Positions 1 through 64,000 of a stretch of 64,000 nt of DNA are shown here, piece by piece. How positions within the stretch are numbered: the first letter of the stretch is position 1; every line of letters begins with the position of its first letter. Source of the DNA: Selaginella moellendorffii (lineage: Eukaryota > Plantae > Lycopodiophyta); the NCBI RefSeq assembly GCF_000143415.4, contig NW_003314267.1:1438100-1502099 (forward strand), read 5' to 3'. Position numbers and translations under genes: made by a program. The notes beneath the pieces are model-generated. The model was not told where the DNA came from and ran no database searches. It saw nothing but the letters and a program-made list of their open reading frames with translations.

Positions 1-396
1 TGCAAAGTAGTGCTAGCCCAATAGTTCCTACACAAGAAACAAATAATAAAACGGGAAAATCTTGCTTTTTGAGGGGAGTAAAATGAATGCTCACCATGCT
101 CTATGAGCTGACTTTGCTGGCTTGGAATAGAGATGGATATGATCTTGTGCCCCAGAAGAAATCTCTCCACCTCCTCAAGGAGGGGCTTGAATCCTGCACG
201 AGAAAAAAAGAACTTGTAAGTCCTACATCATAGCAAGTTTTAGAATCTATGCACTCACCTTTGTGGGGGCAGCAGCCAATTGGATGTATGCTCACAAAAC
301 TTGAGAGTTCCATTGACAAACTCACTTCACCAGCGCAGCTCTCGATTGCAAAGCAAGCAATCTCGTCGGCTCGAGTTTTCCCCTTATGAGCGGCAC
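1..396 (-). CDS. Partial paralog (runs off left edge) of the sirtuin-fragment / proteasome beta5-like chimeric gene
   Basis: Spliced minus-strand reading gives SAAHKGKTRADEIACFAIESCAGE...HPIGCCPHKG|FKPLLEEVERFLLGHKIISISIPSQQSQLIEHG|TIGLALLC, colinear with exons at 5747-6120 (+). Confidence 0.7.
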
Positions 397-1292
397 TGGC
401 AACAGAGGGAAACGATTCAAACGCAAGTCAAAGAATGTAAAATTAATAGTGAGAACAACATAAAACAAGAGATAACTGTAATAATGACAATTGTAATATT
501 AAAGAACACAAAATGTACTAATTTCCTACCTTCCATGCACTTGGTATAATGCTTTAAAATCTTGATGTAAAACTAACGGTGATAACAACTTAAAATAAAA
601 GATAACTGCATTTTAAATGCATCACTAACAATGTCATCGACTGAGCTTAATTAAGAGATTTTCCAAGTTCAATTGCAATATGCTTGTAGTCCTTTTCCTC
701 TCGTTGAGACTTTAGTGTTGAATGAATATCCTTTAGAAATTGAAAGATGTTCTCGTGCTTCGCTACATAAAAGAATTCATGGGAGGTGCTCCAGCTGAGA
801 AACGCAGCAAGTGACGAGAAGTACTTCATCCAACCAGAAGAACATCTGGGCATTCTAGGTTGTGACGGTGATCCAAGCCCCGATGGCGGCTGGAAAGCCA
901 AGGTGGTGGAGGTTTCCAAGCTCTGCCCTCGGTCTCGAGATCCTTCAAAGTCGAGGTTCTTTGAACATTTATGCATTCGAAATCAGTTATCAGCTTAAGA
1001 TCAATAAGTTACATACAAGGATCTCGTGTTTGCATCAAACGCATTGCTTTAAAACTTTCGAGAAGCCCTTGGTGCTCGAGGTTCTTCAGTTCGATACGTA
1101 TACATCTTACATCTGCTTCAGTCAATCCAGATCTGGTGAGACAAAAACCTCAGAACGATATAAAAAAACGTCAGCTTACTTTTTTTCTTGGAGCTTGATG
1201 ATATATCTGGATACTTATAGATCGATCGATGTTCTTGGAGTTTGATGTTATATGCACGATGAATGATATCTTGATCGATCTTAGATTGGCTA

Positions 1293-1760
1293 CTACCAGT
1301 AGTGGCGCTGGCCAGAGACAAGCACTCAGCAGCTGATGGTAATGTTGCAAACAACATGCGCAATGAGACCATCGAGGAATTGGCCCCGGTAAGCGAGCCA
1401 GCGAGCAAGCAACTCCGCCATTCCATCCTGTTGTGGACTGCGAAGAATCCATTGCTCACTACACACAGCAGCCAGTTCCAAGTCCTCAGCCCCACCGCCT
1501 CAAAGCCCCGCGATCGGTCGTGCGAGAGCTTGGCGAGCATGCATGAATCGGTAGAGCCAAGAGTGATGAAAGAGCTCCTCTTCGATCGGGACCGCGAGGC
1601 AACCGCCAGTTACTCGCAGACAATCCCACGCAGCTCCCATTTTCTTGGAGCCAAAATCCAGGGCAGGATTCCAGGCGGTTCTCATCTCCTGTGGTCGATT
1701 CTCGTCCAGGTAGATGGTCACGAGCCCCACCAAAAAATCCATCTATCACTGCCATAGAGG
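1293..1760 (-). pseudogene. CPBP (CAAX prenyl protease-related, Abi) family intramembrane metalloprotease pseudogene
   Basis: Three frames join to give AWNPALDFG..LRVTGGCLAVPIEEELFHHSWLYRF / FEAVGLRTWNWLLCVVSNGFFAVH..EWRSCLLAG / YRGQFLDGLIAHVVCNITISC*VLVSGQRHYW*. EE and HxxxN motifs present; frameshifts and an internal stop. Confidence 0.7.
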
Positions 1761-2559
1761 GATTGAAATAAAAGATGGAGTCCTCTTTCTTCCTCTACAG
1801 GCTGACCTTCCTTGCTATTGCTGCTGCCGAGCTTGGAAGTCTCGGCTTCTTCTTGGCCAACTTCTTTGTGGATGGCTCACGTTCCTGAACTCCATTTGCT
1901 TCGTTACATGGATCTCCTTACGTCGTTTTCAAGCTCTCAAATCGCATCAACTGCGTGACATGTATCAGATCATCCCCTACAAACCTTATGGCGAGTAAGG
2001 AGGAATACGACATTTGATAAAAGTTCTCTCCACAGCAATTGTATCAACGTTTACGTGGGATTTGGCGTCCACGGTGCATCTCGGCACTCTATAGCACGGG
2101 CTTCCCTCAGAGTTTGGTGGTTCCTGCAGAGGGAATGAAATTTTTGCTCTCAGCACTCTCATTTACAAAGGAAGAGATCTCGTCAGAGTGAATCGTCCAA
2201 GGACATATTTGATCTGTGTGCTTTGACATCCCCAAGTGCCAAGATATTATCAGAGTGAGAAATTGTTCTTGTCACTGCCTCTCTCTCGGCTTAGACACTT
2301 GGAAGAAAACGCGGACGTCAGCAAAGAGGAAGCATCCAAAGAACTTAACACTCACCTGCATGCGAGATTGTCTTTCCAGTTTCAGAGAAAAATAGCGTCA
2401 AATTGTTGAGCAATCTCCATAAAGATAGCCAGCGTTTTCCACAGCCTACTCGCATTTCTCCCAGCAAAACCTGTACCAGCACTTGTCCATAGCACCCTGT
2501 CACTTTTACACGGCAAGGACATGGAAAGAAGCATGAATGTCGTACCACTAGCTGTTTGT

Positions 2560-2830
2560 AATGAAGTTGAACCATGTGCAACCACTTGAAAACATTTCCC
2601 GACTGTCGAGTGTCTTGTCTCCAAGCCGAAGTTGGACGTTCCTGTACGTAGAACCACTTTTGAGAGACGGCATCAGCTGTAAAGAGCTTGTTACCCCCCA
2701 CCTTTGATTCACACACACTAAACGAGTAGAAGTCCTGGGATTTGTGATGAATTGCCTGAAGACCTATTTTGATTCCATTGGAGTCAAAAGAAAAAAAAGC
2801 TTTCTTTACCTATGCTCTCCATCCGCCCAT
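2560..2830 (+). pseudogene. Degenerate paralog of the unknown gene at 3738-4686
   Basis: VECLVSKP..EPLLRDG..KELVTP..GFVMNCLK..EKKAFF matches AECLVVSEPP..KPLLGDGELGELVTP..GFVMNSLK..EKKAFF on the opposite strand at 4330-4630. Confidence 0.6.
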
Positions 2831-3334
2831 GTCACCAAGTTGCCGTGCGGTCATGGAACTTGATCGAATGTTAGCTCAAAAGCAATGTACAGGGACACAA
2901 CCGAGGTGGTGCCACTCATTGCTTTCAAGAGTTCAAGCAGCATCAGAGGTAAGCTTGTTCACTGTAGATTTCAGAACTTCAACATTCTTACAGGAGCATC
3001 ACCAGCAGCCAAAACATCAACTCACATAAATTGAAAACTACCAAAGCTGTGGATGTGCTAGTAATGGTGTGTTATCCTTTTTCTTTACTTTGTTGTGTGT
3101 TCTTCTGCGGGTGTGTGTCCATGGCGTTAGCAAATTGCAGGCATCTTGGCAAGGGTATTCCCGGGTCCTTGAGAATTCCAGAATGAAATGGTGAGTCTTG
3201 GGGAGCAAAAGGATTGAAAACCTTTTCTCATTCTTTGACGCTCTAGACCTTTTCCGCAGAAGAATACTTGGTAGCAACATGCTGAGAAAAGACGAGTAAA
3301 AAACTAGAGCAGAAAGAGCTAAAGATGAGAGGAT

Positions 3335-3480
3335 TACCTGTTTGTCAAACAATGCAATCTTGATGTTCATCGCGTTTCTTTGCACTCCTTGCTCTTTCAA
3401 GTGCCTTCTTGAACTTCATTCCACCAAAGTCGATGTTTCTGCTGCCGTCAATGACGCACAAATCCCCTCCACAGTGCAAG
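3335..3480 (-). pseudogene. Fragment of a third proteasome beta-like paralog (C-terminal part)
   Basis: CGGDLCVIDGSRNIDFGGMKFKKALERA / VQRNAMNIKIALFDK matches CGGDLCVIDGSENVKLCGGKFKKVLARA..MQRNALNIRTILFEK at 6630-6800. Confidence 0.7.
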
Positions 3481-3737
3481 AATCATTCGTGCTTGTCGTG
3501 CTCTGCCTGTGTGAATAAGAAAACCAGAAAACGGAAAACAGTTCATCTTTGGAAACGCTCTTACTCCTTCCCTCTGCCGCACTCATAGATCAGCGCCAAA
3601 TCCACATAAAACTGTGTGCCAGGATGGTGAGAGATGATGAAAGAAAGCTATTATTTAGGAAATTTAACATAATAACATAGAAATGTAGTAGCAGTTTCCA
3701 TAACATAATAACTACACGATTCTATACCCTTTTGCAC

Positions 3738-4686
3738 TCAGTTCCATAATACGTGCACGCATTGCAGCTTGACTCTCCCTCCATAAGCAAGAATATTTTC
3801 TCCAATCATAGTCAGTTGTGAGACTAATTTGGTCTGCTGATTCCAATAGTTTTCCTTCTGGAGATACCTATAAATTTCCGACTTCAAAAAAATAAATAAT
3901 AAACAGTGAAAACCTACCTTCTGGACCAAATACCTCACACATACATCGCTCACACATACATCCTCCATATCATCTGCGGTGTGGTAACCATAAATATCAT
4001 CTTCATCTTCTTCTTCATCATCATCCCAAAGAAAGAGAGCCAGAGCCCTCATACCCTTTTCATCGGGAGGGAAGTATTGCCCTCCTTTAACAACAAAGCC
4101 CTCAACCTTCTTCGCTTCAATCTTCACAGGGAAGTAATCCCTCTCAGTCACAGGATCGAAGATGGCTGTCTCCTCCACAGAGAAATCCACCAGATAACCA
4201 GGGTGATTCAATTTCAACAGCATGCTCCGGATAGCTTCTTCCATCCGGACAAACCCTAAAGCCGACCCTAAAAAAGACTGGAGGTTCGAGTCTTGGATTT
4301 CTGGATCTCTTCGAGTCTTGGATTTCTCATTTGAATGAGCTGCAAAGAAAGCCTTTTTTTCTTCGACCGATGCACTCACAGTGGATTTTCAGGGAATTCA
4401 TCACAAATCCTTCGGTGACAAGAACGCAGTCACGGAATGCTACTCACATAAAGTATAATCGGTTAAAGGCCGGGGTGAAGGACTTACACTCGTTTTGTCT
4501 GCGTAAAGATATGGCCGGGGGTGTAACAAGCTCTCCAAGCTCTCCGTCTCCCAAGAGTGGTTTTACGTCAGAACAGGAACGTACAAACTGTATATCCGGC
4601 GGCTCGGAGACAACGAGACACTCGGCAAAATGCCAGCCGGAGGACGGGAATTCTTTTCGAAGCTTCAAAGAAGAAGGGACTCCATT
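3738..4686 (-). pseudogene. Unknown lineage-specific gene, frameshifted (acidic DDDEEEDEDD stretch)
   Basis: 213-aa and 74-aa ORFs in different frames plus an upstream ATG at about 4685. A paralog exists at 2560-2830. No recognisable family. Confidence 0.4.
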
Positions 4687-4895
4687 GTTTCTTTAAAGAG
4701 AATTTAGGGCTTTTGGCGTTGGGAGCTCGCTCGGCCAAGGGAAGCAATAGTTCTTTACTGGGTCGATCGGTTGCGCTTTCGATCACCTACATTGAGGTAT
4801 GGATCCTTACCGGTAGATCACAAGCTGCGAGTAAACATTCCCCGGAATTCGTTTGTGCCGAGTGAGATCTTCGGTTCTTATTTTTCCATGACATA

Positions 4896-4938
4896 GCCAC
4901 GTGGACCGTGACTATGCCACGTGGAATTCACACGTGGC
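4896..4938. promoter_or_regulatory. Three clustered G-box/ABRE-like elements between divergent genes
   Basis: GCCACGTGG at 4896 and 4916, CACGTGGC at 4931, just upstream of ATG 4962. Confidence 0.45.
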
Positions 4939-4961
4939 AGCGTTTAAATATTTTTGGCGGG

Positions 4962-7448
4962 ATGGTGCAAGACGGCTGGGCGCTTGCTTTCTTCTGTGAT
5001 GCGCCTGATGTTCCTATCGTGCTCGAGGTAATATTTTCAATGCTAGCGAATGAAATCCCCTAACAGCAGATCTCTGGTGCTTTTTCATGCAGGGGCAGAG
5101 CCTGCCTTTCATGGACTATCTCAGTAATTCTCTCGTCAAGCCAAGGGAAGGAAACCCCGTTCAGTTCCAGGCGTTGCTGCTCCCCAGCTTGAAATCGCAA
5201 TTGCAGGTTTGCTCTCCAAGGTTTTAAGCCTTTGTAATTGTTTGTTTCAGGGATTATACGACATCAGTGCCTGTAAGCTCGGAGATAACGTTTCCTTGGA
5301 TGGAGCTCCGTTCCAGGCATTGCTGCTCCAGGTTTGTTGCTTTCCATGAACTTAGTGTCATCACAGGACGAGGTTCTAAGTCTTTTGAATTCTTTTGTTC
5401 CAGGGATTATACAACATCAGTGCTTGTAACATTCCCTTGGATGGAGCTCAGTTCCAGGCCTTGCTGCTCCCCAGCTCGAAATTGCAAATGCAGGTTTGTT
5501 AGCTTCATCACAGGACGAGGTTCTAATTTTCTTTAATTCTTTGTTCCAGGAATTATACAACATCAGTGCTCGTATGCTCGGAGATAAAGCTTACTTGGAT
5601 GGAACTCGAGCTGCTGCAAGCATGGTTCAAGAGTCAGATGCGTTTCTCGTCATTGGCTCGACTGTAATGGTTTTACGTCTTGTGAGGTAAGTAGTAGCGT
5701 GACTTTTCTGTGACTTTGTGTGTGAATTGTTTCCCTCTGTCGCCAGTGCCGCTCATAAGGGGAAAACTCGAGCCGACAATATTGCTTGCTTCGAGATGGA
5801 GTGCGCTGGTGAAGTGAGTTTGTCAATGCAACTCTCAAGTCTCTTCCAAGTCGTCAGCATACATCCAATTGGCTGCTGCCCGCACAAAGGCGAGTCACTA
5901 GATTCTGTGAAACTATACAATGTAGGACTTATAGATTTTCTTGTGCAGGATTTAAGCCCCTGGTAGAGAGATATCTTCTGGGGCACAAGATGGTCAGCTT
6001 CTCTATTCCAAGCCAGCACAGGCAGCGCAGCCAGCACGGTGAGCATTCGTTTTATTTCCCTCATGCTTTTCTTATATCTTTTATGTGTAGGAACTATTGG
6101 TCTTGCAGTTTTTTGCAAGCAAGGATTTATAGTCTTGTTCGATTCACTCACAACTGTTACTGGAGACGACGGAGGTGTAGTTGAGAAGCGGGGGAACTTT
6201 AAGAAGATTGTGGAGGTGAGGAGTGAGCCAAGACTTCGAGTTGGCTTTGCTGGCAACGTGGCTGCGTCTTTACAAGTTATTAAACTCTTGCAAGTCAAGC
6301 TAAGTAGGAAAGAGTTAACTCTTCATGAAGCAGCCGAGTTTTTGACGAAGAAGGCAGGCCTTTATGCAACCACAGATCCAGACTTCGTTGCATCGTTCTT
6401 TGTCTACAACGAGAGCATGTTGGTGATGGTCAAGAATGACGGCAATGGGTACAAGACAACGGAAGTTACAAATGAGCATTCCGTAATGGCCATTGGTTCC
6501 GGAGCACAACAAGCACAGGTGATTCTGGGACAACCAGTCCGAGGACAGAACCATGGAAAGGAGGCGAGTGTTGGAGAAGCTCTTTCGCTGGGTCTCGACG
6601 CTTTTGCTCAAGCTTGCATCGAGAATCCCGAATGTGGAGGAGATTTGTGCGTCATCGATGGCAGCGAGAACGTCAAGTTATGTGGAGGGAAGTTCAAGAA
6701 AGTGCTTGCTCGAGCAGTGTCAGATAATTTTTCCTTCCAGTATAAGAAGCGAGCAATGCAACGGAATGCTCTGAACATCAGAACTATATTGTTCGAAAAG
6801 GTAAACCTCTCGTCTTGTTTGAACTTTAGTAACTCATCTTTTCTCAGGAGGAGGAAGCTTTAACTTCTACTGCTTCGGCCAAGGATTCTCCCGTTGAGAA
6901 GGTTGAGAACATCACAGAAGTGGATGGAGTTGTAATGGTCTGTATTTGTGTGGTCTTTTTGCTTGCTTTGCTTCAGCTCACGATCAAAGTGCAGGTGAAA
7001 AAACGAGGTGGCTATATGCTTGCCACAGTAATGGTTTGTGGTGTCTTTTTTTTTTAGTTTGCTTTGCTTTACTTTGGCAATTTACAGGTACAAAACCAAG
7101 GTGCTTTTACGTTTGCCGCTCTTAGCTTCAATTACAAAACAAGGGTAAGGAATTTATATCACATTTATTCTTTAAGGAATTTATTCTTACAGGTTGTGAA
7201 AGAAGCGTTCATTGTCCTGCATGATTGTCTGGTTCTAGCAATGGCAAGTCATGTTTAACTCCAGCAGCTACACTAACATACTTTGTCATGCTGCAAGCAG
7301 TAAAAGAACCTGTATCGCAGATAGAAGAGGAGGCAGTTGCTTCTTTGTTTGTTTGTCTTTTTTGCGTTTGCTCTTGTTCTTGCTGCAGGCCTCTGGAGGA
7401 GGGCACGACGTCGTCGTGAACGTCGGGCAACGCCTTTATTCCAAATAG
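4962..7448 (+). CDS. Multi-exon chimeric protein: SRT2/sirtuin-derived C-terminal fragments + divergent proteasome beta5-like Ntn-hydrolase domain + C-terminal extension (3' end uncertain)
   Basis: An open spliced frame runs from ATG 4962. Sirtuin-like: LGDNV, ESDAFLVIGSTVMVLRLV|SAAHKGKTRAD. Beta-subunit: QHG|TIGLAVFCKQGFIVLFDS..FKKIVEV..GFAG..AIGSG..ECGGDL. Confidence 0.7.
5160..5600 (+). repeat. Three tandem copies of a ~150-bp exon+intron unit
   Basis: Repeated cagGGATTATAC(G/A)ACATCAGTGC...CTTGGATGGAGCTC..TTCCAGGC.TTGCTGCTCC..CAGgtttg; all exons are phase 0. Confidence 0.85.
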
Positions 7449-7460
7449 CGCGCCTTGCTC
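7386..7460 (-). pseudogene. Degenerate copy of thioredoxin-h exon 1
   Basis: caggcctctggaggagggcacgacgt..gtgaacgt..ggcaac..attccaaatagcgcgcct matches 10672-10760. Confidence 0.65.
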
Positions 7461-10231
7461 TTTGTCGGGACTACAAAGAAATAAAGCGTATTATTTTAAG
7501 GGAATTTTTTCTGACCAGCAGCTTCTATCCGCGCTCCGGGAGCTTGGTAAATGCCTCAGTGGCGATTCCAGCGTGGTGTCGGAGCCAGATAACTCTTTGA
7601 TCACTGGAAACTTAAAAACTGTATCCCAAAACAAACAAACAAAATAGAATGCATGTACCAACTGTGATTCCAATGTCAAAACTAGAGCAGATCTGATGGG
7701 ATCTCTCACTCACATCTAATGAAAAATCATAAAAGAATTAGAGGAAAAGGATCTCTTCAAACTCCTATGTGTGACCCTCACATCTAATCAAAAGAAAAGA
7801 GGAAAAGGAACTCTTCCTCCTAGATGTGAGAGAAAGGATCTCTCTCACACATCTAATGACGGTTATATATATTGATTAGTAAGTTTCTTTGTAGTTTTAG
7901 TTAATAGTATCTTTGATTTCATTTTCAAATATAACTTTAGCAAAGAAAGTGGAATCTGAATGGGTCTTTTAGGCTTTTTTTTTTTCAAGAGAAATAATTT
8001 AGATAGCTAAAAACAAATTCAAAATATATTGTCATCACTGAATAATTACATTAAGAGTTTGATATGTAAAATAAAAACTCTATTATATTTCTTGCTCACA
8101 CACTTCTGTAAAATCACAATATAATAGGATATAGCAATAAAAAATATTTATTTTTAATATAAAATATTATTATAGCTAAATTTTATAATGAGGGTGAATA
8201 TTTCCAACCAATTTAATATGATATTGATTACTCTATGATATGGATATTATTAATTTCTTTACTTTTTTATTTATAATTGTTATGATAAATTATATTTATT
8301 TATATATTTAATGAAAATAATATCAAAAGTTTTAATAAATATTTTAGAATTAGTGCTACAATGCAATACACAGTAACTTATATTTAATATACCAAGGACA
8401 TAATAGAATTTTTCATTTCTAAAACCTAATAGAAAAAGATAGAAGGGATCATTTTGTTTACCAAAGAGAATATTGTAATATAAACTAATTTCAACTGCCA
8501 TTAGTAGTTGAAAAGGCCAAGAAAGAAAACTAAAGTCCTTAATTTTCTCTTTACACAATTGTAGTTATCCTTAGATCAGGAACTTATAGCTAAAAAATAA
8601 AGTTATCCTCAATAGCACATTTGTTAACGCTTTTAAGTATCATTTTAGGATGGTGAAAGAGCAATAATTTATGTATGACCATATGGATATATAGCCTTGT
8701 GGATCCAATAGATTTCATTAAAAATACCAAAAACAAAATCAATTTCATCTCATAATTTTCATGCCTATAGATCAAGATTACTTGGTGTTTAAGAAATTTT
8801 ATGTATTTTTATAATTTATAAACACAATATTAAACTAATTTTACATTAAATAAAAATAAGATTAATCTAAATGAAGAATATTTAAGCATCTTTTAGGTAT
8901 ATCCACTACATGAAATTATATAGAAACAAATGTATAATTAGAATCCAAGTATATCATAGGATATACCTCAATCTAATGGCTGTGATTTAATGCTCTTAAA
9001 CTTTATATAATTCGTTGGTATAAAACTGTGGATCCGAACATTATATAAACTAGCTATTTGAGCAAATTTCAAGAAACCCTAACAAGTAACATAAACATCC
9101 TTTTTTCAAAGCAAAATACTTTTCTAAGCTTTCAAGACTTTTTCTTCCAGAACTGGTTGTACAATCTATAAAGTATAAAATAAAGACAATTGCTCCTCGG
9201 GGATGCATTGACTTACAGTTTCTTTGTGTAACTCCAGAAATGCTTAATTTCCTCTATAGACAGAACAAATTATTGCAAAAAGACAAAGACCAGCTGGGAG
9301 GGTAGAGATGAACAGGGCAGCAGTGGAGAGAAAGCCTGTGTTTTGGCCTTTCATATGGATAGCTGTCAATTTCATGTAAGGAACATACCTAGAACATTCA
9401 AGTATATCCTTTAATTCCTCAATCTAGTGCCCATGATCGAACCTAGGTCTTGTTATGATTTCAAATTCATTTGTATAATAGTATTGACATTTCTTATTTA
9501 TCACTAATACAAAATTTATTTAAATTTCCAGAGCAAGTCAAAGAGTGCCAAAGAAGTCCAGAAAAAGGTAATCAGGCTCAATACTAGCTCATTGACTTCA
9601 ATTTTGTTTTTCAAAGAATGCTAGCTATAGTCAATTTGGTAGTCAATTTTACTTATCCTAGTTAATTAAAAATCTCTCTATTTGTTACAAGCAACCAAAC
9701 CATCCTAATGTGGCAATGCCAATGAAGTGGCAATCATCCTCTTGGAGATTACAAAACATCACACACCCACTCGTTCAGATCATGGCTCCAATGCAGTTAG
9801 ATAAGTAATTTAAGTATCGGAGCCCATTCTTCCTACTGACCACACAACCAGATAATTTGAGTTACAAAGATATTAATAGCCACTTTGTATCTAGTTTCAC
9901 ATGCTTCTGAGCCTCATTCTAAAATTCTTTTCTTCTTATAAACACTCATTGGTTTAGGGTTTAGGGTTAAACCTATTATAAAGGCTAACTAGAAGAGGTT
10001 TGTGAACAATGTGGTTTATTCATGTTGGTAAACTTCTTGGAGTTTAGTCATGGATATTATGCATTTGAGCCATGCATATATGATAAGAAAAAAGATATTT
10101 TTTTATTATAAGTTATTTGCACCATTATCAAAAGAAACTACATTATTTATCTTATATTGCAAATAATTCCAATGCTTAATATTGTATGCAAATTATTAAA
10201 CATTAGCCATGGGACCTCTAAACCTATAAAC

Positions 10232-10743
10232 TTAACTTTTTGCAAATTGCATCAGTTTAGCTTCCAACTCTGGCTTATTTGCCCCAACAATCCTGTGTAC
10301 CTCCTTTCCCGCAAGCATGAAAACAAATGTTGGCATCCCCTCTATCCTCCATTCCGCAGCAACATCCTAGATAGAATCATCTACCAGTAGCTAAGAAAAA
10401 AGAAGGAAAGAAAAAAAACACAAAAAACTTGCCTGCAATTGATCAACATCCACCTTGAGGAACACCACCGAGTCGTATGTCTTGGACAAGTCATTGAAGA
10501 AAGGTGCAATCATCTTGCAGGGGGGGCACCAAGCCGCAGTAAAATCAACCACTGCCTGAAAACAAATAAAGTGAAGCCTCAATAGCATGAAAATCACGAA
10601 TCACATAAATGGAAAGAGGAAACACTGACCAGCTTCTTGGGATTGGAGGTGAGCTCCGAGAATTTGTTGCGCCAGGCCTCTGAGGAGGGCACGACGTGAA
10701 CGTTGCCCGTGTCTCCAGCGGCAACAGCGATGGGCGCCTCCAT
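10232..10743 (-). CDS. Thioredoxin h-type (WCPPC), 3 exons
   Basis: [21 protein letters not shown]|[30 protein letters not shown]|[35 protein letters not shown]. Intron 2 has a GC donor. Confidence 0.95.
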
Positions 10744-11128
10744 TCCAAACAGCGCGCCTCGTCTGATCGCTGCTAGCTGGGAGGAAGACTTACACGCAGT
10801 GGCCTTCTTCCACAAGCATCGCCCAACGTTCATCCTGCCCTAATCATTGTGTGAATAAAGGAAAAAGAGATTTATATTTCATTTAACAGGTCTAGGTTTA
10901 ACGTTAAGCCTTGGATAATTAATTTTCTTTCATCTTTATGAAGTTGTAGAGTTTTTCAAATTAATTCCGATCAAGAGAGTGAGCTCAGAAACTTTAGACG
11001 CGTGAATCTATATCTCTTTAGCTGCCTGGAATGTTTTGATCGATGATCTTGGTCTCCCTCTGTCCGAACCAAGAAAAAAGAAAAAAAAATTTGCTTCCCT
11101 CAAAATCTGTAGCTTCCCAGAGTGCTCT

Positions 11129-12487
11129 CTACTTGAGCCGACGCTTAGATTCGCTGTACAGGATCACTCCAAACACTGTGAGTGTGTAGCCCGCCATGCC
11201 AACCACAGACACGGGGTTCCGGAACAAAAGTATGGACACCACAACGGCCACTGCTCCCTTGGCATTTCCCAGCACCTGTCAAGAACAAAACCATTAAAAG
11301 AGCGAGAGATTGAATTCCACTCAAGATAGGATAGAGAAGGGATAGCGAAACAGAGAAAGAGAAAAGTGATCGATCCTTAGAGCTGTGATTGTTTCGTACC
11401 TGGAGAGTCAAAGCACTCGTGTGCTTGGTGACGAGGAAGTTAGTGAGGTTAACGAAGTAAGCGGTGGCCGAGTTAACCAGGAGCAAGCCGATGATGGAAA
11501 AGTTTGTCCTGGCGAGCGCGATTGTGATGCCCACCACGTTGGGTTCCATGATCAGCGTCGCCGGCAGCAGCAGCACCACGGCGATCGGTGCCATGTAGAG
11601 CAGCAAGTTCATAGAGTTGAGCTTCTCCCTGGAAGTAAAGCAGGACAAAAACCGCATCAGGGAATACATTCGAAGGATGCAAACAAGAATTACATAAAGA
11701 CGAAGAACAGTCGAAGCAAGCAAACGAGAACAGGAAAAAAAATGACGCACAGCAAACAGGAAGAAATTCAGCTGCTAGGAAAGAAGATCGAAGAGCTTCT
11801 TACCCCTCGGAGGACAAGAGAATTCCCTGCAATACCGACTTGAGCGCTCTGGCAGCAGTGGCACTCACGCACATAATGAAACCATAGAGATGAAAGCTTG
11901 GCTCGCCCTGGAAACAAAGATTCCAACAAAAAAACACAAAAACAATGAGTGTGAGATGGATCCAATAAAATACGAGAAACAATGGTGGAAAGATCACTCA
12001 CCCCACTAGCGATGATCACCCCCGTGACAACCGGGACGAGCGTAAGATACGTGACCCAGGCCTCCCTCTTGAGCGTCATGAGATACGCAAACACGGCCGT
12101 GAAGAAGGGGGTGGTAGCTCCCACCGCCTGATTGAACGAGACCGGGAGGTAGCGCAGCGAGATGTTCCCACTCACCACCGACGCGCAAAAGATGATGCTC
12201 AGCGCCGAGATCTTGACGAACTGCGTCCTGGATCTGATAGCCTGCATGGGCACAAGCTTGAGCCACGCGATCCCAATGTAGCTGAAGAGTGCGCACGCCG
12301 TCATGTGGCACATCGTGAGGAAGATAGGGTACTTGAAGCCATAGTTGCTGAGGAGATACTTGTTGAGGAGAAGAACACCGATGTTGGACGAGTACCAGGC
12401 GCCAATCAACCCTACTGTGAAGACGCTGCCCGGCGCCATGGCCTGCGACGCCAGGGAGCCCGATCTTAGCAGCTTCTCCTTCTCCAT
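11129..12487 (-). CDS. TPT-family nucleotide-sugar / sugar-phosphate transporter (UUAT-like), 4 exons
   Basis: [88 protein letters not shown]. Confidence 0.93.
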
Positions 12488-13120
12488 GGCCGAGAATCCC
12501 CGAGAATGCGAGGCGCCGAGCAAACCTGGGGCGGATTCTCAGCCGATCCGGCCAAATCGACGCCCGATTCCTGCGAAGAAGACGCCGATCCGGCGAGGAA
12601 TCCCGCCGCCGCCGCACGATTCTTGGCTCCCGCCCGCCGATCTGGGCCTCATCGCGGCGCCATGGACTCCTCCTCTCGCCACAGCAGGTTAAAAACCAAA
12701 AGCTCTAAATTCAACTAAAACAAAACCAAAATGGTAGAGTATAAACGGCATGACACGTCACGCCCACGGACCCCGCCACGTTGGCATTTACATTGGCGCC
12801 AACACCTACGTGGTGATCCGACCGACGTGGCGAGCTCTCGGCCGTCAATGCAGCCCCAAGCGACCGAATATCCGCACCCGCGTTGTTCGAATCTTCTAGC
12901 CCCTCTCCCTCCAGAAAGCGCCAGAGTCGTGGACGGCATTCTAAATTCCTCCGTGTAATTTGACATTGTCTCGTCACGAAGAGAGAAAAAATCGACGAAA
13001 CAACACGATGATTCCTGGGATCTCTCTGCGTGATCCACGATCATAGAACAAAATACATCCAATCTTTCGCAATAAACAAACAAAAACTTAGACATATTTA
13101 GTGTCTCGTGTACTTCTTCT

Positions 13121-15363
13121 CTACAAAGATGCCAGGGATTGCATCACGTCGGCGTATATGTCCTCGTAGTCTTCGATGCCGCAGCTAAATCTCACCAAGT
13201 TATCTTTGATTCCCATCTTGGCTCTTTCGGCAGGACTCTGATCCCTGGAAGATTAAAAAAGAGAATCCAAAAGTTGAGTTGATGACGGCTGTAAAGTAGA
13301 AACTTTTTTACTGGTTTACTTACCAGTATGAGATGATCGTCGGCTGTTCTACGAGGCTTTCGCAGCCTCCCAGAGACGGAGCGATGTATGGTATACGAAG
13401 CCCGTCTATGAACTTTGAGGTGAGAGCCAAGTCTCCATCGATCTAGAAATGTGACAAACCGGGTCATAGTCGTAACAAGAAAAAGAGAAGGAATGGAAAG
13501 AAGGAAGCTTACTTCAAAGCTCACCACGCCACCGAAACCACGCATCTGCTTGCTTGCAATGTGGAATTCCGGATGGCTTTCCAGACCAGGATAGTGAACA
13601 CGAGCAATCTATGAAACCAAGCTTGTTAATATTTCCTCGAAGAGAAAAATATACATTACATTACCTTGGGATGGGATTCAAGAGCTCGTGCCAGTCGCAA
13701 CGCATTCGAATTCTGCTGCCTCACGCGCAGATCCAACGTTTTGAGACCCCTTCCAATGAGATACGCAGCATGCTACAAACAGGAAAGAAGATCGATCAAC
13801 AGGAAGCAAGCGTCAGAAAATAATGAGGAAACAAACACAAGTATGCAATATCATCTTACCGCATCCACGACGCCTCCTAAAACATTGTGCAGCTTTCGCA
13901 CAGTGTCAACGAGTGGCTTGGAGCCGCTGATACTGCCTGCCAGGACCTGAAATAAAGGACAGTTTCTATCAGCTTTCAATGCTCGAAAACAAAAAATAAA
14001 ACAATCGTACGTCATTGTGGCCGGCAATGTATTTAGTCGCCGAGTTGAGAACCAGGTCCGCCCCCAGAGCTAAAGCCTTCTGATTCACAGGTGTTGCGAA
14101 GGTTCCATCGATGCAAACAATGGCCCCCTTCCGGCGACAAAGTGTTGAAACGAGTTCGATGTCTATACAGCGGAGATACGGGTTTGTAGGTGACTCCGAA
14201 AAAAATAATGATACCTGGATGGGCCAGCGACACAATAAGAGAGCCAAAGTCAGCAAGTGGAGATAGCGATATGTGATATTATAGCTTACAGGGTTGTCGT
14301 CTAACGCTCGCTTGAGCGAAGCCATATCTGCCGGATCGATGACGGTAGTCTGAAAGATAACAAGTATGAATCGATACCGAGAGAAGGAAAACTTGCGAAC
14401 GGGAGAAATCAGCATACCGTTATCCCCATTTTGGGGAGCACAGTCTGGACGAACTGCCTTGTTCTACGGTAGCAATCAGTCGTGGTTACAATGTGTCCAC
14501 CAGCCGGAACCAAAGCCAAGAGCATTGTAGTTGCAGCACACATACCGGAAGCCGAGACTAAAGTCTCTTCAGCACCCTCTAGAGCACTGTAGAAAAGATG
14601 AGATGAAAAGTATGAGATGGATTTCTATCTTTCAATCGCAAACCTGATCTTTCTTTCAGTAGCTTGGGTCGTGGGATTTCCATAGCGACCATACTCGAAG
14701 CTTTTGTATGTTCCATCCTACATTCATAGCAGCAGCGTGAGAAAATTGGTCAAGTAGAGACTTGTTCTCCCTTGCCTGAAATGCTATCAGATCGGCCGTG
14801 TTCCGGAAAGTATACGTAGCAGTCTGGACAATTGGAGTCGTGAGTGAATCGGCAACCTTGGTCCCATTCTCTCGCTCACCTATAGAAAACAAACGAAATT
14901 TTAGAGAAAGATCTAGTCACTAGAACAAAGGAAAAGAGGAAATCACGCATGCTTTACCTCCATGCACAGCCAGAGTGCTTGTAGACTTGGGCTTTGGCTT
15001 CTCGGCCGCCTTATCGATCTTCACAGCCGTGCCATTCACAGAGATTCCCACCGACAGAGCCGCCGCGACGCCGTCGACGATCGAGCTACTGCCACCGCTG
15101 CTTTGGCCGCTCATGGCAGAAGCCGCTACCACTTGCGCAACCCCAATATTGCTGCAGTTCCTCCGCGATTTGACGCTGAGCTGCCGCGCGAAGTTTGGAG
15201 GAAACCTGAGAATCATCGCTGCCGACGCAATGCTGCTCAACCTGTCGGTCCCGGATCGGGGCGGAGAAATCGGCGCTGGCGCTGGCGATGGCGATGCCGC
15301 GCCGGATGAATCCGCGCGGTAATCGCAGCCGCAATAGAAAGGGAACGAAGCCGCGGCCGCCAT
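13121..15363 (-). CDS. CGS1: Cystathionine gamma-synthase, plastid, multi-exon
   Basis: Transit peptide and MTO1 region [11 protein letters not shown]; YGRYGNPT; FFSESPTNP; PLP lysine motif [11 protein letters not shown]; GFGGVVSF; APSLGGCES. Confidence 0.96.
15133..15165 (-). promoter_or_regulatory. MTO1 region (SAM-responsive nascent-peptide arrest element) in CGS exon 1
   Basis: Encodes [11 protein letters not shown], the conserved plant CGS MTO1 peptide. Confidence 0.9.
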
Positions 15364-15723
15364 CGCTCCTCCCACTTCCCTGATTCTCACGCCCGAGATT
15401 TTACCTTATAATGCAGACCTAGTTACCGCGAAAACGTGACCGCGCGGTGAGAAAATTTCACCACGACGCGGCGGTATGTCGAGTCCGTGCGGGACCCGCG
15501 CGGGAGATATTCCAAGATATTGGTGGGAATCAAACGCTACACAACATATTAGCTACTATCATCTTCTCATTATCTCGTAGTGTGTTCTTTCTTCGTCTTG
15601 ATTCAGTGTATATGAAATGTAGAGTAAAAAAATCCTTCGTTGGATGGATCGCTTATCTCCTTTTCTAGGAATTCCCAAAATCCTGTGCCAAAAAATCCTT
15701 TTGCTTTCCCTCTTTCGTCCTTC

Positions 15724-17557
15724 TCAAGCACTGTTCTCGTCCACAGGAGTTTCATCCGATGGCGTTGTCTCTTCGGAGTCTTGAGGAGCTGCTGCTGGAC
15801 TGTTACTCGGCTTTCCGGAAGAAACTTTCACCATGGCGGCCCTCAAAAGCTTCTCTCCTAGCAAAAATCCTCGTCTAAATTCCTGCGTTACAATACCTTC
15901 GTCATACTCGCTAGATTCCTCGCGCATTATCGCCTCGTGAAGCTGTACCAAGATAATGCTCCACTCATTAGCACGAGAAGCAAAAGCGATCTTTGAGTGA
16001 GACTAAACTTACCTCGGGATTGAATTCCTTTCCGACTGTGTCGATGACTTTGACGCCCAAGCTCTTCATGATATCCACAAACTGTTTGTAGATCCCCTGA
16101 TAGCTACTGTCAATCTTCCTCTCGCCATCAGTCTCGGCCTTGATCGCTCCCTTGGCCCTCTCGAAGTTGTCGATCATTGGCAACAAGCTTTCCACCACGT
16201 CGCCTTTGACGGTCTCTCGCAGCGAATCCTTCTCGCGTCCCGATCGCTTCCTGAAGTTGTCAAAGTCTGCGTTGAGTCGCAAGAGCCGCTCCTTGGCCAG
16301 GGCCGATTCCTCCGTGAGATTTGCAACGAGCTGACTGAGAGAGTCCCTCTCCTTTTGGATCACTTCCAGCTCCGCCTGTATGGTGCTCATTGCTGCTTGA
16401 TCGTTGCCTAGAACAGCTTCAGAGTAGTTCCGGAGGAGAACTTCGATGACCGAAGCCGAGACCTCGGTCGGCTCACTCCCGTTAACTTGAGAAGTTGTGT
16501 CTTCCAGGCCGTCATCATCAGCCTTCTCCTTTTCGTCCTCCACTTGCTGCAAAGATCAAAATCAATTCTTGTCAAACGTGAAAGTGAAGAAAAGCATCCT
16601 AAGGAGCTGAGATGAAACAAAGCTCTCATCCATAGCAAGTCTAGCAGCGCAAGAAAAAGCTGAAAAAAAGGAACTTAAAGCCAAGCAAAAAACAAAACTA
16701 ATCACGAAGACATAAAAATCTATATACGCGGCATGCTGAAAAACCACCGACGGATCAATCCAAGCAGAGAAAGAAACCAACTCTATAGATGGAGAGACAC
16801 ACAATGCAGGAGTTTCACGCTGAACTGTATGAAGAAAATGGAACCGAGAAATGCCAGGCAAAAATCGAAACCAATCACTACTAAGACAGAAAAATCTATT
16901 CACAAGAACAAGTAGAAAAACCACTGACGTTCAATCCAAGCAGAGAAAATGGAACAGAGAAATGCCAAGAAAAAATCAAAACTAGCTCATCCACACAAAA
17001 ACACGCTGAAAAAATACTGACGGATCAATCCAGCTCTATGGATTGAGAGACACACAATGCAAGAGTTTCACGTCGCATGGACTGTATGAAGTCATCCTAC
17101 TAAAACGGACCAAGCAAAAATCAAAACTAATCAGACAGAAAAATCTATCCACACAAGTTCGAACACGCTGAAAAGGATCAATCCAAGCAGAGAAAAAAAA
17201 ACCAGCTCTATAGAATGAGAGACACGAGTTCCACGTAGCATGAATGGAAAAGAGAGGGAGGAATGCTCGCTCGCTATGGGAACCCTAGGGTTTTTGTAGA
17301 GCGAAGGCTCATACCTCAGCTTGGCTGGCCTGCTGCTCGGCGAGCGCAAACGTCCGGTAGCGCAATCTCCTGGATCCACAGACTGCGGCATTGCGCGTCC
17401 CGGGCCTGGAAACTAGGGAATTGAAGCACAGCCCTCGCCCGCGATGCTGCGTCCCGATCGAAATCGACGAAGAGCACAGGCTCCTCCGCAATGGCAATGG
17501 ATTCACCAGTGTCGCCGACGCCGCCGACGCCGATGCCGCAGCCATAGCCGCCGCCAT
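15724..17557 (-). CDS. Chloroplast GrpE nucleotide exchange factor, 3 exons
   Basis: Ala/Ser-rich transit peptide; RLLRLNADFDNFRKR, LLPMIDNFERA, FNPE|LHEAIMREES..GEKLLRAAMVKVS. Confidence 0.95.
16700..17240. repeat. Degenerate tandem repeats in the long GrpE intron 1
   Basis: ggatcaatcca(agcagag)..ctcta..gagacac..gagtt(t)cacg recurs at about 16750, 17020 and 17175. Confidence 0.7.
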
Positions 17558-18055
17558 GCACCGAAATCTTCCCCTCTCGTTCCCCTCCTCGGGCTTGGAA
17601 TTTCCCTACTACGCAGGAGAATTTTGACGGTCGCGATTGCTTATCCCGTGACGATTCTGGCGAGCATTCAATCCTGGCCGCTTGTTGCGGAATGTAATCC
17701 TTGATGCCTTTACGGGCGGAAGAGTCTAGACGTTGCAGGCATAGAAGAGGTCGGCGGTTCGAAGCCGGGTAATATACCGGAAAAAGATGCCACGCGCATC
17801 TTGACCGTTGATTTTTTCGGGGTCAGATACGTGGACACGTGACGCTTTGCGACAGACTTCTCGGGTCCGATCACTCGCAAATGTGCCCGCGCCAGCGACA
17901 CTAGCGACTATTATTTTTACTCTTCCTCACACAATTTAGGGTTTTTAATTTCACTCCATCGCTGGAGCTGGGATTCGCGACGCACGCGCCGATCTTCGGG
18001 TAAATCTCTAGATCTAGGGCCGGATCTCAAGCTGGAGGGAGCTAGCTATGGTAAT

Positions 18056-20571
18056 ATGGAGCAACAGAGAATGGAGGAGGCCGCCGCGACGATTGTGGCC
18101 CAGGATGGATCAGAGATTATCGACAGCGGTGACAGCAGCGACGAGGAAAGGCTTATAGAAATGGAAGCGCTCAAGAGCGACGCAGAAATCCCGAAATCCA
18201 GTCTTTGGAGCTTGGGGGATAGCTCTCTCGTAAGCCTCGCCTTGTGGTCGATGGTAGCTGGAGGGATCCAGTTTGGATGGGCTCTCCAATTATCTCTCCT
18301 CACGCCTTACGTTCAGGTAGATTTTTTTTTTCTTCTTTTGGTGTTCTTCTTCTTTCCTTTTCGTGTGTTCTAAGAAACGTTGTTTCTGGTCCTAGACACT
18401 GGGAATTGGACACTCCTCTTCATCCTTCATATGGCTGTGTGGCCCTGTCACCGGGTTGATCGTAAGTCAATTACATACGTTTTCTTACGTACGTTTTCCA
18501 CGTTTTTTTTCTTTATTTTTCTCTCAGGTCCAGCCATGCGTTGGTATCTGGAGCGATAGGTGTAGATCGAAATGGGGACGCAGAAGGCCTTTCATTTTTG
18601 TGGGAGCCCTGCTGGTTTGCGTTGCCGTAAGTTTTAGTTGTTTCTTTTTTCTTTCTGGTGACGACATCTGATAAGTTGCTCCATTTCAGGTAGTTTTTAT
18701 AGGATTTGCGGCGGACTTTGGTTATTTGTTGGGGGATCCGCATGTTGATTGTAAGTAAGTATGCCACGTAAAACGAGTACACTATCATCGTTACACAGAA
18801 AATTTCAGGTCACCGAAGATAGTAACGCGGCCATGGGCCGTGGGAATTTTTGTACTCGGATTTTGGATGCTGGATGTAGCTAATAACACTGTACAGGTAA
18901 AAGTTTTTAGAGTTCATCTTGGCATTGACACAGTCTAAATTCCAGGCGCCTGCTCGAGCTCTATTAGCGGACTTAGCAGGTACTAGAAACATATAATGAA
19001 AGCTTTGTGCATTGTTTAACTTTCTCTTCTGGTTGTTCAGGTCCGACTCAGAGGAATTCTGCTAATGCCACCTTCTGCTCATGGATTGCTTTGGGTAACA
19101 TTTTGGGCTTTGCTACTGGAGCGGGTGGACACTGGCATAGGTACATTGTTACAGGCTTTCGATCTGTTCAAACTGCTAAATGAAATATCTGTTCAGGTGG
19201 TTTCCCTTCTTGAAGAGTAAGGCATGCTGTGAAGCGTGCGGAAATCTCAAGGCTGCTTATCTTTTAGCTGTGGTAAGTGATTTGAATTCCCGCATCTGCT
19301 AGATTTCTGGTGCAAAATTTTGTCGCAGATATTCTTGGCGTTTTGTACAGCAATGACATTGTGGTTCTCACATGAAATTCCGCTTTTGCCGAAAGAGGAA
19401 AGGAAAGAAGACTATGCACCTATATCTCGTGAAGATCGTAGCGGGAAAGAGCTTGAACTGACCGTTATTAATGGTTCTCGAGCTGATGACGGATTATCGA
19501 ATGGCCATCACAACATAAATGGCAATCACGATAAAAATGCTGCGAAGGAAGAAAAAGTCGACGTAGTTGCGGGACCTGGAGCGGTTCTGGTGAATCTCTT
19601 GGTGGGCATGAGACAACTTCCAGAGGCAATGAAGAGCGTTTTGCTCGTCATGACGTTATCTTGGGTAAGAATCTCTTTTCTTCTAGTTGATTTCTAACTT
19701 TGTGGTTTCTCAGCTATCCTGGTTTCCTTTCTTCCTCTTTGATACGGATTGGATGGGCCGAGAAGTTTACAACGGTGATCCTTCTGGTGGTATTGACAAG
19801 GCGAAGAGCTATCAGAAAGGAGTTCAAGCCGGTGCCTTTGGATTGTTATTAAATTCGGTACGTATTTCTTTTCGTTTGTTTGTTGATAGTTCAACCGTGC
19901 GCGCAGGTTGTGTTGGGTGTCTCTTCGTTTCTCATTGATCCTTTGTGTCGCTGGGTCGGGTCGAAAACGCTATGGGCTACAAGCAACTTCATCGTTTTCA
20001 TCTGTATGGCCTCTACAGCAATTATCAGCGCGTCGGCATACCACCATTTCCAAGACTTCCATTCGATAAAGAATGGAGCTCTTGTGCTTTTTGCGGTTCT
20101 GGGATTTCCTCTTGCGGTGAGCTAGCTTTGCTCTCTAAAATACTCGACTCAGATTTTGTTCGCAGGTAACTTACAGCGTACCATTTTCCATCACTGCTGA
20201 GTTGACGGCCGATACAGGGGGTGGTCAAGGTTGGTGTCTTGATCCTTTTTTTTCTCGATGGATAGTAAGCGTTTTTTCTTCGTTGCAGGCCTGGCGATGG
20301 GAATTTTGAATCTCTCCGTTGTTATCCCGCAGGTCGGCGTTTCATTTCTTCTGCGTTGATTCACATTGTCTTCTCAACTTTCCTTTTCTTTTTCCAGCTG
20401 GTAGTTGCCTTGGGAGCCGGGCCCTGGGACGCGGTTTTTGGAGGTGGCAACGAGCCAGCGTTCGTTCTGGCAGCCTTGTTCGCGCTGGTCGCTGGGATAA
20501 TCGCCATAGCCTGGCTGCCCCAGCTCTCCAGAGAAGGCTACCATCGCACAGAGCTACACGGCCTTGGATAA
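18056..20571 (+). CDS. Sucrose/H+ symporter, SUT2/SUC3-like (extended central loop), multi-exon
   Basis: [68 protein letters not shown]; long hydrophilic central loop. Confidence 0.95.
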
Positions 20572-20764
20572 GCATTTGACTTTTCTTTTTCTTTCTTCGT
20601 TTTGACTTCCATTCGCTTGGGAAGCTCACCAAAGCTTGCTTCTGTGTCTGTGTTTATCGCAGCAGGAGCAAAGTGTACATAGCAGAAGAGAATAAAATCA
20701 AAAGCCAAGGCGATATAGGGTTCTCTCTGGCCTCGTCTTACCAATAGTAGGGAAAGAAGAAGGT

Positions 20765-21254
20765 ATGCCCGTGCTAACAATCCATACCAATGTGGTGCTC
20801 TTGGATGGAAGTTTGATGTCCTCGGTTGTGAGCAAGCTTAGTCACGAAGTCGCTAAAACTACAGGCAAGCCCGAGTCTGTAAGTGGAGCTAGCTCTTTGG
20901 ATTTTTCTCTCGGAGTTTTTTTGACGTCTTGTTCTACAGTACGTGATGGTGCTTCTTCATGGTGGTGTCACTCTAGCGTTTCAAGGGTGCCACGAGAGCG
21001 CTGCTGCGTATGGAGAATTGGTCTCGATTGGTGGGCTCTCTCCGGGAGTTAACCAGGATTTGTGCAAAGCCATAGCTCGGGTTTTGGAGGAGGAGCTAAA
21101 GGTGCCACCGTCGAGGTGCTACATCAAGTTTTACCAAGAACAGGCATGTGTTTTAAGAATCTGGTGCTCGGTTTCTTCGTTTCTCTTTGACGAAATTTTA
21201 TCTTTCTAGGCCCAGTCCGAGCAAGCTTCCTGTCTACACGCACTCCACCAGTAA
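20765..21254 (+). CDS. MIF / D-dopachrome tautomerase-like (MDL) protein, 3 exons
   Basis: N-terminal MP (catalytic Pro1), GKPES|YVMV, AAYGELVSIGGL, SRCYIKF; C-terminus ..CLHALHQ*. Confidence 0.92.
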
Positions 21255-21525
21255 AAAAGAGAGAGATCCAATCTTTTGATCAGTCCATAGTCATTCTTTC
21301 ACGGCTTACGCGTTTGATGATCACAGATCTTGCGAGACCAAACGAACCGCAAAGATCTGTAAAGAGCCCCTGAGTTTTCTTGCGAGAGCTGACGACTTGA
21401 TTCATGGAAGAAACAAAGAGCAAAAAGATGGAACTTTTAACTAGACGCGCGTGAGCCTACTGACTATACAAACCGCAAAAATTTCGAGAGAGCTCATCTT
21501 CCTTGAGAGTTGGGATTGGTCTTCT

Positions 21526-22751
21526 CTACTTGTCCCACTCTGGATCGATGTCGGACGGAGGCTGGACGAGGCTGCGGGGAGCGGTGGTGCCGGAGACCGA
21601 GGCGCCACTGGCGCCAGCCTCGTCGATCCCGTTCACCTCAGTGGCGTAGTGCCAGCCCATGAGATAAGGGAGAGCGTACTAGAAAAGAGTGTTCCAAGAT
21701 ACTGTTAGTGTTGAGTGGAAGAACAATGGAAGAACAAGCAAGAACTACTTACATTGGCCGCGGAGCGAATGATGGCAAATTCACCCTTTGAGATTGGAAT
21801 GTTGAGTCGTGCCTCGGCTTTCTCCACCTTGTTTGCCACAGCTACAGGCGCGATGGAAATGAGTTCCAGAGAACTGGAAAGAAGGATCTTTCAGTTACTT
21901 ACTTAAACCGAAGAAGAATCCATTCCTGTCCGTGGTGGGTTCGATCTTGAGCGACTTTCTCACCATTCCAGCGTCACTGCCACGGAGCAAGTTCCAAATG
22001 TTTATCAGCAAAACCGAGATCTCTAGCTTTCAGAAGGAGAAAAACAAGAGGAAGTCTTACGATTTTCCCATGTTTGGGTCGTGAAAGAACTCGAGAGATT
22101 CCGACGGGGTCAGTGCAAGGATCTGTCCGAGCTCGCTCACAGAGAGAGCGAAAAGCTGCAAGAACCTCATCAGTGGCTGACACCTGCGAAAGCGGGAACG
22201 AGACTACCTGCTTTTTTCCCCAGTCGTACTGACGCTGAGAGATGGATGGCGCAAACTCCAGCATCACAGTCCCCTCTCGAGAGAGAATCGCGTCTCCAGA
22301 CTAGAGGAAACAAAATAAGAAATCAACTAAGAACAAAGCTTCTCGGATCTTCTTACATCTGATATCTTGAAAGTCGGCTTGATGAGTCGCATGTTGAGCG
22401 CACACTTTCCTTTGTAGAACACATGATCGGCAAAGACTCGCCTTGGTCGGGTTTCTGAAACAAAAGAACCTGCTAACAAGCTGACGGCGAGTGCCGATAG
22501 TTTTTCACCTGTAGCCTCATGGGCTGCCATCGTAGCCATGCTCCGACGAATGGAGACACCACCAAGCTCCAGCTTTGGCATGGAGAACGAAAACACACTT
22601 GGGAGCCTGGATAAAAAAGCGAAGCACTCGTCAGAGGAGAAAATAGAAGAAAAGAGATAAAAGAAACCACGAACTTGGTGTAGCCCAGCACACTTTCCAT
22701 TGTACCGCCGCAGGTGCCGCCCAAAACCTTCGTCCTCGCCACAGCCCACAT
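21526..22751 (-). CDS. Whirly ssDNA-binding protein (WHY2-like, organellar)
   Basis: VFYKGKCAL, LEFAPSISQRQYDWGKKQ|LFALSVSELG, FFHDPNMGKS, LPYLMGW, PEWDK*. Confidence 0.93.
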
Positions 22752-22941
22752 TCCTGCGTTAAAACCCTCAACCCAAAAATCCCTAGCATAAAGAAGTTAG
22801 CAAAACTAACCTGAGCTCAACTATGGAACTTTCAGTGATGGAGCCATATGGCAATCACGTCAACGAGCCGTATCTCACACTGACACATATAAATATCAGT
22901 GACTTCTGTTGTCTTTGACAAGGTTAATTGACTCGGGGAAG

Positions 22942-25900
22942 ATGGAAATGGCGCAAGAACTGCTGGACGGACCGCTGCACGAGATCAAAGAAACCAGTAA
23001 GTATGATTTCCACTTCAACACCCATCAGTGCCAGTACCTGCAAAGCCGATGCTCCGTGGTCGAAGAATACGTGCGGCTTTGGCAGAGCTGCTCCGAGCTT
23101 GAGCCACTTCCCCTGGCCATGGAGGAGCTCCGTTGTATGCTAAGCAGAGCCTTGCAGCTTCTCAAGCAGTGCCAGCACGAGGAATGGCTGTACCATGCTG
23201 CAGTCCGGCTCACTGATTCCAGAGCCTTTGCGGAGATCTGCTGGTGTCTCAGTAGATTGACGGCCTTGGTCAATGCTCACATGATCCATTCTGCCATGGA
23301 TATTAGGAGTCCCAATGTACAGTGCCTCATGGCTATGCCTTACAAGCGCAAGCACATAGAGAACCTGCGTTCGGCAATGGAGGACCTGAGTCCCTGCACA
23401 TCAAGAGATAGAAAGGAGCTCTTCGTGAGAGCAAATTCCATCGGAGAAACTGACGGCAGGTATGGTCTGGCACAGTACCTTGTTGAGAAGCTGCTGTCAA
23501 GCGGAGGAGGAGCACTTCCTACCATTCAGGCCCTCGAACTCAAGACTCTGATAGGTGCGGGGGCATTTGGTTCCGTGTACAAGGCTGAATGGCTGGGGGC
23601 ACCAGTTGCTGTGAAAGAGTTTAGGAGCGGTGATGCTTCATTCGACAAGGAGGTGAACATCCTGAAAGAACTTATTTCAGAACCGCACCCGAGCGTGCTC
23701 CAAATGATAGGATACTATCAGAAGGATGAGAAGGCTTACCTTGTCATGGAGCTGATGGAAAGAGATTTGGCCAACGTTATAAGGAAGACTCAAGGTTCGC
23801 TGCAACTTTTAACTTCTATAGACATCATGCTCCAGATTGCGAGCGGCATGAGCTACCTCCATCAAAAGAATGTGGTTCATCGAGACCTCAAGCCTTCGAA
23901 TATCCTGGTTAAGACACCGAACCATGCCTGCGCCACCTGTTCCAACGTGAGGTTAACAGACTTCGGAGTCTCAAAGTCGAACTTTATAAGCTTTGCACCG
24001 GACTTGTCTTACCAGAGGGGGACGATCCAATACATGGCTCCAGAGATGCTGAGGGGTCAGAAGTACTCCAGAGAAGTTGACGTGTACAGCTTTGGAATTA
24101 CTTGCTTCCAGATCCTGACTGGAACGCTGCCATTTCAGGACGATGGCAAGCAGCTGGTGGCAGATAAACTGGTCGAGACGATCGAAGATGGAAATAGGCC
24201 TGACCTTCCAACAGGCTGTCCACTGGAGCTGGTTGCTCTCCTCAACAGGTGCTGGAACAGGAATCCGAAAGATAGACCAACCTTCGAACACATATCCAGA
24301 ATGCTGTGGTCGCTAAAAGAAAGGTTGCTTGGTGGCCACAACCTCGAATCCAGCTTCACAGGCAGTGAGATGTCCAGTTGCAACGCTGCGGAAGAGCTCA
24401 CACTCGCTGCAGGAGATATGATCTGCCAGATTTCAGTTGCTGCTCCGTTCACAAATTTTCACCAGTGCTACTTCTTGCAGTCGAGGTGCAAGCAGATTTC
24501 CAGCTACCGCGAATTTCCGAATAAGCTGCGCCTTCGTTCATGGTTTGCCGTTCAGATAAAGCTGGTGACTACCTTGAGAACTGCGTTGTCGCTGCTAGAA
24601 TCTTACAGTGAAGAGAGGTGGCTGCATACGGCGGTGCTGAAAGAGCATAACCCGTGGGCGTTCAGAAAAGCTCTTGAAGATATCAACAGATGTGAAACCA
24701 CACTGAGAGCCATAAACCCCGGCAACCACAGCGATAACGTGATGACGTTCCCCGCTGTTCCTGAGCAATATGCGGAAGATGATAAAAAGAGAATGGCGGA
24801 AAGCATCAAAGGCTTACTCGATGCATCGGACGGGGTGACGGTTAAGTTTGCAGAATATTTGGTTCAAAAAGCAGCTTTTGATTCAGTGTTACCATGCATC
24901 GATCCACAGGAAATCGTACTGCTCAATTTCATAGGAATGTCAAACCATGGGACGATATTTGAAGCAAGATGGCTAGACGTACCTGTGATGGTAAAAGCCC
25001 TTGGAACAGGAAATGAAGCTGAAAAGCTCCTGAAGGAGCTTGACAAGCGGCACGCAGAACTTATAAACAGGCCCCATCCAAATGTAGTGCAAGTTATCGG
25101 CTACACAAGGCACGGGGAAAACCTGTTCGTGGTGTCCGAGCGGGTCTCTGGAGGCCACTTCCGAGTGACAAAGTTCCCTCTTGTATTGACCATCGAGATC
25201 CTGCTTCAAGTTGCTCAAGGCGTGGCCTACTTGCATGAACATAACTGCGAGCTCTCGGACTTGAATACGCTGCTGGTGGACTTTGAAAAAGGCCACTTCG
25301 ACGAATTCACCGGTGGCATCACTGTCAAAGTTCACGCACAGTCCAACCTCAGAAAACGAGATGGACCAAATAGCTTGAGTACCTTGGCTGGAAGGTTGAA
25401 GCATCCGTTCCACTTCCCTCACGTGCCAGACGCGGACTGCGGGAAGATCGACGCGTACAAGTTTGGTATAGCCTGCGTAGAAATGATCACCGGACAAACC
25501 ATCGGGGAAGAAATACTGCTCTCTGGAAAACTACCGCAACTGCCTCACGATTGCACGGGAATCAAGGCTGTGATAGAGAAATGCCTGAGCTCGCAGCCTC
25601 CGGGCTTCCATCAAATCGTGGAACTCCTGCAATCAGCTCAACTTAGACTGGAGATTCCGCCTACAAGCGACATAGACTACCGACGGATGCTTCTGGACTC
25701 CAGCGCTCAAACTGGACTCAAGCTCGACATAACGGGAGACGCAGTAATTGGTGGCAAGCTCATTGCTGTTGGAAACGTAGAAAATGTGGGTAACAGGCTC
25801 TACCAGTGGATCCGTCAGCACAAAGATGGAACTATAGAGCGGTTGCGGCCATTTCTCGTGACGGAGTTGGACTCTGGGACACTGGAGTATGATCTAACAG

Positions 25901-26367
25901 CCGACGACTTCAACAAGGCGATCTCACTAACTTACGTGGATATGAACGAAAAGATCGAAGTTTCCGGCAGAGAAACCACGAACAGTCGATGGGTTTCCTA
26001 TAGTGACACTATGAAGCGGGCGCTCAAGATGATATGGGGAGCTGGCGAGGCCAAGTTCAAGGTTTTGCAGCTAAGGGAAGAAGAAGGGAGCAAGCAGAGC
26101 TACCTGGTGATTAGACGGCCGCATTGCATGCTGGAGTGGAAGCGCTACTACTTGAAAAGGATGGAGATCAAGATCGCGTTCACCTCCCCGGCGGCCGGCA
26201 TCAAAATATCCGAGGAGAATCCGCAAATTTGCCAGCTGATCGATAACGGCGGCGCGGAGGCCTGCAAGATCCGATTCAAGAACGCGTTCGAGAGAGACCT
26301 GGCGGTGCTTACCTTCCGGCATTTCTTGCGCGCCTGTGAGAAGGGGAAGCGCTCGCGACGACGATGA
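22942..26367 (+). CDS. Intronless tandem kinase: helical-bundle (DUF1221/MLKL-like) + TKL kinase + helical-bundle + pseudokinase + Ig/PH-like C-terminal domain
   Basis: Kinase 1 is intact (GAGAFG, VAVK, HRDLKPSN, DFG, APE, DVYSFG). Kinase 2 lacks the HRD/DFG consensus. Each kinase is preceded by an NxHQCxxLQSRC..W motif domain. Confidence 0.9.
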   Translation: MEMAQELLDGPLHEIKETSKYDFHFNTHQCQYLQSRCSVVEEYVRLWQSCSELEPLPLAMEELRCMLSRALQLLKQCQHEEWLYHAAVRLTDSRAFAEICWCLSRLTALVNAHMIHSAMDIRSPNVQCLMAMPYKRKHIENLRSAMEDLSPCTSRDRKELFVRANSIGETDGRYGLAQYLVEKLLSSGGGALPTIQALELKTLIGAGAFGSVYKAEWLGAPVAVKEFRSGDASFDKEVNILKELISEPHPSVLQMIGYYQKDEKAYLVMELMERDLANVIRKTQGSLQLLTSIDIMLQIASGMSYLHQKNVVHRDLKPSNILVKTPNHACATCSNVRLTDFGVSKSNFISFAPDLSYQRGTIQYMAPEMLRGQKYSREVDVYSFGITCFQILTGTLPFQDDGKQLVADKLVETIEDGNRPDLPTGCPLELVALLNRCWNRNPKDRPTFEHISRMLWSLKERLLGGHNLESSFTGSEMSSCNAAEELTLAAGDMICQISVAAPFTNFHQCYFLQSRCKQISSYREFPNKLRLRSWFAVQIKLVTTLRTALSLLESYSEERWLHTAVLKEHNPWAFRKALEDINRCETTLRAINPGNHSDNVMTFPAVPEQYAEDDKKRMAESIKGLLDASDGVTVKFAEYLVQKAAFDSVLPCIDPQEIVLLNFIGMSNHGTIFEARWLDVPVMVKALGTGNEAEKLLKELDKRHAELINRPHPNVVQVIGYTRHGENLFVVSERVSGGHFRVTKFPLVLTIEILLQVAQGVAYLHEHNCELSDLNTLLVDFEKGHFDEFTGGITVKVHAQSNLRKRDGPNSLSTLAGRLKHPFHFPHVPDADCGKIDAYKFGIACVEMITGQTIGEEILLSGKLPQLPHDCTGIKAVIEKCLSSQPPGFHQIVELLQSAQLRLEIPPTSDIDYRRMLLDSSAQTGLKLDITGDAVIGGKLIAVGNVENVGNRLYQWIRQHKDGTIERLRPFLVTELDSGTLEYDLTADDFNKAISLTYVDMNEKIEVSGRETTNSRWVSYSDTMKRALKMIWGAGEAKFKVLQLREEEGSKQSYLVIRRPHCMLEWKRYYLKRMEIKIAFTSPAAGIKISEENPQICQLIDNGGAEACKIRFKNAFERDLAVLTFRHFLRACEKGKRSRRR

Positions 26368-26644
26368 CATCCAAAATGCTGTGAGTCAACGGCGCGCGCC
26401 GGTGATTTCTTGCTGGAAATCGAAGTAGAAATGAAGAACCCTATATGTACAAAAGAGAAAGGTGCAAGTTTCGAACCGGCGACTTTTGCTAAAGTGGCAG
26501 GTTTTTCATATTTCCCGCCCTTGGGAAGCTAGTATTTCGTGAGCGAGTTTGTTGGTCTCGGGATCGGGTAGTTTTAGAATTTTTTCTTCGTTGTGGGCAG
26601 CAGAAGACTTAAACGATGGATGCATCCATTAAAAACCATGATGA

Positions 26645-26790
26645 GAAGCTGACGGCAAATTCCGATATTTTTCTACCTGTAGGTTCATGGCCTCCAGTCG
26701 AAACCACCAAGCTCCAGCTTTACCATGGCACATGAAAACGCACCTGGATAAAAAAAAGGAAAACACTCGTTAGGAGAGAAATACCTAGAA
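26645..26790 (-). pseudogene. Degenerate copy of Whirly exon 2 / intron 1
   Basis: aagctgacggc..ccgata..acctgtag..ccaccaagctccagcttt..cctggataaaaaa..cactcgt matches 22478-22645. Confidence 0.75.
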
Positions 26791-27419
26791 TAAAAGAGAT
26801 AGTACCCTCAGGAGCAGGGAATAAATTTCAGGAAAATAGGGATTTTTTTCTGACATTTATCACTTGAACTATAAGTGTCAAATGACATTATCATAGAAAC
26901 TTCATATAATGTTTGCTTAATGCCTTGTTCTTGAAGCCACACCCAAAAAAGATTGTGACCATTAAATTGTTAATCCTCCCATATGTGCATCCAATGTCTT
27001 CAATCAAAAATGGGTCAACCTAGAGAGTCTAGGTTTTCTGGCACATATTTTTACATGGTATATAGATTATCTTGTGTAAGGAAAACCTCTTCATATCCAA
27101 CCATTCTAGGTCACAGCTTATCTTGAAAATCCTGCTAACATGGGGGAGCAAGGAGTGGGAGAAATTGGGATTGAGCAAGAGTATGGAAGAAATCAAGTGG
27201 AGTGTAGAGGAAGGAGTGGAACACCAAAGTGCATAGTTTTATACTTCTCAATTTGCATTTGCACTAGAAGACTATACTCCCTTAACTAAACTTTCTATTG
27301 GCATCTGGCATACATATTCCTTTTTTAGAATATTATTTATGAACATACTTGTGATCTAACAGTTAAAATTTTAGAACTTCAACTTTATAATGACACTCCA
27401 ATCCAAAATGAATTTTCTT

Positions 27420-27422
<3 letters not shown>

Positions 27423-27451
<29 letters not shown>
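27423..27451. repeat. (CT)n microsatellite
   Basis: About 14 TC units. Confidence 0.9.
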
Positions 27452-27454
<3 letters not shown>

Positions 27455-29154
27455 TGTGTGGAGCGAGTTCCATGCCCCTGTATGTGTCGAGAAATCTGTC
27501 CCTGCTCAACTGGGCACTGATCCCCTGTGTCTCTGTTTTACAGCAGAAAGCGGGAGGTAGCCGGCACAAAGGTGACGCCGTCGGGGGCATTTGGCAAGAA
27601 GATGACCATGGACGACCTGGATCATAAATACGAGGATGATTGTGTCTTTTAGGGCAGGAGAGAGCAACAGTCGACGACAACAGCAGGAAGACAAAATCTT
27701 TATCTCTGGATCTCGCACTGGTGTAATGAACGCAAGGTGACGGGCATTAGCAAACGGCTACTTTCAAATTGCATATGCAAGTGAACAGGAATTGAACAAG
27801 TGAACAATTTTCTGCTTTGTCTAATCACACTGAAGCATCGGTTGCTGATATTAATGGAATACTTGCATGCTCTGAAAACTCCAAGCTTTAATTGGCCGCA
27901 CTGCTTTAATCTGTATCTGCACCATTAGCGTGGTGATGGAATATTCCAGCCGAAATATTTTCTAGGTATTTCTAGAATTGTTCCAGAGCGTGAGACACGT
28001 CAGCGACTCGATACTATAAAATTTAGTTTGTTTGCAGTTATCATCTCTTGAAGGAAATGCTCGCGATAACAGCTTTTGCATGGACTCCACAAAGATCACC
28101 AAGACTGGAATAGTGTCCTCCGTTCAAAGCCACACATGAAAACCTCACACTGACCTTTTGAGAAAGGAGCACCTAACATACCACCACCACCTCTTCAATC
28201 TTTAGACTTGGCCTGTTGGTTATGAGCATCTCACCTTACAAAGCAGTGTTTTTTACTTGTAAGAATTAGATATTTGTTTTGTTTTTTAAGTTGTACAACC
28301 TTTTTTTTTGGAAATGCTGCCAGACATTCTTTGTCTTCCTTAGTAACTATGTTAGCAAATGTTGTGACTTAGTTACGAGGCAATGCAGATAAGGAAAGTC
28401 ATTTGACAGTGTTTGAAAGCCATTGAAACCATTTCAGCTGAATTCACTTTCATCTCTTTTTTTCAAGAAGAGTTCTATCTTGTTTGCTTTTCGAGTGCTT
28501 GGACCATATCACTGCCTTGCACAATACAAATTTATTTCACTGCTGATCATATGTTTAGAAGCTGCAGATTTCATTTTTCTTATACTCAAAACGTATGTGT
28601 CCATCTTTGCTGCTTATTTCTCCGATTGCATCGTTCTTCACTTGACCTAAAAAGGCCAAGTTGAAATGTTTATATCTACAATGTGATATTACTAGGGACA
28701 AGCAAAACTACAAACACCAACGTCTGAGTTCTTGGGACAAGCACAGTCTCGACTTGAGAATTTCCCAGCCACTAGAGCTGTTTGACTTTCTCGGTTTGAT
28801 CCTGTAAGAAGATCCGATTTTGAGTTTAATTATGTGATAGATCTTTTGGGTATGAGGTCTCTTGCAAATTGGATTTTGTATTGTGGGGTTTTAGAGACTG
28901 CCACGTCCATAGTGCGCACACAATGGCAACTTTGAATTGGGAGGAAAGTTCGGGATTGTATTTTTGAACTTGGGGTTAGAGCAGAGAAGGAGTTTATTGA
29001 AGTGGAGGCTAGAAACAGTTGGTGAGTATGTTATTGCTATTTCTGTGCCACAAGATTGCTGCTGTTGCCATAGATTTCTTGAAGGCAATGACATAGAAGC
29101 AATGTAAGTCATTTGATCTTGGTTGTTTGTATCTTTTGTTAGATCTTTCACTTT

Positions 29155-29420
29155 CAGAGGACCGCCTCCATCTCCTGGTGCCGACCACGCTGCAGCGGTC
29201 TATGCTGGTCATTACCTGTGCATATTCGGGGATGGCTCACATTCCAGTTGCTTCAGTGACTCGCATTTTGAACTTGAAAACGGTATGCTTGATGCATTTC
29301 TCCTTTGAACTTATGGATTGAAAACTCCAGACCAATTTGATCATGCAAACAGACTTCTTGTGCAGGCCATGCTAGCACAGCAATTGGTGATTTGTGCAAC
29401 AATTTTGGTGGATGGCATTT
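29155..29420 (+). pseudogene. Kelch-repeat fragments (ACBP4/5-like)
   Basis: GPPPSPGADHAAAVYAGHYLCIFGDGSHSSCFSD and CAGHASTAIGD..FGG resemble kelch blades of plant acyl-CoA-binding proteins. Confidence 0.6.
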
Positions 29421-29619
29421 ATGTATGTTCCAACTTTTCATGTATCATGATCAGTACCATGGATTTCGGAAATGATTGTGAAAACGCACTTGTAACCTCT
29501 GTGCTAGCATGGACGTCTATCACGATATCTTCATCTTCTATTTCACAACACATTATATACATCATTTGTTTTCTCGGGATTGAGACATGTCTCCATGAAC
29601 TCCAAAAAAATAATAAACA

Positions 29620-30083
29620 ACTGATGGCACTCACGTCAGTGAGCCGTATCCCACACTGACACATAAATCTCCGTCACTTCTATTGTCTTGACAAGGTTAA
29701 TTGACTTGGTGAAGATGGAAATGGTGCAAGAACTGTTGGACGGACCGCTGCATGAGATCAAAGAAACCAGTAAGTAGGATTTCCACTTCAACACCCATCA
29801 GTGCCAGTACCTGCAAAGCCGATGCTCCATGGTTGAAGAATATGTGCGGCTTTGGCAGAGCTGCTCTGAGCTTGACCCACTTCCCCTGGCCATGGAGGAG
29901 CTCCATTGTATGCTGAACAGAGCCTTGCAGCTTCTCAAGCAGTGCCAGCATGAGAAATGGCTGTACCATGCTGCAGTCCGGCTCACTGATTCCAGAGCCT
30001 TTGTGGAGATTTGCTTGTGTCTGAGTAGATTAATGGCCTTGGTCAATGCTCACATGATTCATTGTGCCACAGATATTAGGAGT
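29620..30083 (+). pseudogene. Truncated duplicate of the 5' end of the tandem-kinase gene
   Basis: Near-identical to 22846-23310, with TAT->TAG stop at about 29776; truncated by LTR sequence at 30084. Confidence 0.9.
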
Positions 30084-30676
30084 AGTATTAGAGCCAGTTT
30101 AGCCAGGAATGCCAGTGTGACCAAGGAATGTTATACCCACGTGTTAGGTGATGATATAACCACTAAAGAGTCCAAAGCTAAAGTGAATACAGATAGACAA
30201 ATAAGGTAGTTTGGTGAAATGTTTAAAAATCAACTTTAGCTCCCTCGGTAGATTGAAGAGTTGATGCTCTCAATCTAAATGTGGGTGGCACTACTTACTT
30301 GGATATCTAGCGTGCCTCATTAGAATCTTGCTCTAGCCACATAGCTAGGGCATTTAAATGTGAAAAGTGGGGAGAGTACCTATGAAATTTGTGTAAGGCC
30401 ATAGTGTTTCGAAATGTTATCCCAAAGTCCCAAATTATGGAAAGGAAAAGGAACAATCCTCTAATGTAACGACAAAGGATATGGTCACATGGTGTGGAAG
30501 TCATAAAGGACAGTGGGACTTAATGGTCGGGCCTTTGAACCTTGATTTAGTGGCGGTGTTAGTAAGCATGGCCATGGATGAAGAAGGACTTAATGGCAAC
30601 AAAAGAAGGGACATTAGGGAAGGGTGTTCTCTATATTTCTAAGCATTTTAAAGGTGCTAAGGTGTGGTTAAGGGAT
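30084..30676 (+). mobile_element. LTR family A fragment (first part of an LTR interrupted by the chromovirus)
   Basis: Colinear with 35355-35945; the continuation lies inverted at 44660-44987. Confidence 0.75.
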
Positions 30677-30702
30677 TGTCAAGACTCGTAACAAGATCAA
30701 GA
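30677..30702 (-). mobile_element. Displaced terminal ~26 bp of the chromovirus 3' LTR
   Basis: Reverse complement tcttgatcttgttacgagtcttgaca matches the 5' LTR end ttttgatcttgttagggatcttgaca (46003-46028). Confidence 0.8.
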
Positions 30703-33176
30703 AAGCTCTATTTCGTTAAAGTGGGATTTATTCAGTAAAATGGGACTAGGTACAAATTTTCAAGTATTTGAAAATGACGTGAAATTATATGTTTTTTGTC
30801 CAGGGGCTAGACATATCTGGGGCATGGTGACTAGCGCGGTGACTTTGTGTCCAGAATGAGTCCATCTGGTTGTATAATAAATCTCATTGTCAAGGTGAAC
30901 AAGCCGAATCTGAAGCTAAAGAAGAGCGATGGCATGCGCGCACACACTATTTGTTTGTTCATTGAGCGTGTGGTGAGCTTTCCAAGATGAACGTCATTCC
31001 TATTAGCCAGACATATAACTTAATGGTGAGAACATTTAGATATTATTCAATGTTATCTTTTTCTAATGAATCTAATTGTGAAGGTGTAGCAAGAGGCATT
31101 GCTAGTCTGGAGAAGTCATTTAACTCATTTGACCCTTAGTGTATTTTCATGAAACTAAATAACATTCATATTATTAAGGAATTTCTCTAGTACCTTTTTT
31201 TTACGACATAGAGGCTTGCATTTCTTTCAAAGGTGATATAGTAAAAGGCCTGAGGGCACATGCCATTCTATTTCTCAGACCGGTATTAAGATATACTAGT
31301 GCAAAGGGCCACATGCCATCACGCCTCCTCTGATTCAGATTCGGATTGTTCACCTTGAAATAAAATACATTAGAAACTTAGTAAAGGAATATTAATGAAT
31401 CTCACCTTGAACCCGGGTTATGAATGCTCTTGCTGCATCTCTTGCATGGTCTGGCAAGGTGATGGTGGCACTTTGCTTCCGCATCCAACCATGCACAACA
31501 TTATCCACCGATATGCTCATGCTGGGATCCCTTGGATTCAGCACCCATCTCTTTTCTAGGCAATCCTTCGTATATCCGGAACTTGGCTTGAACCACTCCA
31601 CAGTTACATTGAAGGAGTTAGTTTCCGCGTCCTCCTCTGCATCAGTGATGCAGCGCCCCACCCATATCATTTGTTTTTTATTACTGGGTCTGACAAGCAC
31701 GACCATTCCTTTGCAGACCTGTACTGGATTGAATGCTGAATCCGGCTTCTTGTTCCTCGGCCCACAATAGTGATTCTCAACATCGTTATCTGTCACTGCA
31801 TTTCTAGAGGACATTGTTCTGCTACTATCTGGTGCTCTGGGTTTTGGCCAAAAGGACTCTTCCAATTCTTCATATACAACCGGCCCATTTTGGATAGTAG
31901 ATATAATCTTCTCCCAGTATTCGAGCAAAGGCTTGCACCTCTTAAAATAGGATTCTCCACCAAACACCAACCCCCTCTTCTAGAAGGCAATATGCTGTCT
32001 AATCCCGGCCACTATACTTTCCTGGTCTTTGAGTCCATCCGGGTGCATCAGCCGTGGGGAACCCTGAGGAATCATAGGTTCCCCAGTTATGGGATGTCTC
32101 TTGAAGAGTTCAATGCCATCCACTGGCAGCCACACTGTGTCCCATTCTCTCATCTTGTACCTCATCACTGGAGCACCGTCACGCATGCTGAAATGAAACT
32201 GAAGAGGCTTGGAGTGGCCAATCAGCGTTTCGGATCCGTCCCTGATGTAGCCTCTTACAAACCCCTTAAAGTCTGGAACCTCTGTCACAAGTGCAGCTTC
32301 AACAGTGCCTTTGATGCAATTTTGGAATTCATTGTAGAGTTGTGGGAGGGTGAGGACATTGGATCGCCGGAGGGACTCTGCCAGGTGACTGAACATGGCA
32401 TCGACGTCTTCATGAGTGTGCCCAACCATGAGAAAGCCAAGTGTAACCGTTTCAAATATGCCTTTGGCAACAAGCATCGCCAAGTACGCAAAGACGTACA
32501 TGTTTTTGTTCTCACTGCCAGCATTGTCTGTTTGGAGCAGAAGATGGGGTGGAAGGCCACATCGGCCGCAAGAACTTCCTTGAGATTCTGCTTCGTTTGG
32601 ATGAGGCTGTGCATTCACCGGGCGACCAGCCTCGTCGGAATGGCATGAGGCCTCACGTGATAACCCTACAATCTGACGGCCAACATATTCACTGGGATGG
32701 CATGGGGCCCCACGCGATACTGCAAGCCTTTGCTCCTCCTCCAGCTGAACCCTGTATGGGGTTCGATCGACAAGGGCCTTATGCAAGGGTTGGCCGTTCA
32801 GCTCAGTCTGCGCACTTTGCAGAGACCTTAAGTGTTTTGCTAGGGACGCAATCATCATGTTTGCACCCCCGCCACCCCATAGAGGTACAAAGAAGTTCCC
32901 ATAGTTCTGGGCACCATGCCCATGAGCGATTATGCCAAACAGAGACACAGGCAGCTGCATGGATGAAGAGATTGCCTTGGGGGCAGGATTGAGTCGAGGT
33001 AAGCACGTCTTTTTCTGGTCCATTTTGTCGTGGATGATGCAGAGGTAAGAGTCAGGTCTCTCCATGGAGAGAATCCTGTTATGATAATATGCAGTCCTGC
33101 AGCTTCTCTGCTCGATGTTGTGGTCGAGCCGCCTTCTAACCAACATCTCTCGCTCTTGAGCGCTGCAGTCAACAAC
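30703..33176 (-). mobile_element. Sola-like TIR DNA transposon, 3' half (TIR at 30703-30726)
   Basis: TIR AAGCTCTATTTCGTTAAAGTGGGA preceded by TSD AAGA; contains the transposase C-half. Confidence 0.8.
31392..33176 (-). pseudogene. DDE transposase C-terminal half (GHTHEDxD family), one premature stop at about 31980
   Basis: IIHDKMDQKKT, LLLQTDNAGSENKN, FLMVGHTHEDVDAMFS; C-terminal SH3/Tudor-like beta domain. Confidence 0.85.
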
Positions 33177-36100
33177 TTGGAGGTCTAGAAGACCAAGTAC
33201 CTCTTGGCAACTCTGTTAAGGTGCCAAGGTGAGATCACTAGGTGATCTTATGGCCAGATAAGGACAAGGTCCTTGGTTGGCTAAGGAATGAAGTCCCTGG
33301 TTCAAAATGTTGAAATTGAACTGTTTAAGATGGTGTGGCTTGGTCGTGATGACCAAGTGGGAAGAGCACCTAAGGGAAATAAACTATGTCTGTCCGATGG
33401 CATAGTGAGTCTGAGGAAAGTAGTCTCTATAAAAAACCCATGGGAGGGTCACGAAGTTGGGCCATGGATAGAGCCCATAGCAGAATATGCTAAAGAGACA
33501 TACTAGGGGTGAACATCCTCCGGACTTGGCAAAGAAGAGTCTTTGCTATGGAACCAAAAGTATACCTCAAAAATGGAGGTAGTGATCCGATGTTGCTGAG
33601 TGCAACAATCAAGGATAGGAGCAAAGGACTAGTGGCCAAAGTTTGGGCCATGGAATTTTATGGAAGGGATCCAAATGGCAAAGTTAGCCAAGGAACACTA
33701 ATGTGTTCGATGCTAACAGCTTGTGGGAAAGGAAGCGGACTTTCAAGGATGGATTCCTAAGTGCTCCAATTTGGCGAAGTAAAGGCTCCAAGTGAGGGAG
33801 CGGTAAGGTAGCCAAATGATAGGGCCATGGACAGCCCTAGCACAAAGTATGATAAATGGAACTTAGTGCCCAAGGTGGCACGAAATAGAAGAGAGGATGA
33901 TGGTGCCCTCAAGTAATGAACTTCCTAGGATAGGGAAGTGGAGTTGCACAATCTGTGCAATGCAAGGTGTTGGAGACACCTAGGAAATTGACTTCCAAAA
34001 AGTCAAAAGAGTAAAAGTTCCAAGGTGCAAACATTCAATAGATGGAAATTGAGACTACTCGAGAAGGAGTAGTGGGATTGACTTAGAGAAGGGTCTCTAA
34101 GAGGTTTAGCGAGAACTAAACCAATAAAAGGAGAGAACCATTACATGTGGTCCAATCAGTCTCTAAGTTGGAGAGACTACGCTCCTTAAAGGATGGACAA
34201 GGCATGGTGAGCCTTTGGTGTCAAACCATAGACAAAGATTGGCTAAGTGCTAAGGATGGAAATGGTAACACGTGTGGGTGTTACTTTATGAAAGGGTTTA
34301 CCGTTCGATGAGGACATCGAACTTCGTCTATGGGTGGTGGAGTTGTGAGACACAAAATCCCTAGGCCCCAAAGTGGAGCCGGAAAGGGTGCCACATGGTA
34401 GTGGCTGAAGCGAGAGCCAAACGAGCGTAACACGTTTGGACCAAAAGCTCCGACTTGAAAAGTCAAGAGCGGGAGTGGAACTCCCAAAGAAGTGCTCGAG
34501 GAACGAGCACGAAGCGAGCAAAAAGCGAGGCTCCAAAAAGGGACCCAAAAGGACCAACACATGACACGTGGGAGAGTCCGAGATGGAGTCCGAAGTGGAG
34601 TCCGAGGTGGACCCGAGATGGACCCGAGATGGAGTCCGAAGCGGAGTCCGAGGTGGACCCGAGATGGACCCGAGTTGGAGTCCGAAGTGGAGTCCGAGAT
34701 GGACTCGAGTTGGAGTCCGAAGTGGAGTCCGAGATGGACCCGAGTTGGAGTCCGAAGTGGAGTCCGAGATGGACCCGAGTTGAAGTCCGAAGTGGAGTCC
34801 GAGATGGACCCGAGATGGAGTCCGAGATGGAGTCCGAAGTGGAGTCCGAGGTGGACCCGAGATGGACCCGAGATGGAGTCCGAAGTGGAGTCCGAGGTGG
34901 ACCCGAGATGGACCCGAGTTGGAGTCCGAAGTGGAGTCCGAGATGGACCCGAGATGGAGTCCGAGATGGAGTCCAAGATGGAGTCCGAGGTGGACCCGAG
35001 ATGGACCCAAAATAGAGTCCGAGATGGAGTCCGAGATGGAGCCCGAGATGGACCCGAGATGGACCCGAGATGGAGTCCGAGATGGAGTCCGAGATGGAGT
35101 CCGAGATGGAGTCCGAAGTCGAGACCGAGACCGGGACCGAGACCGAGACCGAGACCGAGATCGGGACCGAGACCGAGACCGAGGCCGAGGCCGTGACCGA
35201 GCCCGAGTCCGAGTCCGAATCCGAGTCCGAGTCCGAGTCCGAGTCCGAGTCCGAGTCCGAGTTCGGAGCCTGAGAGGGTGAAAGCCCAAAGCGTTCGTCT
35301 CCCAGACCCTGGGGGGTTTGGTGAGCTCCAAAAGTATAGTAAGGGGGAGGACTGCAGTGGAGCCAGTTTGGCCAGGAAAGGCCAGTTTGGCCCAGGAAGG
35401 CCAGACCCAGTGTTGGGTGATGAACTGACCACTGGGAAGTCCAAGACTAGAGTGAATACGGACCGACAAGCGGGGTAGCTTGGTGAAGTGTTCAAGAGCC
35501 GGCTCTAGTTCCCCCGGGAGATCGACTGGCCGATGCTCCCAATCCAAGTGTGGGTGGCACTACCTACTTGGATACCAGACGTGGCTCAACGGAACCTCGC
35601 TCTAAGCCCATGGCTAGAGCACCTAAAGGCGAAAGGCGGGGAGAGTACCCAGGTGGCTCGCGTAAGGCCACGGTGTTCCGAAATGTTGCCCCAAAGGCCT
35701 AGACTGTGGAAAGGAAGAGGAGCAGTCCTCTGGGGTAGTGACCAAGGACATAGTCGTGTGGTGAGGAAGTCCCAGAGGACCATGGGACTTAGTGGTCGGG
35801 CCTGTGGGCCTCGATCCAGTGGCAGTGTTGGCAAACACGGCCAGGGGCAGAAAGGCACTTGGTAGGAACTGACAAAGGGACTTTGGGGAAGGCGATTCCC
35901 CAGGTCTGTGGGCATCCTAAGGATGCTAAGGAGTGGATCTAGGATGACCACTCATGGACAGATGGCCCAGTCTTGGAGAGACGGGATGGTGATGCAAGTG
36001 GTATTGGACCACTAGTGCAGCAAAGGTGAATGGGCATGGCCTTAGCGTAACGGGCCGAGATGTCAATGGTACCTTTAGGTGTCGGTCTTGGGACCGGACA

Positions 36101-36269
36101 CGTGGAGCACTTGGACCAGGTGCAAGTGTTGAGTGGCATCGATGCCATTCTTGGGGCTAGCAAGTCCCAAGTCCTGAATTTAATTGATGGAGGTTGTGAA
36201 TGAGACTCCTCCAAGTGGTCAGAGGTGTGGTTAAGTGACTAAAGTAAAATGGAAAATTTAGTCGCTTAG
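33177..36269 (+). mobile_element. Non-autonomous LTR element family A: internal 3' part + 3' LTR (about 34264-36269)
   Basis: The LTR end at 36180-36269 is the reverse complement of the PBS-adjacent LTR at 63739+. No intact ORFs. Confidence 0.7.
34572..35266. repeat. Minisatellite of CCGAGATGGAGT / CCGAGATGGAC units grading into (GAGACC)n and (GAGTCC)n
   Basis: About 700 bp of 10-12-bp and 6-bp units. Confidence 0.95.
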
Positions 36270-37360
36270 AAAATGATCTACGTATTTGATCCTCCATCCC
36301 CGATGGCTCTCTTTTCAGTCTCATCTTTGACCAAACCTCAAGCTTGCTTTCGCATTGCCTTCAGTTCAATCGAAGAAAAGTTTATGAGAGAGCACGGCAA
36401 TGATTACTTGAACCAATAGACTATTCCCTACAGTCTTGATTGATCCACTTATAATCATGCCTAGGAAGGATCCACTAGTGCCATGCTAAACAGCTACGGA
36501 CCAGCCTATTTGCCACTCATAACAAACCCAGGGAAAGTTTATTTGCACCCATGGTACATGGAACAACTCATGGAACCACCGATAGGCTAACATTAATCCT
36601 GCCAACTCAAAGTGTAACCTCGAGTTGCTAATGTGCCTCACTCACGAGCCCAAGCGCAAACTCATGTAACGGAACAACTCAGTCCACCTTATTGTAAGCA
36701 ACCAAAGGGAACGACTCGAGAGACGATCCGTTGGGGTTCAAATATAGAGGGAAAGGGCCCATGAATAAGAGTGCACCCCCTTTTCCAATCGGTTAAGGGT
36801 CTTGGGATATTTGGAGTTAAGCGTCCTTGGGTTTGAATAGTACTGGGCTGGGTGACCTCCCGGGAAGTCCAAACTCAGGAGTTTACACCTATGAGCCCAA
36901 GAGCAAGCTCATATAATATAGAACAAAAAGGTAACCAAAACCTATCCCAAAGAACCAATGCGAAGTCTTTGCACCAAAACGTATACCCACTCAGATCATC
37001 GTTTTCATCTCTGTGTATGCAACGAGACTAGTTTCCCAATGAGACTAGTTGCCCAATCTCATTGGATAGTTCTCGCCGAGACTCTACCTCTGATACCAAA
37101 TGTAGCACACGTGGTTTTGACCCTTTATCCTATGGTGATTTACCATAGGATAACACCACGAAGCGGAACCTAAACCCTCTTTGTGCCACGTGACAGATGC
37201 CACGTGTCACATGCCACGTGTCCATAGGAACCCGAGGTTTAGGGCCTTGGGCCACTGAACGAAGGAACGGTGCCAAACTCCCAAGCATGGAGCCAAGGAG
37301 TGATGGAACCGGACCACGGAGCAACTCCCGAGCATACAGCCCAAGGAGCGAAGGGACAGT
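36270..37360 (-). mobile_element. LTR family C 5' LTR part + PBS + internal start
   Basis: tRNA-iMet PBS (TGGTATCAGAG on the minus strand, 37088-37098) next to LTR end at 37101; inverted homolog of about 39250-40135. Confidence 0.7.
36693..36887 (+). mobile_element. Cassandra-like solo LTR carrying a 5S rRNA internal promoter segment
   Basis: TGTAAG...TTTACA, 195 bp, 5-bp TSD cttat/cctat, absent from the homologous site at about 39710. 36815-36870 matches the 3' half of plant 5S rRNA. Confidence 0.8.
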
Positions 37361-37924
37361 CCTCTGGGGTAGTGACCAAGGACATAGTCGTGTGGTGAGG
37401 AAGTCCCAGAGGACCATGGGACTTAGTGGTCGGGCCTGTGGGCCTCGATCCAGTGGCAGTGTTGGCAAACACGGCCAGGGGCAGAAAGGCACTTGGTAGG
37501 AACTGACAAAGGGACTTTGGGGAAGGCGATTCCCCAGGTCTGTGGGCATCCTAAGGATGTGAAGGAGTGGATCTAGGATGACCACTCATGGACAGATGGC
37601 CCAGTCTTGGAGAGACGGGATGGTGATGCAAGTGGTATTGGACCACTAGTGCAGCAAAGGTGAACGAGAGCCCCCCCCCCCCCCCCTTGAGGAACACACG
37701 CTTTGGGCTTAGCCTCCCTTAGTATCAGGAGTTAGTCTCTGGGACAAGCTCGAAACTTACTAAATATGGAATGTCCTTAGAATGCGAATTTGGACACAGG
37801 ACGAACATTATTGTGTTCAGGCTGATCTCTACATTCCGTAGATATGCCAAATGAGCAAATCTAAACACTTTCCATAAATAGCATTTGGGACCGAAATGAA
37901 ACTAACACAAAGGGCATGATAGCG

Positions 37925-38684
37925 AGGGTGTTTGGCAGACACGGTAAGCTGTCATCTAGCGATATTGAGGGACCAAGCTCAATATCGCGGGGGTTCCAAA
38001 CACTAGCAAGTGCAAGCCAACATCATGAGTTTCTCATCACCGTGTCAAGTCTGCTTGACTAAATGACAACTTAGGATTTCCTTCCTTAGTGCCCTTCCGG
38101 TTTAAGTGCACATGTGATGACCAGTTTCTCAACTAGCTTAGGCAGAGATTGATAATGAGCCCAGCAATACCAACCTCCTGCCATCGTGGCAGTAAGAAAG
38201 AATATCCGAAAGGACTAGCCGACAGGTAACTTTCGATACTTGAAGTCACATTCGCGACAATGACAAAGTAGCAACCTCCTCCTTTTTTGACTTTGAAGCA
38301 AAAATTAATGTAGTTACTTGATGCTATATGGTTGTAATTGAGCAATTTGTCATAAATGTGACTTTGAGTATCGAAAGTTACCTGTCGACTAGTCTTTACA
38401 GACATTCTTTCCTTACTGCCATGATGGCAGGAGGTTGGCATTGTTAGATCCTTTATCAGTCTCCACCTAAGCTAGTTGAGAAACTGGTTAGCACATGTGC
38501 ACTTAGACCAGAAGGGCACTAAGGAAGGAAATCCTAAATTGTCATTTAGTCAAGCAAACTTGATATAGTGATGAGAAAACTCATGATATTAACTTGCACT
38601 TGCTAGTGTTGGGAACCCCCGCGATATTGAGCTTGGTCCCTCAATATCGCTAGATGACAGCTTACGGTGTCTGCCAAACACCCT
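37925..38684. mobile_element. Foldback / Tourist-like MITE with ~340-bp inverted arms
   Basis: AGGGTGTTTGGCAGACAC... and ...GTGTCTGCCAAACACCCT, with long complementary arms and a loop of about 85 bp. Confidence 0.75.
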
Positions 38685-38939
38685 NNNNNNNNNNNNNNNN
38701 NNNNNNNNNNNNNNNNNNNNNNNNNNNNNNNNNNNNNNNNNNNNNNNNNNNNNNNNNNNNNNNNNNNNNNNNNNNNNNNNNNNNNNNNNNNNNNNNNNNN
38801 NNNNNNNNNNNNNNNNNNNNNNNNNNNNNNNNNNNNNNNNNNNNNNNNNNNNNNNNNNNNNNNNNNNNNNNNNNNNNNNNNNNNNNNNNNNNNNNNNNNN
38901 NNNNNNNNNNNNNNNNNNNNNNNNNNNNNNNNNNNNNNN
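38685..38939. other. Assembly gap
   Basis: Run of N. Confidence 1.
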
Positions 38940-41900
38940 TAAAAGCCCAAAGTGTGTGTCCTCGAGGGGGGCGGGGGGGGGGGGGGTTAAGGGGGGTTTC
39001 AAATGTATATGTAGGGATAATGGGTAGGTCAGGCATGGCTGACCAACCTGAGGCATAGTTTAACTCTTACTTGCATGTCTATCCTTGTTCTACGTCCGGC
39101 TTGGGTCTAAACCCAAGTTCCATATCATACTAGTTGGTGGAGTACCCATATCCTTGCGTTAGGCTATTGGTATGCTGAAATAGTGCTAAACTCCGTTTGG
39201 CTCCGTTTTGCGTGTTGGTTTTGGCATTAGGATGTTGGATGCTCTATGCTCTTGTCCCTTCGCTCCTCAGGCTTTATGCTCGAGAATTGTTCTATGTCCC
39301 AATGCCATTGCTCCTTGGCTCTATACTTAGGAGTTTGGCACTGTTCCTTCATTTATCGCCCCAAGCCCTGAAACTTGGGTTCCACACCATTGTCCTTTGG
39401 ACATGTGGCATATGTCATGTGGCATAAGACACGTGGCACATGGTGGGTTAGGTTCTGCTTCATGGTTATCCTATGGTAAATCACCATAGGATAAAGGGTA
39501 AAAACCACGTGCACTATATTTGGTATCAAAGAGTGAGTCTTAGCAAATACTATCCAATGAAATTGGGCCACTAATCTTGTTGCATATGTAGAGATAAAAA
39601 TGATGATCCAAGTGGTTACATGTTTGGGTGCAAAGGCTTTTTATTTATTCATTGGGTATGGATTTTGGTTACTTTTTTGTACTATATTATGTGAGCTTGC
39701 TCTTGGGCTCATAAGATGGACTGAGTGAGGCACATTAGCACGAGTTTGCACTTGGGCTCGGGAGTGTGGCACATTAGCAACTCAAGGTTATGCTTTGAGT
39801 TGGCAGGATTAATGTTAGCCCATTAATGGTTCCATGAGTTGTTTCTTGTACCCTGGGTAAAAGTAAACCTCCCTTGGGTTTGCTATGAGTGGCAAATAGG
39901 CTAGTGTATAGCTGTTTAGCACGGCACTAGTGGATCCTTCTTAGGCATGATTATAAGTGAACCAATCAAGATTATAGGGATTAGTCCATTGGTTTAAGTA
40001 ATCATTGCCATGCTCTCTCATAAACTTTTCTTAGATTAGACTGAATGCAGTGCAAACACAAGCTTGAGGTTTAGTTAAAGATGAGACTGAAAAGAAAGTT
40101 ATCAGGGACAAAGGATCAAACACGTAAATCATTTTCTCTTCTTGGAGAGATGATTTGCAACGAGGTGTTAACTCATTGCTCATATTCACATCATGCAATC
40201 AAGAGTCCCTACCTTGATGCATATTAGAAGTGATGATCTTACAAGTGGTGAATCATGGGATGGATAGCGATGAAGCGCTAAACTATTTTGTTTAGGCTTG
40301 CCATTAAAAGACTTGGGTTACAATGCTCAAATCTTTTCCAAGGAACCTTGTTATTGCTCATTGAGTAGCTTGGTGTTGGATTAATTTTGAGTTTGGTCAG
40401 AAAGAGAGTGGCATGAGCTTGTCTATGTTATGAACAAAAATTAATGGTGTTGAGTGTTGTAAATTTCTATTGGTGGGGTGTCACATTTATGTTGCATTTT
40501 ATCAAATCGAGTTATGATACTCATATAAACTTTATAGTAGTGACATAAGCATTATTCATAGTGTTGCTCGATCGATGATCAAGTTATTGTGATTTTTTTA
40601 TCATATTCATGTGATAGTGAGCAATGTATTTACGAAGTTGCTTAGTTAAACAATGATCAACCCCAAAGTGGGTGATAGTGAAGCTAATCTACTTTATATA
40701 GTAGCATTTAAGTAGCTTTGACTAAGTTCTCAATGGTGATTCATTATGCTAAGCTTGAGTTAGTACATTGTTTCCTTGAGTTTGCCTATAAGGTGTTGGA
40801 AAAAGTTGTAGCATTCATTTATTATAGCTTGTCGATTAATCCATTAGCATTTAGAGTAGATTGTTGGATGGAGAAGATGTGTAGTTGAGGCATTAACATC
40901 ACTAGTACTTGTATTAGTGGAAGTGGTATTGTTATTTTGAGTGATGAGGGATTTTCCTTAGACCTTGATATGTCATTTTTCTTATTAGTGTTTTGGCTTC
41001 ACGTTGGATCTTGAAAGTGGTTGAAGAAGAGTGTTAGTGCAATGTGGATATCCGAAGATGTGGTCTTCGTGATCAAGCCTTAGATGTTCAATTTGCATTT
41101 TGCGGATGTCGGTGTTAGATGTTGGAAAATGAGCAAAGATGTTCGATGCTTAACATGCTGCTGGGTCATAAAAATTTGTGTTGAGGTGAACCTATGTAAA
41201 GTTGTAAGTAGGAGGAAGTTGGTTGAGTTTTGAAAGTTTGCATTCCTATACTGAGAGTCATTCTTTCTTTAGGATGGAAAATTTCCACAAATTTTCTCTG
41301 ACTTTTCCAATGGCTGATTTGTTGATTATTTTGCTTGAAAACCTTTCAGTTTTCTTAAGCTAGTATAAACTAGTGAAAGGGTTGGAGTTGATTTCAGTTA
41401 GCTTAGATCTTAGTAAATAGTTTGTATAATGCAGCTCAAAAGGGATGCTGACTTTTGAGGTTAAAAGCAATTGAGTTGGATAGAGTCTGGAGTTGGTGTA
41501 GAAAAGTGGCCATTACACTTTTCTAGAAAGGTGGCCCTTATGCCTTTCTTTATAGTATTTTGCTTAGTGGCAACTTGCACTTTGCATTTCATTAAACTCT
41601 ATAAGAGTAGTGAGCTCTCACTGATCTTGACTTAGTCTTGGTAGTTTTGTGCCTTGGTTGAGGATGGTGATATCCAACTTAGTTGTTTGAGGTTGAGATG
41701 TTGGTGCCCATACTATAGCTTTGTTTATGAGGAGGTTGTGTACCAATATGAGTCCATCTCATAGTCTTCACTTTAATTTTGACTAAGTGTTGATTATGCA
41801 TAACTAGCCTCTTCAAGGCATGTTTAGAGCTATTGACTAAACGTGTTGGTGAGTTTATTGTGGTAGAGTTAGATTTGAGTGGTTATTTAGTTTATGCTTG

Positions 41901-44150
41901 TCCATAAACCTTTATCTTGTACCTAGTATTACGTTTATATTGGACAAGTATATGACTTGATGACATAAGTTTAGTGTTTGGGTATTATGAAAGGCAAGTT
42001 GAAGAGTGATTGTTGGTTGCTTTGCAACTAATGATTGCTTGTAGATTTCATTAAAGACTATTGACATTTACTTCGCTCGATGATGATTTAGCAGTGATAA
42101 ACTTGCTTTACCAAATGGTGTTGTGGAGGATCGTATCATTAGACTTACATGGTTTCCATGTTAGCAAATCGATTCCTTTGTCAATGTTATTTTGGTTGTG
42201 TTTAATCCGTAGTGTTAGATTTCATTGAGTCTTGGATATGGTGAATCACTCCTTGATGATATGTTATCTATAACTGAGTTTGTTAAAGGTTGGTCTCAGA
42301 TACTAACCAAGGTATCTTTGACTTTTGTTAGCTTGGTTGCTAGAAAGGTTTTGGTGGTGATTCACTCTTGCTTTCTTTTAGCTTTGTTTTGGTGTTGATG
42401 GCATTGAAGTGATGTCTTGCCATTGACATTATTATTGTTGAGATTCAAGTGGGATGAAATGCCTTTCCATGGGATTGATATTGAGTTTCATTAATCTCAA
42501 TGTAAATAGTGTTGATGCTTGGGTTGTAGCTTTATATTATTGGAGATTCAAACACTCCAATATTGATCACCAACTCTTCCTCTTGTAGAGTTAGCATTGT
42601 CCACAACTAAATCACTTTTTAGAAAAAACTCAAAGCTCAACCTTTACTAAACAATCTCATCTAGAACACAATTAACTCAACTTGCAACCCAGCTCATTTG
42701 AATGCCTTTCCAAAGAGGAGGATTCATTGTTCATCATAAATGCTGAGTTAGGGAGTTTACCACCCATGGCTCTTCCTACACATATTCCACAACAAGGCAC
42801 TAACTTGGCATACTTCTATGATAATAGTGACATCTCCACCAAGGTATATGTCACTTCAAGCAATATTGTGAATTGAATAGCATTGTCAAGGATAATCACA
42901 AGTTTTGTGACTTCTTGTGATTGCTCACTAGTCGAGGAGTAGCATGGGTAGAGACTCTCTTGGAGGTAGACATGTCTGACTACTCCACATTCAAAGCATC
43001 TTTTCAAGGTGACTTTGATTAGTAGCAACGAATGAATCGCTTACTTATGAACTTGTTCACTTTTTGGCAAGGAGCACGGGAATTTATGCTAGAGTATGTG
43101 ATGTTGTTTAGGTCTTATTGGAAAGAGTGTGTCTAGCATAAGGTTATCACAAATGAACCTCATGGCATCATTGCATTCATCTTTAGCCTCAAGGGAAATC
43201 TCCAACCCAAGATGTTCAAGTGAGAGTTTTAAACATATCATAAGGCATTCACTATAGTAGAAACTTTAGAGTGGGATCTTTCCTAAGAGCTCAAGATTTA
43301 TATGGTAGAGGAGGCTTTTCTCCCATCTTTTGACAGGAGCTTATATGCTACTATGGTCCATTCTTCTTTAGCCGTATATAGTGATGATATAATTCCCTCA
43401 ATGATTAAGAAGGTGTTGTTGAAGCTTGCAAGATATAAGGAGATCATTTAGCAACAACAACAAATGCAAGAGAAGTTGCTTGAGTTCTAGCTCCTTGCCT
43501 ATATACTTGCCCTTATTTTATGTCTGGCTTGGGTCTAAGCCTAATTGTTGCAGCCATGGGCATCTTGAGAGAGAGAGGGAATATTTTGATTCTTGAAATA
43601 TTCCAAATGGTTGTATTAAAACCCCGCAAAAGCAAAAATATCAAGGAGTTCTACACTTTGTGTCTTAAGCTAGAGCATGGAGAGAGAGCTTAGGACATGA
43701 GCAAAGCCACAGAAAGGAGGAGGATTAAAGCGCCAAACTTTAACACAAGTTTCATACTATGTTAGCTAGTACATAAAATGGAGCTAAATAGTGTTTAACA
43801 CTACTTCAGCATACTAGGGGCCTAATATAAAGATATGGGTCTTATGCTGGTCTTATCATTGGTATATTAAATGTTTTAGAACTATTCTAATATCACTTTA
43901 TGCTTTTGTCCCTTTGCTCTCTAGGTTGTACCTTTATGAGTCATTTCGTGATCTAATTCCTTCACTCCTTGGTTGTATGCTTGGGAGTTTGGCTGTGTCC
44001 CTTTGTTTAGTGTCTAAAGGCCTTGACACTTGTTCCACTCCACTACCCTTGGCCACATATCCAAGGTGTATGGTTCTACTCCGTGATTATCCTATGGTAA
44101 ATCGTAAATCACCATAGGGTAGAGGGTGAAAATTATATATTCTACATGTT
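38940..44150 (+). mobile_element. Decayed LTR family C element (5' LTR to about 39518, PBS, internal region, degenerate 3' LTR)
   Basis: PBS-like TGGTATCAAAG at about 39521; LTR-like repeat again at about 43500-44146. The internal region shows faint minus-strand LINE-RT-like remnants. Confidence 0.55.
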
Positions 44151-44179
44151 TTAATGCAAAATTTAAACTCTGCTGACTA

Positions 44180-44987
44180 TAACATATATGGTTTTCACTA
44201 TTTATCCTATAATGATTTACTATAGGATAACCACGAAATAAAATGTTAACCTTTGGCTACATGCCAAGGGCAATGGAGTAGAATATAAGGTTTAGGGCTT
44301 TGGGCCACTAAATAAAGTGATAGAGCCAAACCCCCAAGCATGTAGCCAAGGAGCAAAGGAACTGGAATACAAAGTGACTTCTAAGCATTCAACCCAAAGA
44401 GCAAAATGACAAAAGCACAGAGCAACAAAGGAATAATCCTAGAGCATATTATATCCAATGCCAAGATTAACATGCAAAATGAAGCCAAATAAAGTCTGAC
44501 ACTATGGATAGATCCAAGCTGGATGTAAAACATGGATAAACATACAAACAAAAGCTAGACTATACCTCAGGTTAGTGGGCCATTCCTGACATACCCACTA
44601 TCTCTATTATACCCTATATTCCCTAAATAACTAATAGGACCAAAACAGGACTAACACTATAAGTGACTAATTTTTCCATTTTACTTTAGTCACTTAACCA
44701 CACTTTTGACCATTTAGAGAAGTTTTATTCACAACCTCTATAAATCTTCTTCAGAACTTGGGGAGATATTAGCCTTGTGAATGGCATTTATGCCACTTAG
44801 CCTTTGCACTTGGTCCAAGTGCTCCATGTGTTCAATCCTATGACCGACACCCAAATGTACCATTGATATATCAGCCCATTATGTTAATGCCATGCTTATT
44901 CATCTTTGTCACATTGATAGTCCAAAACCACCTGCATCACAATCCTATCTCTCAAAGATTGGGCCATCTGTCTATAAATGGTCATTC
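44180..44987 (-). mobile_element. Family C LTR remnant followed by the distal part of a family A LTR
   Basis: 44200-44420 resembles 37120-37360; 44660-44987 is the reverse complement of 35945-36269. Confidence 0.7.
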
Positions 44988-47900
44988 TGTCAGGAATCCC
45001 CCAATTCTTGCCACATTCTTGACTCTCACCGGATTCCTCACCCACAGACCATATTCCGGACTCTCGAGACACTTCCCTATTCCTGACTCTTTGATTTCCC
45101 ATATGATTCCTGATTCTTGAACCATATTCCTGATAATGATATGGCGGCTGCTCGACCTCAGTTATATTTAGGCCGTCCTCTGTAGTGCATGTGATCATGG
45201 GATGAGATTTGGATATACTATCACCATAGATCTTTGGAACCTTGGGGGATAAATGGGGATAAAATAACCATTAAGAGTTCTCTTATCAAGCAATTGCCCC
45301 TTTTCCAGTTGGCTTAAAGGGAGAGAGATAAGGTGCGCTACAGTTGGTATCAGAGAAAATGGCATGGGTTCGATTCCTATTGATTAGTGGCTATTTAAAA
45401 ATATAATATACCCTTGAGCAAGGTATATTCCTACCCCTAAATTTGAAATCGTACGTATTGGACATCCATGTGTACGTCCTTCTTTTTGCGTGGAGTATCC
45501 ACGGATGGAAATATCCACTGTAGGACTGTAGTACGGGTGGATGATTAGTTGCCTCACATGGAATAGTTGGTCTACATAATGGAAGGATTGGTAGATTAAG
45601 TGTGGAAATGGAGGTGCTGGTTCCCTTAGCTCAGTAGGGGTTGTTAGTCAATAGTCAATGAGGACATTGACATCTATGAAAGGGGGGTGAGTGTAGCGCA
45701 TGTGATCATGGGATGAGATTTGGATATACTGTCACCGTGGATCCTTGGAACCTTGGGGGATAAATGGGGATAAAATAGCCACTAAGGGCTCTCTCATCAA
45801 GCAATTGCCCCTTTTCCAGTTGGCTTAAGGGGAAAGAGATAAAGTGCGCTACAGTTCCTCGATCCAAGAGTGGTAGAGCGTCATCAACCTATAGTATATA
45901 TAGGCTAGCCTTGTTCCATTTTTCCACTATCTGAATCAACACCAGTCTAAGGCCTTTTCTTCGTCTTCACTAGCTTTTCTCTTTGTCTTTTGCATTTTCC
46001 AGTTTTGATCTTGTTAGGGATCTTGACAGTTTGATTCAAATTGTGCTTTTTGCTTTTGCTTTAGCTCGTTTGATTGTTTGATTGCATTTGCCTTTTTCCC
46101 CCTTTTCTTTCTTCTTTGCTGATGGAGTCTCCAAGCCATCCTAATTTCTTGGCTAAAGTCCTTGCAAAAATCCAGTATAAGAATACCAAGTTGAAGGTGG
46201 CCCTTCTTCACATCCAATAGGAGCTTGCTTCACTTTTGGCTCAAGGATCAAGTAGAGTTCCTGAACCGAAGGTGAGTTTCTCGACGAAGTTCTTAGGCAA
46301 GTGTTTAGAGCTTCGCGGATTCTTGAACTAGATGGAGCTGATCTTCGCACTTCAACATCGGCGGTACCCCACTCCCAAGTCTCAAATCGACGCAATCAGG
46401 ATGTTGCTCTAAGGTGCAGCTTTGTCATGGTTTTCTCCTCTCTTGGAGAAGAGCATGAAAGAGGTCGTGGTTCCGAAGCTAATGGATCTTCAGTTGTTCA
46501 AAGAGAAGCTTGAAGCATGTCTTGGCGAGACGGATCAATTTTGGGCTGCCACCACAAAGATGAGACGTCTCTCTCAAGGGTCTTATCCTGCCTCAATCTA
46601 TGCTGCGGAGTTCCAACTCCTTGCCTTGGACACTCAATGGGATGAGCTGGCCCTGATTGATCAATTTCGCTTCACCCTTAACAACGGTGTCAAGGATTTG
46701 TTGCTAACCATGGAGGATCCCACGGACCTATTGCATGCCATCAACAAAGCTGTTCGATGCAACAATTGTCTCTTTGAACATCATTAGGAAAGTCGCCGTG
46801 CCACTGTTTTCCGTCCTAGACTCAGAAATCCCAGCTTGAGTCTTTGGGGCATACTTCTGAACCTACTGCTTCAGTTCCGATGGATATTTCTGGTACTCCC
46901 TGACTCATCAGAGGGAAGTTGAGTCCTACTGAGAAGCAACGTCGAGTATCTCAGAATCTTTGCCTCTACTGTGCTGATCCTAATCATAAAGTAGTTGTGT
47001 GTCCCAAGAAGCCTCCCCAACTGCTTGAGTTTACTCTGCCTCAAGGTCCACCTCTGTTGCAGTCGGGAAAAGACCATGTCAAAAAAAAGTAGGACCTATC
47101 TGTTTGGACTCCCCAAATAAAAATCACTTTGTTCTTTATCAAGCTCCTCACCACCTTTCATCAAAGCTACCACCAATTCCCACAACTTCCGCATCCCATA
47201 TCTCCTTTCTTTCACCGGATAATTAGGACTCAAGGCTCTGGCACTACTGGACTCAGATGCAACTTCTTGCTTCATGGATATGAACTTTGCTGCTTGACAT
47301 CACGTTCCTCTTTCTCCTACCATATGGGATCTAAGGGTTGAAGGCATCGGCAGGCATTTTGTGTCTCCATCTTTTAGACTTAGGGAAATGTTGCCTATTC
47401 GAGTACACATTAGGTCCACCGTCACTGATATCGCCTTCAACATCATCAACAGCAAGTCCTCCTTTATGGTGTTTGGCCTTCTTTGGTTCCAACTGCACCA
47501 GCCTCAAATCTATTAGAAGGAATTATAGTTCGTCTCTCCCACATCACCATCTCCCACGTCTTCCCTTACTGTTCATCGAATCCAAATCAGGAAAAGTTCC
47601 CTAAACTCAAATTGGGATTTTGTTCTTGAATCTACGAAGTTTTCACCCTCTTTGCTCCCTATCCCTCAATCTTCTTTTCCCTCTCTTCCATCTTACACTG
47701 GACAATATCCTCGTCCCATCATTCCATTCACCTGTACTATCTCCACAATCACTATGAAAGAACTCCTTTATGAAAAACTTGTTTTCCTTTTTGCTTTGCA
47801 TGTTTCTCCTGTCAGTCAACCTGAGAAGTATCATGATTTTGGCAATGTGTTTGACAAAAAAAAAGCTAGTGTACTACCTGTTTATCGGCCTTATGACTGT

Positions 47901-50900
47901 CCCATTGATTTATAGGAAGGAGTGTCACCTTTGTGGGGGTCTATCTACGAGTTATCCCCGTCCGAGCTTAATGCCCTCAAAGAGTACGTGGATGAGAACT
48001 TTGCATGGGGGTATATTCAGCATTCACAGTCCCCGGTTGGAGCACCTATCTTCTTTTCAAGAAGAATGATGGGAGTTTGCAGCTAGTCATCAACTACCGA
48101 GGTTTGAACAAGGTAACTGTTCAAAACTGTTATCTGCTGCCCCTGATCTCGGACCTATTGGAACACCTCGACGGTGCCTGCTTCTTCACCAAGATCGACC
48201 TCCATGGAGCATACAACCTGATCTGGATTTAGCTTGGCGATGAATGGAAGACTACATTCCGAACCCGTTATGGCTGCTTCAAGTACACTGTCATGCCATT
48301 TGGCTCGACAAATGCTCCAACAATTTTCCAACACATGGCGAACAACGTCTTTCAGGAGTTTCTTGATTAGATGGTGATCGTCTACCTCGACGACATCCTC
48401 ATCTACTCAAAAACTCAAGAGGAGCACGATGAGCATGCGTGCAAGGTGCTGGCAAAGCTGCAAGAACACGGCCTATACACAAAGCTTGAGAAATGTTCCT
48501 TCAATCAAGAGTCTGTGGAGTTCCTTGGGTATATTGTCATTCTTGAGGGTATCATGATGGATCCTACCAAGGTTTTCCTTGGCTTCGCCAACTTCTACTG
48601 CAAATTTATTGATCACTACTCTGACATTGTCCTTCCTCTCACACATCTCACTCACAAGGATGTTCCCTTCTCTTGGTTTGCTGCTACCTAGCAGGCCTTC
48701 AACACACTCAAGGTGGCCTTCAATTTTGCTCTTATCTTGATCCATACTGATCCCTCACAACCTTTTTTCATCGAGGCAAACGCCTCCGACTTTGCCATCA
48801 GTGTTGTGCTATCTCAACTCAGAGCGGTTTAGGTTTAGGAGTACCAACGGATCAGGAATTTCATCCGGTCGCTTTCCATTCTCGGAAATTCCAGCCTATG
48901 GAGATCAAGTACAAAATCCACGACAAGGAGCTCCTTGCCATCATGGATTCCTTTGGAGAGTGGCATCGTTTCTTGGAGGGGGTGAGCCATCAAACAACGG
49001 TTTGGACGGATCACAAAAATCTCAAGTACTTTGCCACTTCCCAAGTTTTGAGCCATCGTCAGGCAAGGTGGGCACAATTCCTGAGTCAGTTTGACATTGT
49101 TATCAAGTACAGACCTGGAAAGCTTTAGGGCCTTCTTGATGCTCTTTCAAGGCGCTCCTATCTCAGTCTCAGGCTTAGTAATCTTGCTTTCGATCAACAG
49201 GATCAGGTTATCCTCAGTCCTGATCGGCTTCAAGTTATGGCAATTTCCTCATGACTGCTCCTTGATGGATGCCATCAGAAACGATCTTCAATCCGATGAC
49301 CTCGCCAGCAATATTTTCCCCCATCTTCAGGCTGGACACCCAGTGACTCCCGACTACCGGTGATTTGACGAGTTCGAGTTCTTAGATGGCTTATTGTACC
49401 GTGAGGAGCAGCTTTACGTTCCTAAAGGTGATGCTCGAAGGTTGGTCCTGATGGCGTGCCATGATAGCCCGATTACTAGTCACTTCGGTATTGTGAAAAT
49501 TTATAAGCTAGTTGCACGGGACTTTTGGTGGCCTCACATGGATGACTACATCAAAGCTTTTGTTACCTCCTGTGACACTTATGCCTGGAATAAAGTACCT
49601 CACCACCATCCTTCAGGTTTGCTTCGTTCCCTCCCGATCCCTTCAGGTCCTTGGGAATCCATCTCCATGGATTTCTTGAGTGATCTTCCGAGTTCTGGAG
49701 GCTTTAACAGCATTTTAGTTGTGGTGGATCACTTCACAAAGATGGCACACTTCCTGCCATGTATTAACGAGTTTTCAGGCAAGGACATGGCAAAACTGGT
49801 ATTCAGGGAAATTTTCCAACTTCATAGGATTCTTGCATATGTAGTTTTGGATCGGGGACTTTAGTTCATCTCTCATTTCTAGCAATGGTTCTTGCAGCTG
49901 CTTGAGTGAAGGCCAACCTCTCTTCGTTATATCATCCTCAAATTGATGGACAATCCGAGCAAACGGTTTAGACGTTGAAACAATTCTTGAGGTGCTTCAT
50001 CAATTATCATCAAGATGACTAGTTCAATATCCTTCCCTTTGCTAAGTTCTCCTATAACAACTTCGTGCACTCCTCCCTTCAAGTTTCCCCTTCTTTGCAA
50101 ACTCTAGCCGAAATCCCCGATTCAATCTCTCACTTCCTTCTCCATCTGAATCCTCTCATTCAAATCCCCGCTTTGAGGCATTTTTCTCCAACCTCTAGGA
50201 TAATCCACAACTCCATCTCCTTCCACCTCCATCGTGCTCAGGAATCTCACAAAACAATCGCCAATGTCCATTGTCAAGATTGTCCCTCTTACAATATCGG
50301 GGATAAAGTCTGGCTCCTCAGGCGAAATATCTCCACCACCAAGCCATGTCCTAAACTCGATTTCAAACACCTTGGTCCTTTCCCTATCATTGCCATCATT
50401 AATCTTGTCACTTATCGCCTTGCACTTCCCTCCTCATATCAAATTCACCCTGTTTTTCACTCTTCTCTCCTTGAGTCTTATATTCCCAGTCCTATTCCAA
50501 ATCGGGTAATTCCTTTGCCTCCACCAATGTAGCTCAAGGATGGGTTTGAGTACAAGGTTCAGGACATCCTTGATTCCAAGATCTCACGGTCTAAACTCTA
50601 CTATCTAGTAGACTAGAAGGGTTATGGACCTAAGGAACGCACTTGGGAACCTATGGACAACCTGATTCATTCTCCTGACCTTGTTCAGGACTTCCACCGC
50701 TGCTATCTTTCTCGTCCCAGTCCTCATTCTTTTCATTCTCCATCTCCCGTCCCTCGATGCCCATCTCATCCTCCTCTTCGTTCTCATTCACATCCTTGTT
50801 CCACTCGTTCTTGAGGAGGGGGTGCTGCCAAGAATCCCCCAATTCTTGCCACATTCCTAACTCTCGAGACACTTCCCCATTCTTGACTCTTTGATTTCCC

Positions 50901-51126
50901 ATACAATTCTTGATTCTCGAACCACATTTCTGATGATGATATGGTGCCTCCTCGACCTCAGCTATATTTAGGCCGTCCTTGATCCAAGAGTGGTGGAGCT
51001 TCATCAACCTATAGTATATATAGGTTAGCCTTGTTCCATTTCTTCACAATTTGAATCAATACCAGTTTAAGGCTTCTTCTTTGTCTCTACTAGCTTTTCT
51101 TTTTGTCTTCTGCATTTTCCAGTCTT
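44988..51126 (+). mobile_element. Ty3/Gypsy chromovirus, pseudogenised (gag, PR, RT, RNase H, IN, chromodomain)
   Basis: LTRs at 44988-46028 and 50826-51126; CLYCADPNH knuckle, [24 protein letters not shown], chromodomain YLVD*KGYGPKERTWEP; PPT at about 50812-50823; many stops. Confidence 0.93.
45181..45855 (+). mobile_element. Complete TRIM (162-bp LTRs) inserted in the chromovirus 5' LTR
   Basis: LTRs at 45181-45342 and 45692-45853, PBS TGGTATCAGAG at 45345, PPT GAAAGGGGGGTGAG, TSD TCCTC. Confidence 0.92.
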
Positions 51127-51568
51127 AAGCTCTATTTCGTTAAAGTGGGAATTGTCATTATCCCACTTGTAAAATAATGTTTCCAAACCTTTATATAGTA
51201 TATAAATATAACAAAATTCAACTGCATTGAGGCACATGCCATTTTATTTTAAACAAGGAAATGTCTACTCAATCACTTCTCCTCCCCCTGCCACTGCTTC
51301 ACCTCTCTCTTCTCCTTGTCATTGTCGTCCAATTTCTCTCCATCCTTTTAATATTGGCTCAGTTGCTCCGAGTCTAGGTGGAGCCCAAGTCCCCATTCAA
51401 TCTTTACTTTCCCATTATTAATAAAACAACTTCGTAGACTTCCAATAACATGCTGTAACACTTCTAGTATAATGCAAATCCTCTCAAAGAATTGTCTTTT
51501 AATATTAATACAATGGCATGGAACCCCATGCCATAATAAGTTACATTTTTAAATAAATACATGCCATC

Positions 51569-52431
51569 TCAGACTGTTATTTTTTGCCTCCAACGCCTAT
51601 ACAATAATCTTGGAATTTCATCACTCTCCACACTATCAGGATTTAAACCCAATAGTAATGCCATCTCTTCTCTAATACGTCCACGCTCATGTTCAGTGGT
51701 CGAAGAACCCATCCGGTTGAGCAGATTATGGAGATGCGGATAGTGCTTGGCTAGACAATATACATGCCATAAATGATGACTGGTGTCTGTCCGATCAAAT
51801 GGCTTCTGATATACCGTTCCATCTGCCATTTGGTTGATTTCTGCAGCCACCTCCTGGACTGGCTGGTTCTCTATCACCATCGCTCCAAGCCGTTTTGCAA
51901 GGTCCCCCAGAACATACGGTTTCTTCTCCCTAGTTTCCATACTGCAAGAGATGGGGTGCACTGCATATGTGTGCGTGTTCGCTGCAGTTTTAATCGGCGA
52001 GTCATCGATGATGAGGATTTCACTTGACCTAGCAGTCCGGTTCATCACTACAGCCTCTGGCTTGACGAAGATGGGCTTGCTACCCCTCACATGGACCATA
52101 GTCAAGCAATCCTCCTGCGTTAGGAGAAAGTCAAATGGTAATATTACTCGCGTCTGATCGTGCATCATCTGTAGCAACGTTAATGCATTGTGGCGCATCA
52201 TGGATGTCCAAACTCCCAATTGCAAATTGAACCCGGCCCTCTGTTTTAAGTGTCGCATGGTCATTATTAGATCCCGCAGTTTCTCCCGTGTGATTAATGT
52301 GAATCTGTCTCTTTTGACCAACTTGCGACCGCAGGCTTTGGAGGGTGCAATGACATTCGAGGATGAGCCACGCTCATGGGAGAAAAGGACACCGTTCAGA
52401 TCAAAAACGATACAGTACCTTCGCCGTGACT
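51569..52431 (-). CDS. FCP1/SCP-like (NIF) HAD phosphatase domain; last exon of the transposon cargo gene
   Basis: IVFDLNGVL (motif I), GVWTS (II), PIFVK (III), LIIDDSPIK (IV). In-frame splice from the upstream exon via a 47-nt intron (52432-52478). Confidence 0.8.
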
Positions 52432-52478
52432 CTGAAATGAAATGCGTCAGCATAAAAAATGGTACAAGTCAATTTTAC

Positions 52479-54230
52479 CATCTACAATATTAGCGAATGT
52501 TGCTCCCGATGGTCGTTGAGAGGGTTTTGGTCGAGGAAACGTGAAGGGCGGAAATACTCTCCTCTGCAATGTGGGGTCAATTGCATCCGATGGCGTGTGG
52601 GCACATGCCATTTCAGCTGTAGACTCTGGTACAACTGGCTCAACAGTGGCATGGGGTGGTTCCGATGGCCTGTGATCACACGCCATTTCAGCTGGTGCCT
52701 CCGTTGGCAAAGTGGACATGACCGAACAGGCAGCAGGGGTGGTGTAGGGAGGTTCCAACGGCGCGTAGTCAGACGATTGGGCACACGTTGAGTCCGTTGG
52801 AAATGAGGATACGACCGGCTCGGCGGCTGGGGCGGCCTCATGTGAGTCCAATGGCGCCTGGTCACCGTCAGTTGGATACGTGGACAAGATTGACTCAGTG
52901 GTATGGGCAGCATCAAGTGGAGCGTGGTCAGCTTGCTTGGCGTTGATATGGATAGTAGCCTCCACCAGCTCTGATGACTCTTGCAGCCAAGTAGAGTCCA
53001 CTGGCGGATCCATATGCATGTCCAAATATCTCCCTTCGATTGAGATGGTATCCTCCCGTGCTACTAAAAACAAACTCATTAGCACATTGAATCGACTATA
53101 CTGTATTTACCATCAACTGCTATTGAGGAACTAGGACTGATATCACTTGGGCGCACTGCTGATTCTGAAGGATTGGACATACGTTTCGACCCTTGCTTGG
53201 CACTATCCTTCCTCGACACTAAAGGCTAGAGTTTGTAAATTCAACTGAATAATCTCTACTTACCATTTGCTCTGCGACCTACATGGACAATGTTAGAAAT
53301 GGTAAAAGGTTAGGAATGGATGTACTATTATTTACCTGATGGTTTGTCTTGTATGACCTTCCTCCGCTGCTCTTTGGCCACCTCAGGCTGGCCATCGTCG
53401 TCATCATCGTCGTCGTTGTTATTCTGATCGTCACCATTGTGAGGACCATCCAAGTCCTCTTCGTCCTCCTCTTCTTTGTCCTCCTCTTTGTCCTTCTGCT
53501 CTTCCTGCTCATTATCTTTCTCTGGCTCCTCATCCCCCTCCTGCATTTCTTCCATAGGCTGCTCAGGCTGGATGGCTTGTTCTTCCAGGACCATCTTGGG
53601 AAAATCATCTGGCCGAGTCTCCATCTCAAAATACAAGACATCCATAGCCTGTTTTAGTGCGTGACCTAGGACCGTATCCTCACCCGACTGTCTTAACATG
53701 GTTTCTGCACGTTCTTGCACCCTTCGAAGACGACGAGATGAGAAAAACGTGGCCCTGACTTGAAAAGCTTCCCTCATCCATTGTACCTCTCCATTGAGAT
53801 TGGGGAAGGGGAGTCTGCCATAGGAATCTGAGTCATGAGGTGGTGACTGCCTGCTTTCACTCAGCCCTTGATCTGCAATGAATGGCATGAGCACACACGC
53901 CATAACCGCGAGGCATTACCTATCATCTTTTCGTTGCCCTTCTTCCTTTTCGAATCAAACGCCTCTGATCTCGACGACTGTCCAACGTGCTTTCGCTTTT
54001 TATGACCACTGTCAGTTTGAGCTTGGCTGGTGCTTGCCTGTTTTGCCTTTGAAGAAGTTTCTCCTGCAAGGAATGGCATGAGACCACACGCCATTGCAAA
54101 TATAATTTGTACCTCCTTTTTTCCTATTGCTTGTCTGTTTGTCCTTCTTCGATGCACCACCAGCGCGCTTTTTAGTCCTCGTGTCTGAATATTCACAACG
54201 ATCTATAATCAAAATGGCGTGAGGCCTCAC
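52479..54230 (-). CDS. Low-complexity (Pro/Ala-rich, acidic, basic NLS-like) exons of the transposon cargo gene
   Basis: 212-, 191- and 111-aa ORFs bounded by GT/AG sites on the same strand as the flanking exons. Confidence 0.5.
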
Positions 54231-54360
54231 GTGACCTTACCTTGTGCAGGTTGTGAGCTCGGCCCAACATGGGTATCTTCAACAGTAGCTGTTAACGCCG
54301 TTTCAGCATTTGGGGGTGGCCACGCTCCTGCATAGAGAGCTTGTGAGATAACATTTAAAC

Positions 54361-56811
54361 TTAAAGTGTGTACTCACTAGGTTCGCAGAGAAGATACTGT
54401 TTTTCTTTGGCAACTGTAATTATATGCTCCATTGAAGTCACCTCTTCAATGGAGTTTGTCACCGCAACACACGGGACACCCTTGAGTAGTGCGGCTCGAA
54501 AGAATAGTCCGCCGCAGTTGTACTCGACAACGCATTTGCCCTTGGAGTCGAAAGCAGGTGACCCACCCGCTATTGCGTTGAAGACCCAGCTGAGCATTTC
54601 CCATGCTGCACCTAGAGCTTTCTTTGGATTCGAAAGCTCCATAGCCGTCTTCAGTTCCTCAGGCACGGGTAAATTGACCTCCCTCAGATCAATTCGATTG
54701 GCCTTGTCGAACGAAGCTGGGAAGTCACTACAGTCCCACTCTGCTGCAGGACCAATAACAAGGGCGAGTGTGAAGATGCGGACATTCGTCAGTATCTTCT
54801 TCTTAGCCATTATCCCATGGATCTCCCGCATCTCCTTGCCTTTCAACCGAGCCTTCACCTCGTTCAAGGCCTTCCAGAACTTGTGATAGGATTCGGAGTC
54901 GTAAATCATATAGTGGACTGAAGATTCTACCTCCGCAAGTCCCACCATTAAGTCAATGATGGAGCTGACTTCGTCTGCATGAGTGATCTCCTCGTTTGTG
55001 AAGTCCATCACACAAAAGATGTTCTTGACCTGCTCATCTCCGCGGGAAACGATGCTCCTCCACCTTTGATCCTCATCCGAATTCAAGTATACCCGGTAAG
55101 GTTCTCGATAGGCCTCTGCTGCGGGGTCGAGCTGTTTCTGAAGCCGGCGGTCGACATCAATCTTAATGAAATTTGGATACTGATCCAACTTCTCAGCTTT
55201 ACTTTTCATGGCATCCCACAGCAGATCGATGAACTTGGGGGCCCCCTTCACGTACTCGTCGATGTCTTCATTTGACAACTCCAGCGCTTCCATCATCTCT
55301 TGCGTGGTGTCGATGCTCACCCTCTCCACGGCCACTTGCTCGAAGATCCAATCCTTCAATAGCGCACGAGCTCTCAGAGTCGTGCACAAGTCCTCGTATG
55401 TCACAATATGGCCGGGAGTCATTTTGGTCTTGTTGAAGACTACCTCACCACGTAGAAGAGCATTAGCCACTGTCAAAAGGTCGTCGTCGTCTAGAGACCG
55501 CGAGAAACGCAAGGCGTTGAGCTTCAAATCATTGGGCTTCCGGCCGTCCTCCACACCCATTGAGTTTGGCAACTCCCCATCATGGTACCTCCTCAGCACA
55601 TCTACCCATTTGTCAAAAACAACTTTTGTCGCGAGTAGAATGTTATGGATGCTGAGTGTGTCATTGACCCCCAGTGTTTTCGAGAGAAGACTCGAGAATT
55701 CCTGCAATGGAAATGGCGTGAGGCCACATGCTATGCCACATGCAACGAGGCTTACCTGCCAGGCGCTAGTTGCTAGTGCACGTCCTTGTCCTGGTTTTTG
55801 TGGCTTCTTCAGTTGAACCCAGAGCTTCCGTGTTCGTGCCAATGTCTCGTGCAGACCCGATTTGTAGCACGTTTCTTGCTTGACATTCTGCGCGTGGGAG
55901 ATGTATATGATAGATCGGAGGGGCGAGTTGCCTTTTATCAGGCGGACAACTCTTGTCTTGAAGACTTTCTTCACCTCCTCGCCCACCATAATATCCACAA
56001 CTATCTCTTGCATCGCCAAGCTAGAATGCTGCCCGGAGACGGCATAGAACCGGATATTCTGATCGTCCAACACCTTGTATTTGCTTTGGATGTCAATACG
56101 GCTCACGTCGATTGTATATACTTTGTTGGAATAGTAACAAGTACTATTATCTGCGACGATTTTTGCTGCCTCTTCTTGCTCTTTCTGCTCTTTGCGGCTC
56201 TTCTTTTTGGTGGGTGTAGTGTTCGAACCCGAGGCAATGGCATCACTGAGTAGCTTCTTTTTTGGAGCAGGAGAGTCGGACGTCGGCTTGAGCTTGACCA
56301 CCCTTTTCTGCTTCGAGGTAGTTTCCAGATCGACCCCCTTCCCCTTTGCTTCGCGAACTGGAGTCACTCTCAACGGCTCAATGTTGGAATATAGTTTTTG
56401 AACATCGCCGTAGGTGAGGTCCGTGGATTCCATATGATCTTCATAGACCCGCAGCGTCTTTGAAATTGTGGGCCTCCTGGACAACCTCTCCCTAGCTCCC
56501 TCTAGGAATTCCTCATAGCCGCTGCCCCCCTCCGGGAAGCCGCTAGGATGTGCAAGGTGGATCTTGAAGGCAGACGCTGTCTCTACCACAAGTGCCAGTC
56601 CATATTCTTGCATGGAACTGCATGGAGTGTCTGTCACTTGGATGAGGATCCCCATGCATTCTTTTCTCCCACCATCTGTGTTGTACAGCCTCAGATCCTC
56701 GCCTTCCATCCCGAAAGTCCAACTGGTGAGCTCCTCCCCCTTCTCTGCATCCACATTGACAGTGGCTGGAAGAAGAACGCAATTCCTCGCCTGTTCAGAA
56801 ATGCACAACAA
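54361..56811 (-). CDS. Large cargo ORF with a ParB/Srx-like segment and a degenerate Rossmann MTase-like C-terminus
   Basis: 816-aa ORF; FYAVSGQHSSLAM..IYISHAQN (ParB-like) and VVEYNCGGLFFRAALLKGVPCVAV (resembles N4/N6-MTase motif I region). Probable in-frame intron at about 55702-55755. Confidence 0.6.
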   Translation of the reverse strand: MLCISEQARNCVLLPATVNVDAEKGEELTSWTFGMEGEDLRLYNTDGGRKECMGILIQVTDTPCSSMQEYGLALVVETASAFKIHLAHPSGFPEGGSGYEEFLEGARERLSRRPTISKTLRVYEDHMESTDLTYGDVQKLYSNIEPLRVTPVREAKGKGVDLETTSKQKRVVKLKPTSDSPAPKKKLLSDAIASGSNTTPTKKKSRKEQKEQEEAAKIVADNSTCYYSNKVYTIDVSRIDIQSKYKVLDDQNIRFYAVSGQHSSLAMQEIVVDIMVGEEVKKVFKTRVVRLIKGNSPLRSIIYISHAQNVKQETCYKSGLHETLARTRKLWVQLKKPQKPGQGRALATSAWQVSLVACGIACGLTPFPLQEFSSLLSKTLGVNDTLSIHNILLATKVVFDKWVDVLRRYHDGELPNSMGVEDGRKPNDLKLNALRFSRSLDDDDLLTVANALLRGEVVFNKTKMTPGHIVTYEDLCTTLRARALLKDWIFEQVAVERVSIDTTQEMMEALELSNEDIDEYVKGAPKFIDLLWDAMKSKAEKLDQYPNFIKIDVDRRLQKQLDPAAEAYREPYRVYLNSDEDQRWRSIVSRGDEQVKNIFCVMDFTNEEITHADEVSSIIDLMVGLAEVESSVHYMIYDSESYHKFWKALNEVKARLKGKEMREIHGIMAKKKILTNVRIFTLALVIGPAAEWDCSDFPASFDKANRIDLREVNLPVPEELKTAMELSNPKKALGAAWEMLSWVFNAIAGGSPAFDSKGKCVVEYNCGGLFFRAALLKGVPCVAVTNSIEEVTSMEHIITVAKEKQYLLCEPSEYTL

Positions 56812-58274
56812 TTAGAGCTGACAGATGAAAAGCTAGTAGCTGGAAATAACGTGAGGCCACACGCCATTCACCACTGCATCAAATGTCTTGAGGCTGCATC
56901 CTAAGATGGCGTGAGGCTACACGCCATCTGTAACCGGACTGCACTCGAGAGCCCAATCGGTGCATGCCAATGTTGCTACTGAATGGCATGTGGCCTCATG
57001 CCATTTTCTACTTGGCCTAAAAGACTTACCATTTGAAGCCGAATGGAGGCGTGACAACCGGACTCGCTGGCGAATGTGCACTGTGTGTGTAGCGGATCAT
57101 AGCAGCAAGGCTACTCTGCCACTTACAGTTGGAGAGTGGCACTGAAATCTCCCGGGACGCCAAGTGGGCTGCGTGTGGGTGGCGGAGTGGGCGGCGGAGT
57201 TGGCGGCGAAGTTACAAACTGGGTGTGTCTTGAAGTGGACGCCGATGCACACGAGCGCGATGCGAGCGCGAGTGTGATGCAAGCGCGAGTGGATGCCGAT
57301 GCACATGAGAAACCTGTAGAGAAGTGGGAGCGCGAGTGGGAGCGCGATGCGAGCGCAAGTGTGCGAGCGCGAGTACGAAGCAAAATGCAAAACCTAACCT
57401 CACACGCGCGAAATGTCACGACGGTTGGTAATCCCGCCACGTCATCATTCCTCGGACTTGGGCGCCACCATTAATTTCTGGATCGCCGCGCGCATGCGTG
57501 AAATCCAAGAGAAATCCGCAACGTCATCATTCCTCGGACTGCATGCACGCGAAATCCAAAAGAAAGATCATGATTGGGATATCATTTAATACCCTCGCTA
57601 TATTTATACCATGCATGATTGGATATTCCAAAGCATCTTGTATTTCCAAAAATGCCAGATGTTCAGCTAAATAAATTGTCAGAGGATTTGATGTGACGTT
57701 CAAGCGTGTGGGCTCATGCAATTTTGATCCCAAAAAATGCACCAAAAAATGCTCGGCGTCATCTGGCGTTATCTCTTGAATGGCGTGGGGCCGCATGCCA
57801 TTTTCAGGAGCACATAGGAGTATATTCCTAGAATATTCTAACACGCGCGAAATTGTTTTGAATTTCCTGGAGATCCAACCGTTAGATCGCAACTAGATTT
57901 TACAGAATGGTATACAATGTCCTTCTTGATGACCCTGCAAAGAAGCATCTCAATCGGACACCACATGAGACCACACGAGCCTTACAATGTTTCAGGGGCA
58001 TTTGCCATAGATCCGACCGTTATTTTGCTCCAAGATTCTACAGTGTGGTGTGCATTGACCTTTCCATCGACACTGCAAAGGGACATCACAATCAGATGCG
58101 GGATCACAAGAAACCAACTTCACTAACTCTGGTTTCACCAAGATCTACGTAAGGAGTTATGAAATGAAAGGACCCTCTCTATTGAAATGTGTTTATGGTC
58201 CTAGGGGCATTGTGACATATCAAAGGATTTTGCATCAAGTTCTGTATTTGCATGTTTATCAAGCTACTGAATTG

Positions 58275-58307
58275 CTAAACCCTAAACCCTAAACCCTAAC
58301 CCTAAAC
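58275..58307. repeat. Short interstitial plant telomere repeat (CCCTAAA)
   Basis: ctaaaccctaaaccctaaaccctaaccctaaac. Confidence 0.8.
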
Positions 58308-59562
58308 ATGTGGCAAATGCTGGGTGAAGAAAGATGCCCTTTCTGGGCAAATGCTGTAAGAGGCAGATTCCGAGCAGATGTATCTCAGATCAGCGAAAGG
58401 GACAAACGAAAGCTAGCTATAAACATGACGGGATGCAAATAGATTACTAGGCTGGTCCTACGAAAATCAAAAACCATAATTGAAAACATTGAAAATGCAA
58501 AAAGAAAGGTTTATAATATTTTTGAATTTTAAGCAACCAAATGAATGTAAGTAGGGCATGTGTTTGTAAGTTTAAAAATGCCTCAACCACTTAAATTCCC
58601 AAGTAAATAAAGTTGTTTCTATTTTTGGTACAGGTAAACTTTATAGCGTGTGGGCTCATGCAATTTTGAACCCAAAAATGCACCAAAAAATGCTCGACTA
58701 GCATTATTCTTTGAATGGCGTGTGGCCTTATATTGCCATAAATGGACGTACACACACAGCATAATTATTCCTTTACACGGTGAATAATCTTGGCGCAGAT
58801 CGCTGACATGGCATGGCAAAGTTCGAATCACTGACATGGCACAGCTGGATCGAGGCAAGGACATGATGTGACAAAGTTCAACCTCCGACAGCAAAGTCTA
58901 GAAGCTACTCAGTTTGAAATTTGTCAGAGGAATCATAAGATCTGGTTTGTTAGAGGATTTGATGTGACGTTCAAGCGTGTGTTATTTTTGAATTCTCGAA
59001 CTCATTCCTAGGTCTATCATTTTTGTGCGCCGTGTTCTTGGTTCCGCTAAGCGCAGTGAGCGCTACTTGTGTAAGCGGCGTTGTGAGCTGTGGTTTATGC
59101 GTCTACAAGCGGTTGCGGCATTGCGAGCGCCATTGCGAGCGGCAGTTTATGCGAGTGGCAGTTTGTGCGAGCGGCGCTACGAGCAGTTGCGGTGTTGTGA
59201 GCGGCACTGTCTTTGGTGTGGCTACCACTTCCTCTTGATATTCGGCACTTGTGCTTCCTGGTATGTTCACCATGGAATGGCTTAGGACCACATTTAGAAA
59301 TGGCATGAGGCCACATGCCATCTTGGGCCCTTGCAATTTCATGGCTAGCATATTGTCATGTATGTTTTTACTTGCCTGCAGCTGTGTGTATATCAAGATG
59401 GCATGAGGCCTCATGCCAATTTTGTGAATGCGAAATTTCACGTGGGTGTCAATAGCATGTTTGAATAATGGCATGTGGCCTCATGCTATTTGGTATGTTA
59501 TGATTTAGGCCATTCTCCAATCATTTTTTGTATGGTCTTAACTTCTTTTCTGCACTTTCAGA

Positions 59563-60849
59563 ATGGCCTTCAGGGTTGGGGAAAAGGTTTACATTTTGAA
59601 TGGTGGGAAGAGAGTTGCAAAAGGGACCCTTGTGTTTATGGATCGGAACTTTGTTATACAATGTCAAAGGCTTGGGGAAGGCAATGCTGCTGTATCAGTA
59701 GAGACTGTCTTCAATGGGAATGTGGTCGCTATTGAACGAGGAGAGATGGTCGTCGGGGTAAATGTTGTTGTTGCCTTGAAAAATCTGCAGAAGAAAATAG
59801 ATGTTGGGGACAGCGCAAGTGCGACGCATGTTCCCTCCGTGGATCTTAAGAACCGTGCTACATGGATTCAGGCAAAGGTGTTTCTAAACAACCCCGAGGG
59901 GGAGGTGGTAGCTGAGGGCTTAGCCACAGTTGTCGATCCAAGAGATGCGGTTGCTAATCAAGAATTGGGCTGGGATGATATTGGAGTTGCGATTTTAGAG
60001 GTTGTTGACACAGAAGAAAACAGTCTGACTATTGGAAGCATTGTGCGGTGGAAATTGAGGCATTTAGTGTTTGAGAATGTGAAGGATTCACAATCAAACA
60101 CCACTACAACTGATGACAGAACATCTCTTCATGGGAAAAGAAAGTACACCTTCCTACAGCGCAGCCAAAGGGATCTGAGCAACGAACCGAAAAGGCAAAA
60201 AATGGCGATGGAGGTTCGAATGGTCTCGACAGTTGCTTGTTGCAAGAGGAGGTGCTGTCAACATGCTGATTGGGATGCTATTGAAGAGGAGAGAGCAAGA
60301 TACAAGACATTGTCCTGGAAGGCAGCTCGCAATTTTGTGTATGAGGCATTACGGTCATCTGTTGATGCTTCAGAACATCAGGTGGGGGGCATGGTCTTCC
60401 AGAGGGGTTTGGTCTGCATGAAGGCATGGAGAATCATTTATGGAGTCCCTCGAAGCACATTCTACAGAATCAAAACTGAGTTCGAGGAACAAAGGGTTCA
60501 ACAGGCAGTCCATGGGAACGACGGTACGCACAAAACCAGGGGTCATGTTGTATATGGAGAGGCAATCTTCAAGAGGTTTGTCGAGACATGTAGCGAGCAG
60601 CAACCACATAAAACCCGCCTCTTGGAAGATGGAACACGAGACACCCAACGAGTTCTCCCTTCCATGTATACCAAGGGGGCCATATTGGAAGATGTGAATC
60701 GGGAACTCTAGAGTAATAGCTACAGGAAGCTGAGCCAATCTAGATTTAGTAGATTGTGGAGCAACAGGTTCAGGGATGTGAGTATAGGAAAGTACTCCAG
60801 CTTTTCAAAGTGTGACGAGTGCACTGCTATCAAAATGGCTTTGTCGAAG
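59563..60849 (+). pseudogene. Transposase N-terminal half (two VAxG beta domains, CCKRRC, VCMKAWRIIYGV, HGN, FSKCDEC), stop at 60709
   Basis: Typical N-terminal motifs of GHTHEDxD-family transposases; ends abruptly at CTAIKMALSK. Confidence 0.8.
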
Positions 60850-63800
60850 AATTCTTATAACCCCGGGGGCATCCCCCACACTTGGCGGTGCACCCAAGCT
60901 AGCCCTTACGGCCAAGGGTTCATAGCAACTGAGATTAGGTGTCCCCATCTCACTCACCATGACCTTGGTGCCACTTGCACCAAAGCGTTCAAGTTAGATA
61001 TGCTGAGCTTTTACACTAAGCAATCTAACCGTGCATCACGACTCCGAGGCATCCCTCGCTTGGCGGTGTGCCCAAACCAGTCTCCCCACTGAGAGTCCAT
61101 GACCACCGAAATATGAGTGTCCTCATATTCCAAACCATCACCACGCCCTAGTGATTTGGGACTCGAACCCAAGCACTAGAGGGTCGGGACTCGAACCCAA
61201 CCTCCGTATATGCATCTACGGACGGCATCACACTAGATGCCTGGCGTGACTCCCCACGCCGGTGCACCAACCTATTTTTAAAGCGCGCTACAGATCACAG
61301 CTTAGGAACCTAGTTCCTCCACACTGCCAAGTCCTCTCACTTGACATGTCTATGATCATGCTTGGACTCCTCCATGCTCGGCCCCCTGGCCCACCCTTTT
61401 TGAAGATATCACCTTCAACTAGGGTCTTTGTTCCCCCGACGTGCCAATCTCACTTGGCAAGTCCTCCGACCATTGTAACATGGTTCCTGCATAAGCGTGA
61501 AAGTCCTTGACCATCGACTTTCATTCAAAGCCCTCTCTTTGAACACTCGGGAACTACTTCCCTAACCTTGATAACCTTGCCTCATGGCAAGCTTCAAGAC
61601 CACGCTTCTGCTGCGCCACTCTGATTTCGCGCGTTCCATGAACCATTTACACTTGGCCTTTCTAGGTACTACGCTACCTAGAATCGTCTTTGGGAACCTT
61701 GAAGGAACTCTGTCCCTCAGCTTGCTAAGGCCTACCCTTTCGCAAGCTTTATAGTTGCCATATAGTCTAACATGGACAATTCCATATTTTAGACTCTCCA
61801 TGGCATCACGGTTGCTAGCAACAACATCCTCGAGCACCCTCTTGATTCTCCACTCCCAACTTTCATAACCACTGTTGGATATGCCCTTTGATTTCTATGG
61901 TTTAGTTCCATCTCAACACTACTTGCCTTTGGCTTCACACCTTTCCTTCGGTCATTCTCCTCCAGACCAGGAGGATAGCTTTGCACTTTCTATCATGCCT
62001 TAGCAAGTATTCTTAGGGATGAACATACCCAATAGCCCAGGGAGTGGTTCCTCAATCCGGGTATGCTCAGCTTATAATCCCACACACTGGGGTTACATTG
62101 TTGCTTATGGGCCTTTACATGCCCATCACTAGCTTTGCCAAAATTCCATTTTTGGCTTTGTCTAACTTGGGTAGACAGTCCTCTCCTGTCTCCGCAACCT
62201 TGGACATTTGGATAGCACCTTCTATCCATCATTCACTAGGGACTTAGTCCCTTGGGCTTTATCCATTGCCCTCGCGACATCAAACACCACCTTCTGGTGT
62301 TCTAGAGTGTTCGGGTGTCCCAATGATGGCTTTCTTGACAATGAGTATTTCCTTTTATGACATTGACTTACTATATCGTAACATAAGCAACTTATCCCCC
62401 GTAAGGGTATATCCGACTTCCCTATACTAGAAGTCTTGGGTAGCTACCTTCTACCCGTTTAACCAGTTATTTTGCACCTCTTGCTTAGTTGCCTCATAGT
62501 TGTCAAGTCCTACAACTCATTGCTTGGTGCTTTCACACCTCCATCACTATCTGGGTCACCACACTCCAACTGCATGCTCTACAGCTTAGGCTATGCCATT
62601 CCCATTTCCATTGGGATTCCTTTGGCAAGGGGTTCTCATGAACCCACCAACATAGCCTCAAGGTATCACACCTTGGCACATTTGGTGTCTCCACACCATC
62701 GGCTCCACGAGCCTACCTCTATGACATTTCCCTTTGTGTCTAAGTCTTTGCCAAGACCAACACCGCTCTTTCTCATGCCAACTATCTGTTAGCACTGCCC
62801 CATAGAGGTCACACACAACTTTATGTCAAAGTTGTTTTCTTCTGGGAACACCTTTCCCATAACTTTAGCATGGCACATTTTGCCATCGATGAGATACTCT
62901 CTGTTCTCATCCTTGGATCTTATGATCCCCCCCCATCCTTTGTGGGGTACAACACACCTCAGTCCAAATGCTTCCATCAGTCCTTTTAGGACCATCCGTT
63001 GACTCTACTTGAGTCATCCAGCAGTTTTGGACTTCGTTAATCCGCAGACCCGTAAGGTCCTATTTGTGAGGCACTAGCTCACTGGAATACACTTCTTGCA
63101 TTCCTGTCCTACTCAAAAGGACTATTTTCACAAGTGTTGCTCCGACACTTGATTTTGTTCTCTGGGGGCAATTTTTGCCCCTTAAGACTACTTGTCCATG
63201 TGATGAGAATACCACTCATCTCTAAGTACACCCCCCAACTCCTTGGGTTGTTCCAGCATTTATTAAAGGTAGCCCCGGCTACCATTTCAAGGACTTGAGT
63301 CCTTTTCCGTATTTGACCTTCCACGGTCATTACCTTTGGTCTCACATTCATGAGCACCAACCTCAACTATATGAGGATAATCTTGTGACTCCTTTATTGT
63401 TTTGGAGTCTCTATCTTTCCCGTGATCCCAACTTTAGTTGTTTACCACAACAACCTTAGCCAATTTGCTGAGACAAATGCTCATCCGGATCACATCCTCA
63501 ACTCAATGAGGAAAACCTTGCACTGTTCCCAAGATCCCAAAGTCGTTCCATTATTGGCCCTTTTCTATCCACCACCTCGTCTACAAGTTCACACATGAAC
63601 TGTAATGGAGAGCCATGTCTTCCCGACTTGCTACTCCTCAAGGATAGGCCCACTCCTCGGACTTTCCGATGCCAACACTAGTGGTGATATACTTGAGCAC
63701 CAATAAAAGTTGGACTAAGGAACAGCTCCGATACCAAATTGTAAGCGACTAAATTTTCCATTTTACTTTAGTCACTTAACCACACCTCTGACCACTTTGA

Positions 63801-64000
63801 GGAGTCTCATTCACAACCTCCATCAATCCAATTCAGGACTTGGGACTTGCTAGCCCCAAGAATGGCATCCATGCCACTCAACACTTGCACCTGGTCCAAG
63901 TGCTCCACGTGTCCGGTCCCAAGACCGACACCCAAAGGTACCATTGACATCTCGGCCCGTTACGCTAAGGCCATGCCCATTCACCTTTGCTGCACTAGTG
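60850..64000 (-). mobile_element. LTR family A 5' LTR (63739 to edge) + tRNA-iMet PBS + non-coding/decayed internal region
   Basis: TGGTATCGGAGC on the minus strand at about 63724-63735; the LTR is the reverse complement of about 36010-36269. Confidence 0.8.

What the first reader, a model, noticed from the sequence alone, without database searches (positions are those of the whole stretch)
4962..7448. Chimeric gene: sirtuin-derived pro-region fused to a divergent proteasome beta5-like protease
Splicing creates QHG|TIGLAVF, mirroring the beta5 autocleavage site HG|TTTLAF. Thr1 (6093), Asp17, a Lys33 equivalent (FKKI) and GSG are retained, whereas D166/S169 appear as N/C. The N-terminal region is built from SRT2-like C-terminal pieces (GDNV, SDAFLVIGS, AAH..TRAD), with one exon triplicated, and there is a novel C-terminal tail. 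The frame appears open and the HG|T site is conserved in the paralog at 1-396. Inference: a lineage-specific, possibly self-processing, non-canonical proteasome-type protease family.
Basis: partly seen in the sequence, partly recalled or inferred. Interest (0 to 1): 0.75.

Follow-up and report, generated by a model that had tools for sequence, protein, structure and literature searches.

The report
Spikemoss chimeric proteasome-like protease gene
A spikemoss (Selaginella) gene that is really transcribed joins scavenged pieces of a lipase gene and a sirtuin gene, in frame, to a very divergent relative of the proteasome's cutting subunit that is known only from this plant; what it does is untested, and the copy on the plant's other chromosome set is already broken.

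Summary
The window is Selaginella moellendorffii. The gene is LOC112344941 / SELMODRAFT_406982, annotated only as uncharacterized. RNA contigs and stranded reads confirm all 11 introns and link the leader exons to the 710-nt exon that starts at G|TIGLAVF. The ORF is open for 560-576 codons.

That exon encodes a proteasome-beta/HslV-fold domain (VIA-align Z 18.6; Foldseek E 3e-10). Gly-1, Thr1, Asp17, the Lys33 equivalent, GxAG and GSG are retained; D166 is N and S169 is C. It has no specific beta5 affinity.

Relatives were found only in S. moellendorffii, among 1.8 billion representatives and 5.8 billion proteins.

Between paralogs the domain is under purifying selection (dN/dS about 0.2, dS about 0.9). 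The leader evolves nearly neutrally (dN/dS 0.83) but keeps its frame.

The leader is mostly GDSL-lipase-derived, including the triplicated exon and the "QHG". Only about 60-70 residues look sirtuin-like.

The other haplotype's allele has a 26-nt frameshifting deletion. Allelic changes in the domain are 7 nonsynonymous to 1 synonymous.

The neighbouring "paralog" is a truncated pseudogene.

The scan had already met this family on other DNA of this genome, as PPR and fumarase fusions.

Self-processing and protease activity are inferred, not shown.

The parts
4896..5027 (+). Exon 1. The 5' end is not mapped; RNA contigs begin at 4896. In-frame ATGs lie at 4914 and 4962. Three G-box CACGTG motifs lie at 4899-4937. 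The origin of the sequence is unknown.
5093..5206 (+). Exon 2, derived from a GDSL lipase. It matches residues 173-203 of SELMODRAFT_230518 (DYL..REG.P.QFQALLL..LKSQLQ).
5251..5493 (+). Exons 3 (5251-5331) and 4 (5404-5493). They are tandem duplicates of the unit that spans the GDSL 'LYNISA..' piece, the start of the sirtuin-like 'GDNV.LDGA' piece and the GDSL 'QFQALLL' piece.
5550..5686 (+). Exon 5. It begins with the end of the GDSL piece (ELYNISARML) and continues with the sirtuin-like piece (GDKAYLDGTRAAASMVQESDAFLVIGSTVMVLRLV).
5747..5889 (+). Exon 6. It holds the end of the sirtuin-like piece (AAHKGKTRAD...GEV) followed by the GDSL piece (VSIHPIGCCPHK). Its donor is GC at 5890. Intron 6 itself is decayed GDSL coding sequence (GESLDSVKLYNVGL).
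5949..6038 (+). Exon 7, the GDSL-derived end of the leader (FKPLVERYLLGHK...IPSQH(RQRSQH)G). It supplies the first base of the Gly-1 codon. The RefSeq model's start ATG is at 5990. The other haplotype lacks 6009-6034, a 26-nt frameshifting deletion.
6091..6800 (+). Exon 8, the whole proteasome-beta/HslV-fold domain. Thr1 is at 6093-6095. Asp17, the Lys33 equivalent (K38), GFAG and IGSG are present. The motif ENPECGG carries D166N and S169C.
6848..7258 (+). Tail exons 9-12 (6848-6937, 6995-7033, 7088-7144, 7193 onward). The stop is at 7256-7258. The tail contains a duplicated mini-exon-plus-intron unit and matches no known family.
7259..7505 (+). 3' UTR, covered by RNA contigs to about 7505. 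JGI's extra intron and its terminal coding piece 7389-7448 are among neither the listed RNA joints nor the contigs.
1..435 (-). Inverted partial copy ('copy B'). It covers the equivalents of exons 6 and 7 and the first codons of exon 8, at 76.5% identity to 5706-6117. It lacks exons 1-5 and abuts an assembly gap. Its counterpart in the other haplotype is a pseudogene.
3204..3473 (-). Detached fragment of the C-terminal part of a protease-like exon. It is 77% identical to 6633-6716 and 81% identical to the L001 paralog.

Best explanation
This is an expressed chimeric gene of Selaginella moellendorffii.

Its core is one 710-nt exon. That exon encodes a very divergent proteasome-beta/HslV-fold N-terminal-nucleophile (Ntn) hydrolase domain, from a small family seen only in this species.

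In this subclade the exon acquired a splice acceptor inside the Gly-1 codon. It is spliced in frame behind a leader of about 270 codons. The leader is assembled from fragments of a GDSL-lipase gene, with an SRT2-like sirtuin fragment inserted into them and one unit triplicated.

What is shown:
- the transcript and all its splice joints;
- the open frame;
- the fold;
- the retained Gly-1/Thr1/Asp17/Lys33/GxAG/GSG set, with D166N and S169C;
- long-term purifying selection on the domain;
- near-neutral amino-acid change in the leader, with its reading frame nevertheless kept.

What is inferred:
- Translation starts at 4914 or 4962.
- The mosaic leader acts as an oversized, sequence-tolerant pro-region.
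- The leader is removed by autolysis between Gly-1 and Thr1, exposing Thr1 as the nucleophile.
- Because of D166N, the product is probably an attenuated peptidase or amidase.

The locus itself seems to be losing constraint. The other haplotype's allele is frameshifted, and the allelic differences in the domain are almost all nonsynonymous.

RNA:
- Spliced contigs from two runs and stranded reads from two further runs give the joints 5027/5093, 5206/5251, 5331/5404, 5493/5550, 5686/5747, 5889/5949 (GC-AG), 6038/6091, 6800/6848, 6937/6995, 7033/7088 and 7144/7193.
- The contigs overlap over 4896..5634, 5606..6251 and 6224..7310.
- First mates lie on the minus strand throughout, as expected for an RNA from the + strand.

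Open frame:
- The frame is open from 4896 to 7258.

Fold:
- Pfam Proteasome PF00227 scores 18.9 bits here, below the cut-off of 22.4. The paralogs score 27.3 and 29.9 bits.
- A family profile searched against the PDB gives 23 hits, all proteasome or HslV. The best is an archaeal beta subunit, E 3.6e-4.
- NCBIfam's HslV model matches at E 2e-6, and the archaeal beta model at E 1.7e-6.
- The AlphaFold2 model has pLDDT 70.8 and pTM 0.77.
- Foldseek's top hit is HslV, E 3.3e-10, TM 0.72.
- VIA-align gives Z 18.6, rmsd 2.8 A over 178-190 residues. Model residue 11 (Thr1) aligns on residue 1 of mature beta subunits.
- The ESM Atlas structure search returns only proteasome clusters.

Conserved residues:
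- The family alignment shows them.

Selection:
- Exon 8: dN 0.17, dS 0.92, dN/dS 0.17-0.24.
- Leader: dN 0.12, dS 0.15, dN/dS 0.83.
- Nine of 10 leader-exon indels are multiples of 3, against 3 of 10 intron indels.
- The paralogs have Ile where the RefSeq model's start Met lies, so they need an upstream start.
- The second paralog is also transcribed: the unaligned read ends at 3473 match L001 13096 exactly.

Literature:
- Yeast beta5-D166N still removes its propeptide but has drastically reduced activity (PMC4792962).
Against: - Nothing shows that the protein exists, is cleaved or is active.
- D166N and S169C alter the second catalytic triad.
- A leader of about 270 residues is far longer than any known beta-subunit propeptide.
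- The window copy falls below Pfam's gathering score.
- The hap-2 allele carries a 26-nt frameshift between the leader and the domain, and both alleles are transcribed.
- Allelic differences in exon 8 are 7 nonsynonymous to 1 synonymous. This points to recent relaxation of constraint, or to diversifying selection.
- Expression is low: depth 1.5-12 in 12% of a 10.8-Gb run.
- Copy B and other family copies are decaying (earlier scan notes).
Confidence: 0.55

Rival explanations
1. The gene is a transcribed chimeric gene in early pseudogenisation. The protease-like domain was functional in an ancestor, and perhaps still is in the paralog LOC9635678 / SELMODRAFT_422380. This locus no longer makes a useful protein, and the spliced RNA is a leftover.
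For: - The hap-2 allele is frameshifted by a 26-nt deletion that is absent from both the window allele and the paralog.
- Allelic changes in exon 8 are 7 nonsynonymous to 1 synonymous, dN/dS about 1.
- The window allele carries derived R>G, K>E and L>V changes relative to the paralogs.
- D166N is present.
- The window copy scores below Pfam's threshold.
- The neighbouring copy B and a detached fragment are dead.
- Expression is low.
Against: - The window allele keeps 560-576 codons open across 12 exons.
- All family-invariant residues are intact in both alleles.
- Leader indels keep the frame.
- dN/dS of 0.2 over dS of 0.9 implies constraint for most of the history of both copies.
Confidence: 0.3
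2. The protein is the short RefSeq form (336 aa). It starts at ATG 5990 and has a 17-residue propeptide, MVSFSIPSQHRQRSQHG. The upstream mosaic exons are then only a long 5' leader that carries an upstream ORF.
For: - This is the RefSeq Gnomon model XP_024526380.1.
- The leader's amino-acid sequence evolves nearly neutrally, dN/dS 0.83.
- Read depth rises from 1.5 over exons 1-3 to 8-12 over exon 8. That would fit some shorter transcripts.
Against: - The upstream ATGs at 4914 and 4962 are in the same frame with no stop, so a scanning ribosome would make the long form.
- Splice-joint read counts are similar along the gene.
- The paralogs have Ile at that Met.
- Leader indels preserve the frame.
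Confidence: 0.12
3. The domain is a non-catalytic proteasome-fold module: a pseudo-protease, scaffold or assembly factor. It is never processed, and the conserved Gly-Thr is structural.
For: - S169C is present in the whole family and D166N in this subclade.
- Leaders are long and of unrelated origin in different copies.
- Inactive proteasome-fold proteins are well known: alpha subunits and beta3, beta4, beta6 and beta7 (established knowledge).
Against: - Gly-1, Thr1, Asp17, Lys33, Gly47 and Ser129 are all invariant across copies only 36-40% identical. Inactive beta subunits usually lose Thr1 or Lys33.
- D166 is kept in the three more distant members.
Confidence: 0.2
4. The family derives from organellar HslV and serves as the partner of the nuclear-encoded HslU that the scan noted elsewhere in this genome.
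For: - The best single-sequence hits of the window copy are HslV: PDB E 0.015 and NCBIfam E 2e-6.
- Foldseek's top hits are HslV, TM 0.72.
- GNFKKI and GFAG resemble HslV's GNVKKV and GFAG.
This was not checked here.
Against: - Scores are far below the HslV equivalog cut-offs: 27.6 against 137 bits.
- The more distant members hit archaeal beta models instead.
- The D/N-x-x-C-G-G motif is beta/Anbu-like and does not align in HslV.
- No targeting peptide is evident.
- The domain is about 60 residues longer than HslV.
Confidence: 0.08
5. The mosaic results from gene-fragment capture by a transposon (Helitron or Pack-MULE type). The chimeric transcript is then a by-product with no host function.
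For: - Fragments of at least two unrelated genes lie in one orientation with introns kept.
- Other family copies carry PPR or fumarase pieces (earlier notes).
- Inverted and partial copies lie nearby.
Against: - No terminal inverted repeats or other element ends were found around the 2.6-kb duplicated block.
- Copy number is very low.
- The domain is under purifying selection and the leader frame is maintained.
Confidence: 0.07

Closest known systems
20S proteasome beta subunits (Pfam PF00227, MEROPS family T1), archaeal and eukaryotic
   Same: - The fold is the same: VIA-align Z 17-18.6, rmsd about 2.8-3 A over about 180-190 residues.
- Gly-1|Thr1 sits at the equivalent position.
- Asp17, Lys33, Gly47 and Ser129 are present, as is the D-x-x-S-G-G region.
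- The active N-terminus has to be exposed by removing a pro-region.
   Different: - Sequence identity is only 11-22%.
- No 20S subunit reaches E 1e-3 in an exhaustive single-sequence search.
- S169 is Cys family-wide and D166 is Asn in this subclade.
- There is a 5-residue insertion before Lys33.
- The leader is about 270 residues long and is built from unrelated gene fragments.
- There is an extra C-terminal tail of about 85 residues.
- Nothing shows incorporation into a 20S particle.
- There is no specific beta5 affinity.
HslV (ClpQ), the bacterial and organellar proteasome homologue
   Same: - It gives the best single-sequence and Foldseek matches.
- The GNxKK(I/V) and GFAG motifs are shared.
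- It is likewise encoded as a single unit.
   Different: - Scores are far below the HslV equivalog cut-offs.
- The domain is about 60 residues longer.
- It carries the beta-type C-G-G motif.
- HslV has no propeptide beyond Met, or a transit peptide in organelles.
Anbu, BPH and the further prokaryotic proteasome homologues (Fuchs, Alva and Lupas 2021, PMC8665760)
   Same: They are also divergent stand-alone members of the proteasome-like superfamily that keep the Thr1/Lys33 centre. Anbu chains are among the Foldseek matches.
   Different: The families the paper's text describes are prokaryotic. The paper mentions no plant or Selaginella member. This family is nuclear, intron-flanked, and seen in a single lycophyte species.
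Young chimeric genes made by exon shuffling or gene-fragment recruitment (general class)
   Same: Exons scavenged from a GDSL lipase gene and a sirtuin gene supply the 5' exons and the start codon for a pre-existing domain exon. Tandem exon duplication occurred after the fusion.
   Different: Here the recruited part shows almost no amino-acid constraint but does keep its frame. The junction falls exactly at the Gly-1|Thr1 autolysis site of an Ntn hydrolase.

Membership tests
Proteasome-like superfamily (Pfam PF00227 / MEROPS T1) | Profile match above Pfam's gathering score (22.4 bits) | tested here: inconclusive
   The window copy scores 18.9-19.1 bits, E 1e-3, below the cut-off. Its paralogs P0004 and P0005 score 27.3 and 29.9 bits, above it. 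All 23 PDB hits of the family profile are proteasome or HslV chains.
Proteasome-like superfamily (Pfam PF00227 / MEROPS T1) | Four-layer alpha-beta-beta-alpha Ntn-hydrolase fold of proteasome subunits | tested here: met
   The AlphaFold2 model has pLDDT 70.8 and pTM 0.77. Foldseek gives at least 500 matches at E 1e-3 or better; all 50 rows shown are proteasome-family chains, top E 3.3e-10. VIA-align gives Z 18.6. The ESM Atlas returns only proteasome clusters.
Proteasome-like superfamily (Pfam PF00227 / MEROPS T1) | N-terminal nucleophile Thr1 preceded by Gly-1, plus Asp/Glu17 and Lys33 | tested here: met
   These residues are invariant in the 7-sequence family alignment. Thr1 superposes on residue 1 of mature beta subunits. 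G-T aligns to G-T of the A. fulgidus beta subunit.
Proteasome-like superfamily (Pfam PF00227 / MEROPS T1) | Second triad: Ser129, Asp166 and Ser169 | tested here: not met
   Ser129 is present (IGSG). The Asp166 equivalent is Asn in this subclade and Asp in P0008, P0009 and P0010. The Ser169 equivalent is Cys in all members.
Proteasome-like superfamily (Pfam PF00227 / MEROPS T1) | Autocatalytic propeptide removal, peptidase activity and ring assembly | not testable with these tools
   This needs biochemistry. The only bearing evidence is from the literature: yeast beta5-D166N still autolyses but is weakly active (PMC4792962).
Eukaryotic 20S beta5 (PBE/PSMB5) orthologue | Specific, best and significant similarity to beta5 over other T1 members | tested here: not met
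   The best hits vary between HslV, archaeal beta, beta1, beta5 and beta6. The exhaustive phmmer search found no 20S subunit at E 1e-3 or better. His-2 comes from the GDSL-derived exon.
HslV | Match to the HslV equivalog models at their cut-offs (137 and 157.75 bits) | tested here: not met
   The scores are 27.6 and 25.8 bits.
Sirtuin (SIR2, PF02146), for the leader piece only | A recognisable SIR2 domain with a catalytic core | tested here: not met
   Pfam gives no SIR2 hit at E 10 or better. Only a stretch of about 70 residues resembles the C-terminal Rossmann part. The top three PDB hits of the paralog's piece are Sir2Tm, E 0.17. The ESM Atlas gives a feature score of 0.93 to SIR2 clusters and TM 0.79 to a Streptophyta SIR2 cluster. 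A four-sequence profile did not recover sirtuins. It is a fragment, not a sirtuin.
GDSL lipase (PF00657), for the leader | A full domain with the catalytic blocks I (GDS) and V (DxxH) | tested here: not met
   Only GDSL residues 173-270 are matched; the stretch to about 289, including the 'QHG', aligns only weakly (E 2.4). Pfam finds no GDSL domain in the leader. The homology itself is significant, E 6e-7 and 9e-12.

The most novel reading that the evidence does not exclude
Selaginella carries a eukaryote-born, so far undescribed branch of proteasome homologues. In this reading its members are made as fusion precursors with arbitrary, scavenged N-terminal 'pro-regions'. They cut themselves free at Gly-1|Thr1 and assemble into their own small self-compartmentalising threonine protease. 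That protease might work with the plant's organellar HslU-type unfoldase. It would be a proteasome-like system in a land plant outside both the 20S particle and canonical HslV.
Probability: 0.2. Interest if true: 0.75.

Novelty: new variant of a known kind. Interest (0 to 1): 0.55.

Why it matters
The proteasome homologues met in this work outside the 20S particle (HslV, Anbu, BPH, connectase and the families of PMC8665760) are prokaryotic or organellar. A nuclear, spliced, species-restricted branch that has stayed under purifying selection would be a new data point for how the fold diversifies.

The locus also shows unusually clearly how a new gene is put together. A GDSL-lipase gene and a sirtuin gene donated exons that serve as a frame-keeping but otherwise unconstrained leader. 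The join falls exactly at the autolysis site of an Ntn hydrolase.

If the leader is really cut off, the precursor would tolerate almost any N-terminal cargo, which could be useful as a self-cleaving tag.

The frameshifted second allele gives a natural loss-of-function control.

If the gene is instead decaying, the case is an ordinary birth-and-death episode of a small lineage-specific family.

Tried and rejected
- Pfam and PDB searches of the whole leader (JGI model residues 1-205) found no sirtuin and no GDSL domain. The origin only became clear from the word search, which returned a GDSL lipase.
- A four-sequence profile of the sirtuin-like piece did not recover sirtuins. Its best real hit was the middle domain of acetolactate synthase, E 0.4, which to my knowledge belongs to the same broad NAD/FAD-binding fold class. 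An acetolactate-synthase origin was considered. It ranks below sirtuin because the single-sequence PDB search and the Atlas searches both point to SIR2.
- The first AlphaFold2 run, with 4 close paralogs, gave pLDDT 46 and was not used for conclusions.
- Exact-sequence look-ups for P0001, P0006 and P0005 found no record. The hap-1 DNA of paralog LOC9635678 could therefore not be compared.
- I first took copy B at 1-435 to be LOC9635678. It is not: identity is only 84% over residues 210-258. It is a separate truncated copy.
- A search for inverted repeats as transposon ends found only the paralog arms.
- Literature searches found nothing on these loci or on HslV in Selaginella.
- The idea that a conserved intron at Gly-1 makes the domain a shuffling-ready exon family-wide was rejected. 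P0008 and P0010 have no intron there.
Full report
**Identity and public models**

The large exon translates to a 237-residue stretch. It is 100% identical to XP_024526380.1, "uncharacterized protein LOC112344941" of Selaginella moellendorffii.

The same 90%-identity cluster holds the older JGI model EFJ32954.1, SELMODRAFT_406982, 557 aa. The RefSeq model, 336 aa, starts at ATG 5990 and has a 17-residue stretch before Thr1.

Neither model has a name or a Pfam assignment. No paper in the library mentions these loci.

**Transcript**

I laid two runs of assembled RNA contigs and two runs of raw stranded RNA-seq on window:2400-8300. Eleven introns are supported by joints in both contig sets and by spliced reads in at least one of the two raw-read runs. 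Ten are GT-AG and one is GC-AG.

The exons are:
- from 4896 or earlier to 5027
- 5093-5206
- 5251-5331
- 5404-5493
- 5550-5686
- 5747-5889
- 5949-6038
- 6091-6800
- 6848-6937
- 6995-7033
- 7088-7144
- 7193 to about 7505

Overlapping contigs (4896..5634, 5606..6251, 6224..7310) tie the leader exons to the protease-like exon. Joint counts are similar along the gene.

Two corrections to the public models follow:
- Exon 6 ends at 5889, not about 5808. This adds 27 in-frame codons.
- The stop is at 7256-7258, as in RefSeq. JGI's last intron is not among the listed joints (one joint was not shown), and the contigs run unspliced through that stretch.

Joining the exons in a local script, only to check the frame, gives an ORF open from 4896 to the stop. 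That is 576 codons from ATG 4914 or 560 from ATG 4962.

**The domain**

Sequence evidence:
- Pfam Proteasome scores 18.9 bits for this copy, below the cut-off of 22.4. The paralogs score 27.3 and 29.9 bits.
- NCBIfam gives HslV at E 2e-6 for this copy. It gives archaeal beta at E 1.7e-6 and 5e-5 for the distant family members. All scores are far below the equivalog cut-offs.
- A 7-sequence family profile hits only proteasome or HslV chains in the PDB. The best is the M. jannaschii beta subunit, E 3.6e-4.

Structure evidence:
- With that alignment AlphaFold2 reaches pLDDT 70.8 and pTM 0.77.
- Foldseek's top hit is HslV, E 3.3e-10, TM 0.72. All of the at least 500 matches reach E 1e-3 or better, and all 50 rows shown are proteasome-family chains.
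- VIA-align gives Z 17-18.6 at about 2.8-3 A over about 180-190 residues against beta1, beta5 and beta6 subunits. Model residue 11 (Thr1) lies on residue 1 of the mature subunits.
- The ESM Atlas returns only proteasome clusters.

Residues:
- Invariant in the family are Gly-1, Thr1, Ile2, Gly3, Asp17, Ser18, the Lys33 equivalent, GxAG, IGSG and C..CGG.
- The Asp166 equivalent is Asp in the distant members and Asn in this subclade.
- The Ser169 equivalent is Cys throughout.
- In yeast beta5, D166N still allows propeptide removal but strongly reduces activity (PMC4792962).

The "beta5-like" label is not: there is no specific beta5 affinity.

**Range of the family**

An exhaustive phmmer search of 1.84 billion representative proteins found five proteins at E 1e-3 or better. 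All are from S. moellendorffii.

A profile-seeded word search of 5.8 billion proteins added nothing from any other organism.

The distant members P0008, P0009 and P0010 carry different leaders. The earlier scan notes call them PPR-derived; I did not check that. They have no intron before Thr1.

The scan had already met this family elsewhere in this genome, as PPR-fragment and fumarase fusions.

**The leader**

A word search with residues 1-205 of the JGI model returned the paralogs and a GDSL lipase, SELMODRAFT_230518 (PF00657, E 1e-32). The matches to that lipase are:
- Residues 30-70 of the JGI model are 73% identical to lipase residues 173-213, E 6e-7.
- The triplicated exon is this same lipase stretch.
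- A second block, VSIHPIGCCPH..GECID..YNVG.K.LL.EVER, matches lipase residues 215-270 at E 9e-12 in the paralog. In the window itself the match is at E 1e-3.
- The leader's last residues..IPSQ..HG, line up with the lipase's NNPSQHGF, though that local alignment is weak (E 2.4).

So the His-Gly in front of Thr1 is most simply lipase sequence. Only the Gly is a family feature.

Between the two lipase blocks lies a piece of about 60-70 residues (GDNV.LDG..AA..VQESDAFLVIGS...RLV.AAHKGKTRAD...GEV). The evidence on its origin is:
- The paralog's version has Sir2Tm as its top three PDB hits, E 0.17, aligned on the FGE.P...GSSL.V.PA motif.
- The ESM Atlas places it next to SIR2 clusters, with a feature score of 0.93 and TM 0.79 to a Streptophyta SIR2 cluster.
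- Pfam and a small profile did not confirm this.

I take the sirtuin origin of this piece as probable. The statement that the pro-region as a whole is sirtuin-derived is wrong.

**Selection**

The hap-2 paralog SELMODRAFT_422380 (locus L001) shares the whole 2.6-kb block with this gene.

| Region | dN | dS | dN/dS |
|---|---|---|---|
| Exon 8 | 0.17 | 0.92 | 0.17-0.24, uniform along the exon |
| Leader exons | 0.12 | 0.15 | 0.83 |

The introns in the leader region are as similar between the copies as the exons are. The leader was therefore exchanged or homogenised much more recently than exon 8, and its residues are barely constrained.

Even so, 9 of 10 leader-exon indels are multiples of three, against 3 of 10 intron indels (one-sided hypergeometric p about 0.01, computed by hand). 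The paralogs also lack the internal Met. Together this argues that the leader is translated as a frame-keeping spacer.

The paralog is transcribed too. Unaligned read ends at 3473 match L001 13096-13125 exactly.

**Signs of decay at this locus**

- The hap-2 allele (L002) lacks window 6009-6034. These 26 nt are present in both the window allele and the paralog. The deletion puts the leader out of frame with exon 8.
- RNA reads carry both alleles' variants and both versions of the exon 7-8 joint.
- Between the alleles, exon 8 differs by 7 nonsynonymous changes and 1 synonymous change. The leader differs by 1 nonsynonymous and 5 synonymous changes, the synonymous ones clustered at 5802-5965.
- The inverted copy at 435..1 lacks exons 1-5 and abuts a 2576-N assembly gap. 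In hap-2 it has a deletion that removes the Lys33 region, plus a stop and a frameshift.
- A detached C-terminal fragment lies at 3204-3473.

**Reading**

Shown:
- an expressed, spliced, open chimeric gene;
- a proteasome-fold domain with a nearly complete catalytic set;
- a domain that has long been constrained;
- a leader built from GDSL-lipase and sirtuin fragments.

Inferred:
- the long precursor is made;
- it is cut at Gly-1|Thr1;
- the product is a weak threonine hydrolase.

The main rival is that this particular locus is sliding into pseudogenisation while its paralog carries the function.

**Limits**

- There was no plant genome collection to search.
- The transcript-supported joined protein was not sent to any search or folding tool. 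The public models P0001 and P0002 and single exons were used by reference instead.
- The hap-1 DNA of the paralog was unavailable.

Noticed in passing
window:3400-4480 (minus strand): A strongly expressed spliced gene lies head-to-head with the finding. Read depth is about 50 and contig depth 300-400. Its 213-aa ORF (3738-4379) ends in an acidic DDDEEEDEDD stretch and has no Pfam family. JGI merges it with downstream fragments into a 350-aa model.
   Followed up: partly
window:1 (= GL377571.1 about 1,438,100); L003:2512-5087: A 2576-N assembly gap ends exactly one base before the window starts. The inverted copy's protease exon is therefore unseen in this haplotype.
   Followed up: yes
window:4899-4937: Three G-box/ABRE-like CACGTG motifs lie within 40 bp. 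They sit just upstream of, or inside, the start of the transcript. The block is conserved in the paralog (91% over 4836-4961).
   Followed up: no
window:6192-6795 against L002: Five of the eight allelic differences in exon 8 are G>A changes (window allele to hap-2 allele). All five fall at first codon positions: GGG>AGG twice, GAG>AAG, GGA>AGA and GAA>AAA. The bias is unexplained.
   Followed up: no
window:5778-5965: Five allelic SNVs cluster in 190 bp next to the 26-nt deletion, against one in the preceding 800 bp or so of leader exons. Four of the five are synonymous in the leader frame. This looks like a gene-conversion tract from another copy.
   Followed up: partly
window:2871-3096 (+) and 2402-2876 (-): Pieces 95.6% and 76% identical to the tail and to the 5' region of the L001 paralog gene lie scrambled between copy B and the expressed neighbour. 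The interval is a patchwork of family debris.
   Followed up: partly
L004:6481-7102 (-) and 780-1037 (-): Further protease-like copies flank P0010 (SELMODRAFT_404515), at 57% and 41% identity to it. Family members tend to sit in small clusters together with inverted partial copies.
   Followed up: no
window:10232-10833, 11129-12487 and onward (minus strand): Ordinary neighbours lie downstream: thioredoxin, a TPT/UAA sugar-phosphate transporter, a Cys/Met-metabolism PLP enzyme and GrpE. Their order is the same in both haplotypes.
   Followed up: partly
UniProt D8SJ71 (P0008): UniProt labels this family member 'Glutamine amidotransferase type-2 domain-containing protein'. That is an automatic label for a different class of Ntn hydrolase and is likely a mis-assignment.
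   Followed up: no

Follow-up and report, generated by a model that had tools for sequence, protein, structure and literature searches.

A doubled MLKL-like gene that joins an intact kinase and a pseudokinase in the lycophyte Selaginella moellendorffii

Bundle-kinase proteins and tandem kinases

In animal necroptosis, RIPK3 is the kinase that supplies the activating phosphorylation to MLKL. The pair combines a live kinase with a dead kinase that bears a four-helix bundle (4HB), and the same combination is found in the product of the Selaginella gene described here, P0001. However, RIPK3 and MLKL are separate proteins, whereas P0001 is one polypeptide in which the live kinase has its own bundle, and this first kinase (K1) is a duplicate of an MLKL-like kinase and not a RIPK homolog, with no evidence of a RHIM motif. 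The plant MLKLs (AtMLKL1-3; Pfam DUF1221 plus a pseudokinase; 6KA4, 6LBA) contain one such unit and a serine-rich tail, while P0001 contains the unit twice, the first time with an intact kinase, and ends in a folded-looking domain of 236 residues; moreover, neither of its bundles reaches the DUF1221 model. The plant family has been described for seed plants (10.1101/681015), and the host of P0001 is a lycophyte. In these proteins the HeLo/4HB domain has cell-death activity and is buried by the pseudokinase and brace, but AtMLKL immunity is separable from cell death and two AtMLKLs associate with microtubules (10.1101/681015), so that a 4HB does not by itself imply killing.

The wheat MLKL-type fusions (Pm13/MLKL-K; R3AK), for which a role in immunity has been demonstrated, resemble P0001 in joining an MLKL-type bundle to an active-looking kinase. 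The resistance gene Pm13 is of the MLKL type (PMC10951266, PMC11297308), and the MLKL-K proteins have a putatively functional kinase, which means that a dead kinase is not universal among members (PMC11297308). The wheat MLKL R3AK kills cells via its 4HB and becomes auto-active once the kinase active site is perturbed, and some wheat MLKL-type proteins work with an NLR partner (10.64898/2026.08.07.743466). The fusions contain one unit and, according to the report on them, occur in grasses only (PMC11297308), whereas P0001 contains two units, the second with a dead kinase, differs from them in its tail and comes from a phylogenetically distant plant.

The cereal tandem kinase proteins (TKPs; RPG1, WTK1-4, RWT4) share with P0001 a kinase and a pseudokinase in one chain, by duplication. 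Cereal TKPs are not known to have a 4HB in front of each kinase, although some contain integrated domains of another kind, for example HMA. The kinases of these TKPs come from receptor-like-kinase (RLK) lineages, and it was not a whole MLKL unit that was duplicated in them. Because the kinases of P0001 look MLKL/MLK-type, the likeness is one of architecture and not of descent. TKPs as a class are polyphyletic and defined by architecture, with a duplication origin proposed for over half of them, and P0001, with two kinase-fold domains of which one is a pseudokinase, fits the definition (PMC8761531). The doubled MLKL-like design was not found in the papers searched.

Architecture of the doubled gene

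The window analyzed is a stretch of 64,000 nucleotides from S. moellendorffii, in which the gene and its parts lie as follows.

22942..26367, + strand: doubled MLKL-like kinase gene (P0001), a complete ORF without introns (1141 codons and a stop)
22942..23526, + strand: N1, predicted MLKL-type four-helix bundle and brace helices, residues 1-195
23527..24336, + strand: K1, protein kinase with all catalytic motifs, residues 196-465 (Pfam and motif table)
24382..24906, + strand: N2, putative second, shortened MLKL-type helical domain and brace, residues 481-655 (sequence comparison)
24907..25656, + strand: K2, pseudokinase, residues 656-905 (motif table and self-alignment)
25657..26364, + strand: C domain, a conserved tail, residues 906-1141, with an AIR9-type Ig-like candidate at 927-1003

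The reading frame is open from an upstream TTG at 22909, with the first ATG at 22942, the stop at 26365-26367 and zero internal stops. An earlier note had described an internally duplicated unit of helical domain and kinase in a genome of non-seed-plant type; the genome is indeed that of a lycophyte, and residues 1-480 align collinearly with residues 481-1141 in a single stretch of 447 residues (26% identical, E 4e-31) that takes in helical domain and kinase alike. Each half contains the motif N-x-HQC-x-[YF]-LQSRC, the first at 26-37 and the second at 505-516. The order is helical domain and kinase, twice, and then the tail. Pfam recognizes two kinase stretches in the protein, and the full layout is common to only three database proteins. 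We conclude that P0001 is very probably a doubled MLKL-type gene.

The two kinases differ in the way the earlier note had read them, the first being intact and the second degenerate. K1 matches Pkinase and PK_Tyr_Ser-Thr in Pfam (E 1e-64 to 1e-66) and has GAGAFG, VAVK (K225), the alpha-C Glu, HRDLKPSN (313-320; HRD 313-315), DFG (340-342), APE (366-368) and the alpha-F Asp. Its top match in a PDB sequence search is the EGFR-named entry 9p9u, followed by AtMLKL (6ka4 and 6lba) and then by MLK, TAK1, Src-family and B-Raf kinases. K2 keeps the beta-3 Lys (K685) but has GMSNHGT at the glycine-loop position, LSDLN (771-775) as its catalytic loop with a two-residue deletion that takes out the catalytic Asn, a four-residue deletion at the DFG site, and FPH in place of APE, and it is thus without glycine loop, HRD, catalytic Asn, DFG and APE. 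These degenerate motifs are identical in all three intact copies of the gene. The dead kinase-like domain that is canonical for animal and Arabidopsis MLKLs is therefore a trait of K2 and not of K1. In an unconstrained kinase tree the branch of K2 is too long (2.6 changes per site) for K2 to be placed, and it does not group with K1. A prediction of the K1+K2 complex without controls scored 0.00, a value that carries no weight for or against contact.

The earlier note had also called the helical domains MLKL/DUF1221-like. Neither helical domain is matched by Pfam MLKL_N (PF22215) or DUF1221 (PF06760) up to an E-value of 1, and only DUF7792 came up (E 0.02); PDB sequence searches with N1 alone or N2 alone returned nothing meaningful, and a word-based homolog search with N1 alone gave zero matches among proteins of the permitted length range. 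Since N1 and N2 themselves miss the Pfam 4HB models, superfamily membership is drawn through two intermediates, which were the only matches to an N1/N2 profile in an exhaustive search of 1.84 billion representatives: P0121 from Ceratodon (E 6e-6) and P0122 from a metagenome cluster (E 2e-4). The N domain of P0122 scores 30.9 bits with Pfam MLKL_N, above the cut-off of 27. When a profile of 25 such N domains was compared with PDB sequences, the eight best rows were all MLKL (human 6lk5, E 7e-4; AtMLKL2 6lba, E 2e-3). The register holds as far as the end of the brace, and the sole non-MLKL row was MotA (E 1.6). With human and mouse MLKL, the register of the family profile runs from the helix-2 QC-x-x-L motif through the brace. 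N1 and N2 each match an alignment free of any Selaginella sequence. With the six-sequence N1/N2 alignment, hhalign gave no signal against a single DUF1221 protein from Ilex. Sphagnum P0043 scored weakly (E 2.7e-4), and the comparison required deeper profiles. Divergent bundles of the N1/N2 type escape Pfam-based surveys.

A fold comparison that the earlier note had suggested was run for N1, and the predicted model superposes on the executioner domain of human MLKL with 2.6 A for 143 residues; its input alignment included recognized MLKL_N/DUF1221 members, so the model leans on those. The outcome that the earlier note had named as refuting, helical domains without a 4HB fold, was not seen for N1. 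Helices 124-186 of the model form a predicted brace between the bundle and K1, which starts at residue 196. They fall within the superposition of model residues 1-195 on AtMLKL2, and the brace motifs D-x-x-x-L and LA-x-YL-x-K are conserved through the family of MLKL-like N domains. Profile and predicted fold together support N1 as a member of the MLKL/DUF1221 four-helix-bundle superfamily. N2 shares 28-29% identity and invariant motifs with N1 (38 invariant columns in an N1/N2 alignment of six sequences), its region 505-589 is matched by a profile of non-Selaginella domains, and the hhalign comparison A7 versus A8, which served as the N2 test, gave 78% (E 1.9e-5), mainly over helices 3-4 and the brace. 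The MLKL-like assignment in the earlier note thus stands for N1 on profile and fold, and for N2 it appears to hold by sequence comparison only.

The tail is homologous to that of P0014, a single-unit Selaginella kinase with the order bundle-kinase-tail whose kinase is the nearest relative of K1. Residues 927-1003 resemble an Ig domain of the AIR9 type, with 24.4 bits against the AIR9 A9 Ig-like model PF23197 (cut-off 27.5; E 2.7e-5) and an Atlas feature score for this domain type of 0.84, which is under the level that counts. An AlphaFold model of the tail, made from three near-identical sequences, is unusable (pLDDT about 32.5). The tail, alone or as a profile with that of P0014, had zero matches among PDB sequences; an Atlas search with residues 1005-1141 gave no usable match, and a word-based homolog search with the tail alone gave zero matches among proteins of the permitted length range. 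This conserved C-terminal domain (906-1141) is additional to what the earlier note had described, as are the three intact copies and a fragment.

Related layouts, doubled or with several kinases, occur outside Selaginella in MLKL-like proteins of bryophytes and ferns. P0122 has the same order as P0001, bundle-kinase-bundle-kinase (15-97, 217-506, 558-648 and 767-1048), and Adiantum P0013 has DUF1221 and two kinases. The two kinases of P0122 are each other's closest relatives (97/80), which suggests a duplication separate from that of P0001, and both keep DFG, the second having HCD for HRD. P0122, P0013 and Ceratodon P0004-P0011 all lack the Selaginella tail. In non-seed-plant relatives with an MLKL-like N domain, HRD and DFG are mostly intact and the extra domains are varied (C1 in P0121), so that the bundle-kinase unit looks like a general building block. 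P0001 might on this account be an ordinary signaling kinase, or one associated with the cytoskeleton or a membrane, that has no role in death or immunity, the bundles serving to autoinhibit or oligomerize it and the tail to localize it. The microtubule association of two AtMLKLs, the separability of their immunity from death (10.1101/681015) and the AIR9 protein domain as best Pfam lead for the tail would agree with such a kinase. Nevertheless, all experimentally studied bundle-kinase proteins that we found in the literature (animal MLKL, AtMLKLs, Pm13, R3AK) act in death or immunity, and copy-number flux together with restriction to a lineage (three database proteins with the full layout) would be odd for a housekeeping kinase. 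We give this account little credence.

Copies, selection and transcripts

The earlier note had asked for a survey of paralogs and of dN/dS. Three intact copies (1141-1142 codons) and one broken fragment were found, the latter within the window.

29624..30083, + strand: broken partial copy of the 5' end of P0001, with a stop at codon 21

The fragment comprises about 90 bp of leader and codons 1-123 and is 90-92% identical. The intact copies are all open at 5-7% DNA divergence, and whole-ORF dN/dS between P0001 and its two paralogs is 0.34-0.38. The three copies are under purifying selection, and the doubled live/dead MLKL-like design is real and kept by selection. The public gene model of one paralog, SELMODRAFT_422394, is wrongly spliced.

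By domain, dN/dS is lowest in K1 (0.18-0.23), intermediate in the two bundles (0.23-0.55) and highest in K2 (0.55-0.66, resting on small counts of 15-34 changes). Such a gradient could be read to mean that P0001 is a sensor of the tandem kinase type, in which the dead second unit (K2 and perhaps N2) would serve as bait or decoy, to be bound or altered by pathogen effectors, and K1 would signal to a separate helper (an NLR or another Selaginella MLKL-like protein), with the bundles used for regulation or oligomerization and not for killing. The fastest evolution is expected of a bait, a multi-copy gene with a decayed fragment nearby is as in fast-turnover immune families, the kinase-pseudokinase layout is that of cereal TKPs (PMC8761531), and wheat MLKL-type proteins pair with NLRs (10.64898/2026.08.07.743466). 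However, K2 dN/dS is still <1 and from few changes, conservation of both bundles argues for a bundle function, and kinases of MLKL/MLK type are unlike the RLK-type lineages described for cereal TKPs. We consider a sensor of this kind unlikely.

Homology among the three loci begins about 95-125 bp upstream of the ATG. In copy C it goes no further than the stop codon; in copy B it extends for about 110 bp past the stop and then, more weakly, to about 26630. The ends of the copies showed neither a poly(A) tract nor a target-site signature. The copies may be retrocopies, although they lack poly(A) and the weak homology runs on. A minus-strand neighbor upstream, suspected from one ORF piece to be a Whirly-type gene, had no Pfam match.

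RNA-type contigs identical to the P0001 copy span 22943-26760 unspliced, although they do not distinguish sense from antisense origin, and over this span they contain zero GT..AG joints on the + strand, consistent with the claim of the earlier note that the gene is intronless. The contigs do contain introns of the opposite strand.

22975..26311, - strand: span of six GT..AG introns inside the ORF (RNA-type contigs), all six with CT..AC ends on the + strand
22975-23037, 23393-23477, 23661-23738, 25322-25382, 25626-26102 and 26261-26311, - strand: the individual introns (RNA-type contigs)

Each of these introns is seen in two to three of four runs, mostly less deep than the unspliced cover. They belong to a spliced antisense RNA that runs across the ORF. 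The region is transcribed, and its unspliced cover would fit a transcript of either strand. With antisense splicing within the ORF, a gene-sized duplicated unit, and both a broken fragment and a transposase-like ORF a few kb downstream, P0001 could be regarded as a non-functional or selfish sequence, recently copied, carried by a transposon or retrocopied, and decaying, its RNA being only the antisense transcript of a neighboring minus-strand gene. Against this, three independent copies have stayed open in spite of their divergence, the dN/dS values (down to 0.18 in the catalytic kinase) differ from the value of about 1 and the stops that neutral decay produces, as in the fragment, and the copy ends are without the signatures of such an origin. 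We judge this explanation very improbable.

A possible phosphorylation-gated switch

We propose that P0001 is a functional gene and that a single-unit ancestor resembling P0014 (bundle-kinase-tail) underwent duplication of its whole MLKL-type unit within the gene, which would have given a protein with the order bundle-brace-live kinase, bundle-brace-dead kinase and tail. P0001 may then be a self-contained, phosphorylation-gated MLKL-like switch. By analogy with MLKL and the AtMLKLs, each kinase-like domain with its brace would hold its own bundle shut in the resting state. The live K1 would activate or regulate the protein by phosphorylation, either within its own chain or from one molecule to another, as RIPK3 does for MLKL, and the dead K2 would be the latch or a surface that perceives the signal. 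The released bundles would oligomerize and act on membranes, leading to cell death or defense, and the tail, possibly an Ig-like targeting module, would position the protein in the cell. The gated mechanism is tentative, a possibility suggested by analogy with the described MLKLs, and any immune or cell-death role of P0001 is likewise inferred from analogy only; taken as a blend of identity and mechanism, the overall explanation has about an even chance of being correct. In a more specific form, the protein would be a single-chain "necrosome" in which K1 phosphorylates the dead-kinase latch of the second unit and so frees one or both bundles to permeabilize membranes, which we think doubtful.

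With P0001, MLKL-type bundle-kinase proteins with live-looking kinases are shown to occur in a lycophyte, beyond the pseudokinase members of seed plants and the live-kinase types of grasses. The whole MLKL-type unit is present twice in it, as a tandem of one live and one dead kinase to which a tail has been added. Should the bundles kill or signal, P0001 would join two separate themes of plant immunity, the tandem kinase-pseudokinase receptors and the MLKL executioners, and would be a natural fusion in which to ask how a kinase opens the MLKL latch. If the single-chain necrosome were true, kinase-gated 4HB cell death would have been elaborated already in early vascular plants, and P0001 would provide a compact system for MLKL activation without a separate RIPK.

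The doubled unit and its two kinases

The gene comprises 1141 codons in one open frame (window 22942-26367, + strand; frame scan and translation), and its translation equals a database protein letter for letter. Two protein-kinase stretches are the sole Pfam matches over threshold on the 1141-residue protein. Residues 1-480 and 481-1141 give one collinear alignment of 447 residues (26% identity, E 4e-31), which starts at the motif N-x-HQC-x-[YF]-LQSRC (residues 26-37 and 505-516) and extends to the end of both kinases, and the internally duplicated unit of helical domain plus kinase described in the earlier note is thereby confirmed, at the coordinates given there. We name its parts N1 (1-195), K1 (196-465), N2 (481-655) and K2 (656-905); an additional C-terminal domain of 236 residues (906-1141), the tail, was absent from that note.

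Motifs were compared in an alignment with 17 related kinase domains. K1 carries GAGAFG, VAVK (K225), the alpha-C Glu, HRDLKPSN, DFG, APE, the alpha-F Asp and the alpha-H/I Arg, as expected of the catalytically intact kinase that it had been taken for. K2 retains only the beta-3 Lys (K685), the alpha-C Glu and the alpha-F Asp: its glycine loop is gone (GMSNHGT), a two-residue deletion leaves LSDLN as the catalytic loop and takes out the catalytic Asn, a four-residue deletion eliminates DFG, and FPH stands in place of APE. All three gene copies share these features unchanged, and the second kinase is indeed degenerate. HRD and DFG are kept by most non-seed-plant relatives in the alignment; the canonical angiosperm MLKL (Ilex) reads HGDLNPSN and GFG. 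By sequence, the solved relatives of K1 in the PDB are headed by the EGFR-named entry 9p9u, then two Arabidopsis MLKLs, and below these MLK1, TAK1, MLK4, Src-family kinases and B-Raf, a ranking that fits an MLK/MLKL-type kinase.

Kinship of the helical domains

Pfam four-helix-bundle (4HB) families gave no match to N1 or N2, PDB sequence searches with either domain were blank, and a word-based homologue search found no match. When a profile of six Selaginella N1/N2 sequences was searched exhaustively against 1.84 billion representatives, only two outside proteins were matched: P0121 from Ceratodon purpureus (E 6e-6), with an N1/N2-type domain, a kinase and C1 domains, and the metagenome protein P0122 (E 2e-4), with the order bundle-kinase-bundle-kinase, whose first bundle lies above the Pfam MLKL_N threshold (30.9 bits vs cut-off 27). 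When aligned, 25 such N-terminal domains from Selaginella, mosses, one fern and the alga Klebsormidium have in common the motifs N-x-x-QC-x-x-L, EL-x-x-x-L-x-RA, C-S-x-x-x-WL-x-x-A and AF-x-E, together with D-x-x-x-L and LA-x-YLL-x-K in the brace, the helices joining bundle to kinase; single members match DUF1221 (6), MLKL_N (6), DUF7792 (4) and RPW8 (1). Against all PDB sequences, the eight best rows for this 25-sequence profile are MLKL (human 6lk5, E 7e-4; AtMLKL2 6lba, E 2e-3; six more human or mouse sequences), in register from helix 2 through the brace, and the next row is MotA (E 1.6).

As a control for circularity, we used a comparison alignment free of Selaginella sequences and including a canonical Ilex DUF1221 protein. 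N1 alone matched it in hhalign with 97% probability (E 7.8e-11, 151 columns), and in the same kind of control the three N2 sequences gave 78% (E 1.9e-5, 109 columns). The AlphaFold2 model of N1 from the 25-sequence alignment reached pLDDT 83 and pTM 0.81. The Foldseek check proposed earlier for an MLKL-like helical domain placed AtMLKL2 and AtMLKL3 (probabilities 0.96 and 0.99) at the top of 350,542 chains for this model, followed by human MLKL executioner domains amid unrelated low-probability rows. We conclude that N1, by sequence and predicted fold, is an MLKL-type bundle and that N2, by sequence kinship, probably is one too.

Copies, selection and transcription

The nearest relatives, both from S. 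moellendorffii, are LOC112344816 (92% identity) and SELMODRAFT_422394 (91% identity, with 65% of the query aligned). The scaffold of copy B is GL377571.1; copy C is found on GL377621.1 (locus L003, 6001-9426), annotated there as SELMODRAFT_422394 with 1028 residues. The copy C locus holds an uninterrupted frame of 1141 codons, so the 1028-residue model is a mis-splice and there are three full-length intact copies. The "missing" middle of the first kinase in SELMODRAFT_422394 is an annotation artefact, the model excising parts of the open ORF.

The survey of paralogues and dN/dS called for earlier thus yielded three intact copies, with pairwise dN/dS of 0.34-0.38 over the whole gene. Selection on the gene is clear, and that it is a decaying or selfish copy is very improbable, even with a broken fragment and a probable transposon nearby.

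Pairwise dN/dS by domain, three copies
K1: 0.18-0.23
Tail: 0.20-0.43
N2: 0.23-0.40
N1: 0.42-0.55
K2: 0.55-0.66

Features in and around the gene (window coordinates)
21800-22810, - strand: well-expressed gene, oriented head-to-head with the kinase gene; seven or more introns, very short (52-84 nt)
22848-26476: block shared with L001 (copy B locus) 5906-9541 and L003 5905-9430, flanks otherwise unrelated
29624-30083, + strand: broken gene fragment, leader plus codons 1-123, 90-92% identical, stop at codon 21; unrelated sequence beyond codon 123
31983-33146, - strand: DUF7869 ORF, 388 residues, E 1e-43, ~2 kb beyond the fragment; probably part of a transposon

The block of homology across loci is gene-sized: it begins ~95-125 bp upstream of the ATG, reaches the stop codon in copy C and runs further in copy B. 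The copy ends showed neither a poly(A) trace nor a target-site signature. Such a block within unrelated flanks suggests that the intronless gene was copied as a unit. Several blocks of 85-96% identity, some inverted, link window 35414-41207 with L001 480-3992 and L003 1-1773; these are probably dispersed repeats.

Twenty public runs contain the stretch, their RNA type being only guessed. Seven short GT..AG introns of the minus-strand neighbour are visible in four runs, which are hence RNA assemblies. Contigs cover 22943-26760 with no + strand intron, in keeping with the description of the gene as intronless. Several long contig pieces are identical to this copy (e.g. 466 and 368 bases, zero mismatches) where the paralogues differ by ~7%, so the region of this copy is transcribed. 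The contigs carry no strand information; sense transcription of the kinase gene is likely. Fragment ends bearing adapter tags were seen at 22943 and 26412.

Minus-strand GT..AG introns inside the ORF
22975-23037, - strand
23393-23477, - strand
23661-23738, - strand
25322-25382, - strand
25626-26102, - strand
26261-26311, - strand

Each of these six, with ends CT..AC on the + strand, is present in 2 to 3 runs of RNA-type contigs, so spliced antisense RNA crosses the gene. This RNA seems to run on into the minus-strand neighbour, which one 2080-nt contig links to 22808-23085, overlapping the kinase start; one ORF piece of the neighbour had no Pfam match.

Origin of the tandem and a proposed mechanism

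A maximum-likelihood tree built from 36 related kinase domains joins K1 to the single-unit Selaginella kinase P0014 (88/83). The K2 branch is very long (2.6 changes per site) and its placement unreliable; an AU test does not reject a single K1+K2 clade (p 0.25), and the BLAST matches of N2 among the fetched relatives are N1 domains only. The tail matches the C-terminal 216 residues of P0014 in hhalign (E 3.7e-4). Since K1 and the tail are both akin to P0014, these comparisons point to a bundle-kinase-tail ancestor like P0014 that gained a second bundle-kinase unit by duplication. Residues 927-1003 of the tail give a sub-threshold match to the Pfam AIR9 A9 Ig-like domain (E 2.7e-5, 24.4 vs 27.5 bits), and language-model look-alikes of the tail are IG_AIR9 clusters (0.84), a lead to its possible identity. 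An AlphaFold model from a three-sequence alignment failed (pLDDT 32), and no tail relatives were found in the PDB or by word-based search.

The tandem kinases within P0122 and within the Ceratodon proteins P0009 and P0010 are mutual sisters in the tree, so doubling seems to have arisen repeatedly, in separate lineages. P0122 (L002 1070-4459, ENA metagenome contig, 1129 aa) is doubled and MLKL-like; both its kinases keep DFG, and its doubling appears to be independent of that in Selaginella. P0121 (M758_5G145700), with a divergent MLKL-like bundle, a live-looking kinase and four C1 (DAG/phorbol-type) domains, is by its predicted domains a further, undescribed fusion of the MLKL-like unit.

That the gene is a doubled MLKL-type gene we hold with high confidence. 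By analogy with MLKL, AtMLKLs and R3AK, we tentatively put forward a gated death or defence mechanism, which we consider possible, at somewhat less than even chances. Each bundle would be kept shut by its own brace and kinase-like domain, K1 would supply the regulatory phosphorylation, the dead K2 would serve as latch or perceiving surface, and the freed bundles would oligomerise on membranes. The protein might instead be a decoy-type sensor signalling to a helper, which we think unlikely; that it is a non-immune signalling kinase seems to us similarly doubtful. The earlier proposal of an immune sensor or executor is supported in part: the modelled N1 fold, the sequence kinship of N2 and the live/dead tandem stand, and the immune or death role is drawn from analogy.

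Plant MLKLs were reported as a family conserved across seed plants, with a HeLo bundle that has cell-death activity and is buried in a tetramer by pseudokinase and brace, and with a serine-rich tail (10.1101/681015); these have one unit with a pseudokinase, whereas the Selaginella gene has the unit twice, with the motifs of the first kinase intact. In the wheat MLKL R3AK the 4HB executes cell death, and perturbing the active site of the kinase makes the protein auto-active (10.64898/2026.08.07.743466, a 2026 preprint). Tandem kinase proteins are polyphyletic, more than half of the predicted ones being duplication-born (PMC8761531). MLKL-class proteins are listed, undescribed, for all tested plant lineages in a survey of NLRs (PMC11218826), and literature on MLKL with Selaginella or bryophyte terms yielded no paper on a doubled unit. 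In wheat, the MLKL-type protein Pm13 has a kinase that is putatively functional, and such MLKL-K proteins were stated to be confined to Poaceae (PMC11297308, PMC10951266). In the lycophyte gene described here, an MLKL unit has been doubled to give a tandem of kinase and pseudokinase, which carries a lineage-specific tail. The gene ties the MLKL theme to the tandem-kinase theme and extends MLKLs with a live kinase far beyond the grasses.
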